In this document: positions 1-64,000 of the stretch, one piece after another
Layout of the letters: every line of letters starts with the position of its first letter
Position numbering within the stretch: the stretch's first letter is position 1
Assembly: GCA_039714075.1 (NCBI GenBank)
Contig: JBDLKA010000004.1
Span: 3,087 to 67,086 of the forward strand
Direction of reading: 5' to 3'
Length of the DNA stretch: 64,000 nt
Source of the DNA: Candidatus Krumholzibacteriota bacterium
Lineage (GTDB): Bacteria > Krumholzibacteriota > Krumholzibacteriia > LZORAL124-64-63
The notes under the pieces: generated by a model
What the model was told of the DNA's origin: nothing
Database searches by the model: none
What the model saw: only the letters and a program-made list of their open reading frames with translations
Made by a program: the position numbers and the translations under genes

Positions 1-1518
1 AAAACCGGCCATGCGGGGCGAGCGGATGCCGTAGGCACTGAGTACGGCAAAGGCATCCTCCTGCGTCAGGTAATTGTCCTTGCCACGATACTTCTCGATG
101 ATGACTTCGGCTGCCGCGCGATCGGTTTCCATATCGGACAGATCCTCGCGCACCCGTTCGCGCAGGCGGGCGTAGCGGTTCATGGCCGCCAGGGCCCGCG
201 CCCCGTCCTCGGCGAACTCGAACACCGGCAGATCGGCCGCCCGCAACTGGCCGATCAGGCGGTAGTTCTCGCTGTAGGTCTCCACCACCACGACCACGGG
301 CTTGTCCGACTCCTCGGTCGCCTCCTTGATGCGCCGGGCGATGGCGTCGATGTCCGTGAACGGCGCGGTCACGAAAAACACCATCACCATGTCCGTGTTT
401 TTCTCGGCCAGCAGGGTGCTGATCGCCGCGTGGTAATGATCCTGGTTCGCGGTGGCCACCACGTCGACCGGGTTGCCCAGACTAGCCTCGGCGAACTGTG
501 TTTCCTCCAACCGCTTCTTGCCTTCGTCCGACCACTTCGCCAGTTCCAGCCCCTGCCCAATGGATTCATCCACGGCCTGAATGCCCGGCCCACCCGTATT
601 GGTGATGATGCCGATGCGGTTGCCCGGCGGCGGATTCTGGGTGGACATGGCGATGGCGGCCTTGATCATTTCGTGCGTGTCGGTGAAGGGCACCACGCCC
701 GCCTTGCGGTACATGGCTTCGGCCATCTTCACCTGGTCGACCAGCGCCCCGGTGTGCGACGACACCGCTTTCGATCCTTCGGACGTTCGCCCGGCCTTGA
801 TGGCCAGAACGGGTTTGTGGGGCGTGATCTTTGCTGCCACTTCCAGGAACGCGCGCGGGTCCTTGAAGCTTTCGGTCTGCATCATGATCACGCGGGTGCC
901 TTCGTCCTGGCTGTAGTATTCCAGGATCTCGGGCATGGTCAGGTCGCACTCGTTGCCGTAGGAGCAGTACATGCGGTGCCCCAGGCCGACGTTGTGCAGG
1001 TGCAGTTTGAGCATCTCGCCCATGCCGCCGCCCTGGGCGATGATGGAAACATTACCCGGCTTCTGCGGCACGAAAGTGAAGTTGGCATACACCGATACTT
1101 CCGGGTCGGCGTTCTGGATGCCCTGGCTGTTCGGTCCGAAAATGCGGATGCCGTGCTTGTGCGCGGTCTCGACCATTTTCCGTTCGAGCTCGACTCCCTC
1201 GGGACCCACTTCCTTGAACCCCGCCGAGTGCACGATGGCGAACTTCACGCCCTTGGCCCCGCACTCTTCCAGCACCGCGGGCACGTACACGTTCTTGATG
1301 GAGATGTTCACCAGGTCGATGGTGTCGCAGGGCACGTCCAGGATCGACTTGTAGGCCTGGATGCTGCGAATGGTCCCCCCCTTGGGGTTGATGGGGAAAA
1401 CCGGTCCCACAAATCCGTAATTGGTCAGGTTCTTCACCACGATGTGACCGATGGAGTAGGGGTTTCCCGAAGCGCCGATCACACCCACGGCGCGGGGTCT
1501 GAACAATCCGTCGAGCAT
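1..1518 (-). CDS. Acyl-CoA synthetase (NDP/ADP-forming), acetate--CoA ligase family. Partial: N-terminal 506 aa; the C-terminus lies beyond the window start.
   Basis: Manual minus-strand translation from the ATG at 1518 gives MLDGLFRPRAVGVIGASGNPYSIGHIVVKNL... (CoA-binding domain), followed by succinyl-CoA-synthetase-like and ATP-grasp parts (..EVIIEKYRGKDNYLTQEDAFAVLSAYGIR..). No stop down to position 1. It is absent from the ORF track only because it runs off the edge. Confidence 0.8.
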   Translation of the reverse strand, partial: MLDGLFRPRAVGVIGASGNPYSIGHIVVKNLTNYGFVGPVFPINPKGGTIRSIQAYKSILDVPCDTIDLVNISIKNVYVPAVLEECGAKGVKFAIVHSAGFKEVGPEGVELERKMVETAHKHGIRIFGPNSQGIQNADPEVSVYANFTFVPQKPGNVSIIAQGGGMGEMLKLHLHNVGLGHRMYCSYGNECDLTMPEILEYYSQDEGTRVIMMQTESFKDPRAFLEVAAKITPHKPVLAIKAGRTSEGSKAVSSHTGALVDQVKMAEAMYRKAGVVPFTDTHEMIKAAIAMSTQNPPPGNRIGIITNTGGPGIQAVDESIGQGLELAKWSDEGKKRLEETQFAEASLGNPVDVVATANQDHYHAAISTLLAEKNTDMVMVFFVTAPFTDIDAIARRIKEATEESDKPVVVVVETYSENYRLIGQLRAADLPVFEFAEDGARALAAMNRYARLRERVREDLSDMETDRAAAEVIIEKYRGKDNYLTQEDAFAVLSAYGIRSPRMAGF

Positions 1519-1534
1519 GCCTGGTTCCTCTCTT

Positions 1535-2320
1535 TTACTTAGCGGTCGCCAATTTGCGGGCGGTCAGGGCGGCGCCCAACGCGCCTGTGAACTGGGGAGC
1601 TTCGGGCACGACCACATCGCGGCCCAGGCGCGAAGCCAAAATCTTCACGATGACCGGATTGTGCGCCACCACACCCCCGGTGGCCATGACCATCCCGTCC
1701 AGGGGATCCATTTCGACGATGCGGTCCACCACCGAAACGAAGGCCCCGCGCACGATGCCCTCCACGGGCGCACCCTGCCTCAGGTGGGACAGGATCTCGG
1801 TCTTGGCGAAAACCGTGCAGAAGCTGCCCAGGCGCACCGGTTCGTCGGTGCTCCCGGCCAGGGCGTCGAGCTCGGCCACATCCAGGTTCAAACGCAGGGC
1901 GATCTCCTCGATGAACGCGCCCGTACCGGCGGCGCACTTGCGGTTCATCTTGAACTCGCGGCGTTTCCCCTCGTCGTCCAGGTGGATGACCTTGTTGTCC
2001 TGGCCCCCGATGTCGACCACGGAAACCGCCTGCTGCGCGTGATGGAAGCAGCCGACACCGTGACAGTGGATCTCGGTGCGGGACTCGCCGGCAAAATCGA
2101 CATTCCTGCGTCCGTAGCCCGTGGAAACGGTCACCGCCGGCTCACCCGTCAGGCCAGCGGTTTTCAGGGCCTCGTCAAGACACTGGCGCGCGGTGCCGCG
2201 GTAATCGACACCGGAATGGCGCATGGCCCTGGCCAGCACCTGCCGGTCGCCATCCAGCAGGACCAGCTTGGTCGCCGACGCGCCGATATCCACGCCGCAA
2301 TAGAAGTTTCCCGTGGTCAT
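1535..2320 (-). CDS. BadF/BadG/BcrA/BcrD/HgdC-type ATPase (2-hydroxyacyl-CoA dehydratase activator-like, 261 aa)
   Basis: N-terminal GVDIGASATKLVLLD actin-like ATPase motif, ~260 aa, and conserved Cys (CAAGTGAF). Same strand as, and 8 nt from, the dehydratase-like subunit gene. Confidence 0.85.
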   Translation of the reverse strand: MTTGNFYCGVDIGASATKLVLLDGDRQVLARAMRHSGVDYRGTARQCLDEALKTAGLTGEPAVTVSTGYGRRNVDFAGESRTEIHCHGVGCFHHAQQAVSVVDIGGQDNKVIHLDDEGKRREFKMNRKCAAGTGAFIEEIALRLNLDVAELDALAGSTDEPVRLGSFCTVFAKTEILSHLRQGAPVEGIVRGAFVSVVDRIVEMDPLDGMVMATGGVVAHNPVIVKILASRLGRDVVVPEAPQFTGALGAALTARKLATAK

Positions 2321-2327
2321 GCTCCTA

Positions 2328-3572
2328 TCACCGGCCCTCTTCGATCTGCTCGACCAGGGCCTCGAACTGCGTGCGGGCCTGCTCTTCGGAGTACATCCGC
2401 AGATCGTTCAGGTCGCCGTTGATCGTCACGTAGGGCACGCCCGTCGCGCCGGTCATGCGTTGCGGCATTCCGTAGCGGCAATTCGAGTTGTTGGGGCAGG
2501 TCTTGGCGTCGTGGTAGATGATGCCGTCGATTCCGTAGGTCGCGAACATTTTCTTGAGGTAGTCCTCTTTGTAGTTCTCGCCGCGCACGATGAACAGTTC
2601 GGTGTAGCTGCGCGCCATGGCTTCGAAGGGATCGTCCAGGCCCATGGGCTCGAAGATCCAGCTGTTGCAGTAGGTCGACGCCACCACGCAGGCGTGCTGG
2701 CCGGCAAACTGTTCGGCGTGGTCGCGCAGCTTGCCCCAGACGGGCATGCCCTCCCAGTAGAAGCGCAGCTTTTCGTCCTCGACGGCGGCCACGCCGTCGG
2801 CGATGCGCTGCTCCAGTTCGGCGATCAGCACCGGGTAATATTCCTCGGCCGCGGCCGTGCCGCGCAGAACCACCGCCGGCCCCATGTGGATGGTGCAATC
2901 GAAGAACGAAATGGGGCTGGGCTGGTGGGCAGCCAGTTCCAGGACCCGTTTCCACAACAGGGTGCAGCGGTAGGACGAGGCCATCACTTCCTTCAAACGA
3001 TCCATATCGAATTTGCGGCCGGAAATCTCTTCAAGGGTCGGAATCAGGGCCTTGTGCTGATCGATCAACCCGTCCAGGTGGTCCTTGGTAATTTCCTCCA
3101 GCCCCCGCGGGGTATCGATACCGATCAAGGGCACATCCCACTCGCGCTGGTAGAACGCCAGCCAGTCCTGCACATCGCGGCACTGGTTGGTGTTGTAGAC
3201 CAGTACGTCCGCCTTGGGCACGCCCTTGATGCCGAAGGCCTTCATCAGGGGCGTCTGCTGCTTCAGGTACGAGCCCACGTCGCTGGTCAGGTACGAGCAG
3301 ATATCCGGCGAATACCCCCGGGCGTTGGCCGCGGGAATCAGGTCCGCCGCCACGCGCGACGAGCCCAGCACCGCACCGTGATTCTCGGGAAAATAGACCA
3401 GGAAACCGAAGGACCGCAGCAGTTCGGCCGGTCCCACGCTGGTGCACCAGGCGATCAGCGGGCGGTCCGAAGCGGTGGAGTTGGCGGCGGCGTCCAACTC
3501 GATGAAATGCTCGGCCATGAGTTTGCGCATCATGCCGGTGGCCTGGATTTTCTTGATGGGGGTGTCGCTCAC
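2328..3572 (-). CDS. 2-hydroxyacyl-CoA dehydratase / benzoyl-CoA reductase B/C-family subunit (HgdA/BcrB-like, YjiM-like); a lone subunit, 414 aa
   Basis: Clear paralogy to the BcrB-like protein at 14116..15426 (LMAEHF..LRSFGFLVYFPEN..YSPDICSY.. versus [27 protein letters not shown]..). It sits upstream of the activase gene on the same strand. Confidence 0.8.
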   Translation of the reverse strand: MSDTPIKKIQATGMMRKLMAEHFIELDAAANSTASDRPLIAWCTSVGPAELLRSFGFLVYFPENHGAVLGSSRVAADLIPAANARGYSPDICSYLTSDVGSYLKQQTPLMKAFGIKGVPKADVLVYNTNQCRDVQDWLAFYQREWDVPLIGIDTPRGLEEITKDHLDGLIDQHKALIPTLEEISGRKFDMDRLKEVMASSYRCTLLWKRVLELAAHQPSPISFFDCTIHMGPAVVLRGTAAAEEYYPVLIAELEQRIADGVAAVEDEKLRFYWEGMPVWGKLRDHAEQFAGQHACVVASTYCNSWIFEPMGLDDPFEAMARSYTELFIVRGENYKEDYLKKMFATYGIDGIIYHDAKTCPNNSNCRYGMPQRMTGATGVPYVTINGDLNDLRMYSEEQARTQFEALVEQIEEGR

Positions 3573-3714
3573 GGGGCAGTATCTCCTTGGGTGGGTCGGG
3601 AAAGAGGCATTCCGCGGATACTAGCATTGCGGGATATCCAGCGTCAATCGGCGGGCAATCACCCCATGAATCACAGTTGAATCACAAGGACCGAAACCGG
3701 TAGACTCCCGGCCC

Positions 3715-4125
3715 ATGACCACGATCTCGAGCAAAATCCCCCGCGAAACCCTGCGCGGTTACCTCTTCATCGTCTTGGCCGCCTTCTGCTGGGGCGGCAT
3801 CGGCCCGGTGTCCCGTTACGCGTTCGCCCAGGGCCTGGCGCCGTTCGTCCGGATCGAATTTCCCGCGCCACGGGCCCTGCTGGCGGTGATCTTTCTCGCG
3901 GTGATCTCCACCTTCGCCGCCTACTCCCTGAACTACGCGGGACTCAAGCGGCTGGAATCCTCACGCGCGGCGACCGTGGCCACCATAGAACCGGTCATCG
4001 CCGGAGCGGCGGCCTGGGTCTGGTGGGGGGAGACCTTCACTTTCTGGGGTTACCTGGGCAGCGGGCTGATTCTGCTGGGTGTGCTGCTGCTGATTACGTC
4101 TTCCTCAAAGGAAGGCGCAAGTTAG
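3715..4125 (+). CDS. EamA/DMT-family small membrane protein (136 aa), possibly a truncated remnant
   Basis: The N-terminus resembles EamA TM1 (LFIVLAAFCWGGIGPVSRYAF) and the C-terminus matches the end of an EamA domain (ATVATIEPVIAGAAAWVWWGETFTFWGYLGSGLILLGVLLL). The middle is too short for a canonical 10-TM DMT protein. Confidence 0.45.
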   Translation: MTTISSKIPRETLRGYLFIVLAAFCWGGIGPVSRYAFAQGLAPFVRIEFPAPRALLAVIFLAVISTFAAYSLNYAGLKRLESSRAATVATIEPVIAGAAAWVWWGETFTFWGYLGSGLILLGVLLLITSSSKEGAS

Positions 4126-4155
4126 CCACGCCTTAAGCTGAAACGGCGAGACGGA

Positions 4156-6405
4156 TTATTTGATCAAAACAAGTTTACGGGTCACGGCCCCGTCCACGGA
4201 CTGCAGCCGCGCGAAATACACCCCCGCCGAAACCAGCTGTCCGGTGTTGTCTTTTCCGTTCCAATGGACAACGTAGGAACCGGCCTCTCGATACTCCTCG
4301 ACCAGCGTGCGCACCTTGCGTCCGGCAGCGTCGTGAATCGAAAGGACGACCGGACCCGCTCGTTCCAGTCCGAATTGCATTTCGGTACGCGGGTTGAAGG
4401 GGTTCGGAAACGGGTTGTCCAACCACACCGCGGTCACCTTGTTGCCGGGCAGCAGATTGCCGTCCACCGGGGCGGGGTCCGAGCACTCCCGTCCCAGGAT
4501 CGTCAAGGTGCCGCCGAGCAAATACACATACCCGTGATCAACTTCGGCCTGCCATGCATAGGCACCGGAATGATAATCACCGAGCAGGACAGGCGCCGAT
4601 GGTGAATTCACGTCCACCACGATCATGCCGCTTTGGTATGCCGAAACGTAGGCGGTCTTGCCGTAGACCTCCACGTCCCGGCATCTCCCGAGAGGCAGCT
4701 GACCCACCAGAACAGGAAGATCCCACGAGGCAAGATCATAGATGGAAAGGCCTGTGTTTCCAACAAGATACAGATATCCGCCTGACGCCGTTCCATGGTA
4801 GATATCTTCCGGATGAGATACCGTTGAGACATGGACCGGGGCCAGCGGGGACGCCAGATCAAAAACCGAAATTTCGCCGCCAAAGGGATCGCCGCTTAAG
4901 GCGTAGAGGTGCCCGTCGAGGACGTCCAAAGCCGACAAGGAAAAGCCAAGGTGGTCTCCCACGGCAACCGGGGTATCCGGAATCGACAGATCGTAGACAC
5001 GGAAACCACTCGATTGGATTGCGTACAGGATATCGTCGACAACCAGGCCGTCCACGCGCATCTCGACATCGGTCGCCACGGGATCACCGGTCGGCCAGTG
5101 AAACGAGCCGAAAGTCGAGTGCAGGTATTCGCCATGAATGGCGAATCCAACTTCAAACATGGGTGTGCCGACATTTATAAAAAAACCATGTGAAAAAACA
5201 GGATTTTCGGGGTCACTCAGGTCGAAGACTTCGATAGCCCCGACATCGTACCATTCATCGGAAAGGTCCTCCAAAAAGAAGGCATTCGTGTCCGTAATCT
5301 TAAAGTCCACGGAGGGAATGGCACCCAGGATGTTCGCAGCCGGAGGAGGAACCGTCAGAAGACCTTCGTGATTAACGAGTCTCAGATTATCGAAATAGAG
5401 TAAGCGTTCTCCGACCACTTCCACATGGGCGTTGTCTGCGACTCCGATTCCGTAAACCCTTGTCCAGATTCCGTCAACTTCGGTCAGGTAGTTTACCGAA
5501 CCTTCGGATGGCGCATAGATCATCCCGTTCCCGATGGCAGGTTGGCCGACAATGGGCCGCCCGAAGCTGAAATCCCCCACCTCTTCAATGGCTGCCGGGT
5601 TGGAAAAATCCAGGATCTTCAGGACACTGCTAGAAAGAATGGATCCAAACTGAGAGGGAGGATACTGGTCCAAACGGGCCGCCACCGTCCCGCCTTCGGC
5701 GTCCAGGGCGTCGAACATTTGTCCGTTTGTGGGAGTGGCATAGGTTGTAAATTCACCAAGAAGTACGGGAACGGCCGGTGCCGAAAGATCGTAGGCCCGC
5801 AAAAAGCCCTCGGTTCCAAAGCGACCTCCAACGTACCAGACGCCCGCATCCTCGGCCACACTCAGGGCCCAGTCGACATCGGACAGGGAAACTTCCTCGA
5901 CAGGCGCCGTCGGATCGGAAATGTCGAAAAACCGGAAGCCGTCATCCAGGGCGGCAATGCAGGCAAGACCGCCGACCATCTCCTGATCGACGACTTCGGA
6001 GGCCGAGGCATTCTGCGATCGCTGAACCGGATGGTGCGGATTCGAAAAATCCACCAGCAGCCAGCCACAATTCACGGGATTCGAGGTCTTGAAACCGACG
6101 CTGACCAGGGAGCCCTCGCAGGCGAGGGATGTCGGCCATCCCGCCGAGGAATTGAAATCTCCCAGCACTTCCGGCGCGGCGGCAGGCAAGGCACGCCCCC
6201 AGACCAGGCGCAGACCCGTCCCTGAACCATCTCCGGTGGCGTAGCAGAAATAGTCACCGTCGACCGCCAGTATTTTGAACATGATGGTATCATCGGGAAT
6301 GCTGCCGATTTCGGCCGGCAATTGACCGTAGGGTGTACAATCCGGGGCACCTACAGCCACGGAAGAACAAATGGTCAGCAGGACTATCATGATTAGAGTT
6401 TTCAT
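4156..6405 (-). CDS. Secreted LVIVD-repeat beta-propeller protein with a T9SS type-A C-terminal sorting domain
   Basis: The ORF runs 4156..6450. The signal peptide MKTLIMIVLLTICSSVAVGA begins at M16 (6405). LVIVD-like repeats are present (AYVSAYQSGMIVVDVNSPSAPVLLG). C-terminus NPFNPRTEMQFGL..GVYFARLQSVDGAVTRKLVLIK. Confidence 0.75.
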   Translation of the reverse strand: MKTLIMIVLLTICSSVAVGAPDCTPYGQLPAEIGSIPDDTIMFKILAVDGDYFCYATGDGSGTGLRLVWGRALPAAAPEVLGDFNSSAGWPTSLACEGSLVSVGFKTSNPVNCGWLLVDFSNPHHPVQRSQNASASEVVDQEMVGGLACIAALDDGFRFFDISDPTAPVEEVSLSDVDWALSVAEDAGVWYVGGRFGTEGFLRAYDLSAPAVPVLLGEFTTYATPTNGQMFDALDAEGGTVAARLDQYPPSQFGSILSSSVLKILDFSNPAAIEEVGDFSFGRPIVGQPAIGNGMIYAPSEGSVNYLTEVDGIWTRVYGIGVADNAHVEVVGERLLYFDNLRLVNHEGLLTVPPPAANILGAIPSVDFKITDTNAFFLEDLSDEWYDVGAIEVFDLSDPENPVFSHGFFINVGTPMFEVGFAIHGEYLHSTFGSFHWPTGDPVATDVEMRVDGLVVDDILYAIQSSGFRVYDLSIPDTPVAVGDHLGFSLSALDVLDGHLYALSGDPFGGEISVFDLASPLAPVHVSTVSHPEDIYHGTASGGYLYLVGNTGLSIYDLASWDLPVLVGQLPLGRCRDVEVYGKTAYVSAYQSGMIVVDVNSPSAPVLLGDYHSGAYAWQAEVDHGYVYLLGGTLTILGRECSDPAPVDGNLLPGNKVTAVWLDNPFPNPFNPRTEMQFGLERAGPVVLSIHDAAGRKVRTLVEEYREAGSYVVHWNGKDNTGQLVSAGVYFARLQSVDGAVTRKLVLIK

Positions 6406-6680
6406 GGTGGGATATTCCCTTTCTTGGATATAATTTCTCCTATATAACACCTGGATTATCTTATCATTAATGAAAGATTGATGTCAAATGGATGCCATAG
6501 TTCATCAATTCCTCAAAAAGCTCCACCTGTTGCCGTCCCCAGGCAATTTTCCTGGCCGAAACACAGGTCACAATTCCAATGCCACAACCAATTCCTTGAA
6601 ATCCCCTCCCCGAAATGGGAGAATGATTTTTCGAAATCAGACTCGCCCATTCTGCCCCATATCATCCAAGGAGAACCCTC

Positions 6681-8648
6681 ATGATCGTCGGCGTCATCGG
6701 TTCCGGCTCCATCGGCCCGGACCTGGCCTATGGTTTTGTCTCCGCCCTGGCCAGCCACCCGGACAGCCGTGTCCTCCTTCACGACATCAAACCCGACGCC
6801 TTGGAGGCCGGCCTGGCCCGCATCCAGGGCTACGTGAAAAAGGGTGTCGATCGTGGCAAGCTCAGTCCCAAGGTGGCCGCGGCCATCGGTGACAAACTGG
6901 TCACGACGCTGGACCTTCCCGACCTGGCCGATTGCGATTACGTGCTCGAGGCCGCCACCGAGGATCTGGGGATCAAGAAGATCATCCTGGGCAACCTGGA
7001 AAAAGTCGTGCGGCCCGACTGCCTGATCGGCTTCGCCACCAGCGGCCTGCCGCGCGCGGTGATCGCCGCGGACACGAAACACCCCGAGCGCTGCTTCGTG
7101 AACCACCCCTTCTTTCCCGCCTGGCGCGCCATGCCCATCGAAGTCGTGCTGTCGGACCACGCCGAGTACAGCGAGCGCATGCTGACGACCTTGAAGCATC
7201 TTGGCAAAGTGCCGGTGATCACCGCCGACGTGCCGTGCTTCGCCGCCGACGACATCTTCTGCAACTACTGCGCCGAGGCCGCGCGCATCCACGTCGAAGG
7301 CGTGGCGTCGGTGTGGCAGGTGGACAAGATCGTCAACGACGCCATCGGCGGCGGTGGTCCCTTCAACGTCATGGACCTGACCCGCGGCAACCTGCTGAAC
7401 GTCAAATGCCTGAAGCTGATGGAAGAAGCCGAGACGGGCAGCGAATGGTTCGCCCCGCCCGAGGTCTTCTCCACCCAGGCCAACAATCCCTGGCTCGACC
7501 ACAAGAACCCCGGTGACCCGTCGTACAGCCCCGAACTGGGCCAGCAGGTGCTGGACCGCATCCTGGCCGTGCTATTGGGACGAACCTATTTCGTGGCCGA
7601 CAACGATATCTGCGACCCGGCGGACCTGAACTGGCTGACGAGCAACGCCCTCGGTTTCAGCAAGGGGCTGCTGGATCTGGCGGCCGAACTGGGCGCCGAC
7701 CGCGTGCACGAGATCTGCACCACCTACGCGGCCGCCAACCCCGGTTTCGAGGTGCCCAAAAGCATTAGCGACCGGGTGCTGCTGGATTTCAAGCGCAACC
7801 TGCAGATCGAGAAGGATGACACCATCGCCACGGTGACCATCAAGCGTCCCGAGGTGTTGAACGCGCTGAACGACCAGACCATGAACGAGTTGAACGCCAC
7901 CTTTGACGAACTGGAAGCCGACAACACGGTGGCCGGCATCGTGGTCACCAGTTACGGCGGCTCGCTGGCGGGCGCCGACATCAACGAACTGGCCGCCCTG
8001 CCCACGCCCGAAGAGGCGGCCGACAAGTGCCGCCGCGGGCACAAGATTCTGCGCCGGATCGAGAACTGCGCCAAGCCGGTGGTCATCGCCGTGAACGGTC
8101 CGGTGCTGGGCGGCGGCGCTGAACTGTCCATGGCCTGCCACGCGCGGGTCGTGGGCCCGGGCCTGATGCTTGGTCAGCCCGAAGTGAACCTGGGGATCAT
8201 CCCGGGTTACGGCGGCACCCAGCGGCTGCCCCGCCTGATCGGGGTGGAAAAAGCCGCGGAAATGGTGCGGACCGCCAATACCATCGGCGCCAAGGACGCC
8301 TGCGCCCTGGGTTGGGCGGTCGGTGAGCCCGCGACCTCTCCAGTCGCGGCGGCCAAGGATGTGATCAAGGCCCACCTGGACGGGTCGGCGCCCATCAAGC
8401 GTCTGGACACCGGACCCATGAAAGTGCCTGCAACATTGCCGGCCGTCGACATCGGCCACCGTTCCCTGGCCATCGACCGCATCCTGACCGATACCCTGTT
8501 CGCCGGACTGAAAACCGACCTGGACAGCGGTCTGGAGCTCGAAGCCGTGGCCTTCGCCCGCTGCAAGGGGACCGTCGATTACGACATCGGCATGACCAAT
8601 TTCATCCAGAACGGACCCCGGGTGCCCGCGGTCTTCATGAACGAATAA
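6681..8648 (+). CDS. Fused 3-hydroxyacyl-CoA dehydrogenase (N-terminal) / enoyl-CoA hydratase (C-terminal) bifunctional protein, 655 aa
   Basis: An N-terminal Rossmann motif VIGSGSIGPDLA (3HCDH family) and a C-terminal crotonase fold (VIAVNGPVLGGGAELSMACHARV). The domain order is the reverse of FadB/FadJ and matches the archaeal Hbd-Crt fusion type. Confidence 0.9.
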   Translation: MIVGVIGSGSIGPDLAYGFVSALASHPDSRVLLHDIKPDALEAGLARIQGYVKKGVDRGKLSPKVAAAIGDKLVTTLDLPDLADCDYVLEAATEDLGIKKIILGNLEKVVRPDCLIGFATSGLPRAVIAADTKHPERCFVNHPFFPAWRAMPIEVVLSDHAEYSERMLTTLKHLGKVPVITADVPCFAADDIFCNYCAEAARIHVEGVASVWQVDKIVNDAIGGGGPFNVMDLTRGNLLNVKCLKLMEEAETGSEWFAPPEVFSTQANNPWLDHKNPGDPSYSPELGQQVLDRILAVLLGRTYFVADNDICDPADLNWLTSNALGFSKGLLDLAAELGADRVHEICTTYAAANPGFEVPKSISDRVLLDFKRNLQIEKDDTIATVTIKRPEVLNALNDQTMNELNATFDELEADNTVAGIVVTSYGGSLAGADINELAALPTPEEAADKCRRGHKILRRIENCAKPVVIAVNGPVLGGGAELSMACHARVVGPGLMLGQPEVNLGIIPGYGGTQRLPRLIGVEKAAEMVRTANTIGAKDACALGWAVGEPATSPVAAAKDVIKAHLDGSAPIKRLDTGPMKVPATLPAVDIGHRSLAIDRILTDTLFAGLKTDLDSGLELEAVAFARCKGTVDYDIGMTNFIQNGPRVPAVFMNE

Positions 8649-8661
8649 ACGGGAGACGAGC

Positions 8662-9945
8662 ATGACCACGAACAGCAAATCCATCGTCATCCTGGACGGC
8701 GCGCGCCGGACGCCGAGGGCCGACATCCTGATCAACAACCGCGAACCCGGTCTGTTCTCGCGCTTTGCGACCACCGCCCTGGGCGGCATGGCCATCAGGG
8801 CCACCCTGAAAAATACGCCGCTGGACAAGGGATTGATCGGCCACGTCATCATGGGGATGGCCTCGCACAGCCATCGCGACAGCATCTACGCGGCCCAGGG
8901 CATGGCCTGGCGCGGCGGCCTGGCCGACGACGTGCCCGCCCTGACGGTGGCCCGCATCTGCGGCAGCGGCGCCGAAGCGGTGGCCGTGGGCATGGAGCAT
9001 ATCCTGGCCGGTATCCGGCACGACCGTGACCGGCCGTTCCTGGTTGTCGGCGGCGGCGAGAGCATGCAGTACCCCTTCAGCGTTTACGGCATGCGCGGCC
9101 AGAAAGTGGGTACGGCGATCCAGAAGTACGGACCGCTGGACCCGCGTGGTCTGCCCCGGGGGTCCATGCTTCAGGATTCCCTGTTGCTGGGCCTTTATGA
9201 TCCGGGCGCCAGCCTGGCCATGGCCAATACCGCCGAAGAACTGGGGCGGCGTTACGAAATCACCCGCGAAGAGGCCGACGCCTTCGGCCATCGCTCGCAC
9301 ATGAATGCCAAGGCTGCCCGTGACGAAGGATTGTTCGCCGAGGAGATCGAGCCGGTCACCCTGCCCGGCAGCGGCGGCGAGGCCGACGTCGTGGTCGAAC
9401 ACGACACCCATATCATGGACAACATCAGCCTGGCCAAGATGAGCCGCTTGTACCCGGCCTTCGAGGCGGGCGGCATCATCACCGCAGGCAACGCCAGCGC
9501 CGTGGTCGACGGCGCGGCGGCCATGGTGCTGGGCCTCGAGGACGATGCCAAGGCACACGGCCTGAAACCTTTGGCCCGGGTGGTCGCTGTCGGCACGGCG
9601 GCCTGCGATCCGCGGATCATGGGCTGGGGTCCGGTTCCAGCGACGCGCATCGCCCTGGAAAAGGCCGGCCTGGCCGGAAGCGACATCGACCACGTCGAAT
9701 TGAACGAAGCCTTCGCGCCCCAGGCCCTGGCCTGCATACGGGACTTTGCCGACATGGGCATCGATCCGGAGAAGGTCAACCCGCAGGGCAACGCCATCGC
9801 GCTGGGCCATCCCCTGGGCGCGACCGGAGCCATCCTGACCCTGACCTGCGCCTACGCCCTGCGGCGCAAGGGCCAACGCTACGGTCTGGTCACGATGTGC
9901 ATCGGCGGGGGGCAGGGAAATTCGCTGGTCATCGAGTCCTTGTAG
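8662..9945 (+). CDS. Acetyl-CoA C-acyltransferase (thiolase)
   Basis: Thiolase signatures: VARICGSGAEAV (active Cys), NEAFAPQALAC, GHPLGATG, and CIGGGQG near the C-terminus. Lies 13 nt downstream of the dehydrogenase/hydratase gene. Confidence 0.92.
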   Translation: MTTNSKSIVILDGARRTPRADILINNREPGLFSRFATTALGGMAIRATLKNTPLDKGLIGHVIMGMASHSHRDSIYAAQGMAWRGGLADDVPALTVARICGSGAEAVAVGMEHILAGIRHDRDRPFLVVGGGESMQYPFSVYGMRGQKVGTAIQKYGPLDPRGLPRGSMLQDSLLLGLYDPGASLAMANTAEELGRRYEITREEADAFGHRSHMNAKAARDEGLFAEEIEPVTLPGSGGEADVVVEHDTHIMDNISLAKMSRLYPAFEAGGIITAGNASAVVDGAAAMVLGLEDDAKAHGLKPLARVVAVGTAACDPRIMGWGPVPATRIALEKAGLAGSDIDHVELNEAFAPQALACIRDFADMGIDPEKVNPQGNAIALGHPLGATGAILTLTCAYALRRKGQRYGLVTMCIGGGQGNSLVIESL

Positions 9946-9978
9946 TCAGTAAACATCAACCTGTGAAAGTCGGTCGCC

Positions 9979-10395
9979 ATGTCCTTGTCCTACCATTGCC
10001 CCAATTGCGACAGCCTGCTGAATCCCAACGTGCGCGTGGTGCTCATCGCCCGCTACGGTGAAAAACAGGGCATCGTCCTTATGAGTTCGAAGCCCGGGGA
10101 CTACCAGGTCATCTGCGACAAGGGCTTGTGTCACGACGTGGCCAAAGGGGATGTCGTCGATTTCAGCTGCCCGGTCTGCCACGGGTCGCTGACCTCGGAG
10201 TCCCATGACCACTTTGCCGAACTCAAGGTCGTGAACTCGCAAAAGGAAGGGCACGAACCCTGCCTGCTGCGCTTCAGCCGGGTCAGCGAAGAGCATGCGA
10301 CGTTCCTGTACGACGGGGACTCGGTGAAGGAGTTCGGGGAAGAGGCGGGACTTTTCAGTAAAGAGATGACGATCGAAGGGGACTGGGGCTGGTAG
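9979..10395 (+). CDS. Small Cys-rich hypothetical protein (two CxxC pairs, Zn-ribbon-like), 138 aa
   Basis: CPNC at residues 7-10 and CPVCH at 64-68. Same strand as, and 33 nt downstream of, the thiolase gene. No recognisable family. Confidence 0.5.
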   Translation: MSLSYHCPNCDSLLNPNVRVVLIARYGEKQGIVLMSSKPGDYQVICDKGLCHDVAKGDVVDFSCPVCHGSLTSESHDHFAELKVVNSQKEGHEPCLLRFSRVSEEHATFLYDGDSVKEFGEEAGLFSKEMTIEGDWGW

Positions 10396-12732
<2,337 letters not shown>

Positions 12733-12836
12733 GGTTTGCCTCTCTGGTGTTGCCCGACACCGTCCCACGATAGTCCGGGAGAGAAACAAAAACAACCGTC
12801 AGCTGCGGCCCTTTGTCCGGCTTTGTCCACATTCTC

Positions 12837-12865
12837 ATTGACATTCGGCTCCCGTTTTTCTAGAA
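12837..12865 (+). promoter_or_regulatory. Sigma70-like promoter TTGACA-N17-TAGAAT, plus operator-like palindromes, upstream of the Bcr-like operon
   Basis: A -35 TTGACA and a -10 TAGAAT separated by a 17-nt spacer. A 10-bp palindrome CGAACGTTCG lies just downstream (~12872..12881). An 8-bp inverted repeat TAGTTGAA-gtt-TTCAACTA (~12906..12924) abuts the start codon. A direct repeat CTTTGTCC-gg-CTTTGTCC (~12811..12828) lies upstream of the -35. Coordinates are +/- 2 nt. Confidence 0.4.
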
Positions 12866-12925
12866 TGTATTTCGAACGTTCGTTCTAAATACACAACTTG
12901 TTGTAATAGTTGAAGTTTTCAACTA

Positions 12926-14119
12926 ATGACAAAGGATTCTCCCGTGACCCCTTCCCCCCGCACCCAGATCGTCGACTGGGCCACCGAAATCTACGAAGAC
13001 CTGGATTTCACCGCGTCCCGGCAGTGGCTGGACGACCACCCGGGCAGCAAGGCCGCCGGGTTCCTGCCCGTCTACGCCCCCAAGGAGATCATCCATGCCG
13101 CGGGCATGCTGCCGGTGGGCATCCACGGCAACGGGGCCATCGAGATCATCCGCGGCGACGCCTACTACCAGAGCTATATCTGCCATCTGCCCCGGTCGGT
13201 GGTCGAATTCGCGGAATCCGGCCGCCTGGATTTCCTGTCGGCGGCCTTGTTTCCCTCGACCTGCGACGTGATCCGCAACCTGTCCGGCATGTGGCAGGTC
13301 ATGTTCCCGGAGATGTACGTGCGCTACCTCGACCTGCCCCAGGTGGCGGATCCGGAACTCGGCGCCAGGTTCTGGCAGCGGGAACTGAACGTGATCCGGG
13401 AGGAACTGGGCCGCGTGGCCGATGTGAACATCACCGATGACCGGCTGCGGGCGTCGGTCGCGGTGTACAACGAGGTGCGCGAGGTCATCGGCCAGTTATA
13501 TGGCCTGCGCAACAAGCAACCCTGGAAGGTGCCCACCGAAGAATTATACCTGCTGCTGCGGGCAGGGGAAGTCGTGGCGCCGGAAGTCTTCATGGAGAAG
13601 GCCCGCGCCTACCTGCAGGCCGCCGAAAACAGCGACGATCCCCTCAAGGACCGCACCCGGGTGATCATCGTGGGCTCGTTCTGCGAACAGCCGCCCCTCG
13701 GGCTGATCAAGACCATCGAACGCGCCGGCTGCTACATCGTCGACGACGATTTCCTGGCCGGTAACCGCTTCCTTACCAACGCCGTGCCCGTCGCAGGTGA
13801 TCCCGCGGAAAACCTGGCCACTACGTTCACCAGCAGCGCCGTCAAGACCTCGGTCCTGTACGAACCGGATCCCGACGGCAAGAAGAACCTGATGCAGCAG
13901 CGCGCCAAGGCCGCCGGCGCCGACGGCATCATTTTCTGCGCCGCCAGTTTCTGCGATCCCGCCCTGCTGGACAGGCCCATGCTGCGCGACGGGGCCGAAC
14001 AGGCCGGCATCCCCTGCATCGCCTTCAAGTTCGCCGAGAACTCGGGGCAGTTCCAGCAGTTCCGCGAGCAGGCGGGCACCTTCAGCGATTCGATCAAACT
14101 GTGGGGAGAGGCGTCATGA
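12926..14119 (+). CDS. Benzoyl-CoA reductase / 2-hydroxyacyl-CoA dehydratase family subunit, BcrC/BadD/HgdB-like (397 aa)
   Basis: First gene of a 4-gene cluster with sizes 397/437/426/290 aa, matching BcrC/B/A/D. C-terminal Cys-containing motifs. The stop overlaps the next start (ATGA). An alternative GTG start lies 18 nt downstream, after AAGGA. Confidence 0.8.
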   Translation: MTKDSPVTPSPRTQIVDWATEIYEDLDFTASRQWLDDHPGSKAAGFLPVYAPKEIIHAAGMLPVGIHGNGAIEIIRGDAYYQSYICHLPRSVVEFAESGRLDFLSAALFPSTCDVIRNLSGMWQVMFPEMYVRYLDLPQVADPELGARFWQRELNVIREELGRVADVNITDDRLRASVAVYNEVREVIGQLYGLRNKQPWKVPTEELYLLLRAGEVVAPEVFMEKARAYLQAAENSDDPLKDRTRVIIVGSFCEQPPLGLIKTIERAGCYIVDDDFLAGNRFLTNAVPVAGDPAENLATTFTSSAVKTSVLYEPDPDGKKNLMQQRAKAAGADGIIFCAASFCDPALLDRPMLRDGAEQAGIPCIAFKFAENSGQFQQFREQAGTFSDSIKLWGEAS

Positions 14120-15426
14120 GCGACCAGAAAACAGACATCCGCCAGGCCCAGAAGGACGATTCGATGATCATCCAGAAAGAGATGATCGCCGAGCACTACA
14201 AGCGGCTCGAGCGGGCGCCCGAAACCAAGGAACCGGTGGTCTACACCTTCGTGCCCGGCAACCTGACCGAGCTCATCCGCTCGTTCGGCTGCCTGCCCGT
14301 GCTGCCGGAGATCAACGCCCTGCAGTCGGGCATGCGGGGAAAAAGCCGCGAATATATCGCCGAAGCCGAAAAGCGCGGGCACTCCGAGGACGTCTGCACC
14401 TACGTCAAGTGCGACATCGGCATGGCCATGGCGGGCAACATCGGCCCCACCGGCACCAAGCTGCCCAAGCCCGACCTGCTGCTGCTCTCGTACACCGGCT
14501 GCTACACCTTCATGAAATGGTTCGAACTGCTGCGCGAGGAATACGATTGCCCCTGTGTTTTCCTGCACGTGCCCTACCAGGGCGAAGGCAACATCGAACC
14601 CGAGCACCGGGACTACATGATCAAGCAGATCAAGGAAGAGGTCATTCCCGCGCTGGAGAAAATATCCGGCCGCAAGTACGACGAGGATGCCCTGAAGGAG
14701 CGACTGCGGTTGAGCGTGCAGGCCGAGGACGATCTGGTCTGGGTGCTGCAGTCCGCCATGAAAAAACCCTCGCCCATCGACGCCTACTTCGGCGCCGTGT
14801 ATTACGTGGGTCCGATCTTCAGCGCCTTCCGCGGCACCGAAGAAGGCGTCAATTATTACCAGGCGCTGCGCCGCGAAGTGCAGGGACGCCTGGATGCCGG
14901 GCTGGGTCCGGTCGCTCCCAAGGGTCCCATGGCCGAGGAGAAATACCGCCTGGTGGTCGAAGGCCCGCCCAACTGGACGCACTTCCGCGAGTTCTGGCAG
15001 ATGTTCGCCGACGAGGGCGCGGTGGTGGTGGCCTCGACCTACAGCAAGGTCGGCGGCACCTACGATTTCGGTTTCCGGCACAACCCGGATGACCCCCTGG
15101 GCACCATGGGCGACTACTGCGCCGGCTGCTACACCAACCACAACCTGCCCGGCCGCATCGACATGCTGTGCCAGTACCTGAAGGATTACGAGGCTGACGG
15201 GTTTTTGATCAACTCCGTCAAGTCGTGCAACTCGTTCAGCGCCGGCCAGTTGATGATCCTGCGCGAGGTCGAGAAACGCACCGGCCTGCCGGGCGGTTTC
15301 ATCGAATCGGACCTTGTTGATCCGCGCTACTTCTCGGCCGCCAACATCAAGAATCGCCTGGAGAGTTACCTGCAGATGGTCGAAGCCCGCCGCGCCGGCG
15401 CTTCGCAGAAAGGCCTGTCCGCATGA
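14116..15426 (+). CDS. Benzoyl-CoA reductase / 2-hydroxyacyl-CoA dehydratase family subunit, BcrB/BadE/HgdA-like (437 aa)
   Basis: The ORF runs 14101..15426. An ATG at 14116 overlaps the upstream stop. Paralogous to 2328..3572. Conserved Cys-rich stretches ([33 protein letters not shown]). 4-nt overlap with the next gene. Confidence 0.8.
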
Positions 15427-16703
15427 GCATCGCCTGTGTTGTCGGGACGGACCTCGGTTCGACCACCACCAAGTCGGTCATCCTCGATGGTGACGGAAAC
15501 ATTCTCGGGCGCGGCATCACCAACAGCCGCTCCGATTACGATCGCGCGGCCAAGGTCTCGCGCAGCGAAGCCTTCATCACCGCGCGCTTCAACCTGCTCC
15601 AGCGCGAGGTTGAACAGGCCGCCGGACCCGAGGTGCTTCAGCGTCTACTGGACGCCTTCCGGCTCGAGCAGACCCTCGCCCAGCTCGACCGGTTGCACCA
15701 ACTTGTGTCCGGCGCCCTGGCCTTCGGCGTGCCCGGTGACCTGAGCGTCGCGGCCACCGAAGCCGTGAAAACCATCGTCACCCGTATCCAGCAAAGCGAA
15801 CTGAAACGTTTCGAGGATCCTAATCCGCCCAAGCGCTCGGACTTCTTCCGCGACACCGTGGGTTCGGCCTGGAGCACCATCAGCGAAGAGATCGGCGATC
15901 CGGCGGGCGTTAGCTTCGACATGCTGCTCGGCCTGTACGACAAGTGCATCATCCAGGTCGAGAACGAACCGCTGGCCCTGGGCTTCGGCGATCATATCGA
16001 AAACGCCCTGGAGCGCATCGGCGGTTCCGAAGCCGTCAAGACCGGGGTGCGCCACGCCGTCGAGGCCGAATTCGACGTGCGCGGGGAAGTGGGCACCGGT
16101 TACGGCCGGCAGCGCCTGCCCTTCCCCAAGGAGATGATCCGTTCGGAAATCCTCTGCCACGGCCTGGGCGCTTCGATCATGTTCGGCGGCACCCGCACCG
16201 TGCTGGACATCGGCGGCCAGGACACCAAGGCCATTCAGGTCGACGAGAACGGCATCGTGACCAGCTTCCAGATGAACGACCGGTGCGCCGCCGGTTGCGG
16301 ACGGTACCTGGGCTACATCGCCGACGAGATGAACCTCGGGCTGCACGAACTGGGACCTTTGGCCCAGGAAAGCACCCGCACGGTGAAGATCAACTCCACC
16401 TGCACCGTTTTCGCCGGGGCCGAACTGCGCGAGCGCCTGTCCCTGGGCGAAAAACGCGAGGACATCCTGGCCGGCCTGCACCGCGCGATCATGCTGCGGG
16501 CCATGAGCCTGCTGGCCCGCTCGGGCGGCGTCGAGGACGAGTTCACCTTCACCGGCGGCGTGGCCAACAATCCGGCCGCGGTGTCGGCTCTGCGCGAACT
16601 GGTGACCGAAAACTACGGGGACAAGGTTCTGAACATTTCCCCGGACAGCATCTACACCGGCGCCCTGGGCGGCGCCATTTTCGCCCACAGGAGCGCGAAC
16701 TGA
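15423..16703 (+). CDS. BcrA/BadF-like ATPase subunit (long BadF/BadG/BcrA/BcrD-family ATPase with an insertion, 426 aa)
   Basis: N-terminal [17 protein letters not shown] and a second half carrying CAAGCGRYL and TGGVANN. Its length, insertion and position match the alpha subunit of class-I benzoyl-CoA reductases. Confidence 0.85.
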
Positions 16704-17575
16704 TGAGTACCGAAAACACTACCAAAACAGCAACGGTCACCGCCGGCCTGGACGTCGGCTCGGGTGCGGTCAAGGCCGTGGTCATGGGGTTCGAAGACGG
16801 CCGCGAAGAACTGCTGTCCAAGGTCAGCACCCGGATCCGCCGCCGGGACATCAATGATGTCGTTGACGAGGTCTTCGGCCAGGCGGTCGCCGAAGCCGGC
16901 GTCGATGGTCTGAACTACGTGGCCACCACCGGTGAAGGCGAGGACATTCCCTTCGCCACGGGCCACTTCTACGGCATGACCACCCATGCGCGCGGCGCGC
17001 TTTTTCTCGATCCGCGCGCCAACGCCGTGCTGGACGCCGGCGCCCTGCACGCCCGGGCCATGGCCATGGACAACCGGGGCAAGGTCCTGAACTACAAGAT
17101 GACCAGTCAGTGCGCGTCCGGCTCCGGACAGTTCCTGGAGAACATCGCCCGCTATCTGGGGGTCTCCCAGGCCGAGATCGGCGACCTTTCCCTGGCCGCG
17201 GACAACCCGGAAAAGTGCAGCGGCATCTGCGCCGTGCTGGCCGAGACCGACGTGATCAACATGGTCTCGCGCGGCATCAGCACCGAGAATATCCTGCGCG
17301 GAATTCATGAAAGCATGTCCGGGCGCTTCGTGCGCCTGCTGCGCTCGCTGGACTACGGCGAAGTGATTTTCGTCAGTGGCGGCCTGGCCGGTGATGTGGG
17401 TCTGGTCAAGTCGTTGGCTGACGAATTCGCCGGGCTGAAAAGCCTGAAGGGGCCCGTGCCCGAGATCGCCACCCACCCGGACAGTATTTTCGCCGGGGCG
17501 ATCGGGGCGGCCATCTGGGGGAATTTCCGGCATGGCAAGCTGGGGCTGGAAGGGTTTGCCTGGCAGGCGGCCTGA
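16703..17575 (+). CDS. BcrD/BadG-like ATPase subunit (short BadF/BadG/BcrA/BcrD-family ATPase, 290 aa)
   Basis: The ATG at 16703 overlaps the upstream stop (TGATGA). The track lists it only within the over-extended ORF 15944..17575. GLDVGSGAVKAVV and CASGSGQFLE motifs. Confidence 0.8.
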   Translation: MSTENTTKTATVTAGLDVGSGAVKAVVMGFEDGREELLSKVSTRIRRRDINDVVDEVFGQAVAEAGVDGLNYVATTGEGEDIPFATGHFYGMTTHARGALFLDPRANAVLDAGALHARAMAMDNRGKVLNYKMTSQCASGSGQFLENIARYLGVSQAEIGDLSLAADNPEKCSGICAVLAETDVINMVSRGISTENILRGIHESMSGRFVRLLRSLDYGEVIFVSGGLAGDVGLVKSLADEFAGLKSLKGPVPEIATHPDSIFAGAIGAAIWGNFRHGKLGLEGFAWQAA

Positions 17576-17686
17576 GTCTCTCGAGCCACTCCCACCCGAT
17601 ATCTTGAATTATCCCTCCCGCCGCTGTTCAGGAAGGATAGGCCCCGGATTTCTGCGGGGCCGTCACCCGAAAAAGGGAGGGATTCC

Positions 17687-17977
17687 ATGAAAAATAGAAT
17701 CCTCAGTCCATGGTTGTTGGCCGTGATGATCGCCACGCTTGCCGCGGGAACCGCTCTCGCTGACATCCCGGATGGCGATGAGCACCCCTGGGACAGCGAG
17801 TCCACAGACCCTGTTCTCGAGGGGGACGAGCATCCCTGGGACAGCGAGTCCACCGATCCAGGTATCGAGGGAGACGAGGGTCCCTGGGACGCCGATTCTG
17901 CCGGAACGCTGGATGCGGCCTCGGCGGAAGCGCTGTTGTTTGCGGAGCAGTTAGCCGAGTTGGCACAGTTGCCGTAG
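17687..17977 (+). CDS. Small secreted acidic tandem-repeat protein (96 aa; signal peptide plus GDEHPWDSESTDP repeats)
   Basis: Strong RBS AGGGAGGGA. Signal peptide MKNRILSPWLLAVMIATLAAGTALA. Two near-identical 13-aa repeats plus a degenerate third (39-nt DNA tandem repeat). Followed by an intrinsic terminator. Confidence 0.6.
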   Translation: MKNRILSPWLLAVMIATLAAGTALADIPDGDEHPWDSESTDPVLEGDEHPWDSESTDPGIEGDEGPWDADSAGTLDAASAEALLFAEQLAELAQLP

Positions 17978-18004
17978 GTACCGGTCAGGCAACCATGACG
18001 AGTG

Positions 18005-18036
18005 GAGCCCCGAGTGCAAACCCGGGGCTCTTTTTT
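18005..18036 (+). terminator. Rho-independent terminator (8-bp GC stem GAGCCCCG/CGGGGCTC followed by T6)
   Basis: Hairpin gagccccg-agtgcaaacc-cggggctc followed by tttttt, located 28 nt after the stop of the small secreted protein gene. Confidence 0.55.
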
Positions 18037-18071
18037 CCGGCCGGACGCAAACGAAAACTTCACGGCCGGGT

Positions 18072-20762
18072 CTACTTCTCGAGCGTGAGCAGATAGATGT
18101 CGCCGTCGTCCGTGTCCTGGGTGTAGACGATTCGCGTGCCGTCGTGCGACCAACCGCCGTTGTGGACGTGCCACCGGCCCTGGCCGTTTGTAATCCGTTC
18201 GAGGTCACCTACAGGTTTGGGCAAGCCGGACCCGGAGGCCGGGACCTCCAGTTCGAGCACGAACAGTCCCTGGTCGAAGTGGCTGGCCGATTTCACCAGG
18301 GCGAGGGAACCGCCGTCCGGCGCCAGGATCATTTCCGTGTGGGGTCCGGTAAAGAGCAGGACTTCCTCACCTGTCTGAAGATTGGCGGCCCGCAGTTCCA
18401 TCTTGTCGCCGGCCATGGTGCTATACACGATGCGATTGCGGTCCAGATACCAGTCGAAACGCAGGACCCCGGGAAATACGGACTTCGCCTTGGTGTCGCC
18501 GTGACGATCTGTCATCCACAGGGATGTTCCCCCGATATCAGGCAGTACGTATCCGATCGACTTGCCGTCCGGCGTCCAGCGGATGCTGAGGCTTACCGCC
18601 CAGACAACGCTGGGAATTGATATGTCCCGGATCGAGAGGTGCTCGGGAGGCCCGCTTCCGTCGGCTTTGGCGATCCAGATATCCGTGGGCCCGTCCCGGT
18701 TGGAGAGGTAGGCAATCTCCTCGCCGTCCGGTGACCAGGCCGGGAGTATGTCCATGGACGGATGTTTGGACAGGTTCAGTTCCTCGTGGGTCTCAAGGTC
18801 CACGATCCAGATTTCCTCGTTTCCGGTCCGGGTCGACTGGTAAGCGATACGATCTCCCCCGGGAGCATATCGTCCGACGAAGTTGTCGGCGGTCCAGGAG
18901 GTCAGCTGTTCGGACTCGCCGGTCGAGACGTCCACCGTGTACAGGTCCGTCTGATGGCTCCACCGCGTGTAGACGACAAGTCCGTGGGAAGAAACACTGG
19001 GATACCAGTCCTTTCCGCCGCCGAAGGTAAGCTGGCTCAACTCCCCCGAGTCCACGTGGATACCCCAGATATTCTCCATCCCACTTCTGTTGGACCCGAA
19101 GATGACGTACTGATCTCCGAGCAGAAACGAGGGGTCCATGTTTGCGAATTCGTCCGCCAGGAGTTCGTGTTCCTCCCCACCCGGAACCGATATCAGGAAC
19201 AATCTCGATGTTCCCGCGTGGGATCGTGTAAACACAATCCACTTGCCGTCGAAAGAGAAGCTCCCACTCAGGTCACGAGCGCCTGTCGGGGGAAAGGTGA
19301 CCTGCTTTTCGTCCCTGGTCTCGAGGTCCACCTTAAAAATCGCCACATCACCGTTATCCAAAATCCGGGAATACAGCAGACTCTTGTCCCCCGGAGCCCA
19401 AGGCATGGATCCGAGCAACCGCACCGCGTCCCAAAAATCGTTCAGGTAGGGAACCCGGGTCTCGACCAGTTTGGTCGATTTGCCTCCCAGGGGCGAGATC
19501 GTGAAGATATCACAATAAATCCCATCCCCCCCCAGATAGGCGATCTGGTTCCCGTCGCGGGACCAGCGCGGCAGATCCTCGTCTCCGGGATCATCGGTCA
19601 GACGCAACTTTTGTCCGCCAAGGCGCGATTGCATGTACAGGTCCATCGTCCCGTGTTCAGTGTGGCCGTAGGCGATGAATTCCGAGTTGGGCGACAGATT
19701 TCCCGAGAATTCAGGGCCTCGGGCAAAGGTGATGCGATCTGTTCCACCCGGAGAAAGCTTCCCGCCCGATTCCCAGGGCTGCATGACCAAGAGTGAAAGG
19801 GCGGCGGCGATGACCACCACAACGGCAACCAACCACGCCGTGCGAGCCGAACCCGGCTTTTGATCGCGTTGTTTCTGTTGGGCAGGGGCGGTGAATCCGG
19901 AATCGCGTTTGAGCATCTTGAGGTCGGCCCGGATTCCGGCCGCGCTCTGATAGCGCAGTTCGGGATCCTTCTCGAGGGCCTTGTTGACGATGCGCTGCAA
20001 CTCGGCCGGAACCTTCCGGTTGAGCTTCACCGGCGCCGTCGGGGCCCGATTCAGGATCGCATCGAACATGGCCGCGGACGTGTTCCCCGCGAAGGCGCGC
20101 CGCGCCGTGATCATCTCGTACAGAACCACTCCCAAAGAGAAAATGTCGGTCCGGTGGTCGAGGCCCTTTCCCAGCGCCTGCTCCGGCGACATGTACGACA
20201 CGGTGCCAACCACCGCCCCCGGATTGGTCATGTCCAAGGCGGTCATGGTTGCGCCATCGAGTCCCGGCTCCTGTTCCGTGTCGGGAGCGAGCTTGGCCAG
20301 CCCGAAATCCAGCACCTTGGCCTGGCCCCGGTCGGTAACGAAGATGTTGGCCGTCTTGATGTCCCGATGAATGATCCCCTTGGCGTGAGCGGCGTCCAGC
20401 GCATCGGCGATCTGGAGGGTGAGATCGACCGCTGACTCGATCGCCAGGGGTTGGCCGCCGATGTGTTGCTGAAGGGCCTGCCCCTCCAGCAGTTCCATGA
20501 CGATGAACCGCCTGCCTTCCCACTCGCCGATGTCGTAAATGGAGCAGATGTGGGGGTGGTTCATCGCCGAAGCGGCGCGGGCCTCGCGAATGTGACGATC
20601 GACATTCTGTGGTTTCGTGGCCACCTCGTCGGGAACGAATTTCATGGCGACGTTGCGCCCAAGACGCGTGTCCTGGGCCTTCCACACCACACCCATCCCG
20701 CCTTCGCCGATCTTCTCGATCAGGCGGTAGTGCTGTATGGTTTGACCAGACTGGATATTCAC
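18072..20762 (-). CDS. Eukaryotic-like Ser/Thr protein kinase with a single TM and a periplasmic TolB-like tandem beta-propeller (WD40/PD40 repeats), 896 aa
   Basis: GTG start directly abutting the upstream stop (TAGGTG). Hanks kinase motifs [33 protein letters not shown] after ~residue 300. C-terminal PD40-like repeats. Confidence 0.9.
19880..20762. repeat. Direct repeat copy A (5' kinase-domain coding region of the tandem Ser/Thr kinase genes)
   Basis: Matches 22181..23063 at a constant offset of 2301 nt. The spurious ORFs 20451.., 20609.. and 19981..20370 reappear near-identically at 22752.., 22910.. and 22282..22671. The 5'-most ~470 nt (20292..20762) appear identical, and identity decays towards the 3' side. 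Confidence 0.8.
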
Positions 20763-23093
20763 CTACTCGTCCCCCTTGTGTTCCGCCAAACCCTTCAATC
20801 CCGCCATCTCAAGCCCCTCCATCAGGTGGTCGGTCAAAGCGACCGTCATGGCGTGACGTTCAATCAATTCCCCGCGAATCTCACCGACAGGCCGAGCCCA
20901 CAGCGTGAGCATCTCGTCCAGCGCTGGCCCAGCATCCCCGGAACGGCCGAGTTGCCCGTAGGTTGCGGCAAGATAAAGCGGGCCGCGAAAGTCACCGCCA
21001 CCCAAATCAACATCCCTCAATTCAGTCAGGGCCTGTTCGTGTCGCCCGTGTCGATAGTGGTCCAGGAAAAAGGGCGTCCTTATCCAGCCAGGGGGATTCG
21101 GATCAAGTTCGATCGCTCTGCGCACCATCGGCAGGCTGTGTTCGAAGTCCTCCAACTGGGCAAGGAAGAACCCGAACATGGCCAACCACATGGTGTCGTT
21201 CGGGTTCAGGTCGATCGTCCGGTAAGCTTCGATCTTGGCGCGTTCATAATCCCCGCTGGTGAAATGGGTGAGAGCCATGGCTCCGTGGGCCACATGGTTC
21301 CCCGTGTCGAGCCGTACCGCCTTTTCGGCAAGCTCCAGCGCCCGTTCGAGAGCATCATATTCGTCCGAACGCTCGTTCCAGCGATGGTGGGTTTCCTCGG
21401 CATATATGTAGGCCAGCCAGGCCAGGCCGTCAGCGTAGTCGGAGTCGTCTCCGATCACACGTTCCAGGCAATTACGCGCCGCCAGATGATTTTCCGGTGT
21501 GTGTACATGCAGGTATTCGTACGTCCGCAGGACGCAATCATAACTGTCCAGACTCGCCGGAGGTTTACGTCTGGAACCGGGCAGTCCCGCCCTGGTCAGG
21601 GCTCCGTACGATCCGGCGATCGCGCTGACGACCTGTTGCGTCAACTCGTCCTGCAGCTCGAAAAGATTGGCTACCGTCAGATCACGCTCGTAGTTCGTTC
21701 CCCATATCAACCGCCTGTCGCCGGAATCGGAGAGCTGGACATTGACCTTGACCTGATTCCCTGCTTTGCGGACGCTTCCCTTCAACAGATAACGATTTAC
21801 AGGCAGGGTACCGGCCCGGCCAAGGTCTTCATCGCGATCCTCGTAGCTTTCCGTCGAACTGTGGGCGATCACGGTCAGCCTGCTGTAGCGAGAGAGCTCC
21901 GTGACGATATCCACGGTCAGTCCTTCGCTGAAGTACTTCTGATCCGTATCCCCACTGGCATTGGTGAAGGGCAGAATGTCGATCGTCGGACCTCTCGAAG
22001 AGGTCTGTTGGACACCTGCGTCAATCCCCTTTTCTGGAGCAGTGTCTGCCGGGGTTGCGTCTCGCCCGGACAGCCCCTTCAGCAGAATCACCGCCACCAC
22101 CGCGGTCAGCAACACCCCGGCCACTCCCCACAGGCCCACTCGGAGCCGGTCCGGGCCGGCAGCAACCGGTGGCGGGGTCACGGCGGTCATGCCTGCGGAC
22201 GAGTCCCGCTGCATTCGCTTCAGATCGCTCCGCAGTTCGGCTGTGCTCTGGTAGCGCAGCTCGGGATCCTTCTCGAGAGCCTTGTTGACGATGCGCTGCA
22301 ACTCGGGCGGGACCTCCCGGTTGAGCTCCACCGGCGCCGTCGGCGCCCGGTTTAGGATAGCGTCGAACATGGCCGCGGACGTGTTCCCCGCGAAGGGGCG
22401 CCGCGCCGTGACCATCTCGTACAGAACCACGCCCAAAGAGAAAATGTCGGTCCGGTTGTCGAGGTCCTTACCCAAGGCCTGCTCCGGTGACATGTACGAC
22501 ACCGTGCCCACCACCGCCCCCGGAGTCGTCATGTCGAGCGCGGTCATGGTGGCATCGTCGAGTCCCGGCTCCGGCGTTGCTCCGGACGCGAGCTTGGCCA
22601 GCCCGAAATCCAGCACCTTGGCCTGGCCCCGGTCGGTAACGAAGATATTGGCCGTCTTGATGTCCCGATGAATGATCCCCTTGGCGTGAGCGGCGTCCAG
22701 CGCATCGGCGATCTGGAGGGTGAGATCGACCGCTGACTCGATCGCCAGGGGTTGGCCGCCGATGTGTTGCTGAAGGGCCTGCCCCTCCAGCAGTTCCATG
22801 ACGATGAACCGCCTGCCTTCCCACTCGCCGATGTCGTAAATGGAGCAGATGTGGGGGTGGTTCATCGCCGAAGCGGCGCGGGCCTCGCGAATGTGACGAT
22901 CGACATTCTGTGGTTTCGTGGCCACCTCGTCGGGAACGAATTTCATGGCGACGTTGCGCCCAAGACGCGTGTCCTGGGCCTTCCACACCACACCCATCCC
23001 GCCTTCGCCGATCTTCTCGATCAGGCGGTAGTGCTGTATGGTTTGACCAGACTGGATGGACACGAATTTTCTCCCCCTGGTCGTCCCGACCAT
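20763..23093 (-). CDS. Eukaryotic-like Ser/Thr protein kinase with a single TM and a periplasmic TolB-N-like plus TPR-like sensor domain, 776 aa (or 766 aa from the GTG at 23063)
   Basis: The kinase domain is identical to the downstream paralogue over its first ~157 aa. The periplasmic part shows an [17 protein letters not shown] motif followed by TPR-like helices. A GGGGGAG RBS precedes the GTG at 23063. Confidence 0.9.
22181..23063. repeat. Direct repeat copy B (5' kinase-domain coding region of the tandem Ser/Thr kinase genes)
   Basis: See copy A. Includes the RBS region, and divergence begins immediately upstream of the start codons. Confidence 0.8.
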
Positions 23094-23272
23094 CCCAGAG
23101 CATGATATTCCGCTCGAAAGTGGTATTTCGAGCTCGATTCATATCATATCATACTAATATGTATTTGTTAAGAAAGGGGCGCTATGCACTCCGACTGGCC
23201 GATTTGAGACATTTTTGATATTAATTGGTGGGTTCCAGGCGTTACCGCTCATTCCTGAATTCTGGAGACCCT

Positions 23273-25972
23273 ATGCAATCCGGTCAAACCCTTGCGCACT
23301 TCACCCTCGTGGAAAAGATCGGCTCCGGAGGGATGGGTGAAGTCTACCGCGCCACCGACGCCAAGCTGGGCCGGGACGTGGCCCTCAAGATCCTTCCCTC
23401 CGAATTGAGCGGCGACCCCGAGCGCGAAACCCGCTTTCATCGGGAAGCCCGCGCCCTGGCCAGCCTTCAGCATCCCAACGTGGCCTCGGTGTACGGTTTT
23501 GAAGAAGTGGACGGGATCCGCTTTCTGGTCATGGAACTGATTTCGGGCTCGGAACTAACCGTACGGATGAAAGAAGGTCCCATCCCGGTCGAGGAAACCC
23601 TGGACATCGCCCGCCAGATTGCCGCGGGCCTGGAGGCCGCCCACGAAAACGGCATCGTTCATCGTGACCTCAAACCGGCCAACATCATGGAAACCGAAGA
23701 CGGCGAAGTGAAAATCCTGGATTTCGGATTGGCCCAGGCCTGGTTCGGCGAGGACGACACCCAGCATGAGTCCGCCACGTCCCCGACCATGACCGCGGCC
23801 ATGACCCAGGCCGGCGCCATCCTGGGTACGGCGGCCTACATGAGCCCCGAGCAGGCCAGGGGCGCGGGTGTCGATCGGCGCACCGACATCTGGGCTTTCG
23901 GAGCGATCCTTTTTGAAATGCTGACCGGCAAGCAGCTCTTCAAGGGCGAAACCATCAGCGACACCCTGGCGGCCGTTCTCCGCAAGGAACCCGCCTGGGA
24001 TTCCCTGCCCGTAGACGAAGCTCCCGAGCTTTGCCGGTTGATCGAACGTTGCCTGGAGCGCAATCCCAAGCAGCGTCTGCGCGACATCGGCGAGGCCCGC
24101 ATCTTTCTGCAGGACGGCGGGGCCAGCATATCCAATTTTAGTTTTTCCCAGCTGGGCATGGACGCGGCGCCGGCGGAGTCCGCGCGCGCGAAAACCCCGG
24201 TTCCCCTGTTGGCGATTCTGGCTCTGGTATGCTTGTCGGTTGGCACGGTCCTGGGATGGAAGATTGTCGCCCAACCGAAGCCCGCTCCCCTGCTGCACAC
24301 CATGATCCCCGCGCCCAAGGATGCTGATTTCGATCTCAGGAGCCCGGCCCCGGGTCCGGCCGCAATCTCTCCTGACGGGACCAAGATGGCCTTTACGGCC
24401 GTGGATGAATCGGGAACCTCCCAGCTGCATCTGCGACACCTGGACAAGGGCGAGTCGGTCGTTCTGTCGGGCACCGTGGGCTCGGCCTACCCCTTCTGGT
24501 CACCCGACAGCGAGTTCATCGGGTTCTTCGAGCCCAATGCGGGGAAACTCAAGAAGGTGGCGGCGGCCGGCGGGCCCCCCGTCACCTTGTGCACCGCGCC
24601 CAACGGCAAAGGGGGATCCTGGAACAGCCGGGGAGAAATCATCTTTGCTCCCAATCACAACGGCGGGATCTTCAAGGTCCCGGACATCGGGGGGGCGCCT
24701 GTCCAATTGACGACCCTGGACCCGGACCATGATTCCCACCGGCACCCCCGCTTCCTTCCTGGGGGCACAAATTTTATTTTCACCGGTCGCGCCCTTAGCG
24801 GAAACATCAACAGCATATTCCTGGCCTCAACGGACACGGCCATTGCACCTAGAATAATTTCCGAATCGCAGACCAATGGGGACTTTGTCAACGGCAACCT
24901 GCTGACTGTCCATGAGGGCGTTTTGATGGCCACTCCGTTTACACCGGACCAGGAGAAGGTGACCGCGGGTGCGACCCCGTTGGTGGAAAACATCCTGAAT
25001 ATTCAGGGAGCCGCGGTATCTGTTTTCAGCCCCTCACCGACGGGCATGCTTGTCTTTCAGACGGGAGTCTCCATCAATGTGGGACAAATCATTTCCTGGG
25101 TGGAAATCGAAAAGGGGGTCGTGGAACCTCTAGGTGAACCCGGTCAGGTTTTTCATCCCTTTATTTCCCCGGACGGGAGTCAGGCTCTGCTTGAAGTGCG
25201 CAATGCGTCCAATGAAGGTACGGACCTGTGGCTTTTGGATCTGGCCACGGGTTTGCGGACACGGTTCACGTTTGCCGCGGGCGACGAAAAACGCCCCTGC
25301 TGGTCGCGTACAGGAAAAGACGTGTTCTACGAATCAGTTGAAAACAACTCCTTCCGGATCATGCAGCAACCGGTGGAGGGACAGGGCGGCGCCGCCATCA
25401 TTCTTGAATCCGACCGGGAAATCGCGCCTTCCAGCGTGGATCCCGAAGACAAGTTCCTATTGGTCGATTTCGAACGGGAGGACGGCAATTTTGAACTCCG
25501 CCGGATCACCCTGGAGCCCGGTCTGGACGAAATGGTCACCCTGGCCACTGCGCCTGACGCCAATCTGGGCGGTGGTGAGTATTCGCCGGACGGTCGCTGG
25601 ATCGCCTATCACACCGAAAGCGCTTCCGGATGGGATATCTTCGTGATCGCGGCCGAAGGTGGAGCGCGCAAGTGGCAGGTGACAACCGACGGTGCTGTAT
25701 ATCCCAAATGGGCAACAGGCGGAACGGAATTGTGGGTCAGCACATTCAGCGGAGATCTGCGCGTGTATTCCGTGGACGGTACCGGGCAGACCTTCCGCGT
25801 GGGGAACTTTATCCAGACCCCGATTAACATCGGCCCGGGCCCGAGTGGCAGTTTCTATGACCTGCACCCCGACGGCTTGCGGGTTCTCCAGACCGGAATG
25901 GATCCGGCTTTCCGTTCCGAAGTGTCCCATCTTCACCTGGTCACGGATTGGAAACGGGGGCTTGCCCAATAG
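23273..25972 (+). CDS. Eukaryotic-like Ser/Thr protein kinase with a single TM and a periplasmic TolB-like beta-propeller, ~900 aa
   Basis: The ORF runs 23225..25972 from a TTG. The likely ATG start is at 23273 (MQSGQTLAHF, aligning with the paralogue starts). Motifs GSGGMGEVYRA, HRDLKPANIM, DFGLAQ. Divergent from the tandem kinase pair, about 50% identical in the kinase domain. Confidence 0.9.
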   Translation: MQSGQTLAHFTLVEKIGSGGMGEVYRATDAKLGRDVALKILPSELSGDPERETRFHREARALASLQHPNVASVYGFEEVDGIRFLVMELISGSELTVRMKEGPIPVEETLDIARQIAAGLEAAHENGIVHRDLKPANIMETEDGEVKILDFGLAQAWFGEDDTQHESATSPTMTAAMTQAGAILGTAAYMSPEQARGAGVDRRTDIWAFGAILFEMLTGKQLFKGETISDTLAAVLRKEPAWDSLPVDEAPELCRLIERCLERNPKQRLRDIGEARIFLQDGGASISNFSFSQLGMDAAPAESARAKTPVPLLAILALVCLSVGTVLGWKIVAQPKPAPLLHTMIPAPKDADFDLRSPAPGPAAISPDGTKMAFTAVDESGTSQLHLRHLDKGESVVLSGTVGSAYPFWSPDSEFIGFFEPNAGKLKKVAAAGGPPVTLCTAPNGKGGSWNSRGEIIFAPNHNGGIFKVPDIGGAPVQLTTLDPDHDSHRHPRFLPGGTNFIFTGRALSGNINSIFLASTDTAIAPRIISESQTNGDFVNGNLLTVHEGVLMATPFTPDQEKVTAGATPLVENILNIQGAAVSVFSPSPTGMLVFQTGVSINVGQIISWVEIEKGVVEPLGEPGQVFHPFISPDGSQALLEVRNASNEGTDLWLLDLATGLRTRFTFAAGDEKRPCWSRTGKDVFYESVENNSFRIMQQPVEGQGGAAIILESDREIAPSSVDPEDKFLLVDFEREDGNFELRRITLEPGLDEMVTLATAPDANLGGGEYSPDGRWIAYHTESASGWDIFVIAAEGGARKWQVTTDGAVYPKWATGGTELWVSTFSGDLRVYSVDGTGQTFRVGNFIQTPINIGPGPSGSFYDLHPDGLRVLQTGMDPAFRSEVSHLHLVTDWKRGLAQ

Positions 25973-26000
25973 GGTCAATCGGCCCTTTCGTCCACCAACG

Positions 26001-26038
26001 ACAGAAGGGGCGCCCTTGCGAGCGCCCCTTCTTCTGTC
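26001..26038. terminator. Bidirectional terminator hairpin between convergent genes (10-bp stem GAAGGGGCGC/GCGCCCCTTC)
   Basis: Perfect 10-bp GC-rich stem with an 8-nt loop and T-rich flanks on both strands. Lies between the kinase-3 stop (25972) and the actP stop (26054). Confidence 0.4.
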
Positions 26039-26053
26039 GGCCGTTGAATCTCC

Positions 26054-27925
26054 CTATGCCTGGACCTTCTTCCGGGTCGCCAAAGACACCACGACCAGCG
26101 TCAGGAAACTGAGCGGAATGGAGATGATGCCGGGTTGCCCCAGGGGATGCCAGGCGGCCTCGGCGGTGAGTCCGTAGGGGCCCGCGAACATGGCCGGACC
26201 GGTCAGGATGATTCCCAGCGCCGCGACGATACCCACGGTGATGGAGGCGACAATGCCCGCCGCCGTGGTCTTCTTCCAGAACAGGAGCATGAGGATGGCG
26301 GGCAGGTTGGCCGACGCAGCCACCGCAAAGGCCCAGCCCACCAGGAAGCTCACGTTCACCCCGCGGAACACGATACCCAGGATGATGGCCACGATGCCCA
26401 CCGCGAAGGCGGCGATCTTGCCGGCGCGAACCTTCTCCTTCTCACTCAGGTTCATGCCGCCGAAACGGTCCATGAGGTCATGGGCCACCGCGCCCGAAGC
26501 GGCCACGATCAGGCCGGCCACCGTACCGAGCACCGTCGCGAAGGCGATGGCCGAGATGATGGCGAAAAGCACCCCGCCGAACGACATGGCCAGCAGCGGC
26601 GCCGACATGTTGTTGTCCGCCGGGTTCACCGTGCCGCTGGTGGCCGCGCCCAGACCCATGAAAAGGGTCAGGACGTAGAAGAAACCGATGGCGGCAATCG
26701 CCACGATGGTCGACTTCCGGGCACAGGCCGGGCTGGGAACCGTATAATAGCGGATGAGGATGTGCGGCAACGCGGCGGTGCCGAAGAAAAGGGCCAGCAT
26801 CAGGGAAATGAAGTTCAGCTTCTGCCAGCCCGTTTTCACCTTGAACTTCGCGCCGGGTTTCATTTCCTCGGTTCCCGAAACGGTCTTGGGGTAATACACG
26901 CTGTATTTTGCACCGTCTTCGTCGAACACGGTCTTCTTGTGCCACTGCTCGATCCGCGTATCGGGGTGGGTCAGGCGGGCCAGGAAACCGGCCGGGCCCA
27001 GTGAGCCGGTGCCCCGCGCGGCTTCTTCCTCGTTCATGCCGCCGATCGCCTTGATCCGGCCGACCGGATTCAGCAGTCCGTCGGGCTTGCCGTTGACCAG
27101 GGACCCGCTACTCCACTGGGCCTGCCAAAGAGTGCCGTCGGCATCCTTTTTCCACCACGAAACGACGCCTTCGTGGGAGAACTTCAGCAAATCGCCGACC
27201 GTGTGCTTCAGAAGGTAGCCCTGACCGGCCAACTCCACCTCGGTGGACTGTTCCGGAATATTGAGCAGGGCCTGCCCTTCGGCATCCTTCAGGCTCGGTG
27301 GCTCGGTACTCAAACCGCGCACCATGACCGAGACCACCAGAATGGTGGAAAAGATCAGCAACAGGCCGCCCTTGAGGAACTGGACGTAGGTGGTGGAAGT
27401 CATGCCCGCGGTGGAAACAATGGCGATCACTATCGCACCGACGATGATCACGCCCACCCAGTGGGGCAGGCCGAGCAGGGGTTCGACAAGGGAACCGGCG
27501 CCGTTCATCTGGGGAATGAGGTAGCAGATGGAAACCACCAGGGTGGAAATCGCGGCGGCCAGCTTGATGCCGCGGCTGTCGAATTTTGCATCCAGGGCGT
27601 CGGTGAAGGTGAATTTTCCCATGCGCTTCATGGGCTCGGCCACCACGAAGAGCGCCACGACCCAGCCGGCCAGATAGCCGATGGAGTATAGGAAGCCGTC
27701 GTACCCGAGGGTGGCGATCATCCCGCAGATGCCCAGGAAAGACGCGGCCGACAGGTAGTCGCCCGCGAAGCTGATGCCGTTGACAGCCCAATGGATTTGT
27801 CCGCCCGCGGCGTAGTACCCGGAGGCTGACTTCGCCTTGCGCGCAAAAAAGAAGCTCAGGTAGAGCACCATCAACACGAAGAGCGCAAAGATGACGATGG
27901 ACAGGGGAGTTCCATGCAGATTCAT
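26054..27925 (-). CDS. actP: Cation/acetate symporter ActP-like (sodium:solute symporter family) with a ~150-aa hydrophilic insertion, 623 aa
   Basis: SSF family topology and motifs. Translationally coupled (ATGA overlap) to the upstream DUF485/YjcH gene, the canonical yjcH-actP arrangement. Confidence 0.85.
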   Translation of the reverse strand: MNLHGTPLSIVIFALFVLMVLYLSFFFARKAKSASGYYAAGGQIHWAVNGISFAGDYLSAASFLGICGMIATLGYDGFLYSIGYLAGWVVALFVVAEPMKRMGKFTFTDALDAKFDSRGIKLAAAISTLVVSICYLIPQMNGAGSLVEPLLGLPHWVGVIIVGAIVIAIVSTAGMTSTTYVQFLKGGLLLIFSTILVVSVMVRGLSTEPPSLKDAEGQALLNIPEQSTEVELAGQGYLLKHTVGDLLKFSHEGVVSWWKKDADGTLWQAQWSSGSLVNGKPDGLLNPVGRIKAIGGMNEEEAARGTGSLGPAGFLARLTHPDTRIEQWHKKTVFDEDGAKYSVYYPKTVSGTEEMKPGAKFKVKTGWQKLNFISLMLALFFGTAALPHILIRYYTVPSPACARKSTIVAIAAIGFFYVLTLFMGLGAATSGTVNPADNNMSAPLLAMSFGGVLFAIISAIAFATVLGTVAGLIVAASGAVAHDLMDRFGGMNLSEKEKVRAGKIAAFAVGIVAIILGIVFRGVNVSFLVGWAFAVAASANLPAILMLLFWKKTTAAGIVASITVGIVAALGIILTGPAMFAGPYGLTAEAAWHPLGQPGIISIPLSFLTLVVVSLATRKKVQA

Positions 27926-28254
27926 GCGATTTCCTCCCCGCCGACGGACCTGCCGGCAAGTTCGTTTTCCTTACCGGTACACTTGTGGTTGTAGATGAGG
28001 GCCATCACCAGAGCCAGGACGATCAGCCCCATCCCGTAGACAACGGCGAGGTTCAAACCCATGAAGACGATGACCTGCATGACTTTGCCCTCGGCCACAA
28101 CGTTGGCCAGGACAAAACCCACGTACACGACGCAGTAGATGAGGAACATCACTACGCCCAGGCGAGTCTTGTAATTGCTCGCCGGATCAGGTCCGGATTC
28201 GGGGGCGGGTCCCTGGTGCATGACTTCCTCCTGGGGAAGGGGGCCGGGGCTCAA
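27922..28254 (-). CDS. yjcH: DUF485 family inner membrane protein (YjcH-like), 110 aa
   Basis: Two TM helices, ~110 aa, with a 4-nt overlap onto the ActP start. This is the characteristic partner gene of actP. Confidence 0.8.
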   Translation of the reverse strand: MSPGPLPQEEVMHQGPAPESGPDPASNYKTRLGVVMFLIYCVVYVGFVLANVVAEGKVMQVIVFMGLNLAVVYGMGLIVLALVMALIYNHKCTGKENELAGRSVGGEEIA

Positions 28255-28464
28255 GGACCGCTACGTGCGGCCCATCAAGGGTGATGGCGACGAAATTAAT
28301 ACCCCGTTAAATGAATAACAAATAAAATGAAAGTTAAATTTCTGTTGGGTGTATTTTCTGGTTCCATAGGCAAATACGGAAATTGCTGGTGGGCAAACCG
28401 CCGGTTGGAAGGCTCCCCTGCATCGGTTATTATTACCAAGCATTTCTCCCGAACCGGAGTTCTC

Positions 28465-30528
28465 ATGAAGCGACTCGTCGTTCGCACCATCCTACCGGCC
28501 CTGCTGGCCATCGGACTCTTCTCGGGAGTCGTGTTCTTCTCCTTTCTTCCTTCCCTGAAAAGCTCCGTGATGGATCAGAAGCGGCTCATGATCCGCGAGC
28601 TGACCGAATCGTCCTGGAACATCCTGGCCCGCTTCGAGGCCGAGGAAAGAGCCGGCCGACTGACCCTCAATGAAGCCCAGACCGCCGCCGTGGAACAGAT
28701 CCGCAGCCTCCACTACGGTCAAGAAGGCAAGGACTACTTCTGGATCAACGACATGGAACCGCGGATGATCCTCCACCCCTACCGCACCGATCTGGAGGGC
28801 GAGAGCCTGTCCCGGTTCGCCGATCCCCACGGCAAGCTCATCTTCGTCGAGATGGCCGCGGTCGTGAAGAGTGACGGGGCGGGCTACGTGAACTACATGT
28901 GGCAGTGGAAGGACGATCCTGATCGCATCGTGCCGAAGCTGTCCTACGTGAAGGGGTTTTCGCCCTGGGGCTGGATCATCGGAACCGGCGTCTATACCGA
29001 CGACGTCGATACCGAGGTAGGATTGGTGACCAGCCGCCTGCAGGCCGCAGCACTGCTGATCCTGGCCATGGTATCGCTCCTGATGGTCATCCTTCTGCGG
29101 GCCAGTTTCCAGGCCGAGCGCGGGCGTTTGCGGGCAGCGGCCGCTCTGCGAGGGTCCGAGGAAAAATACCGCTCCCTGGTCGAATCGGCCGGTGAGTCGA
29201 TTTTCATGTCCATCGGCGGCGAGGAGCTCTTCGCCAACGCGAGCATGTTGAGGATGGTGGGCTACAACCGGGAGGAATTCGCGGCCCTCGATGTTGCCGA
29301 TCTGGTGCGGCCCACGGCGGCGGAACTGGAGAGCGGCCGGCGTTCCTGGCAGACGGTCATGGACGGCATGACGGCGCCCACGAGGTACGAGGCCGAATTG
29401 ATCGACCGCGACGGCCGGACCATCCGGGCCATGATCACCCTGTCGCGCATCGTGGTCCAGGGAAGGGTTGGATTCATGGCTGTGGTCACGCGATTGGCCA
29501 AACCGCGGGAACTCGACCTCATGACGACCGAGACCGCCGAGGATCTGGCCGCCGCCAACCGGCGCATGGCGACCATGGCCAGCCTCATGATGAGTCACGA
29601 TGCCGAGGCGATGCCCGTGAGCCGCATGCTTTCGGAGAATGCCGATGCCGCGGTCCGCAAAGGCATAGAATTGGCCGTTGCCGAGTTGGGCCCACCTCCC
29701 CTCCCCTTCGAGGTCATGCTCCTGGGCAGCCTGGGCCGGGCCGAGGTCAGCCTTCTGGCAGATCAGGACCATGCCATCATCTACCCGGACACCGAAGACG
29801 AAAAAACCGTGGTTCAGGAATATTTCCTGGGCCTGGGGTCGCGGCTTTCGGAAATCCTCGACGCGGCGGGCTACCCGTTCTGCCCGGGCGGGATCATGTC
29901 GGGTGAGCCTCGCTGCTGCCAGTCGCTCTCGGGTTGGCGCCGGACTTTTTCCGGCTGGATCAACACTCTCGAGGCCGAAGACCTGTTGCAGGCCAAGATA
30001 TTTTTCGATTTTCGCGGCAGCCTGGACGAGATGAACCTCACTGGCGAACTCTGGGAGCACCTGCGGGCGGAAATATCCCGCCAGCCACGATTCCTCCACC
30101 TGTTGGCCCGCAGCGTGCTGATGTACGAACCCCCGTTGAAAGCTTTTGGCGGCTTCGCCCTGGAGGAACGCAAGGGTGACCGGGGGACCTTTGACGTCAA
30201 GGGAGTCCTGGCGCAGATCGTTGATCTCGTACGGCTCCGGGCGTTGCAGCACGGGATCATCGTCACCGGAACCCTGGACCGTCTCGAAGCGTTGTCGGCC
30301 GGCGGCCACCTGCGGGCCGAAACCGTCCGCGATACCGCCGCCGCTTTCCGCTTCCTCATGGGTCTTCGCCTGAATCACCAGGCGCGCCGGATCCTGGAAC
30401 GGCTCGAACCGGACAATCGGATCGATCCGGAGGCTCTCGATGAGGCGGCGCGCAAACAACTCAAGACGGTGTTCACGAACCTCAAGGCGTGGCAGGCGAC
30501 CCTGGACCACGAGTTCAAGGGGGTGTGA
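28465..30528 (+). CDS. Sensor protein: signal/TM, periplasmic sCache_2 domain, TM, PAS, then a DUF294 putative nucleotidyltransferase plus DUF294_C substrate-binding domain (687 aa)
   Basis: The ORF runs 28327..30528. The ATG at 28465 follows a GGAG RBS and begins a hydrophobic segment. Cache motifs YFWINDMEPRMILHPY, YVNYMWQWKDDP and GFSPWGWIIGTGVYTDDVD. PAS after the second TM. Nucleotidyltransferase motif LLGSLGRAEVSLLADQDHAIIY followed by a helical DUF294_C-like region. Confidence 0.75.
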   Translation: MKRLVVRTILPALLAIGLFSGVVFFSFLPSLKSSVMDQKRLMIRELTESSWNILARFEAEERAGRLTLNEAQTAAVEQIRSLHYGQEGKDYFWINDMEPRMILHPYRTDLEGESLSRFADPHGKLIFVEMAAVVKSDGAGYVNYMWQWKDDPDRIVPKLSYVKGFSPWGWIIGTGVYTDDVDTEVGLVTSRLQAAALLILAMVSLLMVILLRASFQAERGRLRAAAALRGSEEKYRSLVESAGESIFMSIGGEELFANASMLRMVGYNREEFAALDVADLVRPTAAELESGRRSWQTVMDGMTAPTRYEAELIDRDGRTIRAMITLSRIVVQGRVGFMAVVTRLAKPRELDLMTTETAEDLAAANRRMATMASLMMSHDAEAMPVSRMLSENADAAVRKGIELAVAELGPPPLPFEVMLLGSLGRAEVSLLADQDHAIIYPDTEDEKTVVQEYFLGLGSRLSEILDAAGYPFCPGGIMSGEPRCCQSLSGWRRTFSGWINTLEAEDLLQAKIFFDFRGSLDEMNLTGELWEHLRAEISRQPRFLHLLARSVLMYEPPLKAFGGFALEERKGDRGTFDVKGVLAQIVDLVRLRALQHGIIVTGTLDRLEALSAGGHLRAETVRDTAAAFRFLMGLRLNHQARRILERLEPDNRIDPEALDEAARKQLKTVFTNLKAWQATLDHEFKGV

Positions 30529-30533
30529 ATACC

Positions 30534-31274
30534 GTGACGCCACCGAGCGACGGCACCGTCCTTCTGGTCAGCGACATCCACTCGCACTATCACGTCATCG
30601 ACGCCCACATCACCCATGCCCGTGAAAAGCTCGGGCGCACCGTGGAACAGGTCCGTGTGCTGGGCGACTTCGGCCTGTTCGGGCCCAATCTCCACGACTT
30701 TTTCCGACGGGACGGCCGCCGTTTCTCGCTTCCGGTCGCCTTCATCGAGGGCAACCACGAGGACTTCCGGAATTTCGACGATCTGGTCCACGACTACGCC
30801 GATGTCGTGACCCATCTGCCCCGGAACTCGGTACATGATTTCGGTTCCGGGCGCTGGCTGTGCATCGGGGGCGCGCAGTATATGGACGCGTGGTCGACGC
30901 CGCCGGGCTGCGAGATCCGTGACCAGGACATCGCCCGGTGTTTGGAAAATCCGCCCGGGAGTATCGACATCGTCATCAGCCACGACTGCCCCACGAACAT
31001 CGGCGTGACAAGCGAGGCCGAATTCGGGCATCTCGGTCAGCCGGGGATCGCGGGCCTGGCCCGGGTTGCCGATCACCTGCGGCCGAAGTTGTGGTTCTTC
31101 GGCCATCATCACCGGTGGCACGATAACGAGAGCGGCGGAACCCGCTTCGTTGGTCTGCCCCAGAGTTGGCAGGGATACGTACTGCTCGGCGGTGCCGGAG
31201 AGCTGGATCTCGTGGAGCACGAAGTCGCTCTTCCGCGACGACCCGGGTGGTGGCGGTGGATCGGGTTGAAATAA
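30534..31274 (+). CDS. Metallophosphoesterase (calcineurin-like phosphoesterase), ~246 aa
   Basis: The ORF runs 30489..31274. The GTG at 30534 lies 5 nt after the upstream stop, with AAGGGGGTG acting as an RBS. MPP motifs VSDIHSHY, GNHED, GHHH. Confidence 0.8.
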   Translation: MTPPSDGTVLLVSDIHSHYHVIDAHITHAREKLGRTVEQVRVLGDFGLFGPNLHDFFRRDGRRFSLPVAFIEGNHEDFRNFDDLVHDYADVVTHLPRNSVHDFGSGRWLCIGGAQYMDAWSTPPGCEIRDQDIARCLENPPGSIDIVISHDCPTNIGVTSEAEFGHLGQPGIAGLARVADHLRPKLWFFGHHHRWHDNESGGTRFVGLPQSWQGYVLLGGAGELDLVEHEVALPRRPGWWRWIGLK

Positions 31275-31420
31275 GGGCCCGACCGATTGGGCCCGACCGC
31301 CAATCCCCATAACACACTATATCTTATTACGTTGCAAAACCGGACTTAGGGCGTTATCGTTGTCGGACACCGTAACAAATCCATCAGGGACATCCTTCTG
31401 CGCATCCGACGGACAACCTC

Positions 31421-33085
31421 ATGATCAACCTGACCAACATCTCCAAACGCTACGGCCGTCAGATCCTTTTCGTGGAGACCTCCTTCCAGCTCAACCCCGG
31501 CGAGAAGGTCGGCCTTGTCGGTCCCAACGGCGCCGGCAAATCCACCATTTTTCGTCTGATCGTGGGTGAGGAAGATCCCGACGAGGGCACCGTTTCCGTA
31601 CCAAAGCGCACGACCATCGGCTACTTCCGTCAGGATATCGGCGAGATGTCCGGGCGCTCGGTGCTGGATGAAACCATCGCCGGCAGCGGCCACCTGGGTG
31701 AACTTCACCACGAGTTGAAGGACCTTGAACTGGCCATGGCCGATCCGGAACGGGCCGACGAGATGGAGAAGATCCTGGCTCGATTCGGCGAAGTGCTGGA
31801 GATCTACCAGGGACAGGGCGGCTACGACCTTGAAGCCCGCGCCCGCATCGTCCTTGGTGGACTGGGGTTCACCGACGACCAGATCGCCGGCGACTCGGGC
31901 GCGCTTTCGGGCGGCTGGAAAATGCGGATCGGCATGGCGCGCGTGCTGCTGGCCCGGCCCGACGTGCTGCTCATGGACGAACCCACAAACCACCTGGACA
32001 TCGAATCGATCCTCTGGCTGGAAAAATTCATCAGGGACTACCCGGGCGCGGTTCTGCTCACCTGCCACGACAAGGATTTCATGAACCGGGTGGTCAGCCG
32101 GATCGTGGACATCGACGGCGGCGAATTCATCGCCTACACGGGCGATTACGACCACTACGTCCGGCAACGGGCCGTGGCCGAAAAAAACCGCGAAGCCACC
32201 TACGCCCGCCAGCAGGCCATGCTGGCCAAGGAGCGCCGCTTCGTCGAACGATTCGCCTCACACGTGGCCAAGGCGGCACAGGTACAAAGCCGGGTCAAGA
32301 AGCTGGAGAAGATCGAACTGGTCGAGCCGCCGCGAAGGCGCAAGATTGTCGAATTCAAGTTCGAGGCTCCCCCGCGCTCCGGGGACGATGTGGCGGAACT
32401 GGTTGGCTTGTCGAAGGCGTATGGACCCCGCGTGATCTACGACGACTTCAGCCTCAAGATCCGGCGCAAGGAACGGTGGTGTGTTCTGGGGCGCAACGGC
32501 GCGGGAAAGACCACCCTGCTCAAGTTGGTGGCCGGCAAGTTGGCGGCCGATTCCGGGTCGGTGCGACTCGGGGCCAACCTCAAGGTGGGTTACTTCGCCC
32601 AGCAGTCCCTCGAGCAACTCGACCCGGCGCTTACCGTTTTCGAACATGTTCAAAATTCATTTCCCGTCGAGGGCCGCGGTGTGTTGTGCAATCTGCTGGG
32701 AGCGTTCCAGTTCTGCGGCGACGATATCGACAAGCCGACCCGCATTCTTTCAGGCGGTGAAAAATCGCGCCTGGTGCTGGCCCAGATGCTGTTCGACCCG
32801 CCGAATTTCCTGATTCTGGACGAGCCCACCAACCATCTCGACCTCGAGACCAAGGAAATGCTCGTGGATTCACTGGCCGATTTTGAAGGCACCATGCTCT
32901 TCGTCAGTCATGACCGGACGTTTTTGAGGGGGCTCAGCAACCGGGTTCTGGAGTTGCGACCGGGCGACCAGGATGTGAAGGGGAAGACAGAGGGTGTGCC
33001 TGCCCAGCCGCCGCTGGTTTATGACGGCACCTACAGTGAGTTCGTGGCCCGGACGGGGAATGAGGCCTCGGGGGTTCACAGGTAA
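31421..33085 (+). CDS. ABC-F family ATPase (tandem ABC domains, no TM; EttA/YbiT-like translation factor family), 554 aa
   Basis: Two Walker A motifs (GLVGPNGAGKST, VLGRNGAGKTT) and two signature motifs (LSGGWKMR, LSGGEKSR). No membrane domain. Confidence 0.9.
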   Translation: MINLTNISKRYGRQILFVETSFQLNPGEKVGLVGPNGAGKSTIFRLIVGEEDPDEGTVSVPKRTTIGYFRQDIGEMSGRSVLDETIAGSGHLGELHHELKDLELAMADPERADEMEKILARFGEVLEIYQGQGGYDLEARARIVLGGLGFTDDQIAGDSGALSGGWKMRIGMARVLLARPDVLLMDEPTNHLDIESILWLEKFIRDYPGAVLLTCHDKDFMNRVVSRIVDIDGGEFIAYTGDYDHYVRQRAVAEKNREATYARQQAMLAKERRFVERFASHVAKAAQVQSRVKKLEKIELVEPPRRRKIVEFKFEAPPRSGDDVAELVGLSKAYGPRVIYDDFSLKIRRKERWCVLGRNGAGKTTLLKLVAGKLAADSGSVRLGANLKVGYFAQQSLEQLDPALTVFEHVQNSFPVEGRGVLCNLLGAFQFCGDDIDKPTRILSGGEKSRLVLAQMLFDPPNFLILDEPTNHLDLETKEMLVDSLADFEGTMLFVSHDRTFLRGLSNRVLELRPGDQDVKGKTEGVPAQPPLVYDGTYSEFVARTGNEASGVHR

Positions 33086-33168
33086 GGACAAAAAGCAGCG
33101 GGGGCATAGGCGGCGACGGGGCGCTTTTTTACCAAGATAATTATGATAGGCTGCAGATAGATATCCAG

Positions 33169-33750
33169 TTGGTGTCAGCCACCCGACGGAGCAGGTCATC
33201 CTTGGAATCGTTTGCCAAAGCCAGGGAGTTCGTGGAGCACCGAGGTTACGTCCGCGTCCGGCAGAAGTCTATTGCCGCGCTGAAGCTTGCTTCCATCGAT
33301 GATCCCATCAAGGATATCATTGAGGGATTCGCCGAACTCCCGCATTGCTTCACCCTTCAGTGTTGCTATGGACACTTCCTTTGCACACCCGAGCAGGACC
33401 TTCACAATTTTGAGCCGATTCCCCTCGGGTTTTCCGGTCGGGCAACCTATCGAATTGCTTACATCGCTTTTTGTCTGGAGAATAGCCGGCGTGGGAAAGC
33501 ACTTAGGCAGTCACTTGCCCGACTACCGGCGATTGATCCCGACTACATCCAGTTCGGGTCAGCGGATTGGTTCTGGGAACGGTGGGTGAATTCGTATGCT
33601 CTGCAGGTCGAACCCAAGGCCCACATGTTGAAGGATGAGGCCGTTCTGGGACCGGTTGAAGCACGGCACACTCAGGCTGTTCGCGATCATTTTTTCGGGG
33701 AGCTCAGAGTGTTGCTTGCTGCAGAACTAAATGAGAATGAGACAGGCTGA
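33169..33750 (+). CDS. Hypothetical protein with lower-GC coding sequence (193 aa from a TTG; an alternative TTG at 33202 follows GGAGCAGG)
   Basis: The only long ORF in a ~0.7-kb lower-GC stretch (about 52% GC versus ~63% in flanks, by eye). Cys/His-rich segment HCFTLQCCYGHFLC. No recognisable family. Followed by a perfect palindromic terminator. Confidence 0.45.
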   Translation: MVSATRRSRSSLESFAKAREFVEHRGYVRVRQKSIAALKLASIDDPIKDIIEGFAELPHCFTLQCCYGHFLCTPEQDLHNFEPIPLGFSGRATYRIAYIAFCLENSRRGKALRQSLARLPAIDPDYIQFGSADWFWERWVNSYALQVEPKAHMLKDEAVLGPVEARHTQAVRDHFFGELRVLLAAELNENETG

Positions 33751-33810
33751 CAAGAGCTTCCACCTGACAAAGCCAGCATTTCCCCAACTCCCCCATTGTT
33801 CCCACAACCA

Positions 33811-33836
33811 GAAAAGTGCCCCCGGGGGCACTTTTC
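33811..33836. terminator. Bidirectional terminator: perfect 26-bp palindrome GAAAAGTGCCCCCGGGGGCACTTTTC
   Basis: A perfect inverted repeat with A/T runs on both sides. Lies between convergent genes (33750 stop on +, 33874 stop on -). Confidence 0.55.
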
Positions 33837-33873
33837 TCAAGTGATATCAGGGATAGGCTGCAGGGAGGTAAAA

Positions 33874-35778
33874 CTATTTGGCCAGCAGCATCCGACGCGT
33901 TTCCACTTCGTCCCCAGCATGCAAACGATAGAAATACACCCCCGTAGCCACCGTCCTCCCTGCCTGATCCCTTCCCATCCAGACCTTTTCGTGCTGCCCC
34001 GCTGCCTCGCTGCCGGAGTACAAAGTCCGCACCAGCCGTCCAGCCAGATCAAACACCTGAAGATCCACCTGGCCCGCGCTTTCCAGCTCGTACTTGATGG
34101 TGGTCGATGGGTTGAAGGGGTTGGGCACGTTCTGATGCAGCACCACTCCAGCCAGGACACCCGTACCCGGAACCGGGCTCAACTCGGGCTGGAAAACCTT
34201 CCCCACGAATTCCGGCCGGTCGATAAAGGGATTCCGGTTGCCCTGGATGTCATAGACCGCCTCGTTGCGGTCGACCTCCTTGGCACTGACCGGATCGTCG
34301 GCGTTCCATTCCAGCAACAGGGCCTCGGCCCAGGGCAGCAGTGTCGCGCCGGAAGTCATGTCGCTGCCGGGCCAGCCCGCGTCTTCCCCGAAATACCGCG
34401 TGGTCATGTAGAAGTAGGCGCGGGCGAAATCGCCTTTGTACTCGTCGATGGGTTCGAAGACGGTCCCGCTATAACCCGGATAGGCGCAGGGTCCCAACCG
34501 GCTCCCGTTGAGCGAGGTCCAGGTGGGCGAATTCACCTCGCCGAAAGGAAAGCTGCCCCGCTTGTTGTTCACCTCGTTGTCCGTGGGGACGACCATGAAC
34601 ACGTCGGAATACATGGGAGAGGTCGCGCCGTACCAGCTGCTGGGCCAGGAATGTTCGCGGTTGTAACCGGTTCCCTCGGTGCCGGCGGTTCCCCCCTGGT
34701 CGACGCCGAAAGTGTATTCGTAAGGCGGCGTCCCCCCGGGCACGTCCGAGTACATGTCCCAGACCTTGCCGTTGGGCTTGTCGTCCGTGGTGTAGAAGGC
34801 CGACCATAGGCCGTCGTAACTGATGACCGTATGATTATCGATGATGTTGTGCAGGGCCGCCCGCAGGGGCTCGCCGATCAGACCCTCGGCGGAAGTGTAA
34901 TAACCCGGCGGGATGTTCGCCCCGGGAATGGTATAGGAGTCCTCGCCGGAGACCGTTTCGGCCGGAATGTCGTTGGCCGCGGTGACACTGAAATAGATAA
35001 CGGTTCCCGCGACCTGGCCGGGGATCGGGGTGGCCGTCTGGAAGGTGTCGCCACCGGTGTTGGTCATGGTGATGGGATTGATCAGCGCGCCGGATATCGT
35101 ACCCCAGTTCAGGGTCACGGCCGTGATGTTGGCGACCGCATCGGTGACCGCCGCCTGCACGTCAACCGTCTCGCTTTCCACCGGAGATGCAGGCACCGTG
35201 GTGATGGATCCGATGACCGGACCATCCCCGGCCACCGCGCTGTGCGTTCCCGGCGTGGCTTCGCTGGGATAATCGACGGGAGTGGCCGTCCACTCGGCGG
35301 CGTTATAGGCCGGGCTGGGCGAGGTGACATCCCCGTTCCGCACCATGGTCATGTTCTCGAACGCGACACCGGGCACCACGATGTCGTCGACGACAGTACC
35401 CAAGTCGTTTTTCAACCGGGCGCCGTCACCGATCTTCCCGTTCCAGGTGGAATTGCTGGTCGACCAGGCCTCGGCCGGAAAATCGACCGGGAAGACGTCG
35501 ACCGTGGTCTGGTCTCCCGCCACCAGGGCCTGTCCCGGAGCAATCGTTCCCGACAGGTTCCAGGTAAAGATCTCGACGGAGTTTCCCATCGCCACGATCT
35601 GCCAACCGGTCAGGTCCTCGGCCGTCGCGCCGGAGTTGTAGATCTCGATGTACCGGTCGGTCAGGTAATTGACGCGGGGGTCGCAGAGTTCGGACACCAG
35701 GACGTCGGCCTGCGCGGCCGGAGCCAGGGCGGAAAAAACAAGCAGAACCAAGGCGAGTTGGGCGATGACCATTTTCAT
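33874..35778 (-). CDS. Secreted extracellular nuclease: lamin-tail domain, endonuclease I (EndA/Vvn family) domain and a T9SS type-A C-terminal sorting domain, 634 aa
   Basis: Signal peptide. LTD (VLVSELCDPRVNYLTDRYIEIYNSGATAEDLTGWQIV). Endonuclease_1 motifs REHSWPSSW and GNRNPFIDRPE. C-terminus NPFNPSTTIKYEL..GVYFYRLHAGDEVETRRMLLAK. Confidence 0.85.
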   Translation of the reverse strand: MKMVIAQLALVLLVFSALAPAAQADVLVSELCDPRVNYLTDRYIEIYNSGATAEDLTGWQIVAMGNSVEIFTWNLSGTIAPGQALVAGDQTTVDVFPVDFPAEAWSTSNSTWNGKIGDGARLKNDLGTVVDDIVVPGVAFENMTMVRNGDVTSPSPAYNAAEWTATPVDYPSEATPGTHSAVAGDGPVIGSITTVPASPVESETVDVQAAVTDAVANITAVTLNWGTISGALINPITMTNTGGDTFQTATPIPGQVAGTVIYFSVTAANDIPAETVSGEDSYTIPGANIPPGYYTSAEGLIGEPLRAALHNIIDNHTVISYDGLWSAFYTTDDKPNGKVWDMYSDVPGGTPPYEYTFGVDQGGTAGTEGTGYNREHSWPSSWYGATSPMYSDVFMVVPTDNEVNNKRGSFPFGEVNSPTWTSLNGSRLGPCAYPGYSGTVFEPIDEYKGDFARAYFYMTTRYFGEDAGWPGSDMTSGATLLPWAEALLLEWNADDPVSAKEVDRNEAVYDIQGNRNPFIDRPEFVGKVFQPELSPVPGTGVLAGVVLHQNVPNPFNPSTTIKYELESAGQVDLQVFDLAGRLVRTLYSGSEAAGQHEKVWMGRDQAGRTVATGVYFYRLHAGDEVETRRMLLAK

Positions 35779-36011
35779 TTAGGAACCTCGTTTGAATCGA
35801 TTTTACTCCTGATTTCAATAAGTAATTTTATCACAACCGCAGTAAAAATCAAATTATCGGAGACCTTGACCCTGAAGGTTCATTTCCATCAACAAAGTGC
35901 CTGACGGAACCCTCTCCCTGCTGGCCAGACTCCGCAGAATGCGTATATCATCCAGCCAAGCATCAACCGAACCGTAACACGGCGGCCCGCGCCAAAGGCG
36001 AGTAATAGAAC

Positions 36012-37943
36012 ATGCCCGACATCCAAAGCGTCCTGCTGTTCGTGGTGGGATTCATTCTCATCGCCGTGGCGGCCGAACGCCTGGGTGAAAAGTTCACCCG
36101 CTTCCGCATGCCCCTGATCACCGGTTACCTGCTGACCGGGATGCTGGCCGGACCCTACGTCCTGGACCTCATCACCGCCGAGGCCACCCTTCGCCTGCGC
36201 TTCGTGGACGAGATGGCGCTGGGCTTCATCGCCTTCGCCGCCGGCGGCGAACTGTACGTGCGCGAACTCAAGGGGAAATTCCGCGGCATCGCCTGGGTGA
36301 CCGGTGGACTGGTCATGGTGACGTTCGTGTTCGGATTCGTGGCGGCCTTCCTTCTGTCGGGCATGATCCCGGGCCTGGCGTCCCTCAGCCCCGCCGTGCG
36401 GGCCGCCGCCTCGTTGCTGGCCGCGGCCATCCTGGTGGCCAGGTCTCCTTCCTCGGCCATCGCGGTGACGAAGGAACTGCGGGCCCACGGCCCCTTCACC
36501 AAAACAGTCCTGGGCGTGACCGTGATCATGGACGTGGTGGTCATCGTCGCCTTCGCCGGCGCGGCCGCGGTGGCCGACGCCCTGATCTCCACCGAAGCCC
36601 TCGATTTCAGCTTCCTGGGTCTCCTGGTCGCAGAACTGGTGGCCTCGCTGGTGGTGGGAGTCCTGGTGGGATACATCGTGGGCTGGGTGGTCAGCCGGAG
36701 GATGTCGGGCAGCTTGAAGTCCGCCGTCATGCTGGCCCTGGGGTACGGTGTCTTTTTCCTTTCGCACAGCCTGGCGCAATTCAGCCAGACCTACCTGCCC
36801 TGGGAATTCCTGCTCGAGCCCCTTTTCACCTGCATGGTGGCCGGTTTCGTGGTCACCAACCGGACTTCCTACCGCATCGATTTCGCCAATATCCTGCACG
36901 ATACCGGGCCGCCGGTGTACGTGGTGTTTTTCACCTTGACGGGAGCCTCGCTGGCGCTGGACGTCCTGGCCCAGACCTGGATGCTGGCCATCATCCTGTT
37001 CGCGGTTCGCCTGGTGGCGATTTTCCTGGGTTCGAGCGGCGGCATGGCCCTGTCCGGCGCGCCGGCCCGGCACAGCCGGATCGCGGGCATGGCCTTCATC
37101 ACCCAGGCGGGCGTCGGCCTCGGACTGTCCAAGGAAGTCGCGGTGTCGTTCCCCGGTTGGGGCGAATCGCTGGCCACGGTGATGATCGCGGTGATCGTCA
37201 TGAATCAGATCGTGGGTCCGCCCTGCTTCAAGTGGGCCTTGCACCGCGCGCGCGAGACGCACACCCGCGCCACGGTCGGTGAAGACAAGACACCCCGTTA
37301 CGCCATCGTCTTCGGCCTGGGCGGCCATGGGCAGACCCTGGCCCGCCAGCTGCGCCAGCACGGCTGGGAGGTGCGCATCGCTTCGCGCCGCGCCAAGGAA
37401 CGGCAGGCCGAGGTGGACGCTTCGGATCTCGACATCCAGCCCATCGGCGGCATCAACCTAGAGGCCCTGCAGGATCTTGAGGCGGACCGGGCGCGGGCGG
37501 TGATCGGACTGCTTTCGGACGAGGACAACCTGACCCTCTGCGAACTTCTCTACGAACACTTCGGAACCGAAACCTTGATCGTGAACCTGCACGACCGGGA
37601 ATTCCTGGAGCAGTTCCGCCAGCTGGGCGTATGTGTCGTGGATCCGGGCACGGCGCTGGTCAGCCTGATGGACCATTGCGTGCGCTCGCCCGCGTCGACC
37701 TCGCTGCTGATGGGTCTGGATCCCGAGCAGGACGTGGTCGACATCGTGGTCCGCAACCGCGACCTGCACAAGGTTCCGTTGCGGGATCTGCGGCTTCCGC
37801 TCGACGTCCTGGTCCTGTACGTCAAGCGCGGGGACCGCCTGATGCACTCGCACGGGTTCACCCAGCTCGAACTGCATGACCACGTGACGTTCGTGGGATC
37901 GGAGGAAAGCCTGGACGAGGTCAGGCTGAGGTTCCAAGCGTAA
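36012..37943 (+). CDS. Monovalent cation:proton antiporter (CPA2/NhaP-type) with C-terminal RCK/TrkA-N and TrkA-C domains, 643 aa
   Basis: ~11 TM Na+/H+-exchanger-like N-terminal half, followed by a Rossmann motif YAIVFGLGGHGQTLARQL and a C-terminal TrkA_C-like region. Confidence 0.9.
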   Translation: MPDIQSVLLFVVGFILIAVAAERLGEKFTRFRMPLITGYLLTGMLAGPYVLDLITAEATLRLRFVDEMALGFIAFAAGGELYVRELKGKFRGIAWVTGGLVMVTFVFGFVAAFLLSGMIPGLASLSPAVRAAASLLAAAILVARSPSSAIAVTKELRAHGPFTKTVLGVTVIMDVVVIVAFAGAAAVADALISTEALDFSFLGLLVAELVASLVVGVLVGYIVGWVVSRRMSGSLKSAVMLALGYGVFFLSHSLAQFSQTYLPWEFLLEPLFTCMVAGFVVTNRTSYRIDFANILHDTGPPVYVVFFTLTGASLALDVLAQTWMLAIILFAVRLVAIFLGSSGGMALSGAPARHSRIAGMAFITQAGVGLGLSKEVAVSFPGWGESLATVMIAVIVMNQIVGPPCFKWALHRARETHTRATVGEDKTPRYAIVFGLGGHGQTLARQLRQHGWEVRIASRRAKERQAEVDASDLDIQPIGGINLEALQDLEADRARAVIGLLSDEDNLTLCELLYEHFGTETLIVNLHDREFLEQFRQLGVCVVDPGTALVSLMDHCVRSPASTSLLMGLDPEQDVVDIVVRNRDLHKVPLRDLRLPLDVLVLYVKRGDRLMHSHGFTQLELHDHVTFVGSEESLDEVRLRFQA

Positions 37944-37996
37944 GCGGCCGGGATGGTGTCCATGCAAATTGACGAAAATGTTCATAGGTTGTTTTC

Positions 37997-38857
37997 ATGA
38001 AAATGGCTCCACAGCACGTCTTTATCATGGTCCTGTTCGTCGCGTTGTTTGCGGGCGGCGCGGCTGTCGCCGTCGAAAACGAAACTGATACTGATACCGA
38101 TACCGTTTCCGAAACCGAAAGCGAAAACCGCAACGTACTGGATGACGCCCTCCACGGCGGCAAGATCCTGGTCCACGACACCGCGCACATCCTCGTCTCC
38201 CCGTTCCGCATGGGCAAACGTGACGCGCTTCAGCTGGGGGCCATCCTGGCCACCACGGGAATTTTCCTGGTCTTCGACGAGGAAATCCACGGCGCGGTGA
38301 CCAGGAATGCCGACGAGTTTCCCGTCAAACCCCTGGCGGAAGTGGGCCGGTTCCTGGACCCGCTGGGCTACGGCAGCATGAATGTGTACTACTTCGGGGG
38401 TCTGGGGGCCTCGTATGCCGCGGGCTGGGACACGGGCACGGCCATGTTCGGGCAGATTCTCACGTCTTTTGCGGTCTACGGAATTTTAAAACGTCCGGTC
38501 GAAGCCGTGGTCGGCCGCAGCCGGCCCTACGAAGGCGAAGGGGCCTACTCCTTCGGCAACAGCGACGCCACCTCGTTCTTTTCCGGACACACCATCAACA
38601 TCTTCCAGCTGGCCACCATCACCAGCCACCATGTCGCCCGCCCCTGGTTCACCTGGCTGGCCTATTTCGGGGCCGGGAGCGTGGCCGTGCAACGCATCGA
38701 AAGCGACGCCCACTGGCCCAGCGACGTGTTCCTCTCGGCGGCCTTCGCGGTGGCGGTCTCGCGGGGCGTCATCGCGCTGCACGAGGGGCGCAAGATGTCC
38801 GTGGTTCCCCACGCCGGAAACGGTGGGGCCGGAGTCGCCCTGGTCTGGCGCTTCTGA
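37997..38857 (+). CDS. PAP2-family (type 2 phosphatidic acid phosphatase) membrane phosphatase, 286 aa
   Basis: Signal/TM. PAP2 motifs KRPVEAVVGRSRP, SFFSGHT and SHHVARPWFTWLAYFGAGSVAVQRIESDAHWPSDV. Confidence 0.85.
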   Translation: MKMAPQHVFIMVLFVALFAGGAAVAVENETDTDTDTVSETESENRNVLDDALHGGKILVHDTAHILVSPFRMGKRDALQLGAILATTGIFLVFDEEIHGAVTRNADEFPVKPLAEVGRFLDPLGYGSMNVYYFGGLGASYAAGWDTGTAMFGQILTSFAVYGILKRPVEAVVGRSRPYEGEGAYSFGNSDATSFFSGHTINIFQLATITSHHVARPWFTWLAYFGAGSVAVQRIESDAHWPSDVFLSAAFAVAVSRGVIALHEGRKMSVVPHAGNGGAGVALVWRF

Positions 38858-38885
38858 CCCCGGTCTTCTGATCCCTGCTTTCCGA

Positions 38886-41885
38886 TCAACGCACCCAGGT
38901 CACCTTGCGCACCATGTGTTCGTCCGTGCGCGGTCCCTTGACCGAAAGCCGCACCAGGTACTGGCCGCTGGCGACCGTCCGGCCCTCGCCGTCACGTCCG
39001 TCCCAGACGGCCACGTGCGTTCCCTCGGGCGCTTCGGTGCGCATCACGGTCCGGATCCTCCGGCCCCGGATGTCGAAAACCTCCAGTGAAGCCACGGCCC
39101 GTTCCGGCAGCGAGAACGAGAATTGTGCCTGACTCGATGCCGGGTTGCCCGTCGCCAGAGCGAACCGGACACGCGTGATTCCCGACGAGGACGGATCGTC
39201 CACACCGCTGACGATGTCTTCCGGGCACTCCCAGCAGCCGGTGCGTTGCGGATCGTGTCCCTGCATGGCCCAGGTGGCCCACGACGAACCCGGAGCGTTG
39301 TTCAGATCGAAGATCATCAGCTGCGATTCATCCAGGACGACGAGTTCGGTGCTTCCGTCCAGATCCAGATCGCCCATGGCCGCGGTCTGGTGCACGTAGC
39401 TGGGGGTCGCTCGGGGCCACCCGCCCAGCAGGTTGCCGAAGTTGTCCCACGCCCGGATCTTCTTGTCCCGGGCCCCGATGATGACATCGCCCGAAGCCCC
39501 TTCGATCTCGCCCATGATGGGATCCGCGTAGATCCACCAGCCGACACCCGTACTGACGGGATATCCGACTGCGGAACCACCGTGATAATAGGCCAGATGG
39601 ACTTCGTAGTTCTGAGCCGCGAATGCGATCTCTGGCTCACCTGTACCCAGGCAATTGGCCAGCGCGGCGCTGGACAACGGGTAAGTGTCACCGGTGTAAT
39701 AGGGCCAGCCTGGAAGTTCCGTGCCGTCGTCGTCCAGAGCGTGCATGTACCCGTTGACCGTGGGCACCAGGACTTCCACGTCTCCGTCGCTGTCCAGGTC
39801 GCCCAGGGTCGGTACGTCACTGATGGTGGTCGGCATGGTTTCGGCGAACGACACCAAGCCCGACGGATGGTAGGACGCCACCCAGTGGGTACCGGCGATG
39901 ACCAGCTCGTTCAGGCCGTCGCCGTTCACATCACCGATGGCCGCCGGGTGCAGGAGAGGCTCAACCGTGGCCGGGAAGAAGAACCCCGGCGGGACCCGGC
40001 CGCTGTAATTGAAGGCTTCGGCATGGCTGCCTGCACACACCGCGACCACGCGGTGGTAGGGCGGGCCGAGGGTGCCGATGCTGACGTGGGCCTCTGCGGA
40101 ATCGATGGCGCTGATCGGCCAGCCTGGAATCAGCGTGCCCGAGGGGTCGTACAGGAAGATCTGCCCGTTTACGGCGCCGACCGCAATCTCGGGCGATTCG
40201 TCACCGTTCAAGTCGCCCACGGCCACGGGACTGCCGGACAGGGTCACCCCGGGCACCACCGGCCAGCCGGCCACCGGAGTACCATCGTGGTGCAGGGCCA
40301 CCACCTGATCGCTGTCGTTGCTGAAAATAATTTCCAGATCGCCGTCACCGTCGAGATCGACTACCGCCGGAGCGGTCTTGGGCGGGTGCAGCAGTTCAAT
40401 GGGTGAATCCGGCTCCTCGACCGGCCAACCGGGATCGTTGAACCACTCCGCGTCGAACAGCATCTCGCGACCGCTGACTTCATAGTGGTATGACCAGAAA
40501 GCACCGATCCGTTCACCCTGGGCAAGGTTCAGGGCGGCGGGATAACAATTGACGGAAACGATGCCCTCGTGCGCACCATCCGTGAAAACCTGGGGATCCG
40601 ACCAGACCGTCGGCGCGGAAGCAGCGGCCCTTATGATCTCGGTTCCATGTCCGAAATTGTTCATGATCCAGGTATCGGTACTGGACTGCCAGACCAGACC
40701 CCGCACGTCCCCGTACCCCAAATCAAAAGACGTGGGCCAGGTGGTGCCCTGGTCAGCGGAGGCACGGATTTCGATATGGGAACTTGTGCCGGGTGGGTCG
40801 AAATCGTCCGTGATCATGACTTCGTCCCCTGTTTGCGAGGCCGCGATAAGGGGAGCCCGGTTTTCGAAACCGTCCGAGGTCGAGGACAGGGCAAGAACGG
40901 TGCCCCAGGAGCCGGAACCGCCGCTGGCGAAGGAATCGGCTCGCCGGTACCGGAAGGCCGAGTCGAAGGCGCCGTTGGTGGATATGAAAGACCAGACGAC
41001 GTGAACCTTGGAGTTGAAGCCGTAGGCGACACGGGGATTCCAGTAATCGCGATCAGCCACAGCCAGCTCGGCGATTGTGTATTCGGTTTCCCAACTGTCG
41101 CCCTGGTTCGTGCTGCGGGCGAACCAGATCTTGTCGTGGTCGATGCCCCGGCTCCGGGCCGTCAAGTAAAGGTAGTAGCTGCTGAAGTTTGGGGCATCTG
41201 TCGCCATATGGGGAGTCCAGACGTGTTCCCCCGTCGATTCGATGGCGGCGACCTCGGTGAACACGGGGACCGCTGCCGACAGCTCCGCGTGAACGACGAC
41301 GATATATTCGTTGCCCACGGCAGGTGTTTTTCGACAAGCGACGAAGCAGCGATCCTGGGAGCCCTCCGCAATAAGAATTTCAGCATTCCCGTACCGCACC
41401 GACGGACTGGGGTCCGCTATGGAACCCCACAGGGGCCAGGTCAGTCCGCCGTCGGTCGAACGATGGATATCGATCTGGTCGTTCGACACGGCGTTGGGCA
41501 CACCCTGGGCAATATACCCGTACCCGTTGCTGTCGAATGCCGTGGACGGGTATTCGGGAATATCTGCAAACGGTATGGCATACATCAGCACGTCGTCGCC
41601 ACCGATTTGTTCATGGGTCGTGGCTTGTTTATCGGCGCCAAACGATGTCACCATGCCATCGTGTTGAGAAGTCCCCGATTCCCGGACTTCGATCCGGGTC
41701 CGACCGGATCCAGGTATCACGGGTTGCAGGTCGGGGGGGAAAATCTTCACGCTCGAGCCGTCATCCGGCGGAGGTGGGGTTGGTGTACGTTCCAATTCAG
41801 CCGAGACCGGGACCACCGTGCACACCAGCAAGGCAAAAACCGGCAGCCATATCCGTAACGATGATTGAATTAGCGGGTTCTTCAT
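38886..41885 (-). CDS. Large secreted protein: N-terminal BNR/Asp-box (sialidase-like) propeller region, FG-GAP repeats, and a T9SS type-A C-terminal sorting domain, 999 aa
   Basis: Signal peptide. Asp-box repeats (STDGGLTWP, SADQGTTWP, STNQGDSWE). FG-GAP/calcium-binding repeats (DLDGDGDLE, GDVNGDGLNE, GDLDSDGDVE). C-terminus ..GQYLVRLSVKGPRTDEHMVRKVTWVR. Confidence 0.8.
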   Translation of the reverse strand: MKNPLIQSSLRIWLPVFALLVCTVVPVSAELERTPTPPPPDDGSSVKIFPPDLQPVIPGSGRTRIEVRESGTSQHDGMVTSFGADKQATTHEQIGGDDVLMYAIPFADIPEYPSTAFDSNGYGYIAQGVPNAVSNDQIDIHRSTDGGLTWPLWGSIADPSPSVRYGNAEILIAEGSQDRCFVACRKTPAVGNEYIVVVHAELSAAVPVFTEVAAIESTGEHVWTPHMATDAPNFSSYYLYLTARSRGIDHDKIWFARSTNQGDSWETEYTIAELAVADRDYWNPRVAYGFNSKVHVVWSFISTNGAFDSAFRYRRADSFASGGSGSWGTVLALSSTSDGFENRAPLIAASQTGDEVMITDDFDPPGTSSHIEIRASADQGTTWPTSFDLGYGDVRGLVWQSSTDTWIMNNFGHGTEIIRAAASAPTVWSDPQVFTDGAHEGIVSVNCYPAALNLAQGERIGAFWSYHYEVSGREMLFDAEWFNDPGWPVEEPDSPIELLHPPKTAPAVVDLDGDGDLEIIFSNDSDQVVALHHDGTPVAGWPVVPGVTLSGSPVAVGDLNGDESPEIAVGAVNGQIFLYDPSGTLIPGWPISAIDSAEAHVSIGTLGPPYHRVVAVCAGSHAEAFNYSGRVPPGFFFPATVEPLLHPAAIGDVNGDGLNELVIAGTHWVASYHPSGLVSFAETMPTTISDVPTLGDLDSDGDVEVLVPTVNGYMHALDDDGTELPGWPYYTGDTYPLSSAALANCLGTGEPEIAFAAQNYEVHLAYYHGGSAVGYPVSTGVGWWIYADPIMGEIEGASGDVIIGARDKKIRAWDNFGNLLGGWPRATPSYVHQTAAMGDLDLDGSTELVVLDESQLMIFDLNNAPGSSWATWAMQGHDPQRTGCWECPEDIVSGVDDPSSSGITRVRFALATGNPASSQAQFSFSLPERAVASLEVFDIRGRRIRTVMRTEAPEGTHVAVWDGRDGEGRTVASGQYLVRLSVKGPRTDEHMVRKVTWVR

Positions 41886-42058
41886 TGTCGGGACCTCCCT
41901 CCAGGACCTGTTTTTCTGTTCACGCTCCTTTTGCTATTCTCACCAAGATCCGAGCGGCTCAGGCCAATTGCGTCCGGGGCTCCAGTGGATCTTGGACCTT
42001 GTTCTGAATTTTGAATTTCACTTTACTTTAACACATGTGGTGGACCCGATGTAATAAA

Positions 42059-42180
42059 ATGGTTGTGCCAAAGCAATTGTGTCCGTCGCTGGATTGCAGG
42101 TCATGGTGATGGAAATAAGCAGCCACCGTAACAAAGTGACAAAAGGAGGTGCCCCGGGGCACCTCCTTTTGATGTTTGGA
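42059..42180 (+). ncRNA. Candidate small RNA / conserved structured intergenic element, copy 1 (~122 nt, ends in a terminator hairpin AGGAGGTGCCCCGGGGCACCTCCT plus T-tract)
   Basis: ~75-80% identical to 58323..58447, including an exact 24-nt block GGATTGCAGGTCATGGTGATGGAA and the terminal GC hairpin plus TTTTGATGT. Not explained by any CDS. The overlapping ORF 42079..42651 is antisense to a real gene and not conserved as coding. Confidence 0.3.
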
Positions 42181-42224
42181 TTTTCTTCGCGGCCCGACCT
42201 ACCGGCAGGCCGATCCCAACGGCC

Positions 42225-42968
42225 CTATTTCCTGATCTTGTCCAGCAACCCCTTCGCCTGCTCCTCCACTTCGTCCTCCACCAGGTCCCGGGCCTTGTTC
42301 TCGATTTCCGCCCGGGCGATCTCGTCGGTGGCCTTCCTGGTCAAGGCACTCAGCACGGCCTTGGCGATCTCATCGGGCAGGGCGCCCTGGGCGCCGCCGA
42401 TGTCATCCAGTCGGATCGCGGGCAGATCCAGGGACCGCTTTTCCAGTCCGAGTGCGGAAGCATCGACTTCGATGTGTCCCTTTTCGAAGATGAACCGCTT
42501 GATCCGGATCCGCTTCACGTCGTCTTTCTTCTGGTCGCCGCCGTCGCCGCCACCGCTGGATGAACCGGCGTGCTGCTGCACGTTCTTCTGCAATTCGCCG
42601 ATATTCGAGGAGCCCTTCTTCATGAACTCGGCGTTGACCACCGGCGCCTGAACGCGGATCTCCTCGATCACGATCGGGTCCTCACGGAGGCTTTCCAGAT
42701 CGATATCCACGGTGATCTCATCGAGGGTGAAGGCCTGGCGGGTGCCAAAGGCCTCGGGACTGGCGATGCTGAGCCCGGCAATGGTGGCGCGGCCATCGCG
42801 CAGGGAAATGTCGACGCCCGAAACGGCGACGTCGGTCTCCGTCACGGTGCTGCCCTGGTCCTCGATGACCTTGGCGACAATGGAATTGAGGTTGGTCAGG
42901 AAATAGAAAACGCCGCCGATTAAAACGAGCGCCAGGACGACGACGACTCCGATCAAAATCTTCTTCAT
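42225..42968 (-). CDS. Hypothetical membrane-anchored protein (N-terminal TM, charged helical C-terminus), 247 aa
   Basis: MKKILIGVVVVLALVLIGGVFYF TM anchor. Plausible codon usage. No recognisable catalytic motifs. Confidence 0.55.
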   Translation of the reverse strand: MKKILIGVVVVLALVLIGGVFYFLTNLNSIVAKVIEDQGSTVTETDVAVSGVDISLRDGRATIAGLSIASPEAFGTRQAFTLDEITVDIDLESLREDPIVIEEIRVQAPVVNAEFMKKGSSNIGELQKNVQQHAGSSSGGGDGGDQKKDDVKRIRIKRFIFEKGHIEVDASALGLEKRSLDLPAIRLDDIGGAQGALPDEIAKAVLSALTRKATDEIARAEIENKARDLVEDEVEEQAKGLLDKIRK

Positions 42969-43132
42969 GAGAATGCTCCTAACCCTGCGGTCGGTTTGTA
43001 TGAGCTCCCCCGTACATATGGTAGCCGCGGTTGCCCATTCCTTGAAGAACGAAGTTGTTGATCAACCGGACTGATTCTGCCTGGTTATTTCCCTCGTTCT
43101 GCCAGGGCAGGTATGCAATCGTTATGCCCAAC

Positions 43133-43164
43133 AGGAAAACCCCGCCACTCAAAGAGCAGCGGGG
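43133..43164 (-). terminator. Intrinsic terminator for the LamG-domain gene (stem CCCCGC/GCGGGG, U-tract on the minus strand)
   Basis: In the minus-strand sense: CCCCGCtgctctttgagtgGCGGGG followed by TTTTCC, ~30 nt after the stop at 43193. Confidence 0.4.
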
Positions 43165-43192
43165 CCTTGGTCGTCAGGAAAAAATCCCCACC

Positions 43193-44620
43193 TCACCTCA
43201 ACAGTATCGCCTTCCTCGTCTCGACCTTCCCCCCGATATCCACGCGGAAGAAGTATTCGCCCGAGGGTACCGCACGGCCGGATGAATCACGCCCCTGCCA
43301 TTCGACGGAATGTTTGCCGGCCGCGTATTGCCGGTCAGCCAGATTCGCGATCAGGCGTCCCCGAATATCGTAGACCAGCACGCGAACCTGATGCGTCTGG
43401 TCGGTGGAAAAAGAGATGGCCGTGGTGGGATTGAAGGGATTCGGCGTGATCCGGATGTCCTGATCGCCGAACAGACCCTTGTTCCCGCCCCACGCGGCCT
43501 CGATCATGTCCGCCCCGCTGATCGGCTGACCGTCATACGTTTCCCCGGTCAGCGAAACCTTGGTGTCGCCGCACTGGATACCGGAATCGGGAACGCGGAA
43601 GTGGAACAGCAGGTCCAGGTCGCCGTCTCCATCCACATCCGTTTCGTGACGGACAGGACCTTTAAGGTTGGCGTGAGCTTCTGCAGTTTCAGCGGGGCCG
43701 AAAAGAACGGTGGCATGATCGACGTTGGTCGCATCGAATTCAGCCGTCGTGAGCAGGGCCACCGGCACAACATGGTTGGCGTGAGGGTTGCAATTGACCC
43801 GGTTTTCATCACTATCGGGTTTCACATCAATGCCGACGTCGATGGTTGCGGGCGCACACTGCGGAATCTGCACCTGGTCCCAGGTCGGGTCGAAATCATC
43901 ACTGTCCGGGGTGCTGCCGCGGGTGGCGTCATTTCCGTTGAACGAGCTGTCGAAAGCGGTCTGACCGGAGCCCTCATCAAACTCCCAGCAGGCCACCAGA
44001 CCCGCTTCGTCGCCATCCAGTTTGGAACACATCATCTGCTGGATCTGCTCCGGCGTGCGCGCGACCTCCCAGAGACGGACCTCATCGATCGAGCCGATGA
44101 TCCCGTCGACGAAATTGCCGAAACGCCCAATCATCACGTCCCTGTCGTACGCGTGGATTTGACCGGACGCTGCCCTGCTGCTCACTTCCACGCCATCCAC
44201 GAAAAGGCGCATCGCCGTTCCGTCATAAGTTCCGGCGACATGCACCCACTGGCCATAGGGCAAGACATCGAGTGGGGACCTCAGCAAGTGGCGCGTACCG
44301 TTGATCGCCAAATCGAACAAAAACTCCTGCGACCGTGAGTTGATGCCCAAATGGTACTGGTAATAGGGAGCGCTGTGACTGGTGAAGGGCTTTTCAATGA
44401 GGGGGCAATTGCCCAGATCCCAGAATTGTCCGGGGATCATGCACCACACTTCGATGGTAATGGCATCGGCGGGATCGAGGGTCTCGTTTCCCGCGGCGTG
44501 CAGATAGTCTCTCCCGTCAAACTGGAGCACATGGTTTGCACCGGCGGCATCCGAACCTGAAAAAAGGAACACGGCGAAAAGAAAAATCAGGAAAGCGCTT
44601 CGGCGCAGATATGGATACAT
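43193..44620 (-). CDS. Secreted LamG / concanavalin-A-like lectin domain protein with a T9SS type-A C-terminal sorting domain
   Basis: The ORF runs 43193..44674. The signal peptide MYPYLRRSAFLIFLFAVFLFSGSDAAG starts at 44620, after a GGGGG RBS. Laminin_G_3-like segment (LQFDGRDYL..GQWVHVAGTYDGTAMRLFVDGVEV..DEVRLW). C-terminus ..GEYFFRVDIGGKVETRKAILLR. Confidence 0.8.
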   Translation of the reverse strand: MYPYLRRSAFLIFLFAVFLFSGSDAAGANHVLQFDGRDYLHAAGNETLDPADAITIEVWCMIPGQFWDLGNCPLIEKPFTSHSAPYYQYHLGINSRSQEFLFDLAINGTRHLLRSPLDVLPYGQWVHVAGTYDGTAMRLFVDGVEVSSRAASGQIHAYDRDVMIGRFGNFVDGIIGSIDEVRLWEVARTPEQIQQMMCSKLDGDEAGLVACWEFDEGSGQTAFDSSFNGNDATRGSTPDSDDFDPTWDQVQIPQCAPATIDVGIDVKPDSDENRVNCNPHANHVVPVALLTTAEFDATNVDHATVLFGPAETAEAHANLKGPVRHETDVDGDGDLDLLFHFRVPDSGIQCGDTKVSLTGETYDGQPISGADMIEAAWGGNKGLFGDQDIRITPNPFNPTTAISFSTDQTHQVRVLVYDIRGRLIANLADRQYAAGKHSVEWQGRDSSGRAVPSGEYFFRVDIGGKVETRKAILLR

Positions 44621-44856
44621 GGTCAACCCCCGAACAATTTGAATGGAATATGAAGCAGAACCCGATGTTGCCAAACCGAAGGGTGATTATACCTCATATC
44701 CTACCGAAAGTAAATGAGTTGGAAGGGAAAACCCGATTGATATTTCCGGCTGGAACTCGAGACATGGACTTGCCGGCAGACCCGGTTTATAGTTAAATTG
44801 GATCTTTTTACTCTTGGTTGTCCGGTTTTCAGAACACCTTCCCAAGGAGACGAACA

Positions 44857-45882
44857 ATGAACCGCCAGCTCGACCCGGGTCACATCATGCAGACCGCCAC
44901 CGGCTTCTGGGCCTCGAAGGTACTGCTCACCGCCGTGGAACTGGAACTCTTCACCGTGCTTGACGACGAATCCATGACCGCCCCTGAACTCGGCGAAATC
45001 CTGGGGCTGCACCCGCGCGGCACTTTCGATTTCTTCGATGCCCTGGTGGCCCTCAAATTCCTGGACCGCGATGGCGACGGCCCCGGGGGCCGGTACAGGA
45101 ACACTCCCGAGACGGCCGCTTTCCTGAACAAGAAAAGCCCCACCTACATCGGTGGAATGCCCGAGATGTTGAACAGTCGCCTCTTCGGTTTCTGGAACCA
45201 TCTGGGCACCGCCCTCAAGACCGGCGAGCCCCAGAACGAGATGCGGACCCACGGCAAGCCGATCTTCGAGGAACTTTATGCCCACACCGACAAACTGGGC
45301 GAGTTCCTCTCCGCGATGACCGGCTTCCAGGCCGGCAACTTTTCCATACTGGCCGAGAAGTTCGACTTCAGCGGATACAAGACGGTCAGCGACATCGGGG
45401 GCGCCCTGGCTCTTATGTCCTGCATCCTGGGAGCCCGTCATACCCACCTGACGATCAATACCTTCGACCTGCCGCCGGTCGCTTCCCACGCCCAGGAACA
45501 CATTGATGCCGCGGGCCTGACCGACCGTGTTTCCGTGGTCTCCGGCGACTTCTTTGTCGATGACCTGCCCCGGGCCGACGTCATCACCATGGGGAACATC
45601 CTGCACGACTGGAATCTGGAAAAAAAGAAGATCCTGATCCACAAGGCCTATGAAGTGCTTCCCGAGGGGGGTGCCCTCATCGCCATCGAAAACCTGATCG
45701 ACGATGCCCGCCGGGAAAACGCCTTCGGTCTCCTCATGTCGCTCAACATGCTCATCGAGTTCGGTGATGCCTTCGACTATACCGGAGCCGACTTCCGCGA
45801 GTGGTGCGCGGAAGCCGGCTTCCAGCGTTTCGAATTCATCCCCCTGGCCGGCCCGACCAGCGCGGCGGTCGCGTACAAGTAG
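44857..45882 (+). CDS. Class I SAM-dependent O-methyltransferase (plant/bacterial OMT family with N-terminal dimerisation domain)
   Basis: The ORF runs 44818..45882. The ATG at 44857 follows an AAGGAGA RBS. SAM-binding motif VSDIGGALA and an OMT-like C-terminal half. Confidence 0.85.
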   Translation: MNRQLDPGHIMQTATGFWASKVLLTAVELELFTVLDDESMTAPELGEILGLHPRGTFDFFDALVALKFLDRDGDGPGGRYRNTPETAAFLNKKSPTYIGGMPEMLNSRLFGFWNHLGTALKTGEPQNEMRTHGKPIFEELYAHTDKLGEFLSAMTGFQAGNFSILAEKFDFSGYKTVSDIGGALALMSCILGARHTHLTINTFDLPPVASHAQEHIDAAGLTDRVSVVSGDFFVDDLPRADVITMGNILHDWNLEKKKILIHKAYEVLPEGGALIAIENLIDDARRENAFGLLMSLNMLIEFGDAFDYTGADFREWCAEAGFQRFEFIPLAGPTSAAVAYK

Positions 45883-45936
45883 GGACCGATGTGTCCGGTT
45901 GCCGGATCGGGAAAAGGCCTGACCGGCAACTCCCTG

Positions 45937-48900
45937 TCACTTGACCAGGGACATGCGCCGGGTTTCGGTATGATCCCCGGCCTCGAACCGGTACAGATAG
46001 ATTCCCGCAGGCGCCGGTCGACCCGCGTTGCTCCTGCCGTCCCATTGTTCTTCGTGGCGGCCGGCGGTCATTTTCCGGCCGTCTATCAGGGTGCGGACGG
46101 TCCGTCCCGCGATATCGAATACGGTCAACCGGACCGGGACATCCTTCGCCAGGTCAAACCGGATGACCGTGCTGGGATTGAACGGGTTGGGATGGTTCGG
46201 GAAGAGAGCCGAATGCAACGGCGTGGTTGCATCGGGCACTTCCGAAACCATGTTCACCACGACCGCCGGGCTCTCGTTCCCCGCAAAGTCCGTTGCTGTC
46301 AGGAAGTAATAGCCCGGATTCGGCCCTGATATGGTCAGCATGGTCCCGGTAGTGTGGTCGATCACGACCGCGGTCCCGTCCAGGGTCGGATTGGCGGACC
46401 CGTAGACCGTGAAATAGCGGAAATCCGGCTCGTCATTTTCGTTCCATGCCAATTGGTCGGCCGCCGCCAACACGAATCCCGTCGGAACCGAGGGCGCCAG
46501 GTTGTCCACGGAGTAGCCACTGTCGGGCGCGGCATCGAAATAGACCCCCGGCGTGGCGGTGCGCGCCCGCACGAAAAATACCGACTCGTACATGCCGTCG
46601 GTGATGGTCGAGTCGCCCAGGGTGGGCACGACGACGGCGTACTGGTCCTCGGCGTCGGCCGGCACGGTCGTCACGAAGTGCCAGTCACCGGGCGGGTAGG
46701 CCTTGTCCCATTCCGCCACGCCACTTTCCATGGATGCCAGGCTGTCGATGCGGCGGTAGACGGCATACTCGGTTATCGGCATCGCACTGCCGACAAAGTC
46801 ATAACCGGAACGCTCCCACGCGAGGCTCACCTGGCGGCCCTGGTCCCCGGGCACGTCGACGATCGCATCGACGGTCGGAATATCGTACAGCCACTCGAAT
46901 TGAAGGTTGGAACAGCTGGGATTCATCTGCGGCCGAACCACAGTGTGGTTGGAGCGCCATTTCAACTGGGTACCGGGGCTGGCCAGGTTGTACCAATTGC
47001 CGTCGGCGGCCACCGGCGCATAGGCCGTGCCCCCGTCGGAGCTCAGTTCCCAGGTAACATCTTCGGTCTGGATCGTGGACAAACGAGCCTGAACGGCATT
47101 GCTGGAAAGGGTGGCGAAAACCGTCGAATTGGCATAATTCGACCAGGGATCGAACATTCTCTGGGAAACGGCCACGGTTTCCATCCCGTACGTGCTATTG
47201 CCGAGGTAAACGTGGTTTCCGGCCACGGCCACACTAGCCGCCGTGTAGGAACCGTCGTAGGCGTCGATCAGGGTTGGAATGGCCGGGTCCGTGATGTCCA
47301 ACCGGACAATGCCGTGGAGTTGCACCCCGACGAACAGGTCGTCACCCCTGACCCGGACGTCCAGCGCGGAGGCGGATGTTGCATAGGTTCCGATTTGCGA
47401 CGGCACCGCCGGATTGGACACGTCCAGCACGACGACACCGTTGTACGAGTCCGCCACGTACGCCTGGTCGCCGTCAACAGCCACATCATAGGCATATGAT
47501 GTATCGAATACCGTAACCGGGGAAAAGCGAACTCCGGCACTCGGAAAAAATTCCAGGACCTGGATGCCGGGCGCCCCCAGGGCGACGTAGACATAATTAC
47601 CCTCGATATCCAGACTCCAGCCCGTGCCCGCCAGCCCCATCGGGCCCATGACTCCGATGGCGGGCAAGGAACCGAGACTGAAGGCATAGATGCTGCTGCC
47701 CCCGAGCAGAGCGGCCCTGTCCCCTTCGATGGCGATGGCGCTGAAGGAACCAGCGGTCTTGTTGGCCAGGGTCGGATTGGACAGGTCGCTGATGTCGAGC
47801 ACCACGAAGCCCTGAATGGCATCGGCGATGAAGGCATAATCACCGGCTACTTCCACCTGCTTGCAGCTCCAGGTGTAAGCCGGGTCCTTGAATTGGCCCA
47901 GGAGATTCGGGTTTTCCGGATCGTTGATATCATAGATGTAAAGTCCGTTGTTCCCCGCGGCAACGAACGCCACATCGCCTACGATGGCAGCGTGGGTGTA
48001 TCCCACGGCGCCGGCTTGGCCGCCAACGGACTTCAGTGGAATCGTCTTGGCCGCCTGATAGCCGTAAAGGAGGCCGCCTGTGGCAGCCAAATAGGCGGAG
48101 TTTCCGGCCACGGTGACGGCCATGCCCGAAGCGGTGGCCGTACCCGTGGTGATCGTCTGAATCGAAGCGGGATCCCGGACGTCGAGCAGGGTGAGTCCGT
48201 CGGTGTAGTCCGCTACATATGCGTATCCGCCCACAATGCATACGTCACGGGAGTCGCCGCCCGTTGCTGCGGCGCCGACCTGGACCGGAAGCGCCGGGTC
48301 GGTGACGTCCAGCACCAGGAGTCCCCCGGATCCGTCGGCGACATAGGCGGTATTGCCTTCCACGAAAAGGCCGTAGGCATTGCCGGGCGTGATCTTGAAA
48401 CCGACCTGCAACATGAGGGACGGATCGCTGACGTCGAAAATCCGGTAATGGTGGGTGTAGCTGACCGAATGAAGAAGGTCTCCGTCCAGAACCAGGTCTC
48501 TGACCGTGGAGGTGGTCGTTATCGTGTCCAGTACGTTGGGTGCCGTGGGGTCCATGATGTCGATCGCATGGATTCCACCGTAATCACTCGCCAGAAACGC
48601 GGTATTCCCGTCGACAACTACATCATAGGCGGATCCGTACGGGTCGACATTGCCTATCAAAACCGGCGTGGCCGGGTCGGAAATATCGAGAATCTGCAGA
48701 CCGCTCCCGCCGTCCGCCAGATAGGCGATGTTGCCGTCGACTGCAATCCCGTATGAGGTGCCGGTTGTGTTGTAACTTCCTGCTATCGAAGGCGAGAGCG
48801 GATTACTGATGTCCATGACCACCAGGCCGGCCGTGTATGCGGCAATGTAGATGTAGTTTCCATCCACCACCATGTCCCGCGGTTGTCCGGTAAGTATGGC

Positions 48901-49104
48901 CTGGAAATCCCAGTCCATGTAGAAGGGGCCCATACGGATTTCCCCGTCCGCCGTCGACCAGACCGCCGAGGTGCTACCTTTGTAAGTGGTTGTGGTGAAA
49001 TCCTCTTCAAAAAAGCCGGCCCCCACCGCCAGGGTCGGCATGAGGCCGGCCGTCACGATGGCCAATACCAGCGCGCAACCCAGTTTCTTCATTCTCGAAT
49101 TCAT
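45937..49104 (-). CDS. Large secreted LVIVD-repeat beta-propeller protein with FN3-like region and a T9SS type-A C-terminal sorting domain (~1055 aa)
   Basis: The ORF runs 45937..49284. The signal peptide MNSRMKKLGCALVLAIVTAGLMPTLAVGA starts at 49104, after an AAGGGGAGA RBS. More than ten LVIVD repeats (e.g. AYLADGGSGLQILDISDPATPVLIG). C-terminus ..GIYLYRFEAGDHTETRRMSLVK. Confidence 0.85.
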   Translation of the reverse strand: MNSRMKKLGCALVLAIVTAGLMPTLAVGAGFFEEDFTTTTYKGSTSAVWSTADGEIRMGPFYMDWDFQAILTGQPRDMVVDGNYIYIAAYTAGLVVMDISNPLSPSIAGSYNTTGTSYGIAVDGNIAYLADGGSGLQILDISDPATPVLIGNVDPYGSAYDVVVDGNTAFLASDYGGIHAIDIMDPTAPNVLDTITTTSTVRDLVLDGDLLHSVSYTHHYRIFDVSDPSLMLQVGFKITPGNAYGLFVEGNTAYVADGSGGLLVLDVTDPALPVQVGAAATGGDSRDVCIVGGYAYVADYTDGLTLLDVRDPASIQTITTGTATASGMAVTVAGNSAYLAATGGLLYGYQAAKTIPLKSVGGQAGAVGYTHAAIVGDVAFVAAGNNGLYIYDINDPENPNLLGQFKDPAYTWSCKQVEVAGDYAFIADAIQGFVVLDISDLSNPTLANKTAGSFSAIAIEGDRAALLGGSSIYAFSLGSLPAIGVMGPMGLAGTGWSLDIEGNYVYVALGAPGIQVLEFFPSAGVRFSPVTVFDTSYAYDVAVDGDQAYVADSYNGVVVLDVSNPAVPSQIGTYATSASALDVRVRGDDLFVGVQLHGIVRLDITDPAIPTLIDAYDGSYTAASVAVAGNHVYLGNSTYGMETVAVSQRMFDPWSNYANSTVFATLSSNAVQARLSTIQTEDVTWELSSDGGTAYAPVAADGNWYNLASPGTQLKWRSNHTVVRPQMNPSCSNLQFEWLYDIPTVDAIVDVPGDQGRQVSLAWERSGYDFVGSAMPITEYAVYRRIDSLASMESGVAEWDKAYPPGDWHFVTTVPADAEDQYAVVVPTLGDSTITDGMYESVFFVRARTATPGVYFDAAPDSGYSVDNLAPSVPTGFVLAAADQLAWNENDEPDFRYFTVYGSANPTLDGTAVVIDHTTGTMLTISGPNPGYYFLTATDFAGNESPAVVVNMVSEVPDATTPLHSALFPNHPNPFNPSTVIRFDLAKDVPVRLTVFDIAGRTVRTLIDGRKMTAGRHEEQWDGRSNAGRPAPAGIYLYRFEAGDHTETRRMSLVK

Positions 49105-49297
49105 CTTGGTCTCCCCTTGTCCTTGCTGTGGATGCTCCCAACCATGCCTGCTCTCATCAAACACCATCCGGAGTCGGATTAAGTTGCAGGGGATTGAGGA
49201 TTTGGCAGGGAAGTGTTTGTGGGGGGGGTTTCTTCCGGCCGCCAAACCCCCGCGGGCTTGGCGGCCGGATGGAATGAAAATCAAAAAGAAACGCGGA

Positions 49298-51355
49298 CTA
49301 CTTCAACAGCGTGATCCTCTGGACGAAGCTCCGGCCACTTGCCTGCAACCGCAGGAAGTAGACCCCGCTCGCCTGCCTGCCGGCGTTCCAGGTCAAGCTG
49401 TGATGGCCGGCTGTCTGCTCCTGCGCCACCAACGTCCGGACCTTTTCGCCGGCCACGTTGTAGACACTCAGCTCGACCGGACCGTCGCGGTCCAGGGTAT
49501 ACGCGATCTTCGTGACCGGGTTGAAGGGATTGGGACTGACACCTTCGATGCCGAGGGTGCCCGCGACCTGGTCAAGGACGGGCGGATCGGCGTGCATCAG
49601 CAGGAGGACGTCCGACCCTGAATATTCTTCGCCGCCCATTTCGAAAGTCAGCTCCAACTCGACGCAGAATTTCTTGGTCGGCACCACATCGGGCGGCAGC
49701 ATGGCCAGGATGGCCGCCACCACTTCCTGGGTATCGAACTTGATGGTCATATCGAGGAAGCCGTCCGGACCATCGGTCGAGCAGCTGTTGCAATCCAGCA
49801 ACTCGCCGTCGTAGGGAGTGGCGACATCCTCGAAAGCGGTCCGAATCGGCACTACGAAGGCGTTTTCCAGATCCTCTTCACCCATCCTGAGAGGCAGCGG
49901 CAGATCCGCGGTCACCGGCGCTACCCCTTCCAACCGGATCGAAGCCGGATCAATCATGGTCACGTCCACTTCGTCCGTGCCCAGGATAGCCACCGGCAGC
50001 ACACCCTCACCCGTTGCGTTGACCGGATTGGGACAGGAGGTCGGCTTGATGTCGACGAAGATATCGGGAGGCTCGAGCTCCGGTACTTCGGTGGCGTTGA
50101 GGATATTGATATACCAGGCGGTCGCGAGGGGGCCATACCAGGCCGAGTACCCGCTCCAGCTCCCATCGGGGTTTTGAATGTCCACCAGGTATTGGCAGTA
50201 GTGGGAGTACCAGTCGTCCGCGGCCGAGGCCAACGGATCCTCGGCAAAGCCGATCGTATAGCCGCCGGTGGCAGCCGCCATCCCCGTACCGACCAGAATC
50301 GGTTGTGCCAGGGAAAAGACCACATCAGTCAGGCCGTAGACGGACAATCCCTTGTAGACGGCCCACATGGCATAGGGGTGATTGAAGTTGCCGTACCAGG
50401 TGCCGCTGGGGAAGGTGTTCCACCGGCCGTTGATGAAGTTGATGGCGGCCTGGACGGACGGATGCGAGACCGCCCGGCCGACGACCGCAAACTCCAGCAG
50501 CAGGCCGCCGGTCTTGCTTACGTTGACATATGACGTGGGAGAGCTGTAGCCGGAACCGCCACTGGTGTCGTTCTGGACATAATCAGCCCAAAGTTCCAGT
50601 TCGTCCCGAACGTATTGCGGAGCCCCCAGTCCCCAGTCGGCGGCATACAGGTAGGGCAGGGCGCCCCACTGCGCCGTGGAATTGTCGGAGCTGCCGTAAT
50701 TGGCGTCGTAGCGCCAGCCGCCCCGGTAATTGCCTGTGTTGGGCTCGACCTGCCCCCAGCTGAACCAGTCGACCAGGTCCTGCATGAGTTGGGCCCAGGT
50801 CAACCCGCTGACCGCTGTAGAACCCATTCCGATGACGGTGTTTTTGCCCAGCCGCTCCCCGAGCGCATAAACGGTCGGGACACAAATCCCGGTCGTGTAG
50901 ACGTTGCGGTTGGGAACACCGATGTTGAAATAGATGGCCTGGTGGTTGCCGCCGTCGTTGGTGAAGATGCCGTCATTATTGTAGTCCTCGGCATAGCGTG
51001 TGTAGACGGCCAACTCAACGCCGAAGCGACTGTCCACTGCCGCCCGGTTGAGCATGTACAGGACCGCCCGGCCCACGACATCCCCGTAGTTGACGCCGTT
51101 CATTTCAAAGTCGACGCCGGGCAGCCATTCCTCTTCGACAAAAGCCAGGGTTGCCGCCGCGGTGGTGGCCAGGGTCCCGTCGTTGCTCAAGTTCCAGTAA
51201 CCTTCGCCTCCGCTGACGACCTGGGTTTGGGCCAGCCAGACCAGGGCGGTGTCGATGGCCGCCTGTTTCTGCTGCTCGGTAGCGGCCAGAGCGCTGCCCC
51301 CAAGTACCAGGACAAGCAGGGCAACGGCAATGATGGTGAGAGAATAGTTCCTCAT
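49298..51355 (-). CDS. Secreted protein with prenyltransferase/squalene-cyclase-like (alpha/alpha-toroid, QxxxGxW-type) repeats and a T9SS type-A C-terminal sorting domain
   Basis: The ORF runs 49298..51376. M8 at 51355 follows a GAGGGGGG RBS. Signal peptide. PFTB/SQCY-like repeats (LVWLAQTQVVSGGEGYW, IQNPDGSWSG). C-terminus NPFNPVTKIAY..GVYFLRLQASGRSFVQRITLLK. Confidence 0.65.
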   Translation of the reverse strand: MRNYSLTIIAVALLVLVLGGSALAATEQQKQAAIDTALVWLAQTQVVSGGEGYWNLSNDGTLATTAAATLAFVEEEWLPGVDFEMNGVNYGDVVGRAVLYMLNRAAVDSRFGVELAVYTRYAEDYNNDGIFTNDGGNHQAIYFNIGVPNRNVYTTGICVPTVYALGERLGKNTVIGMGSTAVSGLTWAQLMQDLVDWFSWGQVEPNTGNYRGGWRYDANYGSSDNSTAQWGALPYLYAADWGLGAPQYVRDELELWADYVQNDTSGGSGYSSPTSYVNVSKTGGLLLEFAVVGRAVSHPSVQAAINFINGRWNTFPSGTWYGNFNHPYAMWAVYKGLSVYGLTDVVFSLAQPILVGTGMAAATGGYTIGFAEDPLASAADDWYSHYCQYLVDIQNPDGSWSGYSAWYGPLATAWYINILNATEVPELEPPDIFVDIKPTSCPNPVNATGEGVLPVAILGTDEVDVTMIDPASIRLEGVAPVTADLPLPLRMGEEDLENAFVVPIRTAFEDVATPYDGELLDCNSCSTDGPDGFLDMTIKFDTQEVVAAILAMLPPDVVPTKKFCVELELTFEMGGEEYSGSDVLLLMHADPPVLDQVAGTLGIEGVSPNPFNPVTKIAYTLDRDGPVELSVYNVAGEKVRTLVAQEQTAGHHSLTWNAGRQASGVYFLRLQASGRSFVQRITLLK

Positions 51356-51604
51356 GAGAATCCCCCCTCGATTCATGGTAAGAACGATTTTTGAAGATTA
51401 AGGCCGGTAGGAATCCTCCGTGAGAATCGTCACCTCCCTTGCTCCCGTTCCTTGAGGGGGAGAAGTAGATTGGCCTGTCTTGAAATCCGCTGGGCGAGGG
51501 GAGGGCAAGGCGGAGACAATAACACAAACTCAATTTTAAAAACAACAAATTTTACCAGAATTGTCCACAATGTCAGTATGACAAAGGCCGGCCGCCAAAT
51601 CGGA

Positions 51605-51620
51605 TGCCCCCCGGGGGGCA
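51605..51620. terminator. Perfect 16-bp palindrome TGCCCCCCGGGGGGCA (terminator-like) downstream of the M28 peptidase gene
   Basis: A self-complementary GC palindrome with a CCGG core, ~70 nt after the minus-strand stop at 51690. Same style as the palindromes at 33811, 42140-42170, 58400-58430 and 59022. Confidence 0.35.
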
Positions 51621-51689
51621 GTATTATGTTAAGTAATTGAAACAATTGGATCTAAAAGTGGGGCCTTGGGGTGGTTTTTTGACTTTTGA

Positions 51690-52670
51690 CTATGGAGCAA
51701 TATCCAGTACGGCCCCGTAAACGGCCTGGACAACCATGGCCATGCGCTCGTAGTCGAGCTTGTCGGCCGTATCCTCCTCGGTGTGGTAGTTCCGGTTCCT
51801 CAGGTAGGCCGTATCGGTGATCATGACCCCGGGGTAGCCCTGGTTGCGGTAGTTGAGGTGGTCGGACCAGTCGACGCCGGGCACCCACCGGGGCGGAGCG
51901 TTTATGGAGTAGACCGGCAGCGCGGTCGCGCCCCGCATGGCCGCCTTCACCCGGCGCACATCCCCACCTGAACCCATGTCCCCCACGACGCCGATCCAGT
52001 TCCCCTCGGTCGGGTAGAAAAGCTTGAGGATCGACAGGGGAAAGCGCTGGCTGTCCGGTTCGTCGCTGAAGTAACCGATCATCTCCAGGGCGATCATGGC
52101 GCGGACTTCGATTCCCTGTTCGTCCAGGTGCCGCGCGTGGACGGCGCTGCCCATGTTTTCGGTGCGGAAGAAGGGCGGTTCTTCCAGGGTGTAGGCCACC
52201 AGTTCCACGGTGAGCGGCAGATCGGCGCCGTCCAACAGCCGCGCGAGTTCCAGCAGGCCGGCCACGCCGCTGGCGTTGTCATCCGCCCCGGGGAGTTCGC
52301 CGTAGGCGTCGTAGTGGGCGCCGACCACGATGCGCTCATCGGTCAGGGGACCGAGCTGGAGGATGACGTTGCGGTATTCGGTGCCGTTGACGGTGTAGGT
52401 TTGTTCGGAACAGAGGCCTGAGGTCCGGGCGAACCGCGAGTGGATATAGTTGGCGGCGGCGTTGAGATTATCCATGTGTTGGTAGTCCCTGGGCACCAAC
52501 TCCTCCGCAAACACCCTGACGCTTGTCTGGAGTTGCGCCGTATCCACTTCGCCCGCCACTACCCGGGAATCCTTTGAAAGCACCGGCTGGGTAACCTGGC
52601 ACATGACCCCAAGGAGCAGAAAGACAATCAGCAGCACAATCACAATCAGGAATTTTTTCAGTTTTCTCAT
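51690..52670 (-). CDS. M28-family zinc aminopeptidase (secreted/lipoprotein)
   Basis: Signal peptide. Metal-ligand motifs GAHYDAY..GADDNASG, EE, and DHLNY. Confidence 0.9.
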   Translation of the reverse strand: MRKLKKFLIVIVLLIVFLLLGVMCQVTQPVLSKDSRVVAGEVDTAQLQTSVRVFAEELVPRDYQHMDNLNAAANYIHSRFARTSGLCSEQTYTVNGTEYRNVILQLGPLTDERIVVGAHYDAYGELPGADDNASGVAGLLELARLLDGADLPLTVELVAYTLEEPPFFRTENMGSAVHARHLDEQGIEVRAMIALEMIGYFSDEPDSQRFPLSILKLFYPTEGNWIGVVGDMGSGGDVRRVKAAMRGATALPVYSINAPPRWVPGVDWSDHLNYRNQGYPGVMITDTAYLRNRNYHTEEDTADKLDYERMAMVVQAVYGAVLDIAP

Positions 52671-53701
52671 CTTGTACCTTCGGTCCCTGAGGCCCTGAAT
52701 TCGACCTTCCCTCTCTCCACCGTATTACCCTCGTCCAGGCGGCGAAACAGGTACACCCCGCCATCCCCTGACGATCCTACCACAAAATACCCGCCAACCA
52801 TTTCCTTCCTGCCGACGAGTTCCAGGTTTTCATCATAGATGCACATCAGGGTGTGGGTGTCCATATCGTCGTCCCGCCTGAAGGATGTTGCAACGGCGCC
52901 CCCGTTCGGCAGGGGCACTATGCCGGTCGTTCCCGACAGGAAGCGGAACGTGGTTCGATCGCCATCGACTTCAGGCATCGGCGGCACCTCGACGAAACCC
53001 TCTCCACCTTCGGTTGTGGTCAAAAGGAGGTCGCCGGCTTGATCGTATTTACGAACCAGCAGGGGAGCCATCTGCAAATAGAGCAAAGCCCCGTTGCTGG
53101 TGACGGCCAAATGGCCTCCCGCATACACCGATTCGACCCTGGAGGGAATATCCAGGCCGACGGCATACGTATCGGAGAACGATTTGATATGCCGGCGTGA
53201 CGGATCGTAAAGGTCCACGGTGGTGTGGTTCGTCAGATTGTTGGCGGTAATGGCGATCCCGCCATCCGGCAGGACGGCTATGGACCTTGCAGACGAGGCC
53301 GGGTTGGCCCGGTCAAAGGAACCGACATGTTTTCCTTCCGTGTCCAGGATCTGCACCCGGCCGCCCTGGCCGGTGGCATAGATCCGATCCTGGGAATCCA
53401 TGGCTATGACAAAATAGGGCATGAGATCCCCGGGGCCTTCCCCCGGCCTTCCCCATTGCCCCACGAACTCTCCGTTCGGTTTGAACTTGAAGATGCACTC
53501 CTGTTTGATGTCGCCGATATAAATGTTGCCCTGAGAGTCCTCCACCACTGGTGTCACATTGCCGAAAAAATACTCATTCTGGTCTGCTTCGGATCCTAGA
53601 ACCAGATCTATTTCAAGTTCGAAATCGAGAGAATTTTCCGGATAGGCAAACGAGGGGAGCACCAGGGCAAGAACAGTCAAAAGCAGGGCGATTTTTTTCA
53701 T
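52667..53701 (-). CDS. NHL-repeat / six-bladed beta-propeller lipoprotein
   Basis: The ORF runs 52667..53716. Signal peptide MKKIALLLTVLALVL from M6. Repeated GxxYIxD / DxxGxxY-like NHL motifs. 4-nt overlap with the downstream M28 gene. Confidence 0.65.
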   Translation of the reverse strand: MKKIALLLTVLALVLPSFAYPENSLDFELEIDLVLGSEADQNEYFFGNVTPVVEDSQGNIYIGDIKQECIFKFKPNGEFVGQWGRPGEGPGDLMPYFVIAMDSQDRIYATGQGGRVQILDTEGKHVGSFDRANPASSARSIAVLPDGGIAITANNLTNHTTVDLYDPSRRHIKSFSDTYAVGLDIPSRVESVYAGGHLAVTSNGALLYLQMAPLLVRKYDQAGDLLLTTTEGGEGFVEVPPMPEVDGDRTTFRFLSGTTGIVPLPNGGAVATSFRRDDDMDTHTLMCIYDENLELVGRKEMVGGYFVVGSSGDGGVYLFRRLDEGNTVERGKVEFRASGTEGTR

Positions 53702-53734
53702 TCGTATTCCGTTCATCTCAAGCCGGTGCTTTCT

Positions 53735-54454
53735 TCACCGGGCACCGGGTGAAAAAGCCCCCGAAATGGAGGCTGCCCGGGGTTCGCCGGTGAAATACTG
53801 ATTGATAAACTTCCCAAAGGTAACCAACCCCTCCTTCTCGTATTCCCAGGAGCCGTCCTCGATGCGGTAGAGGGTGTAGCCTTGGCAGGCTTCTCCGGAT
53901 GTTGCTTCACCGCAGGGCGGACGAACCCAGACTTCCAGATTGCCGTCGATATACAAAGGAGCATGGCCATCGGCACTGGTTATGGTGAACTCGACCCGAA
54001 AATTGACTCTCTGGAGGTTGTAGGCAACGGCCCCCCATGAATCCGTATCGCATTCCGGGCCACACCATTCGGTGGTGCGCTGAAAACGATTCACCTCCAA
54101 CCCGGCAACGCCCGGAGCCGTCCCGCCATCATTGTTCAGGATTTCCCGACCGGAAAAAACATTCCGCCAGACCTGGATCATTTCCCCCTGGTTCAGGTAC
54201 TCCGTCGGAAGCGACAGTTCAACCACATCCTCATCCCTGAACTTGAAAGTGAATTTCTTAGTGTCGTGATCGAACAGAGAGGCCAGCGCCTCGATGTCTC
54301 TTGCCTCCAATGCGGAAACAAAGGCAACCATCAACTCGTCAGGAGAAGAAATCCTGCCCTCCGGGATCGTGATCGGGGGATCATCGTCAGAACAGCCGAC
54401 CAGCAGCAAGGATATCAGGCAAAAAATGCCCAGGGTTGTTCCCGGTCGCCTCAT
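53735..54454 (-). CDS. Hypothetical lipoprotein (lipobox LLVGCS), 239 aa
   Basis: Signal peptide plus lipobox. No recognisable family. 18 nt upstream of the NHL propeller gene. Confidence 0.55.
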   Translation of the reverse strand: MRRPGTTLGIFCLISLLLVGCSDDDPPITIPEGRISSPDELMVAFVSALEARDIEALASLFDHDTKKFTFKFRDEDVVELSLPTEYLNQGEMIQVWRNVFSGREILNNDGGTAPGVAGLEVNRFQRTTEWCGPECDTDSWGAVAYNLQRVNFRVEFTITSADGHAPLYIDGNLEVWVRPPCGEATSGEACQGYTLYRIEDGSWEYEKEGLVTFGKFINQYFTGEPRAASISGAFSPGAR

Positions 54455-54650
54455 GGTCTCTCCAAATTATTTACAAACAGCCCGTTTGTTGATCGAAAGC
54501 ATTATATCACAGGGGTTCTGGAATATTGAGTCATTTGGGGAATCGAATCAACTGGTTGGAAATTGGATCCTGGAATTATGCCTGAAAACCGGGACCCGGA
54601 GCAATCCGGGCCCCGATTGACCATCCAGGGGCCGCCCCTGGTCGTAATAA

Positions 54651-55298
54651 TTAAAAAGGCGTCAGAAGTATCGTTGTCTCGGTATCACCATTTACAGCGC
54701 GCCAGCCTGTCGGGGAAGGGTAATCCGAAATCAGCGGGTGGTAGAACACGTTCATTTGTTCTATCTGATCATTGATACACCATTGCCCGGCTTGATCGCC
54801 GCCAGACGGAACAATGATATTCAAACCGATGGGATCCGATTGATACCTGGGTTTACCATTGAAGTCCCCAACGTAATTGAAAGTGTAGTCCACGGAACCC
54901 TGGGGCGATCCCGTAACCGTGAAACCCTCGGGCTCATCGGTCAAGCCGTTGGCGACATCGGATAAACCACTTTCACCCGTGGAATTCGCGGCACTGACCT
55001 TGTAATAGTACGTCGTAAAATAACCAAGACCCGTGTCGACGAATTCCGTCAAATCTCCTGAATATACCTGGGCGAAATTCGCCGAGGCATTGTCCGACCT
55101 GAACAATAAATATTCCGTTGCGTTATCGGAGGCGTTCCAGGACAGGGCTATGCTCGCCACTCCCGTATCGGTAATGGACAATCCGGTGGGAACAGCGGGA
55201 ACGGGCTTGGGGGTGGTGCCGTTATCGGAATCCGAATCGGAACATCCCGACAACAGGCACAATAAGAAGATGGACGAGAAAATGATGATCGGTTTCAT
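54651..55298 (-). CDS. Lipoprotein with a fibronectin type III domain
   Basis: The ORF runs 54651..55346. M17 at 55298 follows an AGGAGGAG RBS. Signal MKPIIIFSSIFLLCLLSGCS. FN3 signature (PTGLSITDTGVASIALSWNAS..EYLLFRSD..YYYKVSAANSTGESG). Confidence 0.65.
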   Translation of the reverse strand: MKPIIIFSSIFLLCLLSGCSDSDSDNGTTPKPVPAVPTGLSITDTGVASIALSWNASDNATEYLLFRSDNASANFAQVYSGDLTEFVDTGLGYFTTYYYKVSAANSTGESGLSDVANGLTDEPEGFTVTGSPQGSVDYTFNYVGDFNGKPRYQSDPIGLNIIVPSGGDQAGQWCINDQIEQMNVFYHPLISDYPSPTGWRAVNGDTETTILLTPF

Positions 55299-55629
55299 GG
55301 CTCCTCCTGATTTTGAAAACGAACCTGCATCACGGATGCGCAGCAAAGTACACCTTGAAATAATTCAGGACAAGCACAATATTGCGCCTATTGAGCACTA
55401 TAAGCATCTTGTATTCCAAGCAGTTATGGCAGGATGTCGACAGCGGGCAAGCCTTCACTTCAGCAACGTCATGCGCCTGGTATCCACGTACCCTCGGATC
55501 GGCGTGAACCGTCCCGCCTTCAGTTGATACCGGGATAAGGTGGTTTTTTGCACCGCTAGCGGTGTCCCGAAAAGAAGCAAGAAGCGATCCGTCAATTTAT
55601 GCCACCCACTTGGAGATTTGCAGCTCAGC

Positions 55630-56574
55630 CTATTTGATCAACGTCATCCTCTTCGTCTCGACATAGTCGCCGGCCTCGAGGTGGTAGAAGTAGACGCCGG
55701 CAGGAACGATTTGGCCGTTCATGTCTCTTCCTCGCCAATCGACTTCGTTACGGCCCCGAACTGCGATCTCATCGTTCATCAGGACATTCACCAAACGTCC
55801 GGCTACGTCGAATACGCGCAGACTCACTTTCTGTTCTTTCGGCAGGCTGAAGGCAATCGTCGTTTGGGGATTGAAGGGGTTAGGGACCGCATCCAGAAGT
55901 GCGGTCCTCTCCGGCATCGGCAGACTTGCGCTCACGGCGTTGACCGTGAACGAGGTCGGAAAAACCGGCTGGGTAGAGTTATTGCCGGTCCAGTTCGCCG
56001 GGTTGTTGATGGCCGCCAACAACTCGGCGGCGGTGCCGGTGGTGGGACCGGTATAGCTGTAGTTGTCCATCTCCAGCGCCATCGCCACGTTCGCGCCCGA
56101 GAGGGCGGCGGGCAGGGCCGAAGTGTTGGAGGAGGTCGCGTCTGCCTCCCAAGCCGTGCCGTTATCGTGGTAGCCGTAGAGGAGCGTGCCCGTAAGGACC
56201 CCGCCGCCGTCGATGGAACCCTCGAAAGCGAAGATCTGGTCGCCGCTGGATGAGAGGTTGAAGCCGCCATCAACCCCCGGCATGTAGACCACAGTACCGG
56301 CGGCGAGGCCGCCGGCAGGTACGGTGTAGGTGACGACACCCTCACCAATGCGGAAGACAGTCGTATTGCGCCACCCGTTGTCCGTGAACGATATCTCGGT
56401 GCCTGCGTCGATGGTCGTCAAAGCGACGAAGGCGAAGGCCTTCGCCAAGGGGCTAATGTCCGACCGGAACCCGACGATGGCGACGTCACCAGAGGTGAGC
56501 TGGGCGTTGGTGATCGTCGCGGAGGCCGTGATCAGCCCGAAGACCAGAAGCCCAATGACCAGACGAGAATTCAT
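55630..56574 (-). CDS. Secreted hypothetical protein with a T9SS type-A C-terminal sorting domain, 314 aa
   Basis: Signal peptide. The N-terminal domain is unassigned. C-terminus NPFNPQTTIAFSL..GVYFYHLEAGDYVETKRMTLIK. Its start overlaps the stop of the FHA-histidine kinase gene by 4 nt. Confidence 0.7.
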   Translation of the reverse strand: MNSRLVIGLLVFGLITASATITNAQLTSGDVAIVGFRSDISPLAKAFAFVALTTIDAGTEISFTDNGWRNTTVFRIGEGVVTYTVPAGGLAAGTVVYMPGVDGGFNLSSSGDQIFAFEGSIDGGGVLTGTLLYGYHDNGTAWEADATSSNTSALPAALSGANVAMALEMDNYSYTGPTTGTAAELLAAINNPANWTGNNSTQPVFPTSFTVNAVSASLPMPERTALLDAVPNPFNPQTTIAFSLPKEQKVSLRVFDVAGRLVNVLMNDEIAVRGRNEVDWRGRDMNGQIVPAGVYFYHLEAGDYVETKRMTLIK

Positions 56575-58238
56575 TTTGTTCCTCCTAAAGAAATGCCGTC
56601 CATCTGTAACCTGACCGAAAACGTCGCACCCTTGTCGCTATTGTTTTCGGCCGTGACCGAACCCCCATGCCTTTCGACGATCTGCTTCACGAGCGCCAGC
56701 CCGAGACCGGTGCCGTCCTTATCGTAAGCCGTGGCATTGCTGGCCCGGAAGAACTCATCAAAGACCTGGTCGACTTCGTCCGTTGGAATCCCTATGCCCG
56801 TATCCCGGATGGTGATGACGATCTGATCATTTCGGACCACACCGCGGAGAGCGACCTTCTCGTGCTCCGGGGTATACTTGATGGCGTTGAAAAGCAGGTT
56901 GGTGATGGCTTCCGTAAGGGAAAGTTCGTCTCCGGTCATCGTGTCGATGTCCGGGTCCACATCCGCCTCAAGCGTGATGTTCTTGTCCGTGGCCCGCGGC
57001 CGGACCGTATCCAGGGACTTGGCGATGGCCTCCTTGAGGGAGAACGACGCCACCTCCATCCGCCCGCTCAACCTGAGCCTTGTCAGGCGCAGGAGATCGG
57101 CAATGAAGGACAGGACCTGGGTGGTCCGCCGCGAAGCTCGCTCCACCAACTCGGCCTTCTTTTCCGGCGACCCGATCCCTGAATCGTTGGCGGCGATCGC
57201 GAGACAGCTTTTTATGACACCGAGGTGCCCCTTGATGTCATGGGTGACGCGGGACACGTACTCGTCCTTGATGCGGTCTTTCTCCTCGAGCTCCCGGTTG
57301 GCCTGTCTCAGCGCCTGTTCCTTTTCCTGCAGCTCACGGAAGAAGAGGTTTTTCTGGACGAAGTTGATCTGGCGCGAGATCGCTTCGATGAAATCGAACA
57401 TCGATTCCGGCACATTCTCTTCCGGAAGATCGACGTAGAGAAGATCGACGGAATCGGCGGTCTTGTTGACGCGGGCCGCATAGACGTTGTGCGGCGGCAT
57501 TTCACCGGCGAAGGTCAGCTTCAGGTCCTGAGTGGACGCGGGATGGCTCTTGGCCATGACCGGAGTCGGGGTGAGGCAGGCCGATTCCAGAACCCGGTGA
57601 GAGAACCGCACGGGGGCAGAGGCGCCCGGACGATTCCCGTCCCCCCGTGGGACCTGGTGGGCCAGCACTTCGGGTTCACCAGTAAAGGTCTCGCCGTCGA
57701 GAGAGAGCCGCACGATGGCGACGAAAGTCTGGATGGACTCCGCCAGCTGATCGCACGCCTGGGCGTACAGATCCGCGGAGTTAGACATCTTCAGCAGGTT
57801 CTCGGTGAAGGCGTTGAAGGTGGGAAGCAGCAGGGGTCCCAGGATGGTGGCGGGATCGGCCCGGTAAGAAATGACCTCCTCCTGGCTCCCCCGGTCGACG
57901 ACAGAAAACGACTGCCGGTCCTGGCCGTCCTCACCGGACCCGGCCGACTCACCCCCCAGGGCCAACGTGAAACAGGCGAGCGATATTTTCAGCCCGGGAA
58001 CCATCTCCTGGGTCTTCATCCGCCGGCCCTTGAGGAATATACCGTTGCGGCTGTCGAGATCCTCGATGATCCAGCTCTCATCCACGGCGCGGTAGATACG
58101 CGCATGACGTCGGGAAACGCTCTCATGGTTGAGGATGACGTCGTTCATGGGATCCCGTCCCAGGCGGGTGCCGGCGGGATCCAGGACGACCTCTTTTGTT
58201 CCGGTGGGGCCGGAAATCGTAAGGGAGACTTCAGGCAT
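56571..58238 (-). CDS. FHA-domain-containing sensor histidine kinase (cytoplasmic), 555 aa
   Basis: N-terminal FHA domain (GRDPMNDVILNHESVSRRHARIY..IEDLDSRNGIFLKG). HisKA H-box VTHDIKGHLG. HATPase_c (NAIKYT, RDTGIGIP, GTGLGLALV). No TM. Confidence 0.9.
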   Translation of the reverse strand: MPEVSLTISGPTGTKEVVLDPAGTRLGRDPMNDVILNHESVSRRHARIYRAVDESWIIEDLDSRNGIFLKGRRMKTQEMVPGLKISLACFTLALGGESAGSGEDGQDRQSFSVVDRGSQEEVISYRADPATILGPLLLPTFNAFTENLLKMSNSADLYAQACDQLAESIQTFVAIVRLSLDGETFTGEPEVLAHQVPRGDGNRPGASAPVRFSHRVLESACLTPTPVMAKSHPASTQDLKLTFAGEMPPHNVYAARVNKTADSVDLLYVDLPEENVPESMFDFIEAISRQINFVQKNLFFRELQEKEQALRQANRELEEKDRIKDEYVSRVTHDIKGHLGVIKSCLAIAANDSGIGSPEKKAELVERASRRTTQVLSFIADLLRLTRLRLSGRMEVASFSLKEAIAKSLDTVRPRATDKNITLEADVDPDIDTMTGDELSLTEAITNLLFNAIKYTPEHEKVALRGVVRNDQIVITIRDTGIGIPTDEVDQVFDEFFRASNATAYDKDGTGLGLALVKQIVERHGGSVTAENNSDKGATFSVRLQMDGISLGGTK

Positions 58239-58322
58239 CCTGTCTACCTTTCCATCGCAAACGGTGAGACGGGTATTACTGATTTTGACTATACCATATC
58301 GATGGGGTTTTCCAGTAAGACG

Positions 58323-58447
58323 ATGGTTGTGGCTTCGAAATTGTGTTTCACACCGGATTGCAGGTCATGGTGATGGAATTCGGCGGCAACCACAACGAAA
58401 TGGCAAAAAGAGGTGTCCCCGGGGGCACCTCTTTTTGATGTATTGGA
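58323..58447 (+). ncRNA. Candidate small RNA / conserved structured intergenic element, copy 2 (~125 nt, ends in a terminator hairpin AGAGGTGTCCCCGGGGGCACCTCT plus T5)
   Basis: A paralogue of 42059..42180. It sits in the divergent region between the FHA-HK start and the cupin gene, and no protein-coding gene on either strand ends here that the hairpin could terminate. Confidence 0.3.
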
Positions 58448-58583
58448 GACAGTCAGACAAATTCCGGATATGCGAAGTCCATTTTTTCAATGATACAGGA
58501 CATCTTTTGTGTTATTTTGGGTGATGTCGGGAATGGGAGAGCAAGGCCATTTCCTGATGTTCATGGTTTTGAAGGGAAAAACG

Positions 58584-59012
58584 ATGCGAAAAATGTTGTA
58601 TGCGGTCCTCGTAAGTTTGTTCATCGGCGGGTTGTCGATCGACCCGGCCACGGCTTCGGACCACGATAAGAATCCGGCGGACGAATCCGGGTCCGGCGTG
58701 AATCTGGAGAGCTTGTTGAAGGCGGAGCTTGAGGGATTCGAGGGAGCCGAGGTCATCGTCAGCCGGGTGACCTTTCCTCCCCACTCCTCGCTGCCGAAGC
58801 ATTGGCATCCCGGCGAGGAATTCGCCTACATTCTGGAGGGTTCGGTCATCCTGTGGCAGGACGGCGAGGACGATCTCGTGGGCCAGGCGGGAGACGTCAT
58901 CAAGATCCCCCTGAAGAAGGTGCACACCGCCCGTACCGGGGACGAGAGCGCCACCGTCCTGGTGTTTCGGGTTCACGAACAGGGCAAGCCCGAGCGTGCC
59001 CTCGTCGAGTAA
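58584..59012 (+). CDS. Secreted cupin-domain protein
   Basis: The ORF runs 58509..59012. The signal peptide MRKMLYAVLVSLFIGGLSIDPATA starts at 58584. Cupin_2 motif HWHPGEEFAYILEGSV..GDVIKIP. Confidence 0.75.
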   Translation: MRKMLYAVLVSLFIGGLSIDPATASDHDKNPADESGSGVNLESLLKAELEGFEGAEVIVSRVTFPPHSSLPKHWHPGEEFAYILEGSVILWQDGEDDLVGQAGDVIKIPLKKVHTARTGDESATVLVFRVHEQGKPERALVE

Positions 59013-59021
59013 TGAACATCG

Positions 59022-59045
59022 GCCCCGGGTCTGGACCCGGGGCCG
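59022..59045. terminator. GC palindrome GGCCCCGGGTC-TG-GACCCGGGGCC between convergent genes (terminator-like)
   Basis: Near-perfect inverted repeat lying between the cupin stop (59012) and the M43 protease stop (59073). Confidence 0.35.
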
Positions 59046-59072
59046 AACAACAAATCAACTATCCGTTCCAGG

Positions 59073-60836
59073 TCACTTGAGCAGCATCATCTTCCTGGTC
59101 TCTACCAGGTTGCCCGTTTGGAGCTGGTAGAAATAGATACCGCTGGAGCGACCGCGGGCATCCCACGTCACCGCGTGCATGCCTTCACCCAGGACACCAT
59201 CGACCGGGGTATCGACCAGACGGCCGCGTGCGTCATAGACGCGCAGGGCGGTGTATCCCTCGTGCGGAAGCACGAACTGGAACACCGTGGTCGGATTGAA
59301 CGGATTCGGATGATTGGCCAGCTGGACCGCACCGGTCGCGGGCAGGCCGCGGCGGTACACGTCGCCGCTCTCGCAGCTGCGTGTGGTCACGTTCGAGGCC
59401 GGATCGTAGGTCAGCGAAGCGTGGGTAACGTCGGTCACCTCGAAGCACCACTCGCCCGAGGGGTTCTTCAGCTTGGGCGTCGAGAAGGACGCGACGCCGG
59501 TCGAACCTGTCAGGGAGCTCAGGGTCCCGCTGTTGGGGCCGTCATAGCTGACGGTCACCGTGGCGCCGGCCGCAGGCGCACCGCCGTCGTCGACGATGGT
59601 GACACTGCAAAGGCCGGTGTTGTTGGGCCCGGCGACCTTGCGGCTGACGGCAATGTCAGAGACGTACATCGTGCTGCCGCCGCTGCCCGGCTCGGTGACC
59701 GTGATGTACCCGTTCCTGGTCAGGGTGTCCGAACCGTCGCCGTTGGCCACCGTCAGACTCACGTTGTAGCTGCCCGCGGCGGTGTAGGTGTAGCTCGGAT
59801 TCTGGGCGGTCGAGGTGCCGCCGTCGCCGAAGGTCCAGTCCCAGCTCGTGGGCCCGCCGGTGGACTCGTCGCTGAACGCCACGGTCAGCGGGTAGTCGCC
59901 GCTGGTGGGGGTCCCGCTGAAGGCCGCCGTCGGTCCGGTGGGCGTCGTGCCGCCGTACATGGTCGGGCGGTAGAGGGCCATCTGCTGGTTCATGCGCGTG
60001 GTCTGGTCGGCCGTGAACTCGTACATGCAGTAGTCGTCCGTGTAGTCCATGAAGTTGGTGATGGGGTCGATGCCCGGAGCGGAGCAACTGTCGCGACCCT
60101 CGGGGCACCCGTAGGCCGGGGAGCTTTCCTGGGGAGTGTCGTCGCAGTAGTCGTTGGGCTCCGTGCAGCCGTCCTGGAAGGTGTGATACAAGCCGAGGAA
60201 GTGACCCGTCTCGTGGGTGGCCGTGTCTCCCTCGTTGTAGGGATCGGCCCAGCCGCCGGGGACCGAGCCCCAGAGGCAGACGACGCCGTGCAGGTAGCTG
60301 TCCTCGGGATACATGTCGGGGAAGGTCGCGTAGCCCAGCAGCCCGCCGCCGATGTCGCAGAAGTAGAGGTTGTAGGTGGTGGCCGGATCGATGGCCAGGG
60401 CCTGCTTCATCTGGACCATCTGGTTGCTGCCGTAGCGGTGGGTGGACCACCTGGTATTGTAGGTGCGGTCGATGCTTGCCAGGGAGAAGCTGAACCCGGT
60501 GCCCTGGTAGGCGGCGTTGAGTACGTCCATCTGGTCGTAGATGTAGGAATCGGGCACGTCGGCGTAGCCGTCATCGTGGGCGACGACGTGGATGGCGACC
60601 GGAATCACGACGCCGGCCTTGTCGCGCATGAAGCCGCTGGCCTTGAGCCAGGCATCGACCGCCTGGGCGTTCCGTTCAATGTCGTCGGCGGTCGGGACAG
60701 GCGTGGAGCAACGGACCCCCTGGACCACGGCTCCGGCGGAATTCTGATAGGTGATGTCGGCGGCCATGACGGCCGTCCCGAGCATCAGGATAGATAGCGA
60801 CAACAACATGAATCCCAATGGCTTGAATCTCTCCAC
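59073..60836 (-). CDS. Secreted M43-family (pappalysin/cytophagalysin-like) zinc metalloprotease with a PKD domain and a T9SS type-A C-terminal sorting domain
   Basis: GTG start after an AAGGAG RBS. Signal peptide. HETGHFLGLYH zinc-binding motif. PKD (DWTFGDGGTSTAQNPSYTYTAAGSYNVSLTV). C-terminus NPFNPTTVFQF..GIYFYQLQTGNLVETRKMMLLK. Confidence 0.85.
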   Translation of the reverse strand: MERFKPLGFMLLSLSILMLGTAVMAADITYQNSAGAVVQGVRCSTPVPTADDIERNAQAVDAWLKASGFMRDKAGVVIPVAIHVVAHDDGYADVPDSYIYDQMDVLNAAYQGTGFSFSLASIDRTYNTRWSTHRYGSNQMVQMKQALAIDPATTYNLYFCDIGGGLLGYATFPDMYPEDSYLHGVVCLWGSVPGGWADPYNEGDTATHETGHFLGLYHTFQDGCTEPNDYCDDTPQESSPAYGCPEGRDSCSAPGIDPITNFMDYTDDYCMYEFTADQTTRMNQQMALYRPTMYGGTTPTGPTAAFSGTPTSGDYPLTVAFSDESTGGPTSWDWTFGDGGTSTAQNPSYTYTAAGSYNVSLTVANGDGSDTLTRNGYITVTEPGSGGSTMYVSDIAVSRKVAGPNNTGLCSVTIVDDGGAPAAGATVTVSYDGPNSGTLSSLTGSTGVASFSTPKLKNPSGEWCFEVTDVTHASLTYDPASNVTTRSCESGDVYRRGLPATGAVQLANHPNPFNPTTVFQFVLPHEGYTALRVYDARGRLVDTPVDGVLGEGMHAVTWDARGRSSGIYFYQLQTGNLVETRKMMLLK

Positions 60837-60994
60837 GGCGAGCTCCTTTGATCAGGTAGGAGTGGATTGGCGAACTACAGGATGGCTATAGAGCGGAGAT
60901 GTCCTGAGGATTTGCGGGGACGTGACCCATACACGACAAACCCTGCACACCACACGTCTCGAAAATCATACTAGCATGAATGGTAATCTGTTTT

Positions 60995-61021
60995 CAATAT
61001 AAAATAGCGGACCAATCCGCT
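60995..61021 (-). terminator. Intrinsic terminator for the last large gene (AGCGGA-ccaa-TCCGCT followed by a U-rich tract on the minus strand)
   Basis: In the minus-strand sense the hairpin is followed by AUUUUAUAUUG, ~45 nt after the stop at 61066. Confidence 0.4.
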
Positions 61022-61065
61022 TTCTGAACCGGCGGCAAATGTATTCCCTTAATCCGTGTCGGAGG

Positions 61066-64000
61066 TCACCTGACCAGCATCATCTTCTGCAACAAATCCC
61101 CCGCACCGGTCTCCAGTTTCGAAAAGTAGACTCCCGAAGCAACCGCCCGGCCGCGACCATCGGTGCCGTTCCACACAACCTCGTGTTCGCCGGCTGGCAT
61201 GACCTCGCCGAGCAGCGTCTTCACCAGTTGGCCGCGGGCATCGAAAACCCGCAATTCCACAGGTCCGGATGACGGCAGACTGAAGCGGATGCCCGTCATG
61301 GGGTTGAACGGATTCGGAGCGATCCTCATGGACAATTGCGGCCGCGGGGTGTTCCCGTTGTCCAGCGCGAATTCCCCGTCGTTCAGACCGGCCACCGCCA
61401 TCGCCACGTCACCGGAAGCCGGCAAGGTTGGGTGGATCTCCCCCTCGAGGACCACCGAGGGGGGTTGCCCTTCCGAACCGCTGCCGGATCCCACCCAGAA
61501 GTAGGCCGGCTCCGCATCGGTAACCGAAACGCGCATGTGCACGAGTTGGAGAGGTCGATCGGAAAGCGTGCGGCGGGTTACGGGATACCCCACGACCAGG
61601 CCGTCGCCGGCAGTGAAATCGAGACCGGTTCCCACCAGGTCCTGTTGGTGGACGACGACGTTTCCGCTCACCCGAATCCGCAGGTCGAAAGCCTCGATGC
61701 CGGTCTGGGCGGCGGAACCGTGCAGAACGACATAGGCATCGATCTGCTCGCCCGGGTCAAGCATGCGCGAGCTCCAGATTCCCGCCGCGTCGAAAACAAC
61801 TCCCATGGTTCCAACGAGCCGGGTCCCGGCCGACCCGCCCCCGGCCACGATCGTCTTGGCCGGAACCGGGCACGACACTCCCATGACCGGACCGAGCTTG
61901 GCCACATCGGACAGGTTGATCATCCCGTCCCAGACGAAATCCGCGGCATAGTCGTACGCTTCACCGAAATAGATGCCGGCAAAATCGGCCACGTCATTCA
62001 GGGACACCTCGAGGTCGCCCGTGATGTCGGCGCCGTTGACGAAATACTCGAGGCCGTCAAGCCCGCCCGGGTAGCTTGTCGTGTTCAACAGCGGATCATC
62101 CACGCTCACCTGCAGCAACTCGCCCGGTCCGCTATGGCCGCCGGCGAAAAGAACTCCGCTGATGGTCGTTGCGCCGGTTGCGTCCGTCGGGCCATCAGCC
62201 GTCAAGGGAGAACCGGGGCATTGGGTCCAGCCGCCGTACTGGGATCTGACGCTTATCTTTTCGGCCGGGAAGCCCACGACCGGATCGCCGAACCCGTCGA
62301 CAACCTGCACACCAATGGCAGCATCCACTTCGATTGGCGCCGCACCGGATACGCCGTCCCAAGACAGGGCCGCGGTCAGCGGATGGCCCAGGCCGTCGGG
62401 CGTCGCGAAGAGGGAAACCGGTCCGCCGAGGGCCTGCACGGGGAAGACGGTCACGTTGATCTCGCCCGCAGGTTCGGGTTCTGATCCGGCGGCATAGTTC
62501 TGCAGGATGTCCTCCAGGGGCAAGGAGCGATCGAACAGGGCGACAAGGTGAAGCTCGCCGAGCCAGGGCCGGTCACCCGTCAGTTCGTTGGCCACTCCCA
62601 GGCGGTAGGATCCATCCCAGTTCGAAAAATCCCCGGTTGTCTGACCGTTGACCCGTTCCACCCCGTCGACGAAAATCCTGGTCAACCCGGCGCTGTTGCG
62701 AGTGAACACCACATGGGACAATTCCGTGGTCAGAGTCCCTACCAGGGTCGCGAGTGCGGGTTTCCCGTTCAGGTCGGTGGTCGTCGACCGCAGCCGCACT
62801 TCGTAGACGTCCGAGGCCTCTCCGTAGACACCCTGCCCGAGGGTGAAATTCCGCGTCCCGGTATCAGGCGAGAGGGTCACGATGCGGGCGGGTCCGTTCT
62901 GGGTGAGGTTGGCCGGCTTGATCCAGGCCTCGATGGTGATCTCGTTGGTGGCCGTCACCGCGTCGATGAGTTTGGTCGAAGCTCCCGCCGTGCCGATCAC
63001 CGTCGAGCCGTTGACGGACAGGGCGCCGGCCAACCAACCCACGGCGCCGGGGTCGTCGATGACCAGGTCGGCCGGAGTCCCCACTCCGGACAAGTCGTTG
63101 ACCGTATTCCCGCCGCCCTCGTTGAAATCATACAGGACGACCTGGCCCGCCGTGGCCCGGGACCCGGGTACCAGCACGGTGAGGACGGCCTCATCGCTGA
63201 CATCGCCGCCCAGCCCGTTGGTCACCACGCAGCGGTAGAGATCGCCGTCGTTGACGGCCGCAAGCGGTGGGGTCGTGTAGGTGGAATCGGCGGCGGCGGG
63301 AATATCCATCCCATTGACCTGCCACTGGAAGGAAAGCGGGTCGGCACCGACCGCGACGACACCAAAAGTCGCGGTGGCTCCTTCGAGGGCGAACGTGCTC
63401 GAAGGCTGGGTGACCACACTGGCGGGGACATTCGAATAGTCCACGTACCGTACGACCACGCCCGGCCCCGGCCAAAGGTATTCCGCGCCATGGTGGGAAC
63501 TGGCGGAATAGACCGTGACGGTATTCGTGCCGTTCTGCAGAATGTTCGTGGGGATTTCGATCTGGTCGAACGAATAGGAATGGTCCTCGCCGAATACGGG
63601 GGTGGTCCAGCCGTTCACCCGCGTCCAGTGGACCTCTCCGGGCTCGGCTTCACCATTGAGCCCGTTCCAGGTGGCGACAAGAAGGCGCGCCGACTCGGCG
63701 TTGACCAGATCGTGCCCTGCCGGAATGACGAAGTCGCTGGAGCGGGTCCGGCCGGCCCTCACCCAGTATTTCTCCGGAACACCGGTCGGACGGTACATCG
63801 CGACACTGATTCCGGGGCGGCTGAGGGTCAGGCCCGACACCCGGTCGGTGACGAACCACAAACCATTCGCATCCCGGATGCGGGCGACGACTTCCATCCC
63901 GCCGGCCGGCTGGTCGGGAATCCAGGAGTTGTCCCAGGACACCGAGAAGGGCGAAGAGATCGTCGTGCCGATGTGATTGCGGATCATCACCGAGGTGTCG
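61066..64000 (-). CDS. Large secreted multi-domain protein (Ig-like / LamG concanavalin-like domains) with a T9SS type-A C-terminal sorting domain. Partial: the N-terminus lies beyond the window end.
   Basis: The ORF track starts at a GTG at 63990, but the frame stays open to position 64000 and no signal peptide is present, so the gene continues off-window. LamG_3-like segment (..YRLGVANELTGDRPWLGELHLVALFDRSL). C-terminus NPFNPMTGIRFSL..GVYFSKLETGAGDLLQKMMLVR. Confidence 0.8.
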   Translation of the reverse strand, partial: DTSVMIRNHIGTTISSPFSVSWDNSWIPDQPAGGMEVVARIRDANGLWFVTDRVSGLTLSRPGISVAMYRPTGVPEKYWVRAGRTRSSDFVIPAGHDLVNAESARLLVATWNGLNGEAEPGEVHWTRVNGWTTPVFGEDHSYSFDQIEIPTNILQNGTNTVTVYSASSHHGAEYLWPGPGVVVRYVDYSNVPASVVTQPSSTFALEGATATFGVVAVGADPLSFQWQVNGMDIPAAADSTYTTPPLAAVNDGDLYRCVVTNGLGGDVSDEAVLTVLVPGSRATAGQVVLYDFNEGGGNTVNDLSGVGTPADLVIDDPGAVGWLAGALSVNGSTVIGTAGASTKLIDAVTATNEITIEAWIKPANLTQNGPARIVTLSPDTGTRNFTLGQGVYGEASDVYEVRLRSTTTDLNGKPALATLVGTLTTELSHVVFTRNSAGLTRIFVDGVERVNGQTTGDFSNWDGSYRLGVANELTGDRPWLGELHLVALFDRSLPLEDILQNYAAGSEPEPAGEINVTVFPVQALGGPVSLFATPDGLGHPLTAALSWDGVSGAAPIEVDAAIGVQVVDGFGDPVVGFPAEKISVRSQYGGWTQCPGSPLTADGPTDATGATTISGVLFAGGHSGPGELLQVSVDDPLLNTTSYPGGLDGLEYFVNGADITGDLEVSLNDVADFAGIYFGEAYDYAADFVWDGMINLSDVAKLGPVMGVSCPVPAKTIVAGGGSAGTRLVGTMGVVFDAAGIWSSRMLDPGEQIDAYVVLHGSAAQTGIEAFDLRIRVSGNVVVHQQDLVGTGLDFTAGDGLVVGYPVTRRTLSDRPLQLVHMRVSVTDAEPAYFWVGSGSGSEGQPPSVVLEGEIHPTLPASGDVAMAVAGLNDGEFALDNGNTPRPQLSMRIAPNPFNPMTGIRFSLPSSGPVELRVFDARGQLVKTLLGEVMPAGEHEVVWNGTDGRGRAVASGVYFSKLETGAGDLLQKMMLVR

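Follow-up and report, generated by a model that had tools for sequence, protein, structure and literature searches.

Two conserved intergenic elements ending in terminator hairpins: candidate small RNA genes in a Krumholzibacteriota bacterium

Introduction

Several bacterial regulatory RNAs are encoded as families of similar genes within one genome. Qrr1-5 of Vibrio and OmrA/OmrB of the enterobacteria are multi-copy families of trans-acting small RNAs (sRNAs) in which the copies share an invariant seed. Their genes are paralogous, intergenic and ~90-120 nt long, and in this the two elements described here resemble them. The elements lie 16 kb apart in a 64-kb stretch of DNA from a metagenome-assembled genome of the Krumholzibacteriota (hereafter the window), where an earlier note, made from the sequence, had proposed them as a candidate sRNA family. 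We found no described sRNA from Krumholzibacteriota in the literature; if transcribed, the pair would be the first candidate regulatory RNAs in this uncultured phylum of the FCB group. Here we analyse the conservation, context, predicted structure and coding character of the two elements, and weigh the sRNA reading against explanations at the level of DNA and protein.

Results

Two direct copies of one element

The two copies are direct and intergenic, span ~120 bases each, and are located on the plus strand at 42059-42180 (copy 1) and 58323-58446 (copy 2). An alignment shows identity in 95 of 124 columns (~77%), or 79% when counted through ...GATGT.T, with a single 2-nt indel that falls within the terminal hairpin. 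The identity of ~75-80% given earlier thus stands, with the end of copy 2 corrected from 58447 to 58446, and the conserved blocks and the exact 24-mer that had been listed are all present in both copies. The features are the following.

42059-42139, plus strand: body of copy 1, comprising ATGGTTGTG, AATTGTGT, the 24-mer and an A/C-rich linker (defined by alignment, nhmmer and covariance model)
42059-42067, plus strand: block ATGGTTGTG, common to both copies
42075-42082, plus strand: block AATTGTGT, common to both copies
42091-42114, plus strand: exact 24-mer GGATTGCAGGTCATGGTGATGGAA of copy 1 (exact match, run-length test)
42140-42180, usable on both strands: terminator of copy 1, a perfect 32-nt palindrome CAAAAGGAGGTGCCCCGGGGCACCTCCTTTTG (42140-42171) with the tail ATGTTTGGA
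58323-58403, plus strand: body of copy 2, with the same blocks; its variable blocks differ from those of copy 1 and are still predicted to pair with the invariant strand
58355-58378, plus strand: exact 24-mer GGATTGCAGGTCATGGTGATGGAA of copy 2 (exact match)
58404-58446, plus strand: terminator of copy 2, CAAAAAGAGGTGTCCCCGGGGGCACCTCTTTTTG (58404-58437) with the tail ATGTATTGG

The 24-mer occurs exactly twice in the window, and no occurrence is expected in shuffled sequence. Searches built on the pair recover both copies at E-values of 1e-39 to 1e-41 (nhmmer) and at 143-147 bits (covariance model), and neither method finds a third copy within the window, the other matches being unrelated terminator hairpins only. 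A weak nhmmer match to the core region at 35050-35086 on the plus strand (E ~0.02-0.04) lies inside the gene 33874..35778 and is probably a chance match in coding sequence. This match takes in a 12-nt exact complement of the 24-mer, CCATCACCATGA, at 35064-35075 on the minus strand.

Conservation covers the body, the hairpin and the T-tail and ends within ~10 nt past the T-run. The body, with a GC content of 0.48-0.49 against 0.61 for the window, consists of 81 columns with 21 mismatches, and both an identical run of 24 positions (P = 0.003) and the variance of the gaps between mismatches (P = 0.003) depart from an even spread. Because the mismatches are clustered in this way, the pair is not a neutrally decaying duplication.

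Gene context

Copy 1 is located in a spacer of 339 nt, bounded by the stop of a DUF748/AsmA-like gene (42225..42968, minus strand) and by the start, at 41885, of a minus-strand gene of the FG-GAP/FlgD_ig T9SS type. Copy 2 occupies a 345-nt spacer between divergent genes, an FHA + HATPase kinase (start 58238, minus strand) and a cupin (58584..59012, plus strand). The gene map thus agrees with the placement, noted before, of both copies upstream of these two minus-strand starts; the distances are 174 nt to the FG-GAP gene and 85 nt to the FHA-kinase gene. In the plus direction, copy 1 is followed by the convergent DUF748 gene, whose 3' end it meets; copy 2 lies 137 nt upstream of the cupin gene. 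A riboswitch or attenuator is rejected by the context of copy 1, which meets a convergent gene and not a co-oriented leader.

The 16 kb between the copies encode T9SS cargo proteins, peptidases and a kinase, with neither an integrase nor a compositional break, and the window holds no tRNA. The idea that the copies are att repeats bounding a mobile island was rejected, there being no integrase, tRNA or compositional shift. Over the 25 kb from 38886 to 63990, the products of most genes have a C-terminal FlgD_ig or Por_Secre_tail domain, a mark of T9SS cargo. Among these products are FG-GAP, Laminin_G_3, LVIVD-repeat, M43 peptidase-PKD and fn3 proteins, and nearly all of the genes are on the minus strand. 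Repeats of another kind are found elsewhere in the window. A 300-nt direct repeat at 19917-20216 and 22218-22517 (89% identical, spacing 2301) marks two minus-strand paralogues in tandem (18072..20762 and 20763..23093), and just upstream of this repeat pair there is a 48-nt tandem repeat in two copies that are 81% identical (17771-17866).

Terminator hairpins

Both copies end in a GC-rich stem of 14-15 bp, with an A-run before it and TTTT(T)GATGT after it, and so in a GC-rich stem-loop followed by a U-run, the arrangement of an intrinsic terminator. The hairpin of copy 1 has a folding energy of -25.5 kcal/mol on the plus strand (z -6.2) and -25.1 kcal/mol on the minus strand. In copy 2 the corresponding values are -23.9 kcal/mol (z -4.4) and -21.2 kcal/mol, so that this hairpin is more stable on the plus strand by 2.7 kcal/mol; its asymmetry lies in a U-G pair on the plus strand that is a C-A mismatch on the minus strand. 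These energies and z-scores confirm the plus-strand intrinsic terminator that had been proposed from the strong GC hairpin and T-tract. By their A-run and T-run flanks, both hairpins look bidirectional. A strict terminator scan flagged copy 1 in the minus orientation and nothing at copy 2; it misses the other orientations because the T-run pairs with the A-run in an extended stem.

In comparison to copy 1, the stem of copy 2 shows a compensatory change from G-C to A-U at its base and a paired 2-nt insertion. The hairpin is fully paired in both copies although the body has diverged by ~25%, and it is selectively maintained in both. The minus-strand hairpin of copy 1 lies 53 nt past the stop of the DUF748/AsmA-like gene (42225) and also serves as the terminator of that gene. 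Because the hairpin of copy 2 lies between divergent genes, on the other hand, it is no annotated gene's terminator and can only end a transcript begun within the spacer. A maintained, plus-biased terminator at this place therefore argues for a plus-strand transcript of its own at copy 2. The sequence that is conserved together with this terminator lies on its plus-strand 5' side, and plus is the more parsimonious of the two orientations.

Hairpins with the same core, GTGCCCCCGGGGGCAC at 33816 and TGCCCCCCGGGGGGCA at 51605, stand behind ordinary genes in the window. More generally, terminators built as C4-6/G4-6 palindromes recur (33810-33837, 51604-51622 and 26003-26032; examples are AGAAAAGTGCCCCCGGGGGCACTTTTCT and GATGCCCCCCGGGGGGCAG), and the hairpin at 33810 lies between convergent genes and looks bidirectional. 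These recurring GC palindromes may be the standard terminator design of this genome or a REP-like family. In both hairpins (42146-42171 and 58409-58435) the 3' arm, CACCUCCUUUU, has exactly the sequence of the anti-Shine-Dalgarno tail of 16S rRNA, and the 5' arm, AAGGAGGUG, that of a perfect Shine-Dalgarno site. This correspondence is probably a by-product of the palindrome and could matter if the stem opens.

Two short Logan contigs from run SRR27843389, on which the flanking genes lie, match the window identically where compared; they break at both hairpins, one ending at window position 42142 and the other starting at 58412. The break at copy 1 is probably caused by the 32-nt perfect palindrome; that at copy 2 could be due to low coverage or to a repeat.

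Predicted fold of the body

On the plus strand, both copies share a predicted fold in the form of a long imperfect hairpin, closed by UGGUUGU against GCAGCCA in copy 1 or GCAACCA in copy 2. In this predicted fold the variable 5' arm pairs with the invariant GGUGAUGGA, and the inner stem takes its 3' arm from the 24-mer, which also forms the apical loop. All six substitutions in the body stems preserve pairing (6/6): each is a transition compatible with a G-U pair, and on the minus strand it would leave a C-A mismatch. The consensus structure has an energy of -38.2 kcal/mol for the plus strand vs -27.2 kcal/mol for the minus strand.

Against shuffled controls the body does not stand out. Column shuffling of the alifold consensus gave z-scores of -1.19 (plus) and 0.0 (minus), which is not better than the controls, and the single-sequence values against dinucleotide-shuffled controls, -0.9 and -1.9, are not significant. 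The covariation check proposed in the earlier note could draw on two sequences only: it yielded one compensatory pair, in the terminator, and none in the body. The one-sided compatible changes number seven: to the six of the body stems the terminator adds one, from C-G to U-G; a shuffle control of such pair counts is without power at two sequences.

Search for relatives

No match was obtained in the whole window with Rfam 15 at its gathering thresholds, and at permissive E-values the two spacers gave only sub-threshold matches confined to the terminator hairpin. The Rfam scan suggested earlier thus assigned the elements to no family, and because no test of family membership was positive, the pair is not a member of any described family.

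Beyond the window, a degenerate 23-mer that allows third-position changes was scanned against one genome per GTDB species, the JGI metagenomes and IMG/VR. It gave 13, 29 and 0 matches, respectively, all of them chance matches limited to the pattern. A blastn comparison with plasmid and phage collections found no match. We also looked beside homologues of the neighbouring genes with nhmmer and the covariance model: the element is absent next to the FHA-kinase homologues (two loci, 63-65% identity) and next to the cupin homologues (two loci, 74-75% identity), in a synteny search whose nearest relative is only ~65% identical in protein. Further copies of the 24-mer, for which the earlier note had recommended a search, are thus found neither in the window nor in the collections scanned, and the element is an orphan with two known copies.

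Promoters and targets

The plus strand upstream of the copies has no recognisable promoter, whether sigma-70-like, Bacteroidetes-type or sigma-54-like, and the two upstream regions share no significant similarity. The Bacteroidetes -7 motif TAnnTTTG is not enriched in this genome (6 found vs 7.7 expected). The pairing of the 24-mer with the 5' regions of the adjacent genes, which had been put forward as a check, likewise gave nothing: there is no notable complementarity to their translation-initiation regions (z -0.3 or weaker). Scattered complementarities of 10-12 nt to the 24-mer elsewhere lie inside coding regions and look like chance. We also considered Hfq (ARN)n motifs as an explanation of the 3-nt spacing of substitutions in the linker, and set it aside since by inspection only two of four triplets fit.

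Coding potential

The candidate open reading frames score as non-coding or below native genes, with codon scores from -0.48 to +0.30. None has a Shine-Dalgarno sequence, whereas the neighbouring genes have GGAGG- or AAGG-type sites, and an exact look-up of 10 candidate ORFs in a collection of 15 billion proteins found none of them. By codon usage, start codon and ribosome-binding site, the elements are supported as non-coding.

Substitution patterns give a less uniform picture in the two frames of interest. The plus-strand ORF of 16 codons (MVVPKQLCPSLDCRSW vs MVVASKLCFTPDCRSW) changes as the earlier note had said, mostly non-synonymously. That description does not extend to the minus frame, which is open over the whole body in both copies (core ..SFCHFV.VAA.FHHHDLQS...HN...TTI.LL): here 11 of 22 mismatches, and 8 of the 11 within 42115-42145, fall at codon position 3, 7-8 codon differences are synonymous, and pN/pS is 0.44. 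Plus frame 0, despite its three stop codons, has a pN/pS of 0.38, and because a stop-bearing frame gives so similar a value, pN/pS is a weak statistic here.

Alternative explanations

Could the elements be small genes for proteins, or pieces of regulatory or repetitive DNA? A minus-strand small protein of ~32-44 residues (42028..42162 and 58289..58393) would account for the open frame in both copies and for the third-position bias just described. It is nevertheless improbable. The two ORFs share no start codon, their start positions differing: the GTG of copy 1 lies inside the hairpin stem, and the first start of copy 2 comes downstream of the stretch with most of the synonymous changes. Moreover, GC3 is 0.51-0.55 vs 0.66-0.88 in native genes, the codon scores of -0.34 and +0.26 fall below the in-frame mean of +0.41, and a strong terminator immediately upstream leaves no room for a promoter. 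A profile of the minus-frame peptide, compared with 1.84 billion representative proteins, returned no true homologue; the single match was rejected as chance, its score being summed over 10 tandem repeats of a repeat protein. The ORFs are not called in any source. The earlier dismissal of the antisense ORF at copy 1 as spurious is upheld in that the ORF fails as a gene by these measures, and was too quick in that the ORF shows a weak, coding-like phase in its substitutions. A plus-strand micropeptide of 16 residues, MVV..(Q/K)LC.(S/T).DCRSW, followed by a 3' UTR and the terminator, is the least credible of the explanations and very improbable. Its ATG falls exactly at the 5' edge of conservation, its stop has the same position in both copies, and both cysteines and the C-terminal DCRSW are conserved. 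All six differing codons are non-synonymous, however, and all ten conserved residues keep identical codons, so that conservation acts at the level of nucleotides; codon scores stand at -0.48 and -0.47, a ribosome-binding site is lacking, 60 conserved nucleotides downstream would go unexplained, and this ORF, too, is called in no source.

At the level of DNA, each copy could combine a terminator with a promoter or upstream regulatory region for the minus-strand genes FG-GAP (41885) and FHA-kinase (58238), with the conserved blocks as hexamers or regulator sites and the variable blocks as spacers. In its favour, each copy precedes a minus-strand gene start, by 174 and 85 nt, and the two are oriented alike; the minus-strand blocks can be read as ATGACC-N17-CACAAT, in which 8 of 12 positions match sigma-70 and variable block B forms the spacer; 35-36 nt beyond the element, at an equal offset, both copies have a second box resembling a -10 (TAAAGT and TATAGT, respectively); and the body has no significant RNA structure. 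We consider it unlikely all the same, since 7-8 of 12 matches are common by chance in these spacers and a standard scan reports no promoter, and since 24 invariant nucleotides make a large -35 region. Copy 2 has no minus-strand gene upstream of it, which would leave the maintained terminator without a role, and its hairpin is less stable on the minus strand. Nor are the two downstream genes related in function. Somewhat less likely again is a genome-specific intergenic repeat family of the REP/BIME, ERIC or MITE-like kind, a hairpin with a motif that has spread by copying and has at most a structural or nucleoid-protein-binding role. The elements are short, intergenic and duplicated independently of the flanking genes, an identity of ~80% with conserved blocks is typical of such families, the hairpin core GTG(Y)CCCC..GGGGCAC returns at 33816 and in similar form at 51605, and the Logan assemblies break at both hairpins. 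These breaks are equally explained by the palindrome itself or by low coverage of the hairpin, however, and the element has only two copies in 64 kb and none in 46 kb of related genomes or any public collection searched. Terminal inverted repeats and target-site duplications are not visible in the sequence, no transposase or integrase lies near or between the copies, and a position between divergent genes, as for copy 2, is unusual for REP-type elements.

Discussion

Our preferred reading, which we hold with somewhat less than even confidence, is that each copy is an independent plus-strand gene for a small non-coding RNA of ~115 nt. Such an RNA would have an imperfect hairpin of ~70 nt at the 5' side, followed by a short single-stranded linker rich in A and C and by a Rho-independent terminator. 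The invariant 24 nt would be its functional core, either as a seed that pairs with target RNAs or as a protein-binding site, and the opposite arm might vary so long as pairing with the G/U-rich core persists. The two genes would then be paralogues, as in the multi-copy sRNA families with one invariant seed. The terminator would be shared with the convergent DUF748 gene at copy 1 and would act for the sRNA alone at copy 2. Transcription of the elements, their 5' ends, a promoter and any target are what we infer under this model.

The sRNA family proposed in the earlier note has thus held up in part. The pair is real, has been conserved non-neutrally, has no coding character as judged by codon usage, start codons and ribosome-binding sites, and ends in a terminator, which in copy 2 is asymmetric between the strands. 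What did not bear the proposal out were Rfam, the search for homologues, the search for promoters and the fold of the body, which is not significant. Two further observations count against the sRNA model: it does not predict that 8 of 11 substitutions in 42115-42145 lie on a 3-nt lattice, and both copies are oriented alike to the downstream minus-strand gene, which a promoter module fits equally well. Two sequences are too few to establish either an RNA structure or coding potential, and in such a comparison a promoter cassette resembles an sRNA gene.

More elaborate forms of the model can be imagined. The elements might be an sRNA pair specific to this lineage, with each RNA antisense to the 5' leader of its neighbouring gene (FG-GAP and FHA histidine kinase), and through the shared 24-nt core they might cross-regulate and so form a cis/trans circuit; we think this improbable. 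A more unusual variant would be a bifunctional locus in which the opposite strand could also encode a microprotein, which would explain the 3-nt phase. If the elements are transcribed, the invariant 24-nt core would allow targets to be predicted directly. The finding is of modest practical value, as the pair is a lineage-restricted orphan with nothing that points to a new mechanism.

How do the elements compare with known systems? With bidirectional intrinsic terminators they share a GC-rich, perfect or nearly perfect palindrome flanked by an A-run and a T-run, and the hairpin of copy 1 stands at the 3' end of a minus-strand gene as well as of the putative plus-strand unit. They differ in that the hairpin is here part of a larger duplicated unit and that copy 2 lies behind no annotated gene. 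REP/BIME and ERIC sequences are, like the elements, short intergenic repeats in which a palindromic hairpin is combined with conserved motifs and copies are ~80% identical. In contrast to them, the elements are only two, one of them occupies a divergent promoter region, the palindrome does not extend over the whole element, and no RAYT or transposase is found in the window.

A likeness to CsrB/RsmZ is seen in the 24-mer, which starts and ends with GGA, 20 nt apart, and Krumholzibacteriota carry CsrA homologues (PMC13443453). We rejected the reading as a CsrA sponge: the elements have 2-3 GGA motifs, about the number expected by chance, and none is in a predicted hairpin loop. The Rfam match to RsmZ is at the level of the terminator, with an E-value of 9.4, and does not support this reading.

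In their layout, the elements resemble Qrr and OmrA/OmrB. By inspection of the sequence, no sigma-54 promoter of the Qrr type is seen at the elements, the promoter scan itself covering sigma-70 only, and they have neither sequence nor covariance-model similarity to any Rfam family. They share with these sRNAs a stretch of 20-30 nt that is absolutely conserved among the paralogues beside variable segments, and the order of parts, here predicted, of a 5' stem-loop, a single-stranded linker and a Rho-independent terminator.

Follow-up and report, generated by a model that had tools for sequence, protein, structure and literature searches.

In Vibrio, Qrr1-5 are paralogous small RNAs (sRNAs) of ~100 nt that share an invariant core and a terminator and have true sigma54 promoters, and qrr1 is divergent from luxO. 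In Bacteroides thetaiotaomicron, FopS and GibS are likewise paralogous sRNAs, and the FopS consensus has been deposited in Rfam (PMC11697453). The FopS RNAs were shown to pair near the start codons of outer-membrane and secretion-related mRNAs (PMC11697453). For Krumholzibacteriota, an uncultured phylum of the FCB group, we found no regulatory RNA described in the literature, and the only paper found that names this phylum together with small RNAs concerns variation of the CsrA protein (PMC13443453).

Here, we analyzed a 64-kb stretch of Krumholzibacteriota DNA (hereafter, the window) and found at 58323-58440, on the + strand, an intergenic element of ~115 bases that occurs twice in the genome. 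We propose that this element and its paralogue each encode a non-coding RNA of ~115 nt, made from the + strand as a unit of its own, a reading of the sequence to which we give about an even chance of being correct.

The duplicated element and its neighbors

The element at 58323-58440 (copy 2), whose predicted sRNA body of ~115 nt starts with a 5' stem-loop domain, continues through an A-rich linker and ends in a terminator, lies between a gene for an FHA-domain histidine kinase (FHA-HK; 56571-58238, - strand; Pfam FHA and HATPase_c) and a gene for a secreted cupin (58584-59012, + strand; ATG at 58584, signal peptide). The FHA-HK gene is divergent and begins 85 nt from 58323, and the cupin start codon is 147 nt past the terminator hairpin, which agrees with the initial annotation, where these distances were given as 85 nt on the opposite strand and ~140 nt downstream. 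The FHA-HK protein is 100% identical to a Candidatus Krumholzibacteriota MAG protein at NCBI. Beyond copy 2, the next - strand gene ends at 59073, on the far side of the cupin gene. The window is unusually dense in genes for large secreted proteins with C-terminal FlgD_ig or Por_Secre_tail (T9SS-type) sorting domains, which are found on the - strand at 4156-6404, 38886-41885, 43193-44674, 45937-49284, 49298-51376, 55630-56574, 59073-60836 and 61066-63990; this set includes FG-GAP, LVIVD and Laminin_G_3 proteins and an M43 peptidase.

BLAST, MAFFT and a repeat finder agreed on one paralogue at ~42051-42180, on the same strand as copy 2 and 16 kb from it, within which the element itself (copy 1) spans 42059-42174 (+ strand). 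The two copies were identical at 92 of 118 aligned columns (78%; 77% over 133 nt), and the remainder of these 118 columns comprised 14 transitions and 10 transversions, in addition to one 2-nt indel. A covariance model derived from this pair and applied with filters off to the whole 64 kb gave 139.4 bits for copy 2 and 135.7 bits for copy 1 (139 and 136, rounded), and its other matches, at 35 bits or less, were unrelated palindromic terminators. The copies share an invariant 24-mer (GGATTGCAGGTCATGGTGATGGAA), located at 58355-58378 (+ strand) in copy 2, which is present in both copies and nowhere else in the window (chance expectation 0.00); at the overall divergence of the copies, a stretch of 24 identical positions has p = 0.03. 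Thus, the designation of this locus as the second member of a family was confirmed by a full paralogue at 42059-42174, by the invariant 24-mer and by the covariance-model scores.

According to the repeat finder, this is the sole intergenic repeat family within the window. Two repeats of another kind lie inside genes. A 300-nt direct repeat of 89% identity (19917-20216 and 22218-22517) is shared by the adjacent - strand genes 18072-20762 and 20763-23093 and points to a recent tandem gene duplication, and a 48-nt tandem repeat of two copies with 81% identity (17771-17866) is found within an ORF at 17687-17977 (+ strand).

The genes that flank copy 1 are unrelated to those that flank copy 2, and the duplicated part is an intergenic segment of ~165 nt only, in which homology reaches ~40 nt upstream of the element and into the divergent promoter. 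The segment might therefore be a non-functional relic, i.e., a neighbor's terminator and promoter that were duplicated or mobilized together and are now drifting, which would fit with the extension of homology into that promoter, with the count of only two full copies and one partial one, and with the finding that nothing is conserved in relatives (see below). Nevertheless, neither terminal inverted repeats nor a transposase were found at the element, the substitutions are unevenly distributed, as the 24-nt identity run indicates, and, as described in the next section, every change in a stem preserves pairing and both terminator hairpins are intact. We consider a relic distinctly unlikely.

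No + strand gene was found upstream of copy 1 or copy 2, and the predicted RNA is therefore not a 3' UTR. Furthermore, a convergent DUF748/AsmA gene (42225-42968, - strand) has its stop codon 50 nt past copy 1, and because this convergent gene follows, copy 1 cannot be a 5' leader. An ORF check found no CDS with coding character that ends at the hairpin of copy 2 (58404-58437) on either strand, in agreement with the earlier description of a hairpin that is not at the 3' end of any gene.

The element also contains an ATG at 58323 from which a 16-aa peptide could be translated (MVVASKLCFTPDCRSW in copy 2, MVVPKQLCPSLDCRSW in copy 1). The ORF is of equal length in both copies, has its stop codon at the same position and preserves the residues MVV..LC...DCRSW, as might be seen if the element were a small-protein gene. 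However, neither copy has a Shine-Dalgarno sequence ahead of this ATG, though the organism uses such sequences, as in GGAGGGAGG before the 999-aa gene and AAGGAG before the fadB-like gene of the window. All six of the differing codons are non-synonymous, with no synonymous differences, whereas the 10 identical codons are also identical at every third position, and nucleotide conservation runs on beyond the stop codon. The combination of non-synonymous changes with fixed third positions indicates constraint at the nucleotide level rather than at the protein level, and we regard a small-protein gene as extremely improbable. A second small ORF (MVMEFGG...) was rejected, as the copies part by a frameshift inside the terminator.

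Predicted RNA structure and the terminator hairpin

On the + strand, full-length copy 2 folded with an energy of -50.2 kcal/mol (z = -3.9), and in both copies the whole element folded ~10 kcal/mol better on the + strand than on the - strand. The 5' domain alone was not significantly more stable than shuffled sequences (z = -1.9 and -1.0). The predicted architecture is common to both copies and comprises an outer stem (P1), an inner stem (P2), an A-rich linker and the terminator, with P2 capped by a weak GGAUU-GCA-GGUC hairpin (P3).

The 5' strand of P1, GUUGUG (58326-58331, + strand), pairs with 58391-58396, which reads CACAAC in copy 2 and CGUAAC in copy 1. The one-sided changes in this 3' strand, A to G and C to U, both yield G·U wobble pairs, so that neither copy loses any of the six pairs. 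In P2, the 5' strand is a variable 9-nt block (58346-58354, + strand), UUUCACACC in copy 2 and UCCGUCGCU in copy 1, which differs between the copies at six of nine positions, yet in both copies pairs with the invariant GGUGAUGGA(A). The latter belongs to the invariant 24-mer (GGAUUGCAGGUCAUGGUGAUGGAA in the RNA), which makes up the apical loop, the weak P3 and the 3' strand of P2.

The stability of P2 was assessed by refolding the 45-nt segment with random 9-mers in place of the variable block, and then by enumerating all 729 states of the six differing positions. Hairpin energies were -12.1 kcal/mol for copy 2 and -14.6 kcal/mol for copy 1, compared with -6.9 ± 2 kcal/mol for random 9-mers (p = 0.02 and 0.003, respectively), and alternatives as stable as the observed sequence numbered one of 729 in the copy 2 background and three of 729 in the copy 1 background. 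On the - strand, the same segment reached only -4.3 and -2.3 kcal/mol. Because the P2 pairing depends on G·U pairs and is weak on the - strand, these results indicate an RNA-level constraint that is specific to the + strand. Over the whole structure, all nine substituted columns in paired positions keep the pair, seven of them by wobble changes and two as a single compensatory change of an A-U to a G-C pair. Standard pairs occupied 100% of the paired cells, compared with 44-59% when the partners were slid, although covariation statistics of this kind are weak when the structure is derived from the same two sequences that are compared, and one shuffle control was uninformative.

At the 3' end of the element, the initial annotation reported a GC hairpin followed by T5, and this is indeed what is present: the sequence at 58404-58437 (+ strand), CAAAAAGAGGTGTCCCCGGGGGCACCTCTTTTTG, forms a perfect 15-bp stem that includes paired A5 and T5 tracts, with its core at 58410-58431 and T5 at 58432-58436. 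The core of this hairpin has 9 bp, a 4-nt loop and an energy of -14.8 kcal/mol. The corresponding hairpin of copy 1, with its core at 42145-42166, has a 9-bp core of -17.5 kcal/mol followed by T4. Both copies thus have the GC-rich stem, the short loop and the run of at least four U residues of a Rho-independent terminator. Relative to copy 1, the copy 2 terminator has a single compensatory change, A-U to G-C, and a 2-nt indel that is likewise compensated; each of the hairpins is perfect despite ~22% divergence elsewhere. An automated scan for terminators passed over the + strand hairpin, as its T-run is absorbed by pairing between the A5 and T5 tracts on either side. Ordinary genes of the window also end in clean hairpin and T-run terminators, as at 18005-18030, where a terminator with T6 follows the ORF at 17687-17977, and at 43164-43140, which indicates that the organism uses intrinsic terminators. 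As the hairpin of the element is symmetric, it could potentially terminate transcription in either direction. The window also contains palindromic terminators with A- and T-tracts between convergent genes at 33810-33837 and 26003-26032, the first of which shares its GTGCCCCCGGGGGCAC core with the element's hairpin and follows CACAACCA, a sequence that is also found, on the opposite strand, in the 22-nt motif described below.

The initial annotation also suggested that the terminator might be an attenuator in the cupin 5' leader. Such a terminator-based attenuator or riboswitch would be in keeping with the location of the hairpin on the same strand as the cupin gene and 147 nt ahead of its start codon, and with a structured domain that precedes a strong terminator. 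However, copy 1 has no same-strand gene downstream and is followed by the convergent gene, no antiterminator pairing is conserved (an ACACC/GGUGU complementarity of copy 2 is absent from copy 1), and no Rfam aptamer matched even at E ≤ 10. In addition, a TG-extended -10 sequence, TGtTATTTT (58510-58518, + strand), is located between the hairpin and the cupin gene and is probably the cupin gene's own promoter, which would give a 5' UTR of ~60 nt. Our results therefore disfavor this part of the annotation, and we judge an attenuator to be very improbable.

In the stand-alone sRNA reading, a + strand transcript of ~115 nt would be made as its own unit and would fold into the outer stem GUUGUG/CACAAC and the inner stem, with a loop of ~13 nt that carries the invariant GGAUUGCAGGUCA. 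An A-rich linker and the Rho-independent terminator would follow, placing the 3' end near 58436-58440. The RNA would presumably act in trans, with the invariant loop and the 3' strand making contact with targets, which might be the start regions of mRNAs or an RNA-binding protein. The 24-mer is accordingly a candidate for the seed or for a protein-binding site. For the invariant loop (GGAUUGCAGGUCAUGG), the complement is AUGACCUGCAAUCC, which contains AUG, and this start codon within the loop complement suggests pairing at translation-initiation regions.

Divergent promoters and the 22-nt motif

The first part of the element is a 22-nt motif, TGGTTGTGGCTTCGAAATTGTG (58324-58345, + strand), of the form TGGTTGTGGC-N5-AATTGTG, which is also present in copy 1 (42060-42081) and at a partial third site (6569-6590, - strand). 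The third site has only the motif, as TGGTTGTGGCATTGGAATTGTG, and a divergent TG-extended promoter at 6596-6624 (+ strand); neither the 24-mer nor a terminator was found there, and its fold is not stable (z = 0.3). The site is flanked by a fadB-like gene (6681-8648, + strand) and by an LVIVD/T9SS cargo gene (4156-6404, - strand), and the latter is preceded by a strong promoter of its own, TTGACA-18-TAAGAT at 6487-6458.

A divergent promoter adjoins the motif at all three sites. At copy 2, a TG-extended -10 sequence, TGgTATAGT (58289-58297, - strand), is the probable FHA-HK promoter. The equivalent extended -10 at copy 1 is TGtTAAAGT (reverse complement of 42025-42033), and the equivalent promoter at the third site is TTGAAA-17-TGgGAGAAT. 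At three of three sites, a constant 29-30 nt separate the motif from the divergent extended -10, and the motif also lies 5-6 nt from the divergent -35, i.e., at about -42 to -63. Because it recurs at this fixed promoter distance and at a third site that is devoid of RNA-like features, the 22-nt block is possibly a DNA-level signal. It may represent the 5' end of the RNA, where it would supply the 5' strand of P1, an operator of the divergent promoter, or both.

These findings raise the question of whether the element is a promoter cassette at the DNA level, in which the conserved blocks are operator or upstream activating sites for the divergent - strand promoter (of the 999-aa FG-GAP/T9SS gene at copy 1 and of FHA-HK at copy 2), the hairpin is a bidirectional terminator that shields this promoter against transcription coming from upstream, and no stable RNA is made. 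The constant spacing at three sites, and a third site that possesses the motif and the promoter without the RNA-like part, would both be expected of such a cassette, as would the absence of a visible + strand promoter. Furthermore, the copy 1 hairpin follows a - strand gene, 54 nt after its stop codon, and could be the terminator of that gene, similar to the palindromic terminators between convergent genes at 33810-33837 and 26003-26032. On the other hand, the 9-nt block has changed at six of nine positions and still pairs with the 24-mer by means of G·U pairs, which are meaningless in duplex DNA, and the wobble-only transitions in the P1 partner strand would be left unexplained. The copy 2 hairpin has likewise been kept perfect though no - strand gene ends nearby. 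On balance, we find the promoter cassette unlikely, albeit a contender.

One weakness of the stand-alone sRNA reading concerns its promoter. The promoter scan and manual reading revealed no sigma70-type promoter on the + strand ahead of the element, whereas many genes of the organism are preceded by E. coli-like TTGACA or TG-extended TATAAT promoters. The initial annotation proposed TTGACT as a possible -35. This hexamer is present at 58286-58291 (TTTACT in copy 1) and lies at the right distance to serve as the -35 of a start near 58322. However, with a 17-nt spacer the -10 would read TTTTCC, and the hexamer overlaps the extended -10 TGgTATAGT of FHA-HK on the opposite strand. The proposal of an independent short transcript is still the best-supported reading, with indirect support from the strand-specific changes that keep pairs and from the context of the paralogue. 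Transcription of the + strand by means of an alternative sigma factor is possible. A sigma54 promoter was considered for the 22-nt motif, where the spacing of TGGC-N7-TTGT fits, and was rejected: by the criterion of GG at -24 and GC at -12, 12 nt apart, the -12 element is GT at three of three sites and the -24 element is GC in copy 1. No canonical sigma54 sites were found above chance in the window; the nearest sigma54-type -24/-12 sequence, GGGCATAACGATTGCA at 43114-43129 (- strand), upstream of the DUF748 gene, has two mismatches and is within chance expectation.

The two functions of the 22-nt motif might also be combined. The ~165-nt unit would then be a portable two-way cassette, with a TG-extended sigma70 promoter on one face and the sRNA gene on the other, and its first 22 nt would double as the operator. 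If this were true, a single DNA-binding factor would set both the transcription of the neighboring gene and the synthesis of the sRNA, and duplication of the unit would bring further genes under the control of this circuit, namely a T9SS cargo gene, the operon of FHA-HK and, by way of a decayed copy, the fadB-like/LVIVD locus. We consider this combined arrangement quite improbable.

Searches for relatives and comparison with known systems

At gathering thresholds, Rfam 15 gave no matches in the 64 kb, including for FopS, GibS, SRP and 6S RNAs and riboswitches, and at E ≤ 10 only terminator look-alikes or noise, and no aptamer, matched around the element. An exact 20-mer scan of 185,579 GTDB species genomes returned two matches, both by chance and within coding sequence. 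A degenerate 24-mer scan of JGI metagenomes returned 38, all of which were chance matches in coding sequence (rplS-like, pyrG-like) and none of which extended past the search pattern. In viral contigs, no match was found for the 24-mer, and six were found for a 17-base motif, which were judged to be chance matches from the size of the collection. The nearest sampled relatives have FHA-HK orthologues of 63-65% identity and DUF748 orthologues of ~75% identity, and in five of their loci (~92 kb) neither synteny nor, by nhmmer or by the covariance model run unfiltered, the element was detected. Sampling of the lineage is poor, its nearest relatives being at only 65-75% protein identity, and the element family appears to be lineage-restricted or fast-evolving. 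Among the features by which sRNA genes are recognized, we observed an intergenic location, a lack of coding potential and a structure kept by wobble and compensatory changes between two sequences; conservation in related genomes was not observed. Altogether, a new, lineage-restricted sRNA family is plausible.

A scan for target duplexes among ~40 initiation regions in the window yielded no credible target, the best duplex (p = 0.017 against shuffled seeds) being antisense inside a CDS that runs off the start of the window. A role as a CsrA sponge was set aside: there are two invariant GGA motifs, which are too few sites, and stem P2 occludes the second of them. Finally, the strings CAGGUCA...GGAA...AGCAGCCA of copy 1 resemble domain IV of the E. 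coli 4.5S SRP RNA, and the lengths are similar. A small SRP (4.5S) RNA was rejected, however, as there was no Rfam SRP match at E ≤ 10, AGCAGCC is not conserved in copy 2, and two copies at a distance of 16 kb would be odd.

If validated, the element would provide a first handle on post-transcriptional control in Krumholzibacteriota and a new Rfam family, in the form of an sRNA pair placed among T9SS cargo genes and beside an FHA-histidine kinase. With bidirectional intrinsic terminators between convergent genes, the element shares a symmetric hairpin and paired A- and T-tracts; it differs in that copy 2 has no convergent pair and in that the hairpin keeps a constant spacing to ~80 nt of sequence that is conserved and preserves structure. 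Like qrr1, which is divergent from luxO, copy 2 is divergent from a signal-transduction gene (FHA-HK), but the element has GT at -12 and, in copy 1, GC at -24, and hence no true sigma54 promoter, and it shows no sequence similarity to the Qrr RNAs.

FopS and GibS offer a further comparison. The element has no sequence or Rfam match to either RNA, and its invariant block is in a stem-loop, whereas the FopS seed is in a single-stranded 5' stretch (PMC11697453). FopS genes also have canonical housekeeping-sigma promoters, which the element does not, and number 12-15 copies rather than two (PMC11697453). Nevertheless, in both cases the known or proposed sRNA genes are multicopy and intergenic, the host belongs to the FCB group, an invariant block lies beside variable sequence, and the gene ends in a Rho-independent terminator (PMC11697453). 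The likeness to FopS extends to the AUG in the complement of the element's loop and to the surrounding region, which is rich in T9SS cargo genes.
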